A stretch of DNA of 58,445 nucleotides, counting the filler, from Sphacelaria rigidula (Eukaryota), in NCBI GenBank assembly GCA_964200075.2. It is 6 parts of 6 records of this genome, joined end to end, with 100 filler letters (N's around TTAATTAATTAA, not from the genome) between each part and the next. Parts side by side here need not be neighbours in the genome. Positions count along the whole stretch, not along the records: positions 29,276 to 38,932 come from CAXNAA020008018.1; 5 more parts are not named here. The stretch is one strand, 5' to 3'. The notes beneath the pieces were generated by a model. It was not told the DNA's origin. It ran no database searches and was given only the letters and a program-made list of their open reading frames with translations. Shown here one piece after another: positions 1 to 58,445 of the stretch. Numbering within the stretch: the stretch's first letter is position 1; every line of letters starts with the position of its first letter. A program made the position numbers and the translations under genes.

Positions 1-1612
1 TTTTGTGCTTATTACAACAGCAAATAGAATCAGGGTGTGCAATTGATCAGTCGATCATTGAAGGGGGGGGGGGGGATTGCCTGCTATGTTACGATTATCT
101 CCAAGTTGTCACAGTACCGAAATCTTTCATCCTTGCCCCCCGACACCCCGGGCTTCAGAGCCCCATCTCGTTCAAGAACGCGGTTCGAAAGTTTGGACCC
201 GGTTCTTTTCTTCACCCTGGCATCAATTCCTCCTGCAAAGGAAAGGAGGGCGGTGCAAAGCATGCCATACTTCTGTGTCGCCATTTATCCGCCATTTCGC
301 AGTTGATCTGGAGTAATGATGCGAACAAACAAGATGAAAACGTTGACCTTCTGCAATGCCGGCCGTGCCGCGGTTCGCTTACACAGTCGCACGCGTTGAT
401 TTATTCCACGCCATTGTCACCGTAGACGAGTCTTCGATGTGAGGGGCACGAGATTAGAGTCATGCCGCGGTAGGGATTACACAATAGGGCCCAGACATTT
501 CTCATCGAGGGGCTCTAAAAGGTCGGGGCTACACAAGAATATCGGTCGGGATATTCCCGTTTTGAATGCGTTCGAAACGTCCCTTGACCATCAATGGAAA
601 TCTAATCGTGGCGAGCTAGCTGTATTCCAACATACCCCATAAGTCGTTCTTTGTGTGAAATTACGGACTCTCGAACAATTCCAACGCGAGAAATTCTTGG
701 TGTGCCCATAACTCGGCATGACTCTTTTCAAGGTGTACAAACTGGGAAACGACGGCAACAAAACGATACTTTGCCTGAAAAAAATGTTGTCGAGGTGGGC
801 GAGTGGGTTGACGGAGGCTTTGACGACAAATCGACGACGTGAGCGACTGAGATACGAGTCATACGCCCCTCTTGCCTTCCGCTTAAACGTCGGTGAGTGG
901 TAATCGTATCTCTCAAACATTAGGCTCACTGTCGGATACGGCCGCGCTCAAACTCTGATAGGGTCATGTGTCAGTCCTCTTGGCGCCGAGCACCCCCTGC
1001 AATCCCCGAAGTAATCGGCGGCCCTCATAATTTAGCCGGCGAGCTGCCCGTCACCCGAATGTTTCCCGGCGGCATGCCCACGATATTTTTTCATCTGTGA
1101 CATTTCTTAAACAAGCGTACTGGATCTTACAGTGTTGAACGTGCCGAGTGTACGCAGCATGCGTTTGGATATCGCACCATGACCACCGCCGCGAACGCCC
1201 CTGACTACCGTAGAGCAATTGCTCGGCGATGGCGGTTGCCTCACCGTCGAAGTACTTGTCTACATCTACGTGCGTCGGGTACTCATGGCCGCCGCTCGCG
1301 AGTTGCTCCGTGACGTTTGATACCAGATGGAGGTGTGGAGCTAGTACGACGCTCAGGCAGTACTGAACAGACCGACACAGTGTACCGAAGATGCTCAAAC
1401 ACCTACTTTTTGGTTAAATGATCTGTGGTTGATTTGGGATGCTCAAAATGAGTTATGAGGGTAAACAGCGAATGTGTCTTACCACGTTTCTACCTCTACC
1501 CCAACAAAAGTGCTCATTTTGACGACCGTGATTGATCAGAATGGTCATCCCGCGTCTCTCGGGCCTCGTGCACGGCCCATAATTTTCCGCGGGAAACTTC
1601 CTAACACACATA

Positions 1613-1829
1613 CCGTAAGGATGCGGGTCTTGCACAGGGGTGCGTTTTTTTTCTCAGCCCGATATCTAGACAATGTGGAGCGTGACGACTTTGAAACGTC
1701 AATTTTCTGAAAGATATCAACGAGATCTGTCTGATGGCATTTTCGCCGAGGTTGGCACCCCTCATTGTGTCGAGATGTGGGGCTGAGAAAAAAGACCGCA
1801 CCCCTGTGCCAAGACCCGCATCCTTACGG
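1613..1829. mobile_element. Tc1/mariner-type MITE (217 bp) with TA target-site duplication
   Basis: TA-CCGTAAGGATGCGGGTCTTG...CAAGACCCGCATCCTTACGG-TA; imperfect inverted arms extend ~60 bp; TA at 1611-1612 and 1830-1831. Confidence 0.8.
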
Positions 1830-3059
1830 TACATGGTTGACTCCGTGAGCTTCTCGCATGCTCCGCGGAGAGACACCCCCCCCTCAAAAACCACCCCCCC
1901 CTCGAGCTCTGGAAACCCCCGGATATCTCGGAACTATCAGCCTGTACAACTGTTCCGAGGCGACGCTCGTCGTCTAAGGGTTAAAACATGATACCTGACT
2001 ATTATACTGTACTGTACACAGCGCTATATTACAGGTACGAGTAGATTTTTCTGTTCCGAAACAACCGGCGTCCTTTCGGTACAGTATTTTTCGGCCGTAA
2101 ACGAGCGAGCAGCAAGTGCAACACAGGGTAGCTTTGGAAGAGCAAGTTTAGAGCATGTTCTTGGAGTTGTTGCAGACCTAGGGCATATGGGGTAAATAAC
2201 GGTGCACATGTCGTGTTTGGCACGTCACCCGAGAGCATGCGTAGTTCCCACTGCACGGTTCTAGTCCGTATTGGTCCATACTACCGTATACTGTGCCGGG
2301 GACTTATGCACAGTACTAGATTCTACGTCATACGACACCGACAGTACTGCGAGCGCCGACGGTGCTGTAGCTCTAGCACTGTCAGTCTCTGCAAAAGAAG
2401 CTACAGGTAGGTATGAAGGAGCACAACAACACCGGGGTGTCGGCGCAGGGATGTTCAAGAAGCGGGCGTTTGGCCTTCGAACCAGTGAGTTCAAAGGTCA
2501 AATGTCGGCTTCTTGAACAAAAGATATGCCGTCTGGTCCATCCCGGCACGCGACATTAGTGATGTTGTGCCCACTATACTGTTGTTGGATACCCGCCTTT
2601 GAAGCTTTGACCTTTGTTGTCGCCACACCGAACATGATACTGACTGCATATGAAAGGACGGGACACTACAGTACCCATATGTGAATTTTTGGTATGCCTC
2701 TGTGAGTTCCACTTGATGCTTCCCAACAGAAAGAAATGCTCGATTATCTCGAGACCTTCTACGCGAGCGGAGGTGAAAATCACATATAAACATACATGAT
2801 AAATGCGATACACACAAAGTGAATGCAATAATCCACTGGCAACTCACGAGTCGCAATGCCGGCAGGCAGTCAGAGCGATGGTGACCCTTCGTGGGCTTCG
2901 GCGTAGATCAGGAGTATGAGGAATTGTGAAACGCACTGGGTAGATGAAAAGGTCATTTCTTACAAGTCTTTTTTCACTCACTTTGGGCTTCTCGTACCCG
3001 TTGTTCGCGCATTGAAAAAAGTATGACGAAATACCTGTACAAGGTACTGAATTTTGAAG

Positions 3060-3528
3060 TTTTCCACATCTAACAGCCGATCATCTATGTTGAGGATGGA
3101 GATTTTGTTGAGGATGAGAACCCGGAGGATTAAAATCTTCGTATCGACACTAAATCTTCGAAATATGGTTCCATTCCTTTACCTACTGGTGGCTAATTAT
3201 AACTGCTACATGTCCTAAAAATTTGGATGTCAATAACCGAAATGTTGTGGTCCTACGGGAAAACCCAATTTCGGGGAATTCAGGTGATCCGATCGGATCG
3301 CCGAAATTCCCCGAAATTGGGTTTTCCCGTAGGACCACAACATTTCGGTCATTGAAAAGCAAATTTGTGTGACGTGTAGCAATTAATTATAGTTAGCGAC
3401 CAGTAGGTAAAGGAATGGAACCATATTTTGAAGATTTGGTGTCGATAGGAGATTTTCATCCTCCGGGTTCTCATCCTCGATGAAAATCTCCGTCCTCAAC
3501 ATAAATGATCCGCTGTTTAATGGAGAAA
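3060..3528. repeat. Foldback (palindromic) MITE-like element, family A copy 1
   Basis: ~230-bp inverted arms meeting with no spacer at GATCCGA|TCGGATC (3292/3293); shares motifs such as CTTCGAAATATGGTTCCA with 23588-24031. Confidence 0.85.
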
Positions 3529-4204
3529 AAACATTCCGTCCCAGCGTCATTCTTTCATCGTGCCTTCGTGCTCGTTCTCCGTCCCAAATTTGAAAGTCCA
3601 ACTCTCAAAATTGAGCCTGGATGGGGCCTGCAAACCACGGATTCGCGTCTAGGCCGGCGTAGGCTAGGGAACAAAAATACGGCGGGCCTGTCAGATCGAA
3701 AGTTTTCTTTTCCACCGCACTTTTTCGATCCAGAAAAAAATGTGCCAAGACACGCCCTGAGGCTACTTCCTATGCATCGAAAAAACGCTATCAGAAAACG
3801 CGTTTTCTAATAAATGACCAAACACCCACTCATTATGTGATCAGAAAACGCGTTTTCTGGTAGGAAATTTTCGGATAACATTTTCCGATAGCCCAAAGTT
3901 ATCAGAAGATCAGGATTTTCCGATGACCTCGGGTTATCGAAAAACGTTGTTGAAAAAGCGTTTGAACCTCGTTTGAACACGCATTACAGCCCACGACAGC
4001 ACCTGTGACGGCTTGACTGCCATCAATCACTACTACTTCTGCTGTCATTGGTGCTCGCGGGCATTCAGCGTATTGCATCATTGTCCTTCGCTCGCCAGTA
4101 GCGTGGTGACCCTTTACCCCGTGAGAACAGCAGAGGGCAGGCTCGATGGCGACTGCTGTACAGACACGACAGTCTATGCTGTATGTCGTCCGAACAGTAG
4201 TGTA

Positions 4205-4558
4205 GCTCAGTTCATGTCTGTGCACGCAGCGTGTTGTCAACAACAGCCGTCGCAATGCTTTACAGACTGCCCGCGCACCTAAGCCTTGTAGAGACAGGAC
4301 CGGACTGACAGCACACACGAGACTATGAGATTTGTAGTGGTACTACTGTTGTGGTAGATCCAACGCATACAACACAACAGCAGTGTCTGTACTGTACAGT
4401 GCAGCGAACTTGCAGCTCAGTTGAGGTCTGTGCATGCAGCTTGTTGCGAACAGACGTCGCTTTGCAGTACAGACTGCCTACGCACCCAAGCCTTGTAGAT
4501 ACAGGACAGCACTGACAGTACACACAAGACTATAAAGAGTGCTACTGTCGTAGTAATA
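4205..4558. repeat. Degenerate direct duplication, period ~210 bp
   Basis: GCTCAGTT..GTCTGTGCA.GCAGC ... TACAGACTGCC ... AAGCCTTGTAGA.ACAGGAC occurs from 4205 and again from 4415. Confidence 0.75.
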
Positions 4559-5383
4559 CAGCCGATGCATGCAATACAGCACTGTTGTTGTGTGTACCGT
4601 TGTCCGTGCTGTCGTTTCAGTCAAGTACTACCGTGCAGTGGAAAAACACAACCGTCACTTCTACAGTCAGTTGGTACAGCAAGGCGGTGTTCTTGTTGAT
4701 GGTCTTGCGTCACGCAGCCCACCGTGTATTGCTCAGGCAATGTATCACAGTAGTACAGCCAGTCCGTACACCACAACAGGACAGCAGAGTACTGCGTCTC
4801 TCTCGCGGGCTCCAGAATTTGAAATCATGCCTGCAGACCTCATGGAAAACAATGGACACTGCGTTTTCAATGTTGATAGTGCGTCGATCACGTAAGAAGG
4901 GCCAGTTTGAAAAAATATGTTGGAAAATGTCTTACTGGAAAAGGGCTTTTCTGGCAACGTTTTTTTCGATACATGAGAAGTAGCCTGAGAGGTCCAAAAT
5001 GAACAAGTGGATACGTGGGTGTAGGAAAGAAGAAAAACAGGCATCCCTGGATGTGCTTCGACATTTGGTATGGAGAATCGAAAGGAGATAGTAACAGAAT
5101 TGGGCTAAGGTCTCGAAATTCTTCTTCATGAGATGATGTTTCTGCTAGACTATAGTCCACGGATCTGTTCTTCACCACCAAAACGTCATAGACCCATGAT
5201 GAAGAAAAAGGAAATACTTGATGTACCAACTTCAAACTTCAACCCTACAACACTTTACAACAGATTTCGAAGCACAACTCTCAAAACTGACATGTAGACA
5301 TAGCTGGAGTTCAGCATCGAACCGTATCCCCGCCGTATCTCTCGATAGAAAATGAAAAAGGTGAAGGTGAGGGCCTGTCTTCG

Positions 5384-5547
5384 CACATCAGGTTTCGATC
5401 GAAAAAGTGCGGTGGAAAACAAAAATCCCCATCTGATAAGCCATGATTTCAACCATCTTCAAAATTGACGACGATGGTTGAGATTACGACCTATCGGATC
5501 GGGATTTTTGTTTCCCACCGCATGTTTTCGATCGTAAACTGATGCGC
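5384..5547. repeat. ~165-bp imperfect hairpin; one arm is also present inverted at ~3685-3760
   Basis: CATCAGGTTTCGATCGAAAAAGTGCGGTGGAAAACAAAAATCCC pairs with GGGATTTTTGTTTCCCACCGCATGTTTTCGATCGTAAACTGATG. Confidence 0.75.
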
Positions 5548-8500
5548 TAATACAGGGCCTGAAGGTATATCGATCGTGACACTGCGTGCCGCGAGGAATG
5601 TTGACGAAAAGAAAACGCCGCCCCCAACGCGAACATACATCGTTTCCGAAATTTCACGGACTGCAAATCCGCAATGCCCACTCGAGCTTTCCGCTGTCGC
5701 TCAAACTGACCGTCACCACCACAACCTCGACAGGTGAACCGTGATGCTTGCACACTACCGCACAGTTCGCCACCTTCGCCATCACTGCCCGTTTGGTACC
5801 ACAGTACTGTACTACGATACGCAATACGAATACAACACCAGCGCACATAACGAAAGTCTCGCTCACCGGGCCCGGCGCCACTCTGACTCCATCGTACTCG
5901 AACAAGCACGATGAAGGGCGCTCCGTGTTCGGCGAGTCGAGGCAGCTCTGTACGGCTGCTTCTCTGGCCTTCCTTGCCTTCTCCCTTCTCTTCTCGCCCT
6001 TGTTCTTGGTGAATCGCTTCGACCCACGAGACGACGGCCACATGGTATCTGCCGTACAAGCACGTACGGCAGCATATTTTCATTTTGATGTCGATCGAGA
6101 CACAAGCACATTCCACCGCACTATTTTCGCATTCTGTGTGTTGGGAGTTGGGAGAGGCCGCCAGTTCGACCAGAGCGAGCGATGGTTGAAGATATTACTG
6201 TACTTGAGTTCCGTGTAGGAAGACCATTCTGTTCGGATCTCTACGGGCACAAACGGGAGTGTACATGTACCGATTCCACCTGACACACAAGAATATCATG
6301 GATGACACCTACAACAAATACATCAGCGGGGAGACTGGGAACATATTCTTGTTCCGCGCAGGTCAATTCACGAAACAAAATTACAACATATGTCGCCTTC
6401 GACCAACACGAAAGCTCTGAACTCTCTGCACAAAAAAAATGCGACCCCCCTTCACACCTACGACACAACAACGCCGTGGCATAACTCGAGCCAGCCAGTG
6501 ATCATGATGCGCCGGTTCACGAGAAAATCTTCATAGAGAGCCACAACGAGCTACAGCACGGCGGGTCAGCCTCGCAGGCACCGAGCAGCTGTTGTTGTGC
6601 TCAAACGCCAAAAGAAGGCGCGCCACATCAGTCCCGACGATTGCTTGTTTGCTCCACACTACGGCACAGTACTGGACTACCACATTTTGCACGAGCCCGC
6701 CGCGTCTAGGCGGATGAATGTATGCGGCGTGAAATAAATGAAACGTGCTCTTGTGTCGAGACATCGAAGCACTACATGTTCAATACCCGCATGCTTCTGT
6801 ACTACCACATACTTCCTACGGCACAGGAAGCGCGGCCAGGTGGTCACAACGCTGCAGTGCTGACAGTCAGCGAGTAGGTCGACCCAGCAGAGCAATCAGA
6901 ACAACCAGACGATTTCCCGCGAAAGCTACGTACCGTTCACGAAAGGAAAATCTCAAATGTTCCTCGCGTCTTGACAAGTCGAAACGACGACCCACCTCGA
7001 TCGGCTCGGGACGAAACTGAATACCCACGGAAATAGGCACGGGCGCACCTCAACGAGTGGCCCTTTTGTCGATCGGCACGGTCGCTACACTAAAATACCC
7101 GGAGCAGCGACTTGCATCTCCCATCGCTTCTCTCAAACCAGGATAACCAGACACGAAAGAAAACAAGAGCGTCCGTTCAACTAACTGTTTTCGCAGACAT
7201 CAATCTCTCCACCCTTATTTTAATAGACGACCTACCGGAGCACTGCTTACAAACAGTGGCACACAGTATTGTCCCTCTTCGTGTCAATGGTACTTATCCA
7301 TCCTTAGCGCTCAAGCGAACGAGAAGAACACCATTCCCACCTCGAGACTTACCGCAGCTCCGTTGCCAGCAGAGAGTGGATCGTCGAGCCCCGAAGAACA
7401 ATACTGAGAGCGACCGAAATTTTGTCTTTTTTCCGCCGCGATGCGACTGTTTCTTGTATGGTGCTTGTAGTGGATCCTACGTGGCAGATAATATGGCACC
7501 TGGTTGCGCGTTGGCGCGCATGTGTGTAGGTGTTGATTCGAGCGCCGAAGGGGGGAAAACTAAGCAGTCGATGTAGTTGCGAACTTGACAGTGAGCCGGT
7601 CAGCGCGAATAATACTTGATGAGCCCCGTCCGTATTTTTGCGAACACGCCTCTTTCGATTAGCGATCGATGTTCCCTATTTTTCTGACAGCAACACAATC
7701 CATCAGACCAGACTCGCGGTCACAGGCACTACCCAACAACTGCGACAATCACTGCAAGAATGCTTTTATCACTCCATACAATGCAACAAACTCTACACAG
7801 GCAAACTGCTGGGCCTATTTCAATCACCAGCTCGCAACTCAAAACATGGCGATTCGATCAAATCCATGACATATCTCTACCGTGCGGCGGGCTAAAGTCG
7901 GTTTAGGGTAGATGACGGTGTATAACACCCTACTCTCCCGAGTACATACGTTTCTCACTTCAGTTTCTTCAACAACTGCGGCGGTTACGCCACAGACCAC
8001 GTACTCGAGGGGTGTTTCCTTACGGGTATTTCATCGACATCTTTCATCCGAGGCGTCTCTTTCTTCCAGTTGCGGACCATCAATTTTCTCCAGATGAAGC
8101 GAGGTGTGGAAGCACTCTGCACCACGGTACTTTCTACGTTTGTGCCATCAAACAAAAACGCGAAGCAGGGGTATGAGGGCTCAGGGCGTACATGCTACAG
8201 CAGGATGCTGGATACCGAGGTAAGCTGCAGCCATGACTATGCCAGATCTCTCATTCATTCTCAATCATTGTCGCACGTTTCAACCCCTACGGTTCGAGCC
8301 TCACCTCGGAACAGTTTCGCCGGCTGACGGTCCAGTCACGACATGCAGAAATTTGCGGCATGGAAGGAGAGTAGCTTTCGAGAGGGGGGGTGGGTGCGTG
8401 TTTCCAGATCAACCGAAAAGCTTGCAAACTCAACCATGCGTATTTGAACGTTTGCAGAGGGAATTTTCGAGTCGGGCATGCACCAAGTCCGAAGGGAGGG

Positions 8501-9659
8501 GAGTGACCATTTTGACTGTTTTGATTGGTCAATGTGGCCACTATGTTCCCCTACAGAACACCTACCTCGCACACCCTAGCCGTACTTCACCATTTGAGTG
8601 CCCACTCATCGATCATCCTGCGTCAGAACAGTAGTGATGATAAAATCTGCATATCGGAATGCCCGCCCGCACTTTGGCTCTCATACAAATAGATCATTGC
8701 ACTTTCCAACAGACTCGTTGCTCCATTATTTCTCGACCGGGGGTAGAGTCACCACCGTGAAACTTGGTGCACTAGTCGGACACAACACAACACAGGCAGT
8801 ATGTGCACCGGAGAACAGCTCCTTCAAGCCACCGAAGAAATCGAACTAAGCGACTACCGATATACCGTCGATACGGCCTGAAAACGGATCTGTCGCAGCC
8901 CAGATTCTGTGCACTCACTTCCACATCATGAGCACCTGCGAGGGTGCAGTGCTGGCAAACAAACATAGATCAGTGCTGGCACACCCTGTGGATAATGACA
9001 ATCTCTAGAACAGTCATTCCGGTATCGCCTGTAAAGATGTCCAGCGCGCTGTCGTCGCTGTAAGGCGCTGAAACTTCGGTCACATGCCATGTAAACCACA
9101 ATCAACAAGTTCATGGGTCTGGATCTCGTGTTGGGCGTTGCAACGGTGCCGCGAGGGGATGAAAAGAGCTCAGATTTTGCTCCGAGAGCATGTGTTTGAC
9201 ATTTTTATTTTGGCGCATGACTGTCAAAACTCGCCGAAAATGGAGGTGCTGAAGTGATACGCTACGAATCCAGCCATCTTCACAGTCTTCACACGATAGA
9301 CGTACCCGAGGTTGTCAATAATCGGGAAAACTCGCTAGAGGAAACTCGAGACAGGGGAGAATGGAGAAGAAGGAGCAAAGACGAAACAAGCAGAGGATAC
9401 TGGCAACGAGAGAGGGAAAAGAAAAAAAAAGGGAAACACCCGGCTCAACACCAAGTACTCGTCCCGAATAATGAAAGAAAACGGCAGCGGCCTCGGTCGC
9501 AGGGTCTCAGGTAGGGAGGAGACCGTGCGAGAACAAGAGTCAAAACAAAAACAACGCGATGAAAAAAAGTTGCGACCCAGATGATTAACGAAGACTTTGC
9601 GACCCAGATATCCGAGGCCGGTGTATCCGGTGCCTCGCCATCGCACACAGCTTGAGTGT

Positions 9660-9759
9660 NNNNNNNNNNNNNNNNNNNNNNNNNNNNNNNNNNNNNNNNN
9701 NNNTTAATTAATTAANNNNNNNNNNNNNNNNNNNNNNNNNNNNNNNNNNNNNNNNNNNN
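9660..9759. other. Artificial contig linker
   Basis: 44 N + TTAATTAATTAA (stops in all frames) + 44 N. Confidence 0.97.
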
Positions 9760-12700
9760 GCCTAGAATGAGGTTTTCGGGAAATTGGGGGGGTGAACACC
9801 GTTTTCCAGTCTGTAGGGCCCCTTGCCGTGCGATTGCTGTTCGAGCGCCAGAGTGGAATATGATTGTCGGGATTACATCTCCCGTCCTGACTTTTGGGAA
9901 ACGTACATCGCCAATTTGTGCGCCATGACCAGCTGCAGCGGGTAAACTAGCAGAAACCACCCAAGAGGATAGCTCGGGATTATGAATATGCTGGTGTATA
10001 GGCACCTTTTTGATCCCGAGCTTCATCGACTCCGTTGAATTCACTCTGTCTCATGCTGTAAGGGTGGTAAACAACGTGATGCCAAAGCGGGCGCAGCATC
10101 AAGGAAGCCACGCGTGCGGGAAGAGCGTGTAAATGAAGCCACAGTTGTCAGCATGATTTGTACCCACTATTATATATTAGCAGCATATGGCACTCGCAAG
10201 GTAGTGTGCAGTAATGCAAGGTCTGGGCAGCTGTGCTGGGATGTTTTCGAACAAGTGATGAAGAAGATAAGAGATGCAAAGGGCCAATACACGATAACTT
10301 CGCCGTGAGGATCCCGAGTATCCCACGGCTGTTGGCGGTATCATTAAATAACATGATCTGCTGGCGGCGTGGAGCCGCCGTCCCCGAGAAAACCGAGCTT
10401 GATAATCGATGAACCAATCGGAGATGCAAGGGGGGTGTTGTAACCCGTGAGCTACTGTTTTCTTATGAGCACTCAGTATAGCACGAACAAATGTAAGGCA
10501 CGAAGAGAAGCAGTCTATCGCCTGACATGATCATATACAACAATGGATTTCGTGGGTCATATTTACCTTGGCATCATCAGTCGTCAACTTCTCATCAGCA
10601 TACTTGCTTACATCACCGTCCGAGTTATCGCGCACACCCTTGGCTTCGGCTACCGGCATGACCAACAACCTTTTTAGCGGCCAGATCCAGCCGCTTGCGC
10701 CTCCGTACAGCAAAACACCTCAAAGGTTTCACATTCGTCCCCTGTCTCAGACCGAGTATCCTTTTTTGTCTTGAACTTACAACTCGCAACCGCTCCGGCT
10801 GTAAAAGAAAATTGAAAATTGGACGGTGCATAATGAGCAGAACGAAGCCACCATAAAGTACTGTGTGCGGCAGGTGTCGACCTCACGTTCGCCGCTGTGG
10901 AAATACGACATGCACAAGGCGCGGGGCATGGCCTTCAGCTGGTGGGTGGGTGGCACGCTCTCGATCTTCTACGCAAGCAAATAAATTTACGCCGTCAGGC
11001 AAACGACCACTTCATCGACTTCGACGGGGTTGGCTGTGAAGGCACAGCGAGCTAATATCATGATTTGTGTCGTGCTGTGTTCAGACCCCGTATGATCTGA
11101 TACGTACAGGTACCAGGAAAACATGAGATCCAAGGGAGGGAAGATCGGAATATCCATATCAGAGATCGAAGACAACTGTGCCCTCTCGCCCAATCTCTTC
11201 ACCATACACCGAATCGTGCACAATCATTATACGTGAATGCAGAGCTTCAGTGTGGGCGGTATGCGGTGCGGACCTTGAATCCATAAATATGTGCGGCTGT
11301 GTGGATACACTTACCTTGAGCTCTGCGGTATCCTTCTTGCGCAAGTCCCGCCTCAATCATCACGGCAGAATAAGTGACGGTTTCAAACATCTCGATAAGC
11401 CAATCAACTACGTGCGATCTTGAGATCTCCGAAAGACCAACGACCAAACTCCATTCACCCATTTTCTTGTCTAAAAGTCAAGTATAGTAATACAGTATGC
11501 GATACTGTACTGTACGAAGTTTGCCACACTGACAAGTAAACCGATCAAGATGTCACTGTTGTGTACAGTCCCGGGTCTGTCGACCACCCCATCTACCGTA
11601 CACGATCGAGCTTCAGTGTAACAATCATTGTGAATACGGTAAAAGTGGACCCACCACTCCACCTCGCACCACAAAACAGGACCAAGATCATCAGCAATCT
11701 TCGATCTCATCCCGCACGGCGAAACCGAACCCCCAGAACCAAACGCAACAAGAACATCAACGCCAACAATATAACAGAGATCCTCTGTGCGGCGACCCTC
11801 GTGCACTGCGGGGCATCCGGTAACAACCCTCTAGCCGCGAACATACGCGATCTTTACTCGCGTCCCTTACTGCTCACACCAACAAAGGTCGAGCCTGTAC
11901 TCTACATCAAGTAGAGCCTAGATCGCACAACCGGCACCGCGCACGCCTGTATTGCCCGTTTTGATCGTGTCAGCACAGTCAGCGCTACTCAAGTTTCAAC
12001 ACAGAGCACAGCAGCCCCCGTGCTGTGTACAGTCTACTCAGCCCAGCGCAACGGGCAGTGCATCATAGTGTCGCTTTCTCCCGGCATTTTTGCGTTCGAA
12101 CGCTCTCTGGACATGACCAGCAATAACAATATTAACACCGCAATCACCAGCGGTAGCAGCACGAGCAGCAGCATCAACGGGAATAGCTTATCTGCGAGCA
12201 GCGTCATGACGAGGCATGTTCCTATCCCGACCCCTACCGCCGCTGCGGTGTCTGCGCCTTCATCGTCGGTGCAGCAGGCGCGTGTCGCAGAGGTGCGTTC
12301 GTTTCGACAATCAACCCTGACGAGGGCTGTACAGTACAATGCTGTCTCTTGATCGTACACGTGACATCTCATGGTTTTGTACATAGTGGCTCCAAGATCG
12401 TGTTCTTATTCTTGTTTTGCTTCTGCTGTAGCGTTTGGACGGGTATTTCCTCGAAAGATTTTTTGCTTAAATAGGGGTCGAGACACGCAGCCCATTTTTG
12501 TCAGAGACAATCCACCTGCGATGCGTTTGCTTGCATCTTGAGGAGGCGGCGTTATTATGGTCCAACCAAGCGTGAGAGAAGTCATGAGCAGAGACAGAGA
12601 GAGTACGGATACGTATGGCACAATCATGCCAGAGTTTTGGGATTGATATGCAATGCGCCACCATTTACTCTACGCATATCCTTCAACACCATGTTTTGGG

Positions 12701-13510
12701 CAGCTCGATCGCCCTTTCGCACGGTACACTGTTCCACATCTTCCCCCAACACTCACAAAAACATCTGCAAAAAACGGCTGAGCGCACATGCAGATGGCTG
12801 TTTTCTCACCTCGCTGTGCAACTGAACAAGTATCATGTCCGTGCACATTGTCTTCGCCCCGTGTTTGAGATATAATTGTTGTGGGGGATGTGCGCTTGTT
12901 GTACCGTCGTGGTCGTTGGTGTGAAAGCGTGTGTGTGTAAACACTACACGCATCTCTTCCCACACACGTATTCCCGTACACTCGCTTCCCAATTTCAAGT
13001 GTTGTATCACCCTCGCCTGGATCACATACAGGTAGCAGACATCGCCCACACATACACGACACACATTTGAAACGTTCGTTCGTGCGCATTAATCTTGCGC
13101 TTTCGGCACGAAGTACACTAGTTAGTTTCCTCGTGCAGACCGTTTTCTCCGTGCGGTCGAATGCTACACATCAAGGTACGACGTAGTACTGTAGTATCAA
13201 CGTACGTGCCTCCCGTCCACTGTCTGCAGTGATTATACTCTACACCAAGTTCGTAGCACGACTCGAAACGCTTGATGTTGTCGTACCTCACGTTCGCTTG
13301 GAGACAAACAAACCGAGCACCCTTCCACACATTCGCTGCGGGTCGTTTCAACACGAAGAGCAAACGCATACGTTAAAGTAACACCTAACAAGAAAGACCC
13401 CGTGCAACCTTGATGGTCGCGCACAATGTTCTGTCGGGTTTTCCTGTACCTACTATGTCCTGCCCACGGACATTTCAGACGAACTGCGGAGCAATACACC
13501 ATACATTGCC

Positions 13511-14045
13511 GCGACCCCGTAGTCTAATGGTCCGACTGACAGCATTAAGGTAGAGAGAACGAGGGTTCGATTCTCCCAAAAATACGCGTACGGTCTTCTC
13601 TTCGACGTATATGATTTCCACCGTCAAGGGCGTGAAGACGGGAGTACAACATAGGCAAAACGTAGTTGGCTGCCACCGACGGACAGTTTGCTCTCGCCAC
13701 AGGATACATGAAGGCGGCACGTTGCAGAGGGTGTGTAGAGGGTCACCACGGGGGGGTTCTGGGCCTTGTGGAGGATGTGTAGAAGGTCGCCACGGGGGGT
13801 TCTGGACCTTTAGAGGGTCGCCAGAGGGCCTCTACCGTTGGGAGGTGTCCTGGGGGGTGTAGCAAAGTGTCCACCTGCATGAGTTGGTTTGACGATAATT
13901 GACGCGGTGCGGGAGTGCCGATCCAATCTGCGAATCCAGAATGCAAGGTGTATACGGGGGTTGAAATTGGTCGATCCCTTGAGACCACGGGCTCGTCCCG
14001 AGGAGGGGGGGGGATTCAGAATGCGACGAAAAAAAAAGAAAATGC
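13511..14045 (+). mobile_element. tRNA-derived SINE-like element
   Basis: Pol III A box TAGTCTAATGG (13520-13530) and B box GGTTCGATTCTC (13564-13575); 3' body (GGTCGATCCCTTGAGACCACGG...TGCGACGAAAAAAAAGAA) is homologous to the reverse-strand copy at 40245-40515. Confidence 0.6.
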
Positions 14046-14356
14046 CGGTTAGACTCAGCCTTAATATCAACAACGTAGGCACATTATTTTCCAGTAAAAT
14101 AGTGAAGAAAATATTTTTCCCTTCTACATATACGAAGAGTCGCCATCGCACTGTATTACACCGCATTTCATATACTTCCTCTTGTATCATAATTTTCCCC
14201 TCTTTGTCACTTTCATTGTTTATGTGTACGCTGTCATTGCGTATTCCGAGGAAAGCTGGTTGTTAGGGGACGAGGTAGGCCTCAACTCGAGGTATTAGAA
14301 GAAAAATTCGTAGTAACGCATACCATTCCAACGCCACGTGTTGGGCGCTGGTGCGG

Positions 14357-14440
14357 ACACAGTTGTTGCTTGCCTTAGTCGTTTGCCATTGACCACGTAT
14401 CCCTTTCGAGACGGAGCGCGGTTCCTACTCCTAATAGAGA
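14357..14440 (+). repeat. Dispersed repeat with core ATCCCTTTCGAGACGGAGC (also 18088-18156 minus, 42878-42942, 44803-44873)
   Basis: The same ~70-bp motif is read directly at four places on two different contigs; partial matches near 22083 and 39033. Confidence 0.8.
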
Positions 14441-15541
14441 TACTTTCAACATTCCGGCGCTCATTACGTTTCTTCCATACATTACACAAAAAGTCTTCCA
14501 CAAATCTTATCCCTGTCCTGTTTCGTCAGGGGGGGGGGGGGGGGGGGTTGTTGGTGTCGTTTCAGCCGGGGGGGGGCCCCCGAGGGAGGANNNNNNNNNN
14601 ATTTTTCGCCGTCTCCCGCCGCGTGGGGTGGGGGGCGGGGGGCGGGGGGGGGGGGGGCCGGGGGGGCGCGGGGCATCTCCGGTTGCATCTACGCGACGGA
14701 GGTCCCCTCGAAAGGAGAAATCTTGAGCGTACGGTTATTCATCATTTTGTGTTACATTTGCATTTGTGTGTGATACTTTAGTGGCCCGTCTATGACTTAG
14801 GTTTTATACCAGAGACGTCTGAACTCGTAGTTGATGCACGCACGCCGAGACACATGTTTAGCGGCACTCCTGCAACTTTTCGTGCACATCTCGCTCATGT
14901 CAATTTTAGCAACGGCTCCGGAGTCGTCGCAAAATCCGGATACTCGTCCACCGTGAAAACCGCGGTGAGGTGGTGATTACGTCGATTTATATTGTGTATA
15001 CATCTACACGACGGCAGCATCAGCCCCGCCGAATTAGCAACCTCAAGTCTCAAAACACGCGTCGGGTCCTGAAACTGACGTCGGCGGCGAGTCGCCCATC
15101 GTAAAAATATCTTTCGACGGTTCTCACCCAAAACGCCCGGCATCAGGCGCGCCACGGCAGTGCCGCATCAATTTCCCACCTCGTTTCACACTCCAACGGG
15201 TAGCGGTGAATACCCGGTACTTTCGGCAGTCGATACTCCCGGTAGACCCCGGAAAAAGTCAGTCCATTGCTTGGTTGGGAATGTCGATACCGTAGGGCAT
15301 GCTGGAATATCCCAACTCAGTATCACCGTATGACCACACCGTGGAGATTCGGAGTAACCGCAGTACGGTGCCTTACCCTACCAAAGCTATCGTACCTGTC
15401 TTTTGTTTTCTTTTTTCATCGCACTTTCAACCTGACGAGTCCGCAGTCTTGAGAAACCATATCCCCTCTCACCTCCGATTCTCGCCCATCTTGCATGTCT
15501 TGCATGTCTTGCTATTTGTGGTCACCCTGTATACGCCTCAG

Positions 15542-18500
15542 GTTGTCCCGCTCCCAGAAAATGTACGGCCGGCGGGGGCCCCGGTACCTCTGGGCGCGCC
15601 TGGTGGCTTCATGTCAAAGTTTCAGGTATCAGTGTGCTTTGTTGTCGAGCAAAAGAAACAAGGATAGACGGAACAACCAGCTGTTCGTTATCATGGTTAG
15701 TCTACCCGGACGTGAATTAATGTTGGTATTTTGTTTTTTGCGACGAACGGAGCGGTGTCTTCAGACAAGGATCGAACGAAACGGAACGGAACTGGGACTG
15801 AACTGAAACTGAAACTGAAACTGAAGCCGAAACTGAAACTGAAACTGAAACTGAAATTAGAACCGAAACTGAAACTGGAACCGAAATTGAAATCGATTCT
15901 GAAACTGAAACTGAAGTGACCACGGTACGAAACAAAATCACCGGTTCATTCCTTCTTCTCCTTGCGTTGTTCTATTTCCCTCTTTTTCTGCTTCCTTCCT
16001 CGGCGTGGCATGTCAAAGTTTATATTTTTGTCATGAGGTGACGCTTCTTTTGTTCTTCCCCCCACGAAAATGACACGAAGGCAAACGACGAGCGCGTACG
16101 TTTGTGTGCACGTGTTTCCCGTCCCTGCGGCGATCAATCGATCGATCGCCGACAAATAAATAAATACTGCAGGTGCACTTTCCTCAGACCGGTAACGACA
16201 ATCCCGCGCGCCGTATCACCAGCGCCGACCACAGGGACGCACGCGGGTGAGGCTTTACGTTTTGTTTCTTTTTTTGAACGTCTTTTTCAAGACCCTAAAC
16301 GCGTCGTGCGTGTACAAAACTACTGTGGTACTTCACGGAATGAACATGTTTTTGGCGCCTTTTCACAAATTGCCCTTATTAATAGTGATTTATTTCCCTG
16401 GCACGTCTAGACTTTTGCTTTTTATGCGCGCATATCATTCGCATAAATTTTGGCGATTTTTTTTCTTCGCCTTTCATATTAAAATCAAGTAAGTGTAACG
16501 CCGCGGCGAGGTTTCCGTTTCAAAATGACCCCTTTTGAGCGAGACACATAAGCTTTTTGTAAAAAAAAAAAAAAACACAATAAAATTCAAAAGCCCATCA
16601 GAACGTCGGAGCAAGCCGCCCCCCCCGCCGAAGCCTTTTCGATTCTCAGCACATGCAACACTACGATATGCGGTGCACTTTTCCCTCCCCAGGAGCATCT
16701 GATTTGATTTATGCCGTTCAAGAGATTAGGAAGGGAGTAGCAAAGAAACGTTTATGAGAGTCGACGCGGAGCGGTAGCGTTGATCCAATTAATTCGCGAT
16801 ACTAACACACCAGGCAATGTAGAGAGAGGGAGAGATAGAGATAATTATGGGTTGATGGGTTGGTTCCTTGGGAATACGGTTGGTTCCCGAGGAAGGGAAA
16901 ATGTTGAAAATACGACGAAAGAGAGTCAATGGATCAAGATGAACGAAAAATAATGGATACAATAATGACGTCACATCTTACTACCATATACAGTGTATCC
17001 TCTCTGTACAGTACTATGAATACGCACGATATGATAGAGAACTCAAGATACCGGTGAACCACAACAATGAATACTACGTGAGACGAAATCCTCTGTAGAA
17101 ATAGGCATGGCAATGACAGAACTTGCTGGGCTGCGTCACTGAGGGATTCTAGTACTGTAGTTTTCAGACGGTGACCGAGAAAAGGTACTCTTGTTAGGGC
17201 CCGCCTGTATTATTGTTTTCAAGTTTTATTTTGTCTCGGGTACGTCCATCATGTGATCGCGGTTGGATCTCTGAAGCATAATCAGTTGAAGTGCGACATT
17301 CAATCAATTAATCAATCAATCAATTAATCAACCAACCAATCAAAATCAAGACAACATTCTGAATGGACGCGCTCTCGATGGTAAACAGTGGTTATGAAAA
17401 TCTCGGAACAGTTCCCTCTGTGTTTCAGCTACTTACTGTTGAAGAATTGGTTGATTGATTTCCGGATATTTTTAACTGATGCACGACGAAATCCGGCAGC
17501 CCCGGGTCACACGATAAGATGGATATAGAACAGACGGAAAGGCACTTTGGAGTGGTTCCATGGCAAGGGTACACGATTTTTTTCCAATGCTCTGCACTTT
17601 AGGAGCCTGTCGATGACCATGACCAACACCTGGGCTTCATAGAGTGCAGCCCCAGGAAACGTTTGGACTAAAAAGTATACCACTACGGTAGAATCACTCT
17701 TTGACCAATGATTTATGGCACAGGGGGATTTTGCGACGCCTTACTTAACCCTCAGACCGCGGTGCGGGTAATTCATCTGGATCAATACCGATTCAGCAGG
17801 TCGCCTACTACCCTCGCCATCCAAGGGTTAACGGCTGACTAAAAAACTTCGACGGAAATAACCCGTGCTTCTTTCTTAAGCGAGAAGAACTTTTCCGTAG
17901 TGTTTTACGAAGAAAGAAACCGGGATCGGAAGCAGTGTAGTCTCTTTCTCGTAGATATATTTACCCTCACAAAAAGCCACACCGGCAGAAAAAAACGAAT
18001 GTCTGACTGAATCTCTCATAACCGACAATGGTACTCGGGACGCAGCGCCCATATCCACATCCGTACAACATAGCTTCCCCCCATCCCTTGCTCCGTCTCG
18101 AAAGGGATGCGTGGTCAATGGTCAAACGACTAAGGCAAGCAACAAATGAGTACGCGCCACCCCCGCTTTGGGCAGCCGGGTTTTGAGAGATAGCTGTGGG
18201 CGTAGGACCGATCGTAGAATTGGGAACTCTACTATATCGCAGACGTGCACGCTGTCTTACTCACTTCTCGCAACCCCTCCCTTCCCTTGCAAGACGAGGA
18301 GCGGGATCAGTGCGACGGTGGCGAAACTAATCAGGGTGTAGACCACAGTCTTCATTCGCCCACCCTCCTTACATCTGCCTTGTCAGGATTGGCCTTTGTC
18401 TTTGGAAATTCTCAAAAAACACTATAAAATTATTGGAAAAGAAAAATGAACACTGAGTGATGCTACGGTAGGGGTGCACGAATGTTTTCTGATGTTGGAA

Positions 18501-18965
18501 TTTTCAGGAGCTCTTTATCTAATCCGAAACAGGACTTACGAAACATATGAGAGGAAGCCAGGATTACTACTACAATGTGCTACGAATACTCCGAATTATT
18601 TTGCAAATGGGAATGCCCTGACCCATATTCTCGTGCATCTAGAATCGTGAGGAGCCCCTAAACCAGAGAGAATTTTGCGCAAAGAGTGCACCCCTTACTC
18701 CACTTCAAGTGGAAGACCGGAACTCATGAAGTAGTGTGTACGCAACTACTCAACTAACCGAAAAAAAGAAAAACTCCTGTCATGTGTTTGATATAAACAC
18801 ACGCACAGGTACGTATGGCGCCTTGTGTTACACCCCTGGGGTCACGACGAACGCGGATGCTACAGTGTATTCCTCGAGCTGGTAAACCTTCAGGACCTTC
18901 CCGCCGACCATCACCGCTTTGTCCGGCTAGAGTTCGCCATGCACGCCTGGGACACCGCGTATCAG
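15542..18965 (+). CDS. MATH/TRAF-domain protein, partial; exons 15542-15625, 16173-16246, 18809-18965 (possible upstream exon ending 14728)
   Basis: Phase-compatible AG/GT exons join to ...FMSKFQVHFPQTGNDNPARRITSADHRDARGYVWRLVLHPWGHDERGCYSVFLELVN...RFVRLEFAM, matching the MATH pattern GxxWRLxxxPxG...SVFLE. Confidence 0.7.
15801..15915. repeat. (GAAACT)n hexamer microsatellite, intronic
   Basis: Imperfect tandem GAAACT run. Confidence 0.95.
17745..17831. mobile_element. TTAA-flanked piggyBac-like MITE, internally deleted copy
   Basis: TTAA-CCCTCAGACCGC...CCAAGGG-TTAA; internal CCGATTCAGCAGGT is shared with the array at 47731-48262. Confidence 0.7.
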
Positions 18966-19019
18966 GTATTTTTTTCGCATGCGTTCACCAGTGGGGGGCT
19001 CACGATTGTGCGGTCGTGC

Positions 19020-19250
19020 AGGGTGCGGGGCGGCGGGCATCGTGGTGTGGCTGCGGCGCTCGTGCGCTTGCAAGAGTTTTGTGTCTGGTAGGGGATAGAA
19101 TCTCATGTGCCCGAATTTGTCCGCCAGTGTCTTCACTGTGCTGACTCGAGGGCGGGAGGTGCTGTTCCCCGCCCGCTCGGCGAAACGGTCCATGGGACCA
19201 TGCCGAATGAAGTAATTAATTTAGACTTCTTGTACGTGGGCGAGTGGCAC
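19020..19250 (+). pseudogene. Ty3/gypsy integrase fragment (zinc-binding domain and start of core)
   Basis: GGHRGVAAALVRLQEFCVW*GIESHVPEFVRQCLHCADSRAGGAVPRPLGETVHGTMPNEVINLDFLYVG, with an in-frame stop. Confidence 0.8.
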
Positions 19251-19357
19251 CACTTTGCGGTCCTCTAGAGTGCGGGTTTTCGTCACAGTGCGGTCTAACT
19301 CAGTGACACCAAGTCCGATCCGCGATACTACCATCACGTAAATACATGATACTAGGA

Positions 19358-19417
19358 GCCGGTCGTCCCGGTGGCTCAGTTGGTAACCTCGTAACCTTCT
19401 GACGGTTGAGTTGTGGG
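19358..19417 (+). mobile_element. tRNA-like SINE head, truncated by the contig end
   Basis: A box TGGCTCAGTTGGT, then sequence ends at ...TTGTGGG where the B box would start. Confidence 0.5.
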
Positions 19418-19517
19418 NNNNNNNNNNNNNNNNNNNNNNNNNNNNNNNNNNNNNNNNNNNNTTAATTAATTAANNNNNNNNNNNNNNNNNNNNNNNNNNN
19501 NNNNNNNNNNNNNNNNN
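19418..19517. other. Artificial contig linker
   Basis: N44-TTAATTAATTAA-N44. Confidence 0.97.
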
Positions 19518-20579
19518 ATCGACACAATATGTGGACCCACAACTTGTAGCGCGTCGGTCTCTTGTGATCCGGTGGGTTGTGGAACATCGAACATTGTTGT
19601 ACTTTTGCGATCTCGGGGCTGGTGTCAGGGTCAAGCTAGGCTCTTCCGCCACCAACGGGCGATTGTCGCATCATCGATGGTTGGTTCAAGCAACGGATAC
19701 AGTACTAGTCGTCACGCATAGAGAACTAGGGACAGAACGGTAATAAATAGCGGAGAGACTCCGGAACCATTTCCGGGGAGAAGGAGGCGTGGTCGTTGTG
19801 GCGACCGTGAAAGGCAAATGAGCGGGAAAAGAGCCGAAGGTGTGGGCGCCATAGTTGGAGTTGGCGCGTAGACTCCTTGCGCGCGATGTGCCGCATCAGG
19901 TACAGTGTAGAGAGCGATGGCCTAGCACAGGTACGTTCTCGGCCGATCGGTGGCCCAGATAAGGTACGATTGCAAAATAATTCCTGAATCAGGTATACCT
20001 GGGCTAAATTTGGCCTACAAAAGGTAAGCAGTTTCTGGAGGCGAGACGTCCGTTTTCGCGTGGCCACATCTCTCGAGGAACATGTTTTTTTCCCGTTTTT
20101 TTTCGAGGCCCGGGTGCCAATGCCCCCCCCCCCGAATGATGTTGGTGGGAAATTTTTGTTGGAAACGGTTAAAATGGGGTGTTTNNNNNNNNNNTATTTC
20201 GCGTTTCTGGCCATTTTTCGTACCTTCCTTGGGCAAAAAACAACAAGGTATACCTTTTCCAGGCCATTGCTCTTTTGGATATTATTCGATCCTTTGAAAA
20301 TAGTTTTTGAATATGTTTTTTGCGTTGGATTTCCGAGTGATGCAATTTGAAGCGCGTGAACATTGAGCAGAAGTTGTGTTCGGAATCCGCACTTATTTTT
20401 AGAACAATTTGAAGCCGCAGATTTGTCGAAATACCTTTTTTGCCCTTTTTAGCCCTTGGTGCCACCATGATGGACTATCAGTGGCGGTCAATATGATAAC
20501 ATGTATGCGACATTTTATTGACGGGAAAGGTATTGAGGAAGGCATTTGCTTTTGACAGATTTTTGCAAGGTTGTGTTCT

Positions 20580-21070
20580 GTAGGGTGTGGGTATGTTCTA
20601 TAGGGCATAAGATTCCTTACAGAAGCTATAGAAGTATCGGGTACCGGTATGAAAGTCTTACAGAAATTACACAACTTGTTGGGTACGGTACGGGAGGCTT
20701 GCAGAAAACCGTACCGGCAATCGGGTACTTTTTAAAGGGCATACCCGCGCTCCGGGTGCGGGCAATCATTAACAACAAAACTCACAAAACTGTCGGGTGA
20801 GGGTACGGGAGGCTTACAAAACTCACAAAATCTGTCGGACAGGGTATGGAGGCTGCACAGAAAACCGTACCCGCGACCGGGTATCTTCTCGATAGCGTAC
20901 CCGTGCCCCAGGTAATGTACGGGACACTTACAAAACTCCCAGAACCATCGGGTAAGGGTACGAAAGTCTCACACAGTTTACAGAACTGTCGGGTACCGGT
21001 ATGAAAGTGTCGGGTGTGGTACATACTCGGGAGAACACCCCGAGTATACCGAAAACCGTACCTTACAAAA
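20580..21070. repeat. Degenerate minisatellite-like repeat in the SF3A3 last intron
   Basis: Recurrent TCGGGTACCGGTATGAAAGT, GGGTACGGGAGGCTT, ACAAAACTCACAAAA and CAGAAAACCGTACC blocks. Confidence 0.75.
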
Positions 21071-21218
21071 CACAACATTGGATTTTTGGGTTGACAGGTT
21101 GAACCAGCCTGTAAAACATAGCTCTGCCCACCGTATATTTTTCTGTCGCCGATATTCTTGGAGATACAGAAACCTTGAAATGCACGCTTACTTCTTTCTT
21201 CCTGTTGCTTATTTTCAG

Positions 21219-21465
21219 GAATTTTGACCGACACTTCCAGGAGTGGCGCCACGCGCATGGCATGCGGTGCCTGGGTATACCGAACACAAAGCATTTCCAC
21301 GACATCACGCTAATCCAAGACGCACGAGACCTGTACGCCAAAATTAAGGATTCGCTTGACAAGGAACAATGGAATGCCGAGGATCAAGAGGAATATGAGG
21401 ATGGAGAGGGGAACGTGCTCAACCGACGCACTTACGAAGATCTAGCCCGTCAGGGTCTCATGTAG
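21219..21465 (+). CDS. SF3A3: Splicing factor 3A subunit 3 (SF3a60/Prp9), terminal exon
   Basis: Polypyrimidine tract plus CAG acceptor ending 21218; NFDRHFQEWRHAHGMRCLGIPNTKHFHDIT...EEYEDGEGNVLNRRTYEDLARQGLM* is the conserved SF3A3 C-terminus. Confidence 0.95.
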
Positions 21466-23587
21466 TATGGAGGCACACGCTGTAGTGCTGTTTGACTTAA
21501 ACGGCGTTGTAGTCACGTATTTTCCACAGCGATGAACGAGGGGAACGTACACTTCGAAGCCAAGCCAAGCACGTTACAAGAAGTGCTCCCGCACCCTCCA
21601 TCCCCCTCCCCCCTAGTCATATCCCACCATATTGACCTTCAGCGCGGCGTTGGATCGTTCTGACCGTGTAGGCTCTGACATGTGCTTTGTGGTGAACCAA
21701 GGATGGGAAACGATTGGAGACCGTATATGCAGATCTTGGCATGCTTGTTCCCGAGAGGCCATGATCTACGGGTGGAATAAGAATGGCAGGGTGTGCTGGA
21801 GCACTCTGCGGAGGTGTTACCGCATCGCGGCCGAAGCAGTAGTCGAGTAAGTGTTGGTACAATCGGACTTGATGGGGAAACCGCGTAGTCTGGAGGCCGG
21901 TGACGGTGGCTCTGGGTGGCACGTGTTCGATGTCAGTCTGCCTCGTCACTCATGGTGTGACTGTCCACCAAGGGATGTTGTCCGTTTGTGGGGTACAAGT
22001 AATGTCCCGTTGGCGAGCGGGGGGCCCAGGAAGTGTTGTGAAATGGTTGCTGTCTCGTTTCTTCCCTCCCCCCTCCCCTCCAGGATGAGGTAAGGTCAAT
22101 GGTCAGATGACTGTGGCATGCCAGATCATGAGTTCACCCTTTCCACGATGATACTCATTTTTGTCGACCTCGTGCGACCCAATTGCATCGAGCAGTTGTT
22201 GTGCGTCGCCGCTGCTTTGCCAGCTTCTTAGCGCGGAGAATCGAGATGTGGTGCCCAGATGGATGCATAATGCAAACACCTTCCGCCCGAAACTTTTTGA
22301 CTCTTTCACGGCCACGACGGGTCGTCTACAGAATCGGCATCGTTCTCACTTGAGAAACGACTCTCGAGACCCAGGTCGCCCACCCTGGTGGTTGCGGGTT
22401 TCATGTAACGGATGTAGGGGGACAATGACTGCTTCTGCGTTGACCCCCAGGGTGCACCATGCCTTGAGTTGGCATCATTTTTCCTCGAAAATGTCATGGG
22501 ATACCTAGCCCCCGTCTCTCGTCATTTTTTTTCCTTGATGGAAGGAGGAAACCCAACCCAACACTTACCTCGCAAGCGAACGCAGGCGATCGCCAGCGAG
22601 TTCTTGTGCCGATTACTCGAAGGCCCGGCTAGACCACCTCGCTGCAGTCATGTGGGGAAGGCGCCTCGAGCGGTGGCTTAAAGCAGTGTGGGGGATGCTC
22701 CCACTAAAACCTCTGATCAACTCGGCGTGGTGCACGCGTCGCTCTGCTCTCAAGAGCTTCGGCCGTAGCCGTGTCTGTCATGTAGCTGGTGCTATGGTCG
22801 GCCGACGGCACGGTCGCGTGCCTGCTGGGACCCTATACCGTATGCCGAGTGATTCTGCTCTGCGTTTGTATATATTCAGGGATACAGGATGCAGTCAGTA
22901 CAGGACGAATCTGGCATTTGAGGGCGATGCGCGACAAACATGGAAAACGTTCGTGGTCGATATGCCGATGATCACGACTTTCGCTGAACACTTGCTTTCC
23001 GGTTGAACGTGCAATGGCAATCCATGCACGGTCAACCGGAAACTGAACATGAACGTGAAATTTGTCGCGAAAGTACGTCAAGTCGCTGCAGCTATTGTGC
23101 AGCATCCAAGGGTCTGTCGAGAGAAAATTGTCGGACACGGAGGCCTTGCCCCCCCGTAGGGCAATTTTTCGAAAATTGTCATGATTTTTTTCGTGATTTT
23201 TTTGTTGATTTCGTAGAAAGAAATTGATCAACGTACTCTGACAAAATCCCAAAGTCTGGCGGGCTCCGCGAGATTCGTGTATATGCTTCTGCTCGTTGCG
23301 CGCCCTGACCCGATGACCTCGAATGGCGGCAACGCTTACACACCATCTGCTGTAGTGTATGTCTCGGCTGTATTTCTAAAGTTGTATCACTACGTTAAGT
23401 CCCGTGTGTCCATTACGGTGCTTTCCGTTACACAAGGCGTGGGTGCGTGGAAAATTTGTGATTACCGACATTCTTCGGGCAATTGGAAAAAGTCATCAGT
23501 AAAAACATGAGTTTAAAGTGTGCTTTCTCATCATGTACAATATTAAGAAGTGGATTGTCAATCAATTGTCACAAACCGGCTTATAAC

Positions 23588-24031
23588 ACGGGATCTTACA
23601 AATTGGGGACGCGTTTTTTGAATGGGGATGAGAAACCTCGAGAATGAAAAATTCGTATACACATCACATCTTCGAAATATGGTTCCACTTCTTCAACTAC
23701 TAATAGCTATTGGCATCTGCTACACGCCATAGAAATTTGGATTCCGATCACCGAAATGGTGAGGTCTTAGGGAAAAAACAATACCGGAACCATTATGGCG
23801 TCCGTTCCGACACCCGATATTCCCTTACATATTGGATTTTCACACCTAGAACGGTAACATTTCGGTAATGTGAATCTAAATTTTCATGGCGTGTAGCAGC
23901 TGTCAATAATAGCCATCAGTAGGTGAAGAAATGAGACCATATTTCGAACATGTGGTGTGGAGACGACGATTTTCATTTTCCGGGTTTCTTATTCCCGATT
24001 AAGGATCCATTCCCGATTTGTAAGATCCCGT
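23588..24031. mobile_element. Long-TIR foldback MITE, family A copy 2
   Basis: Termini ACGGGATCTTACAAAT...ATTTGTAAGATCCCGT; imperfect arms of ~190 bp. Confidence 0.8.
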
Positions 24032-25350
24032 CTTTCATGGACAATCCTTTTCGATACACGGAGGCGGAGTAGAGCATCAGCATATTCACGAGAATGAAAG
24101 GGAAATACTAATTTGGCCCTGATATGTAGAATAAATTTACAAAATAATTATTCGTAAGTTAACAAGCGACGACGCGCCGCGGCGATTAGTGGTGAGCTAA
24201 GTCGCGTCACTACTACTTCTCACTTGAAAGTGATACCGATTTACCAGAAGATACTCAGAGTGGAGAGGTTGAAATATGTTCCTCGTCGCCCAGCTAAGCG
24301 TCGTTTGCGGGAGCCAATTTCTTCACATCCCGCACACGCTCGATGAAAATTTCCCACGAACTTTTTTTTTTCCTTCCCGCGCGCGTACAAAATAATCGGA
24401 TCCCGCGCACAACCAATTCTTGAGGATGTGGCTCTGTTCGCCCACTGATAGCTAGAACCTGCTACACGTGGTGGACCCAAATTTTGATCACCGAAATGTT
24501 GAGGCCCCAAGTGATTGATGTTAATGCCGGGCGTCCGACCGGACGTCGAAATAGTTTCGAAACGGGTTCCGGTCCTCGCCTCCGCTCCCTGGCAAAATGC
24601 CGTCATAATCAAATATTTCGATCTGCCTCAAAATCAAAATGTAATCTTATATATCCAACGAGTGATTCATCTCCATCCTGTGCTGTTCACAGTGAACGTT
24701 CACTTCGTCTCGGGAGGGGTACCGCGGTACTTCTCCCCATGTTACCACGCTTGTTCATCTCAGAACAACGCATCAATTGAATCGGTCACGATCCGGCAGG
24801 TCACCAAAACATTGTCGTATCGTTCCATCACGTCATAATTTTCACCATGAGATCATATAATATTACAGAATATTCCTTGGAAACGTGCTCGTTAGGACAA
24901 AATGTTGCACAGCAGCACCGCCTCTCCCAAGGGAACGACATGCGCGCCAACTTTCCCACCAATGCAGCACAGAGTAACATTCCCACATATAGACATGCAC
25001 ACCACCTTCAGTGGTGGCACCCGTCACACACATTCAAACAAGCCACCATTCGCGCACAAGTTCACACCATCAACAAATGTAAGCCTAGGGCGGAAGGCCC
25101 CCGTACCGGTCACCTTCACGTCCAAATGAATGTATAGTTACAACGGTTCAACCGCAAAATCACACTGCCGTGGCCAAGTCAAGATGGCCTAGTGGCTGTT
25201 CGAAACGAGCCGCGTTTTACACGACAACTACCTACATGACACCAAATATCAGGGTCTTTCGACTTTGAACTTTGATTTGTCCGCGTCAGATTCGCATCCA
25301 CACGATCGCTGCGTACAGCTAATTGATACAAGACGTCAGCATGTCACCCT

Positions 25351-28177
25351 CTAGAAAAAGTATGACAAGCTACCGCTGGGGAGACGGTCGTCGGATACAA
25401 CCTCGAACACGTCGGAGCATCCGAAAACGACGTCATCGGAGAACTCCCCCACACGAATGCTGTAAAGCCCTGACGGCGTGCCTTCGGGGATCTCCACGTC
25501 GTAGTCTCCACCTGTTGACACACATGGCGGGGTGTGTTATGAATGTTACATCATGGGCAGCCGTGTGCGTAGCGTCAAAGTGTCATATATTCTCTATAAC
25601 ACCTCAAGTGAAAAAGTGGTCGCGATATAGAAGGTGTGCATTTCAATTTCACCAACGTGCAAAAGGCGAACCAAACGTCATACTCACTGGTATCTTTGCA
25701 GCCGATCGTGGGCTTGTCGCAAATCGAGGTGACCCACGTTCCGCAGTCGCCGGAGCCACCGGCTCTGTACAGGTCGATCTTGAATCGGCCAACAGATGAT
25801 CCAAGGCCGTCATTGTAGTCGAACTGGGGGCAACATGTTTTCATCAAATTCCGGCAGTAGAGGATAAATTATCAAGTGTCAAGCGGTCAAGTGGTGATTG
25901 CTTCACTATGGCTCTTCGCGGAGCCCAATGTGCCTCATTGGTAATTTGCCAACGGCCTTTCGATGTTCAGGAGTAGAATATGCATGTGTTCTTGTACGCC
26001 CGTGACCCATCGAGGCACGGAAAACCACATCACGGGGGAGATTTGGTGAATTGAAGGCGAGACAGGTTATAGCTGCCCTCCGGCTCACGACATTGTCAAC
26101 ATCGATGGAATCAAGTTGGATGATGTTGACGGTCGAGAATCGGCGAGTGCCGTCAATCCTCCTCGCATGTGCACGCTGCGACGTCAACATGAAAACTGAC
26201 CTCGACGGTGTATTCATCACCAGCCACGGCAACATCACCCTCTTGCGGGTTAGTCACGTACAGGTGGGGCCCATCCTTCGTCATCCAGTTGGGTACGTCC
26301 TCCGACTCGAGAAGGTAGAATGAGTCGGAGCAGTCCGCGTTTGACTCGTCCGACACATCTGCGACCCGGACCTGGATCGGGGGTCGGGACACCGCAGAAC
26401 AGCGCAGACCACGACATATTATTGTTGCGGTCACATCAAAAACCCATACATATCTACGCGCAGTATTTCTACTGATCTCTGATGCGGACGCCTTCCCTGG
26501 TCACTGGCCACTAACCCCCCTCGAACAAGACCCGATTTCGAATAAAAATCGCGATGCAAGTAAACGGTGCGCATCATGAAACAACCGTTCCATTTTGGCC
26601 AGGGTGATTGCTTCATCTCTGGTCTCTCTTCAGTTCCATGCTTCGCTGCTCACCTTGTAACCCGAGCTGGAGACTCCGTCAAGGGGCTGGGGCATGACGA
26701 TGTCGTAGTCACCTTCGTTGTCCGGACAGCCATCCTCGCCGTAAGGGCAAAGGGCAGTTACCCATTCTCCACAGTCATCCTATTTATCAAGATGTCACAT
26801 TACAGACATCGATTGGTGAATATTCCGAAATATCCTGGCAGCGATGGGCCCAGGACATCATCACGCTGACGATGGTATCTCAAGACGAGAGACCGACATC
26901 TTGACCTCATAGTCGAGAATCGCCCGAAGATACTTCACGCAGTGACTACGAGGCACCGAGTCGGAAACGCGGCGAGTTCCACAAGGTAAATTCCAAATCT
27001 TCGGATCCACGCTGTAAGTGAAACCTTTTTTCACGTGTGACACACTAGCCGTCAGATCGTGGTGATGAGAGTCAACAGTATCATCATAATTCCGTGAGAG
27101 ACAACACTACACCAAACGCGCGTCCGGGTCACTGATATACTTGCATGGCGCGCATATCCGTGTCCATCCTCGGTATCAACAGTGAGCTCGGTCTTCGTTT
27201 TGTTCATATGTACCCACCTCTGTGCAGAAGGACCCACAGTAGTAGAGGTCGATTTCGACGCGTGTGTCATCTCCGGTGCCTTCCCACTCCACGGTATAGG
27301 TGCTGGAGGGAGTACAGGACAGGACGAGTATGAGGGGTGGAATAGAAGTGGGTTCACTCCACGGCAGCTGTCGCAAGCTCTTCGCATTCGCGTTTTCGTC
27401 AACCATCTCAGGGATATAGTCGGCCATTATTCGAATCGTGTACCCCACGACCTTCAGACAGCCGTACAAGTAGGGATAGTCCGTCTTGGTCATGACTCAT
27501 CATACATCGATATCGATTCAGGTGGGGACCTGCCCTCATCTTCCAAGGGTTCCGGGGGATCAGGTTTCAGGATGGGGTGTCTTGGGTGTTTCAGCGATGT
27601 GTACAGTGCAAGGCTCGAGAGTTCGCCCTGGACGCTTGGGATCAAGCCTCGGAGAACCGTACGTGACCCGATATCCATGTTCACCTCGACGTTTACGGAG
27701 GGGGAGTTGAGATGGGATTGAAATCAAGGAAGCAATAAATTGCAGAACGTCCACACACCAAAAACACGATGCCTGCGCCGGGGCGTATCTGCCGAAAAAA
27801 TTGTTCGGGGAGCGCACGTTGTCGATTGTCAAGTTCCATTACCGTCGTGTTTCCCCCTCACGATGGGCTGACATACCCAAGATGACCTACTGCACAAATT
27901 GGTAGGAAGCTTCCGTGTCCTCTCGGCTGCATGTGGTGTTGCATACGCGGCAGTTATGATACGTTTTCACTCCGCTGCATACCACTCTGCACACGTCCAC
28001 GATACGTACGCCAACACGGCTCCCCCTCTCTAGCATCAACACAATGCAGGTGGCAAGTTCGTACCTGTCGGCTTTAACCATGTCACCTTCGACAGGCGCC
28101 GTCACCTCCAGGGCAGCGCTGAATGATGCGCTGATCATGGCAGATACAGCCACCGTCACGAACGCGAAGCGAGCCAT
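25351..28177 (-). CDS. Secreted protein, 263 aa, with two Cys-rich Ig-like repeats (Kre9/Knh1 N-terminal-like); exons 28177-28065, 27302-27218, 26779-26654, 26371-26201, 25823-25688, 25511-25351
   Basis: Six GT-AG exons total 792 nt in frame from ATG to TAG; hydrophobic N-terminus MARFAFVTVAVSAMISASFSAA; repeat pattern VTxPxEGD..YTVE..IDLY..DCGxWVTxxC..GDYD..YxxRV..CSDxF occurs twice. Confidence 0.85.
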
Positions 28178-29106
28178 CCTACTAGCGTTCGGTTTGCTAA
28201 GAGGCAAAGATGGATGAAGATGGTAGCGTGGCAGAGAGTTCGTTCGAGGTATGTAGAGGTTTCGGATGGTGGTAACGCTGAGGATACTTGAGGATGTGAT
28301 CTAGGTGGGGTGGGGGGAGGGGCTAATTGCATTGGTTGCGGCGGCGCAACATATTTGAGAGACCCGAGTTTGGGCCAGAACACCTCACTCCTTCCCTACT
28401 AGCGCATGTAATCCGCAGGGGGGCTGGGAATGTGACCCGCTATCTGTCACTGAGTAGGACTTTTTTCATCAGCTGGACTATGAGGTACTAGGGACACGAA
28501 ATATTCACGGTCTGTTTCGGAGGAACCATGTGTCATTCCCCTGAACTGACTGCAGAATGCCCACCATGTGCCCTGGGCACATGATCCGTCAAGAACATCA
28601 CACCACTCTGCTGTCTGTGCTATCTGCACATATAGAGACACACCCTACCTTTCTCATGCAACGCTATGCATGAAAAATACGATAAACACGTCGGCCGAGA
28701 GGAATCACAGGAGGGCTCCACGTTTCACAACTACAGGGCCATCACCTCCCTGTCCCTCGCAAGCTCAATCCCCAGACGGGGATACGTACAGGTCATCTGT
28801 TTATTCGGCACCATGTTCACTTGAAAAATAAAATAAAATATGCGTGAGTCAGATGGGCCACCCTCGTGGTCTAGGAGTTCAAATAGGCCAGTCTGGGCTA
28901 CAGTAAACTTTGAATCAAAGTGGCAGTGGCAAATAATTCCGTTTATTTCGCTCGTTTTCCGCCCTGTCTGTAACAAGCATGTGTTATTCTCGATCATGCG
29001 GAAAGAAGATTGAGGGGTCCTTTTCAGGTGCAATAGAAAGTCAGTGCAGAGGTTACCCCATCACGCCAAAATCCCGATTGTCGCATCAATATGACTCAGT
29101 TTAGTA

Positions 29107-29175
29107 TTAACCCTTAGACCGCGAGGTTAGTCTTCTGTTGGATTGGCATCAATTTCAAGTGAAAAAAAGTATGCA
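29107..29175. mobile_element. TTAA MITE copy truncated by the contig end (degenerate copy also at ~28765-28882)
   Basis: TTAA-CCCTTAGACCGCGAGGTTAGTCTT...AATTTCAAGTGAAAAAAAGTATGCA is nearly identical to 46270-46335. Confidence 0.85.
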
Positions 29176-29275
29176 NNNNNNNNNNNNNNNNNNNNNNNNN
29201 NNNNNNNNNNNNNNNNNNNTTAATTAATTAANNNNNNNNNNNNNNNNNNNNNNNNNNNNNNNNNNNNNNNNNNNN
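29176..29275. other. Artificial contig linker
   Basis: N44-TTAATTAATTAA-N44. Confidence 0.97.
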
Positions 29276-29351
29276 AGTGTGGAGAAGGCACTGTTTTAGG
29301 CTTGAACCTCATCTCGGAGTTAAACCTCAATTCGCACAATTTGTTATTACA

Positions 29352-30480
29352 ACATTCTTCGAGTGTAGCAGAGTAATGCCGCTGAGCATGATTGAAACGC
29401 TGACTGAAATACGCTACGATTGCAGTTTTGCCCCCTTTATCTTGGGTGAGCACCGATCCAGCACCCTCTCCGGACGCGTCAACTTGAATGGTGAACTCCT
29501 TTGAAAAGTCTGGGAAGTGAAGGACAGGAGTGGTGGTGAGAAGTCTTTTTACTTCGGCAAAATCTGCATCGTGTTCGTGATTCCAGCGTTTTGCTACTTC
29601 CTTGGCTGCCTCTTTTTCGTTAGATCTACCAACGGGGCGATGACATGTGCGAGATTCGGAATAAATTTTCTCACAAAATAAATCGTCCCTAACACTGAAC
29701 GTAATTGTTTGATGTTCGTTGGTGTAGGTAAATCTAAGATGCCCTTTACGCGGTCTTCCCCAATTTTGATCCCGTCAGCGGACAAAGTGTAGCCGAGGTA
29801 CTTGACCTCCTTGGGACCAAACTGTGCTTTAGAGGGCTTTAGGGTAAGACCTGCTTTTTTCAGTGCTTTGAACATGTCTTCCAGTAGAGTGAGGTGACTT
29901 TCCCATGTGGAGGAGCAGGCGATCAAATCATCCATGTACACCAACAGACCGCTCCTGGGCCCAAGGTGTGAGAAAGTAAGAGCCATTATTCGCGAGAACC
30001 GGGAAGATGCCAGGCCGAACGGTAGCCTGTTGAAAACCCACTTACCTTTCTCTGTAACAAAGGCCGTTTTTTTTTTCTCCTCCTCCGCTATTGGGATCTG
30101 ATGGAACGTGCTCTGTACATCAAAGACAGAGATAAATTTGGCGCCTGCCACCGTATCTACATGACTGTCCAAACTAGGCATTGGCCACGACTTGCGCACA
30201 AGACGTTTATTGGGCGTGGATCTGTAGTCAACACAAAATCGGGCAGTACCATCATGTTTAGCTACGATCGTCACACCCGAGCCCCATGGGCTGGGTCTCT
30301 GTTCGATTATTCCGTCTTTTTCCATCTCCTGTACACAGTTGTCGATGACTTCTTGAATTCTGGGGTTGGCTCTGTACGGGGCCCGATCGATGGGCTTGGT
30401 GCCCGGGACAAGGGGAAAAATGCTTCCCCAATTGTACGAAAACCTAATCTCGTTGTGACAGTGAGAAGACGGACCTGTAT
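29352..30480 (-). pseudogene. pol: reverse transcriptase and RNase H (frameshifted)
   Basis: SPWGSGVTIVAKHDGTARFCVDYR, KTAFVT, LPFGL, YMDDL, YLGY; after a frameshift PVLHFPDFSKEFTIQVDAS...VAYFSQRFNHAQRHYSATLEEC. Confidence 0.93.
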
Positions 30481-30553
30481 TTGATGCATAGGTCGAGCAC
30501 TTGGCTCTTCTGATTTTCAGAAAACGTGCTATCTTTAAATGCATTTTGGAGCG

Positions 30554-31954
30554 CTATTGTAAGATCTTTTCGGGCGTCAGTATTTTGCCGTTCAGCTTGT
30601 GAAATTGCACTGACGTTTTCCGTCGGGTTATTTGTTTCAACTTGTGAAAGTTCACCGGCGTTTCCCGTCGGGTCATTTTTTCGACTTGTGTGATGTGTCC
30701 CAAAAGTAAATTTCTTGGGAGTTGGACGTGTCTATTCGACGGGTTCGCTACTTGTACCATAGCTGTTTTGTTGACCGCTGACCAGGTGCAGGCTGTGCGT
30801 GCTACAACGAGGCGGCTATAAGCATCCGGTACTTTGTTGGATTGAAGGTCTTCACTCGTTACAATTCTTGGCTCAATAGCCGCTTCAGTCGTAAATTTTG
30901 GCGGCTCATTTGTTTCGACCAAGAGAGCCATCTTACTTCGCGGCGGGACGGAGCATCGTTTTGAGAGGTACAGCGGTACATTTTCAGCCGATGCTACCCG
31001 TATGACAGAACAATAATCATATTCTGAAAACTTCGGATGAACTTTTCTGTGTCTTCTTCGATGAGTACCTGTCAGGCGAACTGTTGAACTACGAAACGCC
31101 AGGGTTTCTTCCTGCCAATCGAGAATCCCGCCAAATGCGCTCATCATCGAACTTTTTATCAGCATGAGATCTGGCCCGAGATTCCTGAGGACAAATGCTT
31201 CAACGGGCAAGGTTATGTCACCCAGCGTGAGGTCAAAGCGAATGAATCCCTTTATCGTTGTTGGGGAACCGTTAGCACTTCGTAGATCTATAGAACGTGA
31301 TGGGACGGATTTAATGTCCTGCTCTCTCAACTTAGAATGTGCACGAATGAACTTGAGACTGAATATGGGAAGATCCGGAGCGGTATCAATGGTTATGGCC
31401 GGAACCTCCATTCCGTTGACTCTGGCGGGAACCTGCACTCTAGCTGATGCAGGTCGTAACGTTGCCGGCTTCCTAGGGTAGCGGGCCAACGAAGACATGA
31501 AGAACGGCTCGAATTCTGCCGAGCCTGGGGGCAAAAAATTGGATCTGTGCTCTTCATTATTTTTCCGAGACGTCTTGGTTACAAAAGCAGCTTTGGGCGC
31601 AATTTTCAGGTGGCGATGCTTCCCACGTAACATCTGATCTTGACCTGTTGTATTCCTCACTTGCTCTTTTGTTCTAGCCGTTGCAACTGTAACCCCTTCC
31701 ACATGTACTTTCTTACATGACCTCACAGAAGAAGCTACGCCTTGACTAGCAAACAGCGCACGTTTCTTGCCCTTGTTATCTCCCACCAGAGGGTCGGCAC
31801 CCATTTCGTGGTGCACATTATTTTCCCTCGATTTTCTGTCCTTCTGCGCCACGCTTGCTACCTTGAAAACTTCTCCGACAGCCTGCACGGTAGTTGCTCT
31901 TTTCGCTTTTACACGTGCCCCTTCGCTGGGCGAGGGCCCCTGCTCTGGGCACCA
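30554..31954 (-). pseudogene. pol: retropepsin aspartic protease region
   Basis: ARVNGMEVPAITIDTAPDLPIFS (D-T-A active-site-like motif), LRSANGS flap, ILDW. Confidence 0.8.
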
Positions 31955-33980
31955 TCAAACACCTAACGCTAACAGCTGCTCTTTATGTTTCTTCGCTAGT
32001 TGACAGTCGTCTATGGAATGATTGTGTTTGAACCTCCACGGCTTGTATGTGCAACACTCGCCTCTCTTCCTTGATTGACTATCAATTTTTCCACGCCCTC
32101 TACGCTCTGACCGACTACGTTTTGCGGTCTCACTGGGAGAAGGTGATGGGCCCGTTTTGTCCCCCGGGTGTGAAGAACGTCTTTTCGACCTGCCGCGGCC
32201 TCCACCAGCCCATCGTTTTTCTCTCAACAATGTTTCAACTTGCTGCCCTTGATCGGCAACTGTTTCCGCGAGCTGAGACGAGTTGTGTATGGCGAGAGAT
32301 GAAACGTGGGTCGGAGAGGGATTGAAAATTTCTGGCTGAGTCCCGCGCAAATTGTTGGTTTCGTGTTTTTTGGCGCGAGCTCTTGCAACCTGAAAGTTAT
32401 GAGTTGAAACTTCGCGTACTGTTTCAACCCTGATATGTGGCGACACTCCTGCTTCAAAAGCAGCCGTCTGACTGGCTTTCCGTGCGAAGCTAACGGGATC
32501 CCTACCATGTGGCGTGACTCGTGCGGCTTCTGCGTAAAAACGCGAGTGCGCCTTGGACACTTCTAGCGCGTAGGAGTCTACAGTGTGGTGGTCCTTAAAT
32601 TTGAGCTCCGCTATAGCCCGGGCCAGGATTGCAATGCAATTGGGTGGAGAGTATAAATTCGTATAAGCATCGACCCACTCGCCCCATGATGCGGGGGCCC
32701 TGGTAGATACCTCACCTCCTTGTGCCCGAAGGGCTTCGAGATTCGCCTCTGTCCGCAATTCTAAGGTACCGGTTACGAGATCCGTGTACGCGTCTAGAGC
32801 TGTGTCCCTCAGTAGGAGCTGTAAATGCTTGATGCATCGGCGATCGATTTCCTCTCGCGTGCATTGATCCTGCGAGTTAATTTCAACTCGGGACCGGTAC
32901 TGTCGCATTATCGTTGGAATGTCTTCAGTTCGTAGTTCTTCTCAGAACCATGTTAGAACCGAGATCGTTTGTTTTGATCGTGAATCGAGGAGTGTGTACT
33001 ATATTGTCGATAGCACTTGACCGATTCTGGTTTTCATGCGAGGGGGTCAAATTTGGTGCCCCTTGGGGTGAAAACTTACCACCAGGCACGTGAGGTGATG
33101 CCTGAGGGCTACTGATCACTTGTTGGTTCGTAGGGGATGCGTAACCTACGTTGCTTGGGTGAAGTTGGGCGGAAGTCAGCGAGGTTTGAGAGTTTGTGCC
33201 GGGCGAATGATTTGGTGCAGTGACTTGATCTACTACATTATTAGTTGCCCGGGACAATCGAGGGGGCGTGGTTGGTGCCTGCACACTTTGAGAGCGTGGC
33301 GGCGTCGTGTCATTAGGTGCATGATCCCCGCGAGGTAGATGTACCGAACTACCCCTCACTATCTCTACCTCTAAATTTGGCTGTTCTACTGCCGCCCCAT
33401 TGTTCACCTGGTGTACTTGCTGGATCACATCCTGAGGGGAGTCCAGCATCCCCAGCGCTCGCAAAGCGCACTGAGGAGGATCCGTCCCCTTGTCGAAGTG
33501 TTGTTCCATAGTTTTCAAGGCTACAATGAGAGCTGCCTGTTTGATGTGTCCCGGTACCGGGTCGGAGAACGTGACGGCTCTCGATGAGGGGGTCCTGCCC
33601 ACGTTTTCGGGATCCGTGTCGCCGAGGCCGGAGTTGCTTTTATCCTCCTCGCGGAGGAGAGAAAAACGGTTGCCCCTGTCGCTGGGAGCGTTGCCGGCCT
33701 GGGAGCGTTTTTTTTCCCTCAGGGTTGCGCGCCCTCTTCTTGCCTTTGTCGGAATTTTTCTCCGAGGGGGACGAAGGAACCCCAGGCTAGACGAGGACGA
33801 GGGCGCGGCTAGCGTGGACGACGAGGAGGTCGCGGGCGGGGCAACTGATGTTTCCGGGGCCGGTGCCTGTGCTACTTGAGCAAACGTCGGCTGGGCAGAG
33901 GACGACGAAGACGCGCCTGCGCCTGCGCCCGTTGACCCGCCGCTGCTGCTTCCGCTATTTTTGTTGCTGTTCCTCCCCAT
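31955..33980 (-). pseudogene. gag-like polyprotein (two ORFs, frameshift near 32920)
   Basis: First ATG after the PBS at 33980 (MGRNSNK...); S/P-rich N-terminus, helical capsid-like part, C-terminal Cys/His knuckle-like CCTYKPWRFKHNHSIDDC. Confidence 0.65.
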
Positions 33981-34040
33981 GATGAACGATGTATAATGGG
34001 GTAGAAAAGAAAAATCCGAGGGTCTCGCACACTTGTCTGA

Positions 34041-34055
34041 AACTGGTGTTCGCCA
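34041..34055 (-). promoter_or_regulatory. Primer-binding site
   Basis: Minus strand reads ...TTCCACA-T-TGGCGAACACCAGTT: TGG 1 nt after an LTR-like CA end, complementary to a tRNA 3' end ...GGUGUUCGCCA. Confidence 0.65.
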
Positions 34056-34056
34056 A

Positions 34057-34371
34057 TGTGGAAGTCGTGAGACTCCCGGTGACGGTAGAAACCGTCGAAG
34101 GTGGCCGATGATTTTCCTCGGGTTGTGTAAAGGATTGACCGTAAGTCGTGGGGTTGAGGCAAAGTGGATCACTCGGGAAAGCTCGACAAGCGCGAGCGAG
34201 TTAGCCCGATGACGAAGTCTGAGAGTCTTGGTCAAGAGTGATCCCCAGGGATAGCCAGCAGTTCGCTGGGAAGATCCCTGTTACTTTGGGGTCCCAGATC
34301 CGGCTGTACAGATATGGAAGTTTTGGGGCTCCTGCGAACTTCCCCCTGTAACAGCCGTTCACTAGGTTACA
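34057..34371 (-). repeat. Putative 5' LTR (~300 bp; outer end at 34353 or 34371)
   Basis: TGT...ACA termini lying between the PBS and a truncated MITE; the second LTR is not available for confirmation. Confidence 0.55.
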
Positions 34372-34680
34372 TGTCATAAAAGGAAATCTCTCCGCACATG
34401 CCCAAATGGCGATCTCCACATGAAAAACCAATTTTGGGGAATTCCGGGTTTCCGAACGGACGCCAAAATGGTTCCGAAGTTGTTTTTTCTCCTTGGACCC
34501 CAAAATTTCGATCATCGCAATTCAAATTTGTATGGCGTATAGCAGTTGTCAAAAGCTACCAGTGGGTGAAGAAATGGAACAATATTCTGAAGATTTTGTG
34601 TGGACACGAAGATGTTAATTCGCCGGGTTTTTCATCACCTATTAAAGATCCATCCCCAACTTGTAATATCCCGTGTTAAT
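34372..34680. mobile_element. Family A foldback MITE copy 3, truncated by the retrotransposon
   Basis: Reverse-complement similarity to 23585-23850 (CCGAACGGACGCCAAAATGGTTCCG; end TTGTAATATCCCGTGTTAA). Confidence 0.75.
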
Positions 34681-36213
34681 AACGATGTAACGGTCTTCCA
34701 TGCCAGAAGACAGAAGGTATGCAATATGGTTGCATGAAACCCCAACGCCACCCACGAGGACAGATGGTCCAAACGCGATAGCGCCAGCCGGAGTAATAGA
34801 CCTCGCGCAGCACAAAGTACGGCTGTGCAACGGTCAGACATGATCAACCCCCAATATAGAGGTGGTGTCGTGGGAACGTACAGCACAAAGCGCAGGATGA
34901 GATATGCCTTAAGATGACAGCCCACAAAGCGACAGCCTATATCGGATGTGTCAAAGTAACGGCCCCCGCCTACCCTACGCCAGGAGTATGTATAACGGCG
35001 GGGTACATGACATCCTCATCGCCGTTATGGAATGATCAAACCGCAGTTTGGTGCCGTATAAACGCGTACGACAGAGTACAGTAGCGTGCACGGCATGAGT
35101 TTACCCTTGACAAGGGCTGAAAATATCATGATCACACGCAGTGCAGAGGAGTAGGTGAACACATCCCCACAGGACCTGACGGTGCCTGTCCGTGAACACA
35201 GACCGTGGACGAGGGCATAAGTGAGGTAAATGTGCCGTCGTTTTCGTCTTATTATTTCAACTTAACCGTAGGTTTGCTATGATGCGGTGCAAAATATCTA
35301 CTGCAGGTGTGGCGTGAAGACTGCTGCCTCACGGAGAGTCAGCCATGCACTCTGGCCGGGGTTACAAAACACCGACGGGTCGAACACTTCGTCATACTCG
35401 TAAAGTAGAGAGCCTTCGAAACTTCTTTTCTCCCACGTTCCATTCGCACGGGTCTGAAAAACACACTTTGGGCGAATCGTTTTACTCACAAGCCGTAGGA
35501 AAGCAACCATTTCTTGCCCAAAAAACGTCAAATAAATGTAAATCGTCCATTCTTCATCAACGGTTCCAAAAGGGTTAATCGACGATTTCACGTGCAATTA
35601 GATGAGGGCACTGATGCTGGGATCAGAGAATCGAGCATAACGGGCGCCAGACCTCCCACTAGCTTCATCTCTCCATTCTTGCACTCAGTACTTAGTATCT
35701 GAGACTGGAAATACTCACTACACCATCAAGACAAATTTGGACATGAGTTGCAGTACAAATAGGAAGTCCACCAGTAGCGTCACGGTTCATCGGGGGATCG
35801 ACTATTTCAGTACATCCACTTTTGACCGACGCGTGGAGCACGTGCGACGCGTGGAGCACGTGGCCATCGCACCTATACCCATGTTCAGACGAGATCTTCG
35901 TGAGACTTAGGCGTCGGATATCAGGTCCCCACAACCTCACGAACACCTTTGCGCGATAAAAAAAAACGCACTCTACCAACCGCCCCTCGTCTAAACGTGC
36001 CAATGGTACACGCTAGCGTATGCCCGCAAACGCTGCGCCGAATCTAAACGTCAATCTTGGAACCGGTAGCATTATTCGTCACCCGTCGGACGTCCAAGGA
36101 GGGACGCTAGACACTCCTAGCTCCAACTTCAAGTTTGAATTATCGGCTTCTTCAGCTTGCAAACAATCAAACACACCAAGGCACCCACACACCGCAGCTG
36201 ACGACTCACGGAG

Positions 36214-38932
36214 CTACCTCGTACCCGCACCGCTACCACTGCTACTGGAGCTACCACCATCATTTATGCTGCCCGTACCACTTGAGTTGGAAGCCTGTTC
36301 CTCACACTCGCTTGCCCAAGGGCACCAGTGCGTTGAAAAAGGGACGGCCGGCTCTACCTTTATTCCTGTCACCGCCCTCGCCTTTATTCCTGTCACCGCC
36401 CTCGCTTCTGACATGACTTTGCCATCAGACCTCGAGGGTATCTGTGCTGAGAGCAGCGGTAGTGTTGCATCATCCCGCCTTGGACCGGGGCACATACTAC
36501 GGCGAGTATCGACAACAGCATTTGAACCAGAGCCCGAGCAAGCTGCGCGTTTGCGTTTTATTCCTCGTACGTCGGCAACGCTTCCTCCTTCATCTTCCGT
36601 CGGGCTACGGCCGGATGTGGCTACGCTGATGTTAAGTTCTGCGGTGTCGCACACTGCAGTTGTGTTGTGTGTGGTAGTATGCTGTCGACAGCACCATGCC
36701 TCATCCAGGGTGTATCTCTCGGAGATACCCAGCTCGGAGCACCCCTTCATGCCGGAGTAACCATGTCCTACCCCCGCCATTCCCACCTTGGCATACTGAA
36801 AGCAGAACTCGGCCCTCTTGCTCCCCGCGACACCATGGGATGGTTGCTTCAGACAGCCCTCGTCGCCGCACCTCTTCTTGACATTTACCATCCCAGCCCT
36901 GACGTGCTGGGCGCAGAACTCCACCTTCTTGCTCCCTGCGACACCATACGACGTTTGCTTCAGACAGCCCCCATCGCCACACCTCTTGATAACTACGTCT
37001 ATCACTCCCGCCCTGGCGTGCTCAGCGCAAGCGTCCGCCTTCTTGCTTCCTACTACACCATACGACGGTCGCTTGAGACAGCCCTCGTTGCCGCGCCTCT
37101 TGCTTACCCCGTCCATCATTCCCGCCCTGGCGTGCTCAGCGCAAAACTCGGCCATTTTGCCTCCTGCTACACCATACGACGGCTGCTTGAGACAGCCCTC
37201 GTCGCCGCACCTTTCCTTCACCACGTCTACCATTCCCGCCCTGGCGTGCTCTGAGCAGAGCTGCGCCTTCATGCTTCCCGCTATACCACGCGACGTTCGC
37301 TTGAGACAGCGCTCATTTATGTACCTATTTTTTATATGTGCCATTCCCGTCTTGGCGTGCTTTGAGCAGAACGCAACCTTCTTGCTTCCTGCTACACCAT
37401 ACGACGGTTGCTTCAGACAGCCCTCGTCGCCGCACATCTTGCTCTTAACATTCGTCATTCGCGCCCTGGCGTGATCAGCGCAGAACTCCGCCTTCTTGCT
37501 TCCTGCGACACCATATGATGGTTGCTTGAGACAGCCCTCGTCGCCGCACCTCTGCTTGACATTTACCATTCCCGCCCTGGCGTGATCAGCGCAGAACTCC
37601 GCCTTCTTGCTTCCTGCGACACCATATGATGGGTGCTTCAGACAGTCCTCGTCGCCGCACCTCTTGTGCACAACATTCATCATTCCCGCCCTGGCGTGCT
37701 CAGCGCAGAACTCCGCCTTCTTGCTTCCTGCGACACCATACGACGGGTACCTCAGACAGCCCTCGTCGCCGCACATCTTGCTCTTTACATTCGTCATTCC
37801 CGCCCTGGCGTGCTCAGCGCAGAACTCCGCTTTCTTTCTTCCTGCGACACCATGCGATGAGTACTTGAGGCAGCCCTCGTCGCCGCACCTCTTCCTTACC
37901 ACGTCTATCATTCCCGCCCTGGCGTGCTCAGCGCAGAACTCCGCCTTCTTGCTTTTTGCTACGCCATACGATGGGTGCTTCAGACAGCCCTCGTCGCCAC
38001 ACCTCTTCTTCACCACATCTATCATTCCCGCCCTGGCGTGCTCTGCGCAAAACCCCGCCTTCTTGCTTCCTGCGACACCATACGACGGCTGCTTGGCACA
38101 GCCCTCGTCGCCGCACCTCTTGTGCACCACATTCGTCATTCCCACCCTGGCGTGCTCAGCGCAAAATTCCGCCTCTTTGCTTCCTGCTACACCATACGAC
38201 GGTCGCTTGGCACAGCCCTCCTCGGCGCACCTCTTCCTCACCACGTCCATCATTCCCGCCCTGGCGTGCTCAGCGCAGAACTCCGCCTTCTTGCTTCCGG
38301 CGACACCATATGACGGGTATCTCGGACAGCCCTCGTAGGCGCACCTCTTCCTCACCACGTCTATCATTCCCGCCCTGGCGTGCTCAGCGCAAAACTCCGC
38401 CTTCTTGCTTCCTGCTACACCATACGACGGCTGCTTAGCACAGCCCTCGTCGCCGCACCTCTTCTTCACATGTACCATTCCCGCCCTGGCGTGCTCAGCG
38501 CAAAGGTCTGCCTTTTTGCTTCCCGCTACACCAAACGATGGGTGCTTCAGACAGCCCTCGTCGCCGCACCTCTTGCTCACCACGTCCATCATTCCCGCCC
38601 TGGCGTGCTCAGCGCAGAACTCCGCCTTCTTGCTTCCAGCTACACCATATGACGGGTATCTCGGACAACCCTCGTCGGCGCACCTCTTCTTCACCACATC
38701 AATCATTTTCGACCTGGCGTGCTCAGCGCAGAACTCCGCCTTCTTGCTTCCTGCGACACCATACGACGGCTGCTTGGCACAGCCCTCGTCGCCGCACCTC
38801 TTCTTCACCACATCCATCATTCCCGCCCTGGCGTGCTCAGCGCAGAACTCCGCCTTTTTGCTTCCTGCTACACCATACGATGGGTGCTTCAGACAGCCCT
38901 CGTCGCCACACCTCTTGCTCACTACATCTATC
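36214..38932 (-). CDS. EsV-1-7 cysteine-rich repeat protein, 5'-truncated, at least 19 repeats
   Basis: Open frame of >900 aa; 37-38-aa repeats C-X4-C-X16-C-X2-H (KRCGDEGCLKHPSYGVAGSKKAEFCAEHARAGMMDVV), the EsV-1-7 motif of brown algae and phaeoviruses; low-complexity tail. Confidence 0.93.
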
Positions 38933-39032
38933 NNNNNNNNNNNNNNNNNNNNNNNNNNNNNNNNNNNNNNNNNNNNTTAATTAATTAANNNNNNNNNNNN
39001 NNNNNNNNNNNNNNNNNNNNNNNNNNNNNNNN
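38933..39032. other. Artificial contig linker
   Basis: N44-TTAATTAATTAA-N44. Confidence 0.97.
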
Positions 39033-40244
39033 AGGGATGCGAGGTCAATGGTCTGACGACTATGGCATGCATGGTCATGAGTACACCCCCCCCTCCTCTT
39101 CAGGCCTCGCCCGTTGTGAGTTTTTCCAAAATCCGACGCGGTGGGTACCGGTATCCTTGTTTTAGCCTGTGTTTTCTGGAAAAGAGGAGTATTTTAGGGA
39201 AGATCAGAGTCCGTCTGACATAAGGTCTGTCAAAACGTCTCCCATCAAGCACGTTGCGGCTAGCGGTACAGAAAGTACACACAGCATAGTAAGATGCAGC
39301 CGCAGCAGAGCACTACAGCCAGTACCTCTGTGCAGTCTTGGTGCAATAACGCGGATAGTGCACACAGCTACAGGACACGGTTTTATTTCTACTTGCACGT
39401 ACGTATGCATATGCAAACGGCACGGGCATGTCACCCGATGCATGTAAACATGGCGATACGCATTACATACAGTACAGAGCTAAAGACAAGACACAATGAA
39501 GCAACGGCTGTTTCTTACACCGAATTAATTATGACAAGTATCGCGCGGGCGGGGAGTCCCACCTTGGTGCTGAATCCGCCAGAAGCATTCCCGTAGCTGA
39601 AGTCATAATGAACGGTTTCGGAACTATTTTGGTCGAGAAAAAATGTCGGAGAAGGATCACTCTGCCCGAACTTTTCTCAGAGCCTTGTTTAGGATTTTTA
39701 CAAGAAGCGGCCTAGTCGAGTTGAACGTTGAATTTATGTAGATATTTGCTTCAGGTGCAGTGGACAGAAAACGATCGGCATACCTTTTCATCGTTTGTGG
39801 ATAGTAAAATAGGGTGAAAAGCAACAGCATGGTATTTTCGTGCCAACGAAAACGCGTGTTTGACTCGATGACTTTTCGCTATTATTATTGATGACACGCA
39901 ACGCTGCTTCTGTTCAACCGAAATGTACTCTTGACGCATGTGTATAATAGTACCACGAGGAAACCTAGGAAAAACAAGCAGAATGGTGGCTCGCACCGCA
40001 ACAACTTTTCCGAGAACCCTCTCAAGCATTGTAATGCGCAAAAAACTGGGCCGGAATGGGGACGTTGACGGTATTGTTCGTCTCCTTATTTCCTGGGGCG
40101 TCGCCTTTTTCTTCGTGGACTGAATATGCATGTATCATGCTGGCTACTCATCGCATCATTTTTTGTCGGCTACCTTCATCGCCATGTCTTGACCCTTTTG
40201 ACGCCGAGGCTGTCACCCAGAGATGATGTCAATACAGCACCAGA

Positions 40245-40515
40245 TTCCTTTTTTTTTGTCGCACTTGAAACCCCTCCCTCGCCTTGGGACGAGTCCGTGG
40301 TCCCAAGGGATCGACCCATCTCTCCCCGGTACTACGCCTTGAATTTTGGTCTCGCGGATTGGATCATGACCAACACTTTTTGTTTACTCTCACGTACTCA
40401 CGCTTCCAACTGTGGAAATCAGATACTTCGAAGAAAAAGAGCAACGCATCGGAAATCGAACCCGCGTTCGTTCCACCCTGATAGCGACAGTAGGACCATT
40501 ATACCACTGGGCGCG
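40245..40515 (-). mobile_element. tRNA-derived SINE-like element
   Basis: Minus strand: A box TGGTATAATGG (40506-40496), B box GGTTCGATTTCC (40462-40451), 3' body homologous to 13915-14040, A-rich tail. Confidence 0.65.
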
Positions 40516-42599
40516 GCAAGCAGTACAGACAGTACAATGAGTTAAGCCACAGTCGAGACGATCTGACAAATGCGTGCAAGGTCAAGCGTGCTCGAGGTAT
40601 GCCAGCACTGCTTCCAAAGTTCAAAGATTGCGAGAGCATACAGTAGGGATATATACATATATATATATATATATATATCGCATGTATCGCGGTCGCTACT
40701 CTAGTAGCTGCCAGCGTACACCACGTCCGAATCATGAGGGCACACGAGTAGCCGCCACAAACACGTTTGAGCCAAGACGTACATGCTCGTACTGTGTATT
40801 CCCTTGACTCGTAGCCCAACACCGGTCAAGGGTTCCGCAGCACTATTTTTTATCCAGATGCTCAACATCCCCGTGTTGGTGTAAATAGGCATTGTCTTTT
40901 TGGACAGCTATTCTGAACCCAAGATGTACTACAGATGTTCTGAAAGCGACCTGCGGGGGGTAGGAGCCTAACGGGGCCAGTCATACAGATGGCCTTGGAT
41001 GCCTGGCTAGTTTGGGGGGATTGGAATTGTTGTTGTGGTGAAAGGCTTCCACGTAGAAGTAGTTCTGGGCCCGCCGGGTCTTTGCCACGCACACGCATTT
41101 ATCCGCGTTATACTCATTGTCAGTAAAGCTAGCACAGCACAGAGTATTGAGCAATCTCGATGGAATGCGTACGAGTTGCGAGTGCGGAAAATGTGCTGAC
41201 GGAGTCTTGAGCGTATACAGCGGGGAGTCCCATGCTGTGTGGTACAGACAGCCCCCCAAAACTCCAACCCGCTCCGCTTCACCATGGGTGTAGTCTATAC
41301 ATTTGCGATACAGTACGCCAAGAAAAGAAGAGTTGATGTCTACGTCTAGTACCCAAGAGCCATAACAGGGCCATTCAAATATAGAATCGTCATACTCCGC
41401 CCGAGCATGTCAGGCCCTGTTCTCGGAACAGAAAATCTTGAGTGCCCTAAGAGTTAACCCCTTCAGTACCCGTTCGCCGACAGGCCGTTTTGTTTTTCCA
41501 TCGGAAATTCGAAATTGTTGTGTTGGCGGAGGAGTCAATGCTTTGATGTAAATGAGGGGCTCCGGACCGGCCAGGCCATTGCCACGCACAGCTCGTGGTA
41601 ATTTATGCAGTGCTCGGAAATGGTACCAGTGATAACTGGCCATTATCATCATAATGATGATGATGGTGATGGTTATATGAAAAATTCGGATAATGGTTTG
41701 AAACCATTATTTAAGTTCAACTTTAACGTATTTTTGAGCTCTATAGAAGCCAACTCACGCGAAAACGTGCCTCCGGTGGGGCCCCCTCTGCGGAGAGGAA
41801 GGGCTTTTTGGCTCGCGGCTTCGCCGCTTGATGACCAAACCATCATGTACCATTCAACTGGGTAATGGTTATACATGCCATTTCCGGGCGCTAATTTTCT
41901 GGTGATGCTTGCACACTACCAGTAAACTGCTATCCCTTTGCGTGCATGTCCGCTCTTGTAAGTGTTAACGACAATGCTGGAGGAATACGAAGGCGTACAG
42001 GGCGCAGTCATCCTCTTCGCCATAAGCGTTGCACAAACACAACCTAGATTACAACAACAGCACGAACTTGGCTGCTCAACCGTGTTGAGCTGCTGCGATC
42101 CTGTTTGTTGTGAAATGACGTACAGAACGCGAAAGCCTCGGCACTCGAGCGTCCCGCTACGGTCTTCCTCGTGTACAATATCGACATCCTCCATGGGACT
42201 GATCAGGAGCCGCAGTAGGTAGGCCGCGGGTGCTGAAACGATCAACCCTGTGACCCCAGGGGTGACCATCTGTTGAATCGACATTACTCTTACCCCTCCG
42301 AAAAATTGAGACCCAGGTACGCGATAATACGGTGTACACGACCCGTACGTAGTGTACGACACCTCCTCTCATGGGTGGGTTCTAAAAAACGGGAGTAAAA
42401 AGTTCTCGATGGTGTTGGGAATTGTGGAAAATTATTATTATTGTTATTTCCGTACATAAGTTCGACCTCTCGAACCCGTGGTCACAGACGTACTGTAGGC
42501 TCGTCTTTCCAATATCGTCCATACTACTCTCACGAGAGAAGAAAAAATCTATTTCTTCCGTGACCCTTTTAGGACCGGACGCCCGGAAACATGGTGTTT

Positions 42600-42972
42600 A
42601 CGACACTTTCTACGATAGCCTCCCCGCCCAAAAACAGCTAAAGCGAGCAACAAATGAGTACGCTCCCCCCCCCCAAAAAAAACAGCCCAAAAGTGTCACG
42701 AAAAAAATGGTCATACAGCACGTGGTGTTTGGGTTCAGGCTGTATGAAGCGCCTCATTCGAGCGATATTGGCGAGAATTAACCCAAGCGTGGGAATTTCC
42801 AGCTGCTCGTTGTGCTCGGCTTTATCCATTTTAATTTTCGTCAAGATTTTGCCTCCCCAATTTGGTGGGGGGGGGGGCGTTCTCATGTGTTGCTTGCCTC
42901 AGTCGTTTGACCTTTGACCATGCATCCCTTTCGAGACGGAGCGGGGGGGGGGGGCTACCGTAGAAAGTGTTC
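42600..42972. repeat. Decayed symmetric (inverted-repeat) element; related arm at ~48860-48900
   Basis: CACTTTCTACGATAGCC...GGCTACCGTAGAAAGTG outer pair; GCAACAAATGAGTACGC...GCGTTCTCATGTGTTGC inner pair. Confidence 0.6.
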
Positions 42973-45196
42973 TGCGCGCAGGGGCCTTTCGGTAAATCAG
43001 CATCATTCCCAGTCGTTTTCAAGTAAAAATGATGCCGATTCACAAAAAGGCCGCTGCGCGCAAACACTAAGTTTCTGGGAGTTCGGTCCCTAAAGGCCCG
43101 AAGGGTTAATGGTGGCTTTTGGTCAATATATTAAATATTTCTGAAAGGCCAAAAATTGGGGAGAGGGGGGGGGCGGGGTATGTTGCTGGGGGGATGTACT
43201 CATTCATGAGCTTGCAAGCTGTTGACCTCGCATCCCTACAGAGGCGGGACGGAGCACGCCGGGTTTTCGCCGGACCAGGGGAGGAGGGAAGGGGAGAATG
43301 CTTAAACTGAGAGATATGCACCCCTCGCCCTGGATGATCAATTTTGCGAATTCGTGGCACCATGTCACCCTACGGCATCTTGGGGTACGTGTGTATAGGA
43401 CCACCCCCAGATGATGACGTTTCGGGGCCCAAGATATCATCAATCGGGGGTGGTATACCACCGGGTTCTACCGTAACTCACGTTGGCAGTCGAAGAGTCG
43501 CCGTTAGAATGGGTCATGTGTCGAATTGGCATCACTCTCACTCGCGAAATGAATCCTAAGGCCCACATGAGCCTGTCTGGCGGGCCAACGCGTCAAGCCT
43601 CTGAGCCCCAACGTTAAGCCGTATGTTGAATCGGCATCAAGTCACGAAGAGCCGGATGTGGAACTTCAAGTTCGGCGAACGGTATGCAGCGGAGGAAGCT
43701 GACACTTCGTCCATGAGAAAAAAATCATGTTCAACCGAGACATGAGGAAATCGACCACGCGCTGAGTAAGTAGTGAGACATGCGAAAGAGAGTAAAACAT
43801 CATGTTCCTGCACTGCTGCACTCGACACACGTCATGCTGGCTCCTATTGAAAGTGTGACCCAGGTGACCACGTTCGGGGTGGTCATGCGGCACTGACTAG
43901 CCGCACGCGCATGAATTTTGTTGGTGCACCCGGGTACCACGTATAATTATTCCGTTCCGCAGTTGTTGTGTCAGCCGGGCAGTGGCATACGAAGAGAGGG
44001 AGCACTTTCACACCTACAAGATCAAAGTTTCATTCAAAATCATGAGACCAGTCGAACATACGCGCTCCCTTTTTCTTCATTTTTCCAGAGCGCTGCTGTG
44101 TGTCACCTCTGCTGGAGGCAGGTGGTCCACAAGGGCCTAAAATGTCAACGGACAGTACAAGGATCTTTGACTGAAAACACATTGCAGGGCCCAAATAAAA
44201 GGCACGGATGGATCTTCGCCGTACGATGTAGCGTAGCGCCTTACATCCGTCACCTCTTCCTGGCGCTTGCTCATGTTCACACGGCACAGTGGTCTTCATT
44301 GCACCCAAAATGGTTCGATGCTAGAGCGGGGGGGGGGGCTTGCCAAGTGAGTTTCCAGTCATGCAGCTCTCGACCGTTTGTTTGTGCGTTTTCCTTTTTT
44401 CCGGCGCACGTTCGACACAAGGTCATACAATGGTAACATCAGTCAGTTCCCATCCAATTGTGAAGCGATTAGACTCAAGCGAAGTATATGGTGATCAGCT
44501 CATGAATGAACAGTTACGGCTCGAGCTGTGCTGTGGCTACTGTTTCCTGAGACAGTGGGCTCCGGAAGTTACTTGCGTTGCGTGGCTGTACCGGAGGTCT
44601 GTGTCATCATATCTGGTCGTCGCGTTCTGTTCCTCGTCAAGCAGAACAACTATCTTCGGCGAACAGCATGAATAATTATCTCGTTTTTTGTAAGGTCAAA
44701 CACCACTCTTCGTCGGAGAAACATCTTCCACAGCACGAAGGGCGGTTTCGAGAATCCCTCTTGGGAGATGTGGGGGGGCGGGGGAGGGTGTACTCATCTG
44801 CTGGCCTTCGTCATTTGACCACTGGCCACGCATCCCTTTCGAGACGGAGCACCGTTCCTACTCCTATCGGAGACACCTGCAATATTTGGGCGCTCACCAC
44901 GTCTGTTCTATATGCTACACATGTTATTATGACCTCTGTACGACCCGACCCGTTCTAATAACCCCGGGCCAGTCAACCCGGACCGTCTTCTCGGGTCTGT
45001 CACCCTGGAACTGTCATAATCCAATCCCCAGTCTGGGAGTGTCATTCTCCCGTGTCAGGATGCCCCCTCGGGGGCGCATCCCCCTCCCCGTCAGTTATGT
45101 ACCTCAACCCAAACCGGCTTGCAAAGTCCGTCCTGTTCAAGTCCACGTCACGGCTCCGCACACTCCGTACCTTTTCACCGAGTGGGGAGCTACAAC

Positions 45197-45198
<2 letters not shown>

Positions 45199-45250
<52 letters not shown>
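45199..45250. repeat. (AC)n microsatellite, possibly a retroposon tail
   Basis: Perfect AC run. Confidence 0.95.
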
Positions 45251-45251
<1 letters not shown>

Positions 45252-46269
45252 GTCCGGGTAGGATAAGTCACACTCACTGTCCGACTGTGTCTTATACACA
45301 AAACCCTCCATATATCTTGTCCCCTCCGTGATTCGCCTTCTGTGGCCACCATCTACGTATTTATCTCCCAGTTTAGCGATCGTTTTCTCGTCACTCTGTC
45401 ATGTTCCGAACGATTTTATGCCACCTTCGTGTACTTCACACATTTCTCGTCTAACACTCCCCGTTGCTCGTTGTATAATTCATCTTGTGTCACTACACAC
45501 ACTCTACTCTTTATTGCTTTGCCACATGGGCAATTCTGCGCATCTACTTTCTACTCCACTAGACTTCTCGTATACCTCCTCCTTTCTGGCATGTCCAGGT
45601 CCCCAGCCCGAAATAGCAGTCTCAACCTTTTCGCGGAGTCCATCAGAGCATATATATATATATATATATCCCTACTCCCTCCTTAACCCCCCCCCCCCCC
45701 GTAAACTTCGGGTGCTTTTCTTCCTCCACTTTCTGTCTCAGCGATTACTGTCTCTTATTTCTTTCATGTCTCTCACTTTTCCCTTGTACCCCCACATTCA
45801 CCTATCTATGGGCATTATCTCTTCTTGGTATCCTCTTATGTCCTTCGATACTTCCTCGACTACGCTATTACACCTTATTCTAGCCTGCCCTGTCATTACT
45901 TCCTCCCATACAGCCCTACCAACTGTGGGGGTGAGGGAGGAAGAACCTCATCACCGCCATCGATCAGATGTTTTTTATTCGTCCTGTCGACCGTTTGACG
46001 GCCAGGTTGGTCATCTGGGCCATGAAGTGATTTTTCAAGTGTAAATTATGACGATTCAACAGTTCACCTACCCTAGCCGTCGAAGGTTTTGAACATGTGA
46101 GCGCCCGCAGATCGAACCCCCTTCAAGTTCAATCTTCATTTTCCAAGTGACCTTGATGCCCATAGAACAGATTATGAACGAAGGCAGTCTAGGTGGTCAA
46201 AGGGCTACAAACTGGGGGGAGTGTCAGTATTTTAATCCTCTGACCGCAAGGGTATTCAGTAGCAGTTAA

Positions 46270-46369
46270 CCCTTAGACCGCGAGGTTAGTCTTATGTTGA
46301 ATCGGCATCAATTTCAAGTGAAAAAAAAGTATGCATGATCCAGAAAGACTAATCTTCGCGGTCTAAGGG
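46270..46369. mobile_element. 100-bp TTAA-flanked piggyBac-like MITE
   Basis: TTAA-CCCTTAGACCGCGA...TCGCGGTCTAAGGG-TTAA, perfect 14-bp TIR. Confidence 0.9.
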
Positions 46370-46373
46370 TTAA

Positions 46374-46673
46374 CCGGCGTTGCGCGACATATATTCAAGG
46401 TTGACAACATCACTTTATTCAAGTGTGCAACGATAATCGGATCTTTAGTAAGTCTGACAGTCCCGTGTGCTCCTGGCGTGCGCAGAACGCGTTCTCGTTG
46501 AAATCGGCGCCACAGGCGCCAATTTGGGGTCTATCGAGGCCGTACGTTGCCTAGGGACTGCTATGTACCGCCCTTGCCCGAGGGTTCTCGGTATGCGTTG
46601 GGTTGGGGTTAGGGTTAGGGGTAGTGATACTTGTAGAATGTGTCAACCATGAACATTTGTAGCCCAACGCCGG
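46374..46673. mobile_element. 300-bp TTAA-flanked MITE of a second family
   Basis: TTAA-CCGGCGTTG...CAACGCCGG-TTAA with imperfect ~33-bp TIRs; internal GGTTGGGGTTAGGGTTAGGGG. Confidence 0.8.
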
Positions 46674-47505
46674 TTAACTAGTCTCAGGGTATTCGCAAGA
46701 ACGCTGGGTCTCGCATCTCATTTTTCGGGTGTAAATGTCAACAGATAACCTACCCAGGCGGTCAAGGGGTTGAAAAATTTGTCAGCGAGAAAGGACGGTG
46801 TCCTCGTTCTGTGTGCATGTTCGCGTTTTTTGCACGGTTTGGGCCCTCAGATAAATATTCAAATCCAGAGCGAGAAGAGGCAGTTGATGTCTTTCCTATC
46901 GACGAAAAATCGCGCTGTGCCCGACCTCAAATGTTACACGAGGGCACTCTGATCACGAAAGATATTCTGCGCCCGATACAACGCCCGATAGCCCGGATTG
47001 TAGTTCTCAATTACCTGTTGTGGTAATTTGTGTCGATGATTAGTAGGTGACAAGTGACGAACTGAAGCAGCTGTTGTCCATTTATGTGTGGTCAAATGCC
47101 AGTCAGTTGGTCCAAACTGGTTGTTATTGTTGAATAACGATTGTGACAAACTTCGATGCACATGGCTGTTGCTTGCTCGATATATTGCATCAACGCCACT
47201 GAAAAAACAGTGCCTAGTACTGTTTTTGCTGCGGTGGGCTGTGTTCTGTGCGTGGCTACAAGTACTCGTGAGACGAGCGGTAGCCTCTGTAGGTGCCTGG
47301 TTCATTGCGTTGAACTGTCGAGCATACACGACGTTTCCAACCGCGACACATGACAACCGATTAACTCCTTTTTGACTGGTGTACCATTTTTTCGCGCCAT
47401 GTTCGTGCCGGAAGAAGCTAGGATTACTTCGAAGATCCGTGATGCACTAAAATTCTGAAAATTCCTCAGAGTTTGAAATTACAACAACAGCTGCCCCCCC
47501 CACCC

Positions 47506-47541
<36 letters not shown>

Positions 47542-47730
47542 ACCCCCCTCCTCCNNNNNNNNNNAAAAGGAATACTTCACGAGCTCCCTGGTCCACAAAA
47601 ACTTCAAAAACCCCCCCCAATTTAAATAAAAAACACACCCCCCCCCCCCCCCCCCCCCCCCGCGCGCCCATTTCACCTCTACTCTATTGACCCGTTGATC
47701 GTGATTATCCGGCTTATTCATTACTCCGAT

Positions 47731-48262
47731 TTAACCCTTTGATCGCGATGGTAGGTCACCTTCTGAATCGGCATCAATTTCACGTGAAAAAAGTATGCAT
47801 GATCCAGATGGACTATCCGCATCGTGGTCTGAGGGTTAACCCTTGGACCCCTCGGACCCCGAGGGGGGTAGCTCATCAAGATCACGCATATCTTTTTCAA
47901 GTGAAAATTGATGCCGATTTAACCGATGACCTACTCTCGCCGCGTAAGGGTTAACCGTTAGACGGCGAGGATAGTCCATCCGGATCATGGATACTTTTTT
48001 CAAGCTAATATTGATGCCGATTCAGCAGGTGATCTACCCTCGCAGCCCAAGGGTTGACCCTTGAACAGCGGGAGTAGGTCATCTGTTGAATCGGCATCAA
48101 TATTAGCTTGAAAAAAGTATCCATGATCCGGATGGACTATCCTCGCCGTCTAGCGGTTAACCCTTGGACCGCGAGGTTAGTCTTGTGTTGAATCGGCATC
48201 AATTTCAAGTGAAAAAAAGTATGCATGATCCAGAAAGACTAATCTTGCGGTCTAAGGGTCAA
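47731..48262. mobile_element. Chain of five ~100-bp TTAA MITEs, orientation + - - + +
   Basis: Units 47735-47835, 47840-47950, 47955-48053, 48058-48156 and 48161-48258, separated by single TTAA/TTGA sites; each has the core AATCGGCATCAAT or its complement. Confidence 0.9.
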
Positions 48263-48689
48263 GGCTGATGATGCGATTCGATATTTGGCCACGCCGCACT
48301 GAGATGATTCGTCCCCAACCTGCAATCCTCAGATCTTGCTACCCTCAGACCCTCCACGCTCGACCGTTCGGGCAGCGAGGGACGAAACTAGGGACGGAAA
48401 GTGAAGGAAACATCATGAACGACGCAGATTTCTCTTGTTAATGCTTCCGCATTCCGCCGCTTTAGCCCCTGGCATTGAAGAAATGGTACGAGCTGGGCCA
48501 GCTTAAAAGCTGCTACAAGTTGCTCACACCACAGCTTCCCCAGTTTGCCGAATGAACCCGATGTAAGCATATCACCGTGAACTGCTGACCCACCTGATGA
48601 CAAATGACTGCGTCACTGTTCGATTGGCGTCGTATTTCCGATGACGTTATTGTACTGCATAGAGTACAGGGTGGGCCTGATATCGTTGA

Positions 48690-48789
48690 NNNNNNNNNNN
48701 NNNNNNNNNNNNNNNNNNNNNNNNNNNNNNNNNTTAATTAATTAANNNNNNNNNNNNNNNNNNNNNNNNNNNNNNNNNNNNNNNNNNNN
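48690..48789. other. Artificial contig linker
   Basis: N44-TTAATTAATTAA-N44. Confidence 0.97.
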
Positions 48790-49408
48790 CCCCAGCTCCT
48801 GTTTGTCCTCGGCTTTTCCCTTTTCGATTTACGTCACGATTTTGCCTCCCAAAACCATGCACTTTTTCTGGGGGGGGGCTATCGTAGAAAGTGTCAGCGA
48901 TAGGGGTAGTGCTGATCATTTTGACGATGTTTAGACAAAAAAACACGAAATTTGTCATAACTTATTGTTTTGGTTCATTTAGTCGCAAGAAATCGATAAT
49001 AAAACACTGACAAAAACCCCTGAAAGTCTAGTGGGCTTCCTGGGGTTTGTATATTTTCCTCTGCTCCTTATTGCTCGCTCTGTCCCGGTAACCTCAGATG
49101 CCAGCCACCCTCACTCACATGTATGTACACGAGCGCACTGTAGCGACAGCCTGTAGCCAAAGCCGCAACATTATCTCACGCTTCACCAAATTTGCCCGGA
49201 CTACTGGTGGGTACTCGAGGCACACGACCCGAAACATGATCCCAAAAATGTAAGCATAGTAAGAGATTAGCTTGGAGAGGGCGGCGTGTTCGCCATCTCA
49301 GGGGTCTCCATGCCAAGGATCTCTGTACACGACACTTGACCGCATTAGCCAACGCGCAGGCAATAGACTAGGGGGCAGGACTGTCCTGCCGTCGACGCCA
49401 ATTGTGGA

Positions 49409-50061
49409 AAGGTATCATGCATACACTCTCTTCTATCAGGACGTATCGATCCTCGATGGGTTGATCGGTAATGTTATGTCAACACCCGACTCAACCTCAG
49501 TTCACGCTTCTAGGTATTCGTGTCTTTTGGTCAGACAAGAAGCTTGTTCTCACTTGTATTATAGATGGCTTGACGATCCACGCTCCTTGCTCCCACTCGT
49601 ATTCACCAGATGGCAAGCAGCGATTGATGCAGAACAATGTCTCCCCTCAGTAGAGTGGGCAAGGTGGGGGAGAGGTGAGCCTCCTCAGGACCTCTACCCA
49701 TAGCCGAGCGGCGTTACCGCCTCTCGGAGCTGGGGGAAGACAAGCCTATTATCCACCTACCAACCTCAGCCGGGAATCTGTAGGATTCCCTGTGCCTACC
49801 ATCCTTCGGGAAGATCTTTGATCTGTAGAAATCTCGTGATCTACGGATCAGGGAAGGAGATGCTGTAAACGTTTCACCACCTCACGACACAAGCGTGAAT
49901 CATCACGCTATAGTACAAGTGAGAACGAGCTTCACGTCGGATTAATAGGCACGAATACTTAAACGCGTGAGCTGAGGTTGAGTCGGGCGTTGACATATTG
50001 CCGATCAACCCATCGAAGATCGATACATGCTGATGAAAGAGAGTGTATGCACGGTATCCTT
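49409..50061. mobile_element. Non-autonomous element with ~175-bp TIRs (Mutator/foldback-like)
   Basis: 49411-49584 is an inverted copy of 49892-50059 (TGCATACACTCTCTT / CGATGGGTTGATCGG / CCCGACTCAACCTCAG); no clear TSD. Confidence 0.75.
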
Positions 50062-53057
50062 ACCAGAGCTGAACCTCATTTTTTTTATGTTCGACTTCAT
50101 TTTCGAAAACAATGGTGACTGGAAATAAGACGGGGTTGGCGAAAGACAGACACCATATCCACTCACCACCCACGTACACGACGCCATGATATGTGAAAGT
50201 CCAAGTAAATATTGATATGTGCCTCACTCACAGCTGAAAGAAGATCGATCGGCAAGAAGGACCAAGCTTGCTGTGTTAGCCTGTTCGCTCTTCCTAAGAA
50301 GACGAGATGCTGGAGCATCGTCCTCGCGACAGAGGGTACAGTGTGCCCTTTTTAGGGGACTATCACAACCGCATCCATGCCTACTTTTGTTGTCTACACA
50401 TAAATGTTGACATGTTGTCGGGGACATATGCTTTCATGGTTGTTAATTTCTTTATCGTGTCCTTCTTTGTCTTACTTTCATTCGAGAAATATCCCTTCAT
50501 GCCATCCGGTGGTACACAGGAATCGTTGTACTCATGATTATTACATGCGGTGGTACACTTGAATCGCTGTGACGGAAATTAGAATAATTGTCCTTCTGTC
50601 CGACCATTTCACTCTGCAGGCCTGGCCCTGTTCAATTTTTCGATTTATTTGTCGGATCGGATTTTCTCACCCCTGTCATTTGACCCTCGTGCGGCATAGA
50701 CTGCCGACAGCTCTCACACAAACGCTCGGCCTGCAAATTTCGCAGGTGAGTAAAAACTGTACCTCCTCATGATGCAAAATAGCAGTCGCATGGTTCCTTC
50801 ATACTACCCAGCCGTGCACTGCTTATTGCAAGTAAAGTCAAGACGAGCAGCTGGAGCTTTTCGGCCCTGGACTAAGCATTGAGTCCTGTATTTACTCTTT
50901 CCCGAAGAATACAACAACAGGTGCTAGATCGTTCTCATCGGGCCCCAACCCAACACGTGCTCAAGGAAGCTCAGCTCCTGGCGAGGACGACTCATATCTG
51001 GTGCCGAAAGTGTTTGGAGCAGAATTAGGTGAGGTGGCTCTGGGCTACAGCTTAGGCAACCCCAGCGGAGACCAAATCATCTTCGCAATGTCCAAGTGCC
51101 CTTACCAACGGGTTTAATTTTTCATACTTTTCATCCATATTTCATCCCTACTTAATACAAAAATGAATGAAAATGGATCAAAATACTCCGGAGTATATCA
51201 AAAACAAGACCCGCCAAGGTTCCCAGACATACCACAGAACGGTGGTAGTCACGGCACATGATGAGAGAGGGTGTGAGTACGTGCTGCAGTATGCGGTAAA
51301 ACATGATTTGTCTGTTCCTCGATTTCGGTCGGGTTCCCATTTTGTTATCTGAAACCCGTTTGCTGACCAAAACTCAAAAAAATCGTGGTGGGTCACTTCT
51401 GTTCGAAATGCTCACTGATTTTGTTCTGTAAAGATTCCCCTTTTCACATTTCGTTCAAAATCGGGCGCGATTTTTATCTTGAACGGGCCCCATAATTTTT
51501 TGGTCTAATTTCTTTCTATAGCGAAGTAGCAACGCCGACGATACTCATCGGATTGGTATGGCTGCATTTCCTATGGATACGGATGGTTCCCATCTAGCTT
51601 GTGCTGCCGCTGTCGCAGCAGTTACAACCCCCCACCTGAGGGCGCACCTGAGGTTGGAGGGTTATAACTGTATAGTAGTAAGCACACGGTTCACTTACAC
51701 CACGCCTACGACGGATGAATCTGGTCGGTGCAAACGGTCTCTGCCGAAAGGCGCCTGGTGCTTTGTGACCACATTATGTGAATATTTCGGAGGGCCTTCC
51801 ACCACCTTACATGAAACAGCTTGATGAGGGTAATTTTTGCCCGCCTCTTCTTATATGTGAAAAAAAAACATACAAAGGCGTCGGGGACCCACTGAAAGCG
51901 GCGACCCCGAACATACGTACGTCCCGGTCCTTAAATTGGTTCGGTGAATAATGATTCAAAGGCAATATATCACTGTACCCATCTTGAGAGATGAAGCCAA
52001 ACATGATGAACCCAAAACACGATTTTTTCTGGCCTCAGTCTGTGCCTCCGGCGAGGTTTCCTCAGAACCTGGAGGGGGTGCGGTTTGCCTCGGCCTACGC
52101 CCTCGCGGCTTGTGCCGAAGGCACGACGGTTGCGGCTGGGCCGCCACACCAACAATACATCAAAATACGCTGCTGATGTTCCCTATGTACATTGTTTTGT
52201 AAAACCGACCAAACACAGCCCTAGTAATGGCAAGAGGTGTGCTTTGTCTCCCAACAATAAACAGCAACCTTTATTACAGAAAAAGACGGCTGCTGCAAGT
52301 AGACCACGAACGGCATTCGACGCGCGTCACCACTCCTAGTGCTACCGATACTCCTTTTGCACCCACGGATGTAGCGGCGGTTAAGAAGCCCCAATTTCAC
52401 TAGAGGCTCAACATCCTCACCCACCAATCATTGGACTTCAGAAGGGAAGGGCATTCATGAGTGAAGGCCATGGAACAAACGGCTCGTCGCGTTGACATCA
52501 ATGATCCGAAGTGCAATCCTCTCAAGTCTAACTCAGTAGCAAGACTCAAAATGGCCATATTTCAACATTTGGGAATTACTGCAAAGTGACGCTTTATTCA
52601 GCCCACTTTCTTGCGAGGCCAGATAAAACTTGTGTTGATGAAACACCAACCTCGATTTCTCATCTGCGAATGCCCGAGGAGCGTGCCCCCACCGCATTCT
52701 ACACGAACTACGCCGCTCGCTACTGAAACGTCCACCATGCAAACTGACAGCACATACAGCGCACCGGTTGATTCGTAACCTCCTCCACGTGGCACCTCTA
52801 TTTCTGCATTTCGCAGACTCCGCAACACTAGAAACATTTATGTCCAAGCGTCACAACCATCCTCCCAAGTCTCCCTTGGCCGAGATTGAGAAGAACAGAG
52901 CGATTGCTGCTGTCGTCGCGAAATGCTTGCAAGCATGCAGCACAAAAAACGAGTCCACCCAAAGGGCCTCATCGCATACACGCACATAGACCTGGAGACT
53001 ACATGTTATTAACATAATATGTAAATATTTGGCAATGCGACAGCAGGATGATCAACA

Positions 53058-56000
53058 TCAAGCTACCTTCCTGGTGAAAAGCAGTTTGACCTGATCTGGG
53101 CCGCTCGTGAAGGTGACACGTTCTTCCGGAGGGTCAGCCTGTGGCATCGAGGAACGAGCGGGCGGAGGCAAGAACAGGATGCCAGGGTGGGGATGCACCG
53201 CGTGCCGTTGCATGATCGCTGCTACTGTCGCTTCTCTAGAAGCCATGGATACTCTACGTATACGATGTAGTTTTCTCCTTCCCATTATTCTCCTCTTCAT
53301 CCCTTTCCTTTCACTGTTTTCCCTTCTGTTTCTCCCCTCTCAATGTCCTCTCATAGCTCTCCCACTTCTCGTTCATGAATATCCCATTTCCGTTTTTGCA
53401 CGTCCGTGATGTGTATCAAGTGACTTGAGCGGATCGGTCAATGTGCGACAACCAACCAATCATTAATTTATCAGTCAACGATGCCCGTCTCAATTACACG
53501 TCTCGTTGAAGTCCACCACCAACTGCAACACCTTTACTATTCCCGACCACCATGAGCAACACGTACCTTCGCACCAAACCAGCGACGCAAAAATCAGAAT
53601 AATAGCAGGCAGCAATACAAAATAGCCCTGCCACTACTGAGCACCGCAGGTCACCTTTTCAGCGATCTTCCCACACCTTCGTTGTGCTCAGGGTTCGTTG
53701 AAACCTGGATATCTCAACCCCGTGCCGTGCGGGTCCATCAAGGATGGCCGCATCTTATCCACCCCCTCAAAAACTACGTTTCCAAGGGAATGCTTGAGTG
53801 TTCGAATGCTCACCTGGCCGGGAGCCAGAGCCAAGTCGAAGCGAGCACATATTGCAGCGATAGCGATGGGGCCCTCTGCCTTGACAAGGTCCTGCAGCAC
53901 GAATGGACACACCAAGAAGATATGAGAGCGCGGAGTACGTTTCGCATGAAACTAGAAACATGAGCGCAACGCTTTGGCGTACGATGGGCGATGAAGCGTG
54001 CATCGAAGTGGGCAAAACCAAACAGCAACTCGAGAAAACGACACTGTTGTGAATCAATGGTTCCACTTCCTGCCGATATTTACTTGTGCAATTATCAATT
54101 TCCTGTCGAGGCACTTTGCGCGCAAAATGTCAAAACGAATTACTTCCGCGAAAGCATCGTGAGGTCGCCGGCTTAGGAGGTGTCACATCAAAAACGTTTT
54201 CGGTCGAAGAAGTCCGGTGGAAGAGGGAAATTCCGATTTGATTGGCCCTCGTCATTCATATCCTTACATGACTTCAACTCTTGTTCATATTCTTTGCGCC
54301 CGACCGGAACGCAAAAAATGAAAAATCTCCTTTTTTTTCATCATCAAATGCCAGATACCACTATCTCTGCTACCACTGCAACTACCCCAACCCTGCAGCA
54401 TAAAGCATGAGTTAAGCAGAGGGATCGATACACTGCACTAGTTGGAAACCGTAACTATCATCCTCTTGCAATAGTGTTTTTTTTCTGTTGGCGACAACTC
54501 GAGCACCTTCCTCTATGGTAGGGGTCGGCGACGGAACCGCGTGGTACGGTGGGCTACGGTATGGCGTAGACGCTCACGGACAGTACAAACAGCACTGCAC
54601 GTTAACCGCTTCTTGTCTACACCCTACTGTGCGAAAACAAACACATACACACTATCTGTATCCGGACAGTACAGACGGTGTTGTGCTGTCCGTACTGATT
54701 ACAAGTGATCAAGTTCCGCTTCGCGAACTTCACCATTTCCTTGCGCTTGCAAATGCGCTCGCGCCCAAACCGGGCAAAACAAAAAAGTTAGATCAAATTA
54801 ATTCCTCAGCACCTTTTCGTTCGATCGATGTTTTTCTTTGGTAAGACACCCCTTTATACAACTCACAACCAAGCGGGAAGCGTGACCTTTTCGGAATAAA
54901 CATGTTGACTGCTTTTTCAATCAGCGATCAATATCGCATTTCTGTTTCTTGCCAGGACGGCGTGATGATGTTCTGCGGTTGTACTGTATCATTCAATGGA
55001 AAACTTCGCTTCCAAGATTACAACGCTGCGGCAAACCGACGATTACGTAGGGTACGTTTTTTCGCCGGGTTCAACATATCGCCCAACTCCTCTAGGCTCC
55101 AATTTTTTGCAACATGCAAGTTATTCTTGAAAAAAACAAAAAACAGTGGTAAAAGACGGGCTTGGTCGGGAGGTGCATGATTCGGCAGGAAGGAGGGAAA
55201 ATGCCGTCCCCGACAGGTGATCTACCGTATCAACCGGGCTGTTTCTTACCACTTTGATCTATTGTAGACGAAGATGATAGCATTGGAACAGTGGAGAATG
55301 TGACGCACCCATTAGCGGAGAAAAAACTGGACAACTCTTCCCCTCTGGGACAAGATCAACACATTCACCCTCGGCCAAGCTCCCGCCGGAGGTGATACCA
55401 ATAATTTTGACCTGTAACTTGAGAACGGCGACACCCTTGGAGATGGGAGATGCATCACGAACACGCCTACACGCTACTCTGATGATTGATAAGCACATCT
55501 GCTCCCACCCAGGGTATGGGATGACTTCATCTCCCCCCCCCGAAGTACTCTCAGGGGGTGTTATCTAACGTTTTGGCCAGTAGTGTCCGAAGGAGAAGCT
55601 CGTGGAAATGGGGCAGATATCTCTACAACTGCCGTGCCTTATTGGGGTGATTTCATGATGATCATTCATCCCTCCGACACCGGGGATGAAAATGTTTCAC
55701 TCCCTGTCCACAAATGCGCAGGCGGCTGTTATCTACCGTTTTGGTCCTCAACACACGAACGATGATGCCCGTCGGGACTAGAGAGACACCACTAGAATGC
55801 TCACACTCCACCCAAATAGTTAATGACGACCCCTCATCCCAACACCTAGGATGAAATCGTTTCATTTACTTCTCAAACACACTCAGGAGGAGTGCTACCT
55901 GAGGTTTTAGCCCGTTCCATACGAAATCTGTAATCGTCATGTCCTACCTAATTCATTCATGTTGAATCCCCAACCGTTCACACCCCGAGGATGGCATAAT

Positions 56001-58236
56001 TCCCTCCTCACTCCACACACGCTTAGTGAGCTGTCATCTACCATTTCGGCCTCAATGTGCAGAAGGTGATTCCTGTCAGAACCAGAAAGGTATCACCATA
56101 ATGATCATATCGTAGCCTAGTTATTCATGATAAACCCCTCACCCTTAACACCCCGGAGATGAAATCCTTCAATCCCCCTTTCAAAATTGCTCATGGGGGT
56201 GTTATATAACGTTTTGACCCGAAGCGTACGAAGGAAGATGCCCCTGCGGATGGCAGAGATATTACTACAGCTTCTATGACTTGCTTCATCTATTCATGAT
56301 AATTTTTCACCGCTCTCACGCCAGGATGGAATCACTTTACCCCCTCTCCAAATACGCTAAAGGGGTGTTATCTACCGATTCTTGGTCTATGACTCACGAA
56401 TGATGATACCCCAGGAGCTGCGAGAGGTATCACTAGAATGCCTACTGCTGAAAAAAAGTTTGGTGAGGTAGATCATTGTCTACACTCCGCCACACTTTCT
56501 CGGATATGGGTCGAAAATGTTCCAGACCCGCCGGTCTTTGACGCTGGAACCTTCATCTGGCGTTTGCCCCGACCGAGGGGCCCCATATCGGGAAATGACG
56601 GCACTTCCCCCTCCCTTCCCCCCCGAGCGATCGAGAATGAGGAAATGACCAAATCAAACTGGCGAAAGCCTCGTTCTTCCTGTTTCTTCACCAGTACACG
56701 GAATTGAACGATCATTTCGATTACGCAGGGTTCGCCTCGACGACGTGAGCAGCCCAAAACCGAGGAGTTTTGGTGTGTCAGTTGTTTTTGTGGCCTTCGG
56801 GAAGCAAATTTCACGGATGGCAAATGATATTTGCGTCGCGGTGATCACTGGATAATGAGTATTGAGAAGCGCTGGCTTCAGCAAGACCGGTGGTTAGTAC
56901 CGACGTGGCACTATCACAGTGCTACGGCCGCTATGCAGGGGAGGGCGGTGTACCACGAGTAGTTCTGTGCTACTACTGAATGACTGAAATGTACACGCTG
57001 TAACTTGACGACGCGGTATTACCAGCCAGCATGGAAATGTTATGACATTATGGATATGTACAATGCGTGAATTGCATATGATCGCGTACTTTGCCCCCGT
57101 TTGGGCAGACAGCCGTGTTCACACAACGCGTATATCTTCATGTCGCCATCATACTGAACTGCGAAACAAAACAGGGAGAGGTTGCAAAGGGATATGTTGT
57201 GGACGTGGCGTGGCAAAAAAGAGTGTCCAACGTTGAGGTAGTGGCAGTTCCCAAATGACATCTACGTGAAGCGGTACTCGTTTAGTTGTATTCAATACAG
57301 ACAGTACAAACAGTACAGACAGTAAAGTAGTGCTGCCCTGTATTGTCTGCACAGTATGTGTGTTGGGCCGGTTCATTTCCGACGAATTGCGAAGCCATAT
57401 CTGCCAATAATGGTGCTTGTACAGCGAAGGTCACCCAAGTCGCCGCCTCACTTGTTCGCCACTCCTTGCCCCTACGGACATGTCCTTCTCTACTTGCTTC
57501 GACGTACCCCCACCACCTACCGTTTCAGTACACCCAGCCCAGGCCGACGCGGCTGGCATACACGTGCGGTGTAGTACAGCCACTGCTATCGCCATCATCC
57601 GGCGATCAGGGGGTACCCGCCCCCTAAAATTGGGACCCCCCCTTCCCCTCCCCCTCCTCCGACCCCAGAATGAGGTTTTTGCGGCCTGGCGGGGGGGAGG
57701 TGCCGTTATTTCCCGATATGGGGCCCCTGGCCCCGACTGATGTGACCCAATTCTCACAAAAATAATGTCTACCCACACAAATTTGACGTCGTAGGATCGA
57801 TTTCTGGGATAGGAATTGTGATCAACTAGCTATAATACATGGAATTTGGCATGTCACGTGAACAAAACGGTCATTATCCACATTATTTGTTTTCAAAATT
57901 ACCACCTCGGATTCGGAGTCTCGACTGATTTTCCAGTCGGAGTGAAATCCCCGGAGCGCGGCACTGGCCTGCGTCATCGTGAATCTGCCCGACGGAGGCA
58001 TCGAAAGCGACCGAAAGGAAGCATAGGGGAGGGAACGACAGTAACAGACAAGGCTGTTTGCGAGACCCTCAGACGGGGGAGCACTGACCTGTCCCGGGCA
58101 TACCCTGGGACCAGCACCAAAGGCCAGGAATGCAGCCTCGTTGTGCTGGACGTCTCGGTCTCCGATACGGCGGAGGGCCTCGTCTACCTCGGTTGTCTTA
58201 CCCAGTAATGCCTCCTCGCGTTCGGCCGCAATCCAC
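53058..58236 (-). CDS. Cytochrome P450, C-terminal part; exons 58236-58089, 53891-53814, 53138-53058
   Basis: In-phase GT-AG exons give (R)WIAAERE...AAFLAFGAGPRVCPGQ|DLVKAEGPIAIAAICARFDLALAPGQ|ADPPEERVTFTSGPDQVKLLFTRKVA*, containing the heme motif FGxGxRxCxG. Confidence 0.92.
55505..56441. repeat. Degenerate ~166-bp tandem repeat, about 6 units, intronic
   Basis: GGGTGTTATCTA-like anchor at 55556, 55724, 55890, 56029, 56197 and 56363. Confidence 0.8.
56574..57729. mobile_element. hAT-type non-autonomous element (1156 bp) with 8-bp TSD
   Basis: TIRs AGGGGCCCCATATCGGGAAAT.ACGGCAC / GTGCCGT.ATTTCCCGATATGGGGCCCCTG; GCCCCGAC duplicated at 56566-56573 and 57730-57737. Confidence 0.85.
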
Positions 58237-58445
58237 CTGCTCGTAGATTAACGGCACACGACAACATGACCACGATGTTAGAATAAATACTTGGAAATAT
58301 TGTTTGTCATAGTATTCGGAGCGTTATGAGGTACTGTATTCGGAATTGCGGGATGAATGCTTTGCCAGGAAACACAGGAAGGAATCTTCCGTCTTTGCTC
58401 GTGTAACTTTCGGAGCCAATTAGTACCCAACTTTACACATGGTTG

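Follow-up and report, generated by a model that had tools for sequence, protein, structure and literature searches.

An unusually long EsV-1-7 repeat array in Sphacelaria rigidula, placed by its sequence, with unit differences that look like ordinary drift

A 905-codon open frame in Sphacelaria rigidula carries, without interruption, nineteen tandem units of 37 or 38 aa built on the pattern C-x4-C-x16-C-x2-H, and by its sequence the array is a new, unusually long member of the known EsV-1-7 family, in which the differences between units look like ordinary drift and not like a readable recognition code. The frame lies on the minus strand (36214-38932, stop TAG) of the window, the whole stretch of 58,445 nucleotides of DNA analysed here. 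On balance we favour the explanation that this is a basic EsV-1-7 array that binds DNA or another polyanion, whose unit differences represent near-neutral drift, with no one-repeat-one-base code. The initial annotation had described at least 19 units of 37-38 aa in one open frame, without giving a strand, and had assigned them to the EsV-1-7 family; both points hold, the frame being on the minus strand. Pfam PF19114 (EsV_1_7_cys) matches 19 stretches with 891.6 bits against a cut-off of 25 (E 2.4e-276), and TRF reports a period of 114, 18.8 copies, 82% matches and a score of 2548. The list then given of the 19 triplets that follow the second Cys is exact. The features of the locus are:

36214..38932, minus strand: ORF fragment; 905 sense codons at 36217-38931, TAG at 36214-36216, 5' end open, without a start codon
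38933..39032, no strand: artificial linker of 44 N, TTAATTAATTAA and 44 N, which interrupts the array
38917..38931, minus strand: IDVVS, columns 34-38 of a further upstream unit, the first five residues of the frame
36763..38916, minus strand: nineteen tandem EsV-1-7 units, R01-R19, of 111 or 114 bp each (Pfam and TRF)
37441..38916, minus strand: well-kept block R01-R13; scaffold omega 0.22, four ligands intact in all 13
36763..37440, minus strand: degenerate block R14-R19; scaffold omega 0.61, triplets all LKQ or LKR
37216-37329, minus strand: R15, first Cys replaced by Tyr (unit alignment)
36988-37101, minus strand: R17, first Cys replaced by Arg (unit alignment)
36763-36876, minus strand: R19, His replaced by Tyr (unit alignment)
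36679..36762, minus strand: possible remnant of a further unit, GYSGMKGC...CCRQH (BLASTP to a unit of homologue P0002, E 8.5, not significant)
36217..36678, minus strand: non-repeat C-terminal tail, pI about 7, no Pfam family
36547-36558, minus strand: KRKR motif in the tail
36352-36363, minus strand: IKVE motif in the tail
36358-36405, minus strand: 24-bp tandem duplication in the tail, encoding ARAVTGIK twice

The units run from R01 (38803-38916) to R19 (36763-36876). The predicted zinc ligands fall at unit columns 3, 8, 25 and 28, and the full set is present in 16 of the 19 units; the first Cys is missing from R15 and R17, and the His from R19. The earlier description of the units as near-identical applies at the protein level to R01-R13 but not to R14-R19, and DNA identity from unit to unit spans 67-96%, with R02/R05/R08 at 92-95% and R03/R06 at 96%. 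Diversity at columns 9-11 (L/A/P, K/R and H/Q/Y/R) sits in R01-R13. The remnant at 36679..36762 went undetected by the repeat HMM, and the tail showed no significant similarity to homologues P0002 and P0003 by BLASTP (E >= 1).

The gene is incomplete, its 5' end being truncated at the linker N44-TTAATTAATTAA-N44 at position 38933. As IDVVS is the tail of an extra upstream unit, the array has at least 20 units. With five double-N blocks the window falls into six pieces, each 9656-9659 bases long, the TTAATTAATTAA letters having been checked at the 38933 linker only. The array ORF is the longest of the window, the second longest (466 codons) lies inside a retroelement, and all nine other window ORFs scanned were without a Pfam family. 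A retroelement with a reverse transcriptase is found 1.9 kb downstream of the array gene. Exact contigs from four runs of three studies cover 35911-37213, reproducing the 3' 1.3 kb exactly. Each run has 1511-1738 contigs with a similarity to the array of 90% or higher, most of them (957-1103) only 90-95% alike, and the summed word depth, about 30-100 in the flank, climbs to 15000-35000 at 38348-38449. The unit order of R01-R13 is as given in one assembly, parts of the array are without a long exact contig piece, and the contigs aligned to the locus showed no usable start, end or splice.

Each unit is predicted with high confidence to be the same small module. The six-unit AlphaFold2 model, which is metal-free, has a pLDDT of 93.2 and a pTM of 0.67 and presents identical strands and helix in every unit, assigned by DSSP as two 3-residue strands and one 3-residue helix per unit, with no helix of four residues or more. 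In the predicted module the first two Cys belong to a C-x4-C knuckle, after which comes a short beta-hairpin made by columns 14-16 and 24; the other two ligands, Cys and His, are placed at a helix of one turn, and a closing strand occupies columns 33-35, so that what had been taken for a linker is partly within the fold. A helical repeat of the TALE/PPR kind does not agree with the non-helical unit of this prediction. In the model of the whole protein the pLDDT is below 50 from residue 464 onward, and helices at 223-237 and 252-261 appear over R07 in blocks at pLDDT 52-62; we read these helices as an artefact, and we think that the alignment gives out in this model, the aligned homologues having at most 12 units.

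Comparison of predicted structures leads back to the same family. Foldseek against BFVD matches Q8QNQ2 (EsV-1-7) with E 4.4e-27, TM 0.67 and 52% identity over 230 columns, a comparison of prediction with prediction, and among the 29 BFVD matches with E <= 0.001 four viral proteins are named Endonuclease and one is named DNA primase. Against the PDB the six-unit model gave no Foldseek match at E <= 0.001, the B-box, LIM and PHD entries having E >= 1.9. VIA-align over 48161 PDB chains gave as its best a RING domain with Z 3.1; RING and B-box-type fingers reach Z 2.0-3.1 over 38-43 residues, far below a conclusive level, and none of Foldseek's 31 rows (30 aligned) had Z >= 2 by VIA-align. By sequence, the best PDB match of the array protein had E 0.75 and the repeat profiles found either nothing or one match at E 0.36, while the ESM Atlas returned no usable match.

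The array is strongly basic (net charge +51, pI 9.22), and this property is shared by the family, 86% of 508 family repeats being net positive with a mean charge of +2.7. The nearest protein among 5.8 billion has 50% identity over 47% of the query, and the best named homologues are brown algal. In 60 of 115 homologues the array is followed by a conserved C-terminal domain with the motif E.DE..H...R.NPD, which likewise stands behind the array in 108 of the 116 relatives of homologue P0113; such proteins (e.g. P0113 and P0060; giant-virus and metagenomic) have N-terminal arrays of 7-13 units. Pfam likens the fused domain weakly to the nuclease-type families DUF2726 (E 0.0012) and Hjc (E 0.22), both below the cut-off. 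It had no match among PDB sequences, where phmmer with the whole of P0113 also found nothing, and a profile search (A4) met four PDB matches only (E 0.07-0.09, ribosomal protein L37), all in the repeats. No match was obtained by tblastn against phage records, by a search of viral contigs with a single protein or, at E <= 1e-5, by a search for longer proteins with the repeat profile. Binding of nucleic acid by the array gains indirect support, because the array is basic and homologue arrays are joined to a nuclease-like domain; this domain is missing from the array protein and from all 18 named brown-algal homologues, so that the argument is by association only. That no ligand or code is established for the EsV-1-7 family, as the initial annotation supposed, agrees with the literature found, part of it available as excerpts, which offers neither a binding assay nor a structure for any member.

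The units do not vary evenly. A total of 97 changes was inferred (variance/mean 1.92, chi-square p 6e-4; Fitch counts on the ML tree), with counts steady across 200 bootstrap trees, and the hot columns are limited to 11, 34 and 38, with 7, 8 and 10 changes or together 25 of the 97. Variation had been proposed to concentrate in the triplet after the second Cys and in the linker, and the unevenness and the three hot columns uphold this in part; columns 9 and 10, however, are nearly static (2 changes and 1 change), and the six columns then named account for 34 of the 97 changes. The V/K split at column 37 is a one-codon indel and not a substitution, and column 34, limited to M/I/V/T/A, lies in a predicted beta-strand.

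The scaffold is under purifying selection, with an omega over its 32 columns of 0.29-0.33 in all units and 0.19-0.22 in R01-R13. At columns 11, 34 and 38, set against a neutral expectation of 5.1-5.9 changes taken from 14 four-fold sites, omega is 1.37, 1.44 and 1.70 (P 0.26, 0.20 and 0.075). A binomial test gives P 0.17-0.39 singly and 0.14-0.17 pooled, and over the two analyses omega ranges over 1.2-1.7. No column or pooled set has an omega significantly above 1 (P >= 0.075), in a comparison of 19 short recombining units that has little power. Within R01-R13 the point estimates for the hot columns are 1.5-1.65, and dN at columns 9 and 11 together reaches 0.72 against an array-wide dS of 0.345, the local dS of those codons being 0.77. 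The dN/dS comparison that the initial annotation had put forward, made here for the units of this array, has the hot columns changing at about the neutral rate.

The small vocabulary H/Q/Y/R, which had been read as a sign of a code, matches the codon neighbourhood of CAN. The five codons at column 11 and the seven at column 34 are all joined by single steps; H/Q/Y/R comprises what CAN codons can reach in one step, mostly by transition, and transitions out of H and Q codons yield only Y, R or stop. Reuse of AKQ and PRY is, to judge from the unit sequences, by descent through block duplication: R02/R05/R08 (AKQ) and R03/R06 (PRY) are mutual nearest relatives when codons 9-11 are set aside. That all triplet reuse goes back to block duplication was considered and rejected (same-triplet pairs 0.826 vs 0.827 for others, permutation p 0.51); same-triplet units are no closer overall, and descent thus accounts for AKQ and PRY and not for LKH and LKQ. 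With a single change, column 11 has stayed Q or R throughout the old units R14-R19, whereas divergence has gone on at other columns, so that column 11 does not behave there as a fully unconstrained site.

Across the wider EsV-1-7 family 19-20 of the 37-38 columns vary, and with about half of the columns variable the pattern is not TALE-like. When repeats of the same protein are compared in 45 other multi-repeat homologues, column 11 is the most variable (0.80); it differs in only 6 of 32 in-register repeat pairs (0.19) from six close protein pairs, in which column 9, not 11, is the fastest (17/31). For the 405 repeats of nuclease-fused arrays, variation between homologues reaches 0.7 or more at about 20 of 37 columns; with 0.73, column 11 falls outside the 12 most variable.

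The array has grown by single-unit duplications and at least one three-unit block duplication, and its C-terminal units are decaying, three having lost a ligand and the scaffold omega having reached 0.61 in R14-R19. In the explanation favoured here, the differences between units are best put down to near-neutral drift, which would have affected the three positions under least constraint in an array that is fairly young, along single-nucleotide and mostly transition paths. The array would most likely bind a polyanion, with DNA the probable one, by way of a basic surface that extends along it, and brown-algal array-only proteins probably bind nucleic acid without a nuclease, perhaps to regulate genes, the role proposed for IMMEDIATE UPRIGHT (IMM).

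A TALE/PPR-like code at fixed positions, as originally suggested, would make the array a modular DNA or RNA reader, with every unit touching one base or a short motif by means of column 11 and perhaps column 38, and with unit duplication and shuffling able to reprogram specificity, the closest analogies being PRDM9/KRAB C2H2 arrays and TALEs. We consider this decidedly unlikely. It would suit the hot column 11, with its 7 changes and polar, hydrogen-bonding side chains, its lead within other multi-repeat homologues and its few differences in close pairs (6/32), and also the high dN at columns 9 and 11 of R01-R13, the strongly conserved scaffold (omega 0.22), the regular and confidently predicted multi-unit geometry and the viral relatives that join such arrays to a nuclease-like domain. 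However, such a code is not supported by the rates, no hot column having an omega significantly above 1 (P 0.075-0.39) and local dS being equally high at the same codons; the vocabulary is that of the mutational neighbourhood, columns 9 and 10 hardly changed, the residues at column 34 are hydrophobic and part of a strand, six consecutive units carry only Q or R and three units are without a zinc ligand. In relatives, too, the fastest column of close pairs is 9, and column 11 is not among the top 12 of the nuclease-fused repeats. A related proposal would add EsV-1-7 arrays, as a third class, to the modular DNA readers found in nature: those of giant viruses would aim a Vsr-like nuclease at its target, brown algae would keep nuclease-free regulators, the specificity of each unit in this young array of 20 or more units would be set by the H/Q/Y/R residue that precedes the conserved Pro together with that of the linker, and duplication or exchange would reprogram the target. 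We regard it as very doubtful.

Unlikely as well is a protein-protein or structural scaffold of the LIM, RING or B-box type, with the variable positions as surface residues and no binding of nucleic acid. The sole resemblances to solved structures are the weak RING, B-box, LIM and PHD matches, and in the literature found, in part as excerpts, no nucleic-acid ligand is shown for any family member; yet these matches are far below the level that permits a conclusion, and the net positive charge kept across the family and the nuclease-like fusions (60/115 and 108/116 relatives) favour nucleic acid. Finally, the gene as given may be a non-working one, either a paralogue in decay or a chimera put together in assembly from many near-identical units of a large paralogous family, which seems to us improbable. 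The frame without a 5' end in the window, the relaxed constraint and lost ligands of R14-R19, the 1511-1738 similar contigs per run with their depth of 15000-35000 and the retroelement with reverse transcriptase 1.9 kb downstream would fit such an origin, but 905 codons are free of stops, the scaffold omega is 0.22 in R01-R13, where 13 of 13 N-terminal units keep their four ligands, and the 3' 1.3 kb is exact in runs of three studies.

Among known systems the array most closely resembles the EsV-1-7 family (PF19114 / IPR043822), which includes phaeovirus EsV-1 gene 7 and Ectocarpus IMM and has the same C-x4-C-x16-C-x2-H pattern in tandem units of about 38 aa, without another Pfam domain in the array protein. 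It differs in length, with at least 19 units against at most 12 in 114 homologue proteins (own HMM) and at most 14 in the best 150 of 3050 representatives, and its units are far more alike than those of its relatives. According to the portion of the preprint available (Denoeud et al.), IMM has a unique N-terminal domain followed by five repeats, and the family is expanded and tandemly clustered in brown algae, with 2018 proteins counted over 31 genomes and as many as 335 in a single species. The N-terminus of the present protein, where an IMM orthologue would carry that domain, lies beyond the linker at 38933. The array plus nuclease-like proteins P0113 and P0060 share the repeat family and the N-terminal position of the array, while the tail of the present protein is without the E.DE..H / R.NPD motif or a Pfam match, and many units of the viral nuclease-like fusions are of a C-x2-C...C-x2-C type unlike this array.

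PRDM9/KRAB C2H2 arrays consist of zinc modules repeated in tandem in the manner of a minisatellite; their scaffold is conserved, few positions vary, and they change by unit duplication and exchange. The EsV-1-7 array is likewise minisatellite-like and evolves in the same way, but its unit is CCCH, with a predicted hairpin and one helical turn in place of a beta-beta-alpha fold and no Pfam C2H2 match, and its variable positions show no significant positive selection (omega 1.2-1.7, P 0.075-0.39, low power). TALE, PPR and PUF repeats are all-helical and zinc-free; their length (33-38 aa) and near-identical units are similar and modular reading is imaginable, whereas the three hot columns of the array hold just 25 of 97 changes and variation in the family is broad. 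The first zinc site (Zn-1) of the plant SBP DNA-binding domain (PF03110) has the identical spacing C-x4-C-x16-C-x2-H. The ligand order of Zn-1, Cys-Cys-Cys-His in an excerpt of PMC6407117, is shared by the EsV-1-7 units. The SBP HMM aligns unit residues 46-79 with profile positions 1-34 of 75 at 15.9 bits, below the 27-bit cut-off, and matches 6 of 72 family members weakly (best E 0.0021); no SBP chain occurred among the Foldseek or VIA-align rows, in which matches to small domains are often missed. SBP differs in having a second, interleaved zinc site and a finger that is not tandemly repeated.

The EsV-1-7 proteins rank with the largest gene-family expansions of brown algae and include a developmental regulator, as described in the available parts of the literature. 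The present array is the longest and most uniform among the homologues examined, whose longest have 12-14 units, and, with a uniform scaffold in which few positions vary, it lends itself well as a construct to first tests of zinc, DNA and RNA binding; if it only drifts, as our tests suggest, it is an ordinary member of the family. More than half of its sequence relatives carry the nuclease-like fusion, which gives a DNA-targeting hypothesis for the family as a whole. As for the tails, KRKR-type motifs occur in 13 of 103 against 2.9 in shuffled sequences, a lead only and not a claim of a nuclear signal, and psi-K-x-E...W, also only a lead, occurs in 9 of 103 against 3.1.

The uninterrupted frame with at least 19 EsV-1-7 repeats described in the initial annotation, and its assignment to that family, are borne out by the Pfam model EsV_1_7_cys (PF19114), which matches the frame's product, P0001, in 19 stretches (891.6 bits, E 2.4e-276). 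The frame is the longest ORF in the window, the runner-up (466 codons) being part of a retroelement, and the gene is an incomplete, unusually long member of this known family. The features of the locus are as follows.

36214-38976, minus strand: frame from stop to stop (scan; the first 15 codons are N)
36217-38931, minus strand: coding sequence proper (P0001), 905 codons (translation)
36214-16, minus strand: stop codon TAG, end of the P0001 frame
38803-38916, minus strand: unit R01, the most N-terminal of the 19 (array segmentation)
36763-36876, minus strand: unit R19 (array segmentation)
38933-39032, no strand: filler block (44 N, TTAATTAATTAA, 44 N) abutting the 5' side of the P0001 frame
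9660-9759, 19418-19517, 29176-29275, 38933-39032 and 48690-48789, no strand: filler blocks (N runs)

The five blocks (each 44 N, 12 bases and 44 N) separate the window's six pieces, each 9656-9659 bases long, and the sequences on either side of a block imply no genomic linkage. At 38933-39032, the one block where the linker letters were examined, the 12 bases are TTAATTAATTAA (38977-38988). The 5' portion of the gene is missing from the window, P0001 residues 1-5 (IDVVS) forming the tail of one further unit upstream, and the cut may stem from window construction rather than from a natural contig end. Shorter runs of 10 N occur at 14591, 20185 and 47555, and an (AT)15 microsatellite at 40649-40678. 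In the C-terminal tail of P0001 an exact 24-bp tandem duplication (36357-36405) encodes ARAVTGIK twice, directly before an IKVE motif, while the 3' flank of the gene carries a distinct exact 18-bp repeat in two copies (35827-35862). A minus-strand retroelement remnant 1.9 kb downstream (29220-34280), a string of long ORFs interrupted between frames, reaches the piece boundary at 29275; its ORF at 29597-30553 matches the reverse transcriptase model RVT_1 (E 4e-23).

Tandem Repeats Finder describes the array as 18.8 copies of period 114 with 82% matches (score 2548), and a six-frame scan with an HMM built from the units found no further copy in the window. Cutting the array into units, 15 of 38 residues and four of 37, recovered exactly all 19 triplets initially listed after the second Cys. 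Three of the 19 have lost a zinc ligand (first Cys to Tyr in R15 and to Arg in R17, His to Tyr in R19), and a 28-residue stretch C-terminal to R19 resembles another decayed unit, although it goes undetected by the unit HMM. Identity among units is 67-96% in DNA, highest for R03/R06 (96%), R02/R05/R08 (92-95%) and R01/R09 (93%), with R14-R19 only 67-82% identical to most others. Given this range and a synonymous divergence of 0.44 against 0.165 non-synonymous, youth alone is not the source of the uniformity at protein level. The array also matches DUF1490 (PF07371), an actinobacterial Pfam family whose function is not known, at 76.3 bits against a cut-off of 28.4; since no individual stretch passes alone (P0001 residues 17-49 and other units), the match is probably a cross-hit of compositional origin that arises by summing.

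The 3' 1.4 kb of the locus is present in ten sequencing runs from four studies, with 35911-37213 recovered base for base in contigs from four runs. Contigs at least 90% identical to the array number 1511-1738 per run, 957-1103 of them just 90-95% alike, and in four runs their summed depth over the array exceeds the single-copy flank by a factor of up to several hundred (35900-38932). The source genome of these runs therefore contains a great number of highly similar units. The unit order in R01-R13 is as assembled, exact contig support covering 35911-37213.

A modular recognition code of the TALE/PPR type, proposed in the initial annotation from variation in the three residues after the second Cys (columns 9-11 of the aligned 38-column unit) and in the linker, finds no support in tests of selection, codon paths, descent, fold and family-wide variation, and remains only an unlikely reading. 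Variation is indeed uneven: Shannon entropy over the 19 units peaks at columns 34 (2.25), 38 (2.21), 11 (1.89) and 35 (1.58), and Fitch parsimony on a maximum-likelihood tree of the codon-aligned units, which ignores exchange between them, places 97 amino-acid changes on the 38 columns with a variance/mean of 1.92 (chi-square p 6e-4), the per-column counts being stable across 200 bootstrap trees. It is, however, less restricted than claimed, the six columns singled out accounting for 34 changes and the other 63 falling elsewhere, chiefly in R14-R19. The hot columns are 38 (10 changes), 34 (8) and 11 (7), together 25 of the 97. Columns 9 and 10 changed just twice and once, so that the variable triplet reduces to one hot column. 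The V/K split at column 37 is a one-codon deletion in the 37-residue units.

The scaffold of the units is clearly constrained, with omega at 0.33 over 32 columns (0.22 in R01-R13, 0.61 in R14-R19), and pairwise Nei-Gojobori estimates of 0.29 for the scaffold and 0.62 for the six variable columns agree with this count-based measure. Fourteen four-fold sites, with a mean of 2.36 changes, set a neutral expectation of 5.1-5.9 changes per hot codon, against which omega is 1.37 at column 11 (P 0.26), 1.44 at column 34 (P 0.20) and 1.70 at column 38 (P 0.075). A binomial comparison that accommodates few synonymous changes, restricted by a stricter filter to 12 four-fold sites, gave P 0.17-0.39 for the hot columns taken singly and 0.17 when they are pooled. 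In R01-R13 alone, omega was 1.4-1.65 (P 0.14-0.32). For columns 9 and 11 in that block, dN (0.72) exceeds the dS of the whole array (0.345) but not the local dS (0.77). The dN/dS and entropy comparison suggested initially thus returns a few hot columns on a constrained scaffold, but the hot columns, in units that are few, short and exchanging sequence, change at about the neutral rate, a result compatible with drift and also with diversifying selection.

The reused H/Q/Y/R vocabulary is present as listed but has simpler sources. The column 11 codons (CAC, CAG, CAA, TAC and CGA) are all linked by single steps, and transitions from His or Gln codons yield Tyr, Arg or stop only, so H/Q/Y/R are the residues that mutation reaches first. 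Transitions alone connect six of the seven codons at column 34 (ATG, ATA, GTA, GCA, GCG, ACG), where the residues (M/I/V/T/A) remain hydrophobic or small. When codons 9-11 are set aside, the AKQ units (R02, R05, R08) are mutual nearest relatives, as are the PRY units (R03, R06), the signature of a block that was duplicated. The same does not hold for the LKH and LKQ units, and same-triplet pairs overall are no closer than others (identity 0.826 versus 0.827, permutation p 0.51). LKQ is probably the older state, as Q and R are the most frequent residues at column 11 in the family. That column 11 changed just once across the old units R14-R19 counts against pure neutrality.

An AlphaFold2 model of R01-R06, aligned with 71 other sequences, has mean pLDDT 93.2 and pTM 0.67; the whole-protein model of P0001 is uninformative past residue 460. 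The first unit has no regular element at the C-x4-C knuckle or columns 9-11, strands at columns 14-16 and 33-35, a bridge at column 24 and three helical residues at columns 26-28, the site of the third Cys and the His; the other five repeat this pattern with minor DSSP differences. The strand at columns 33-35 places the 'linker' partly within the fold. Among solved structures Foldseek found no counterpart at E <= 0.001, and the best VIA-align Z was 3.1 (RING domains). Predicted viral structures gave 29 Foldseek matches at that threshold, including EsV-1-7 of Ectocarpus siliculosus virus 1 (E 4.4e-27, query TM 0.67, 52% identity, rmsd 5.7 over 230 columns) and proteins of marseille-, pitho-, cedrat-, klosneu-, faunus- and Tetraselmis viruses; four of the 29 carry the name endonuclease, and a fifth DNA primase.

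Searching 5.8 billion clustered proteins gave 7999 scored candidates and 115 homologues at E <= 1e-5, the closest 50% identical over 47% of P0001, with named members from Sphacelaria, Ectocarpus, Ascophyllum, Scytosiphon, Hapterophycus, Choristocarpus and Nannochloropsis. A unit HMM found units in 114 of 116 proteins, P0001 having 19 and the next longest 12; a search of 1.84 billion representatives yielded 3050 matching proteins at E <= 0.001, with at most 14 stretches among the best 150 of these. Literature passages on the family describe massive expansion and tandem clusters in brown algae, Ectocarpus members without additional Pfam domains and an undefined biochemical function for IMMEDIATE UPRIGHT, and state no ligand, structure or recognition code.

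In many relatives the array is fused to a conserved C-terminal domain, a non-repeat block visible in the majority consensus of homologue alignments and present in 186 of 356 proteins, including P0113 and P0060. It spans about 120 residues (RPD...E.DE.QH...R.NPD; P0113 residues ~440-572) and has no Pfam annotation; E460, D462, E463, Q465, H466, E485, R488, R505, N507 and P508 are invariant in alignment A4. Its motif (E.DE..H then R.NPD) is carried by 60 of the 115 P0001 homologues, 18 of 125 new representatives and 108 of 116 relatives of P0113. The domain is absent from P0001, its seven closest homologues (P0002-P0008) and all 18 named brown-algal homologues. Pfam matches were sub-threshold and of nuclease type (DUF2726, E 0.0012; Hjc, E 0.22), and PDB sequences gave no match to the domain, the A4 profile hitting only ribosomal protein L37 (E 0.07-0.09), within the repeats. 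The domain is probably a nuclease of the Vsr/PD-(D/E)xK type; in I-Bth0305I a Vsr-like catalytic domain is described as linked to separate DNA-binding modules (PMC3239194). P0001 is basic (charge +51, pI 9.22), as are family units (mean charge +2.7, 86% positive), and weak HMM matches recur among 72 members (Zf_WRKY19 16, CoV nsp13 ZBD 8, SBP 6, zf-primase 3). Fusion, charge and these matches to nucleic-acid zinc modules make DNA, by association, a plausible and the most likely ligand, and they are silent on any code.

For family-wide variation, the 680 domain hits were reduced to 527 of nearly full length by excluding 153 partial ones. Within 45 homologues with at least six units, difference is greatest at column 11 (0.80), many other columns reaching 0.57-0.67. 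From six closely related protein pairs, 63-84% identical and either orthologous or recently duplicated, came 32 unit pairs in register. Column 11 differs in 0.19 of these, about the average, and column 9, the fastest, in 0.55; column variability between pairs and within proteins is correlated (Spearman 0.73). In 45 collinear proteins with the putative nuclease (405 units), some 20 of 37 columns differ by at least 0.7 between homologues at equal array position, with column 11 (0.73) outside the top twelve. Across the family, then, variation shows no pair of code positions like that of TALE proteins, and the concentrated pattern in P0001 looks like an early stage of this broad divergence. Zf_WRKY19 (PF24906), a land-plant zinc-finger model, matches P0007, P0008, P0012 and others (best E 9.8e-9); EsV-1-7 proteins are absent from land plants according to the passages on them, and the two Pfam families may overlap.
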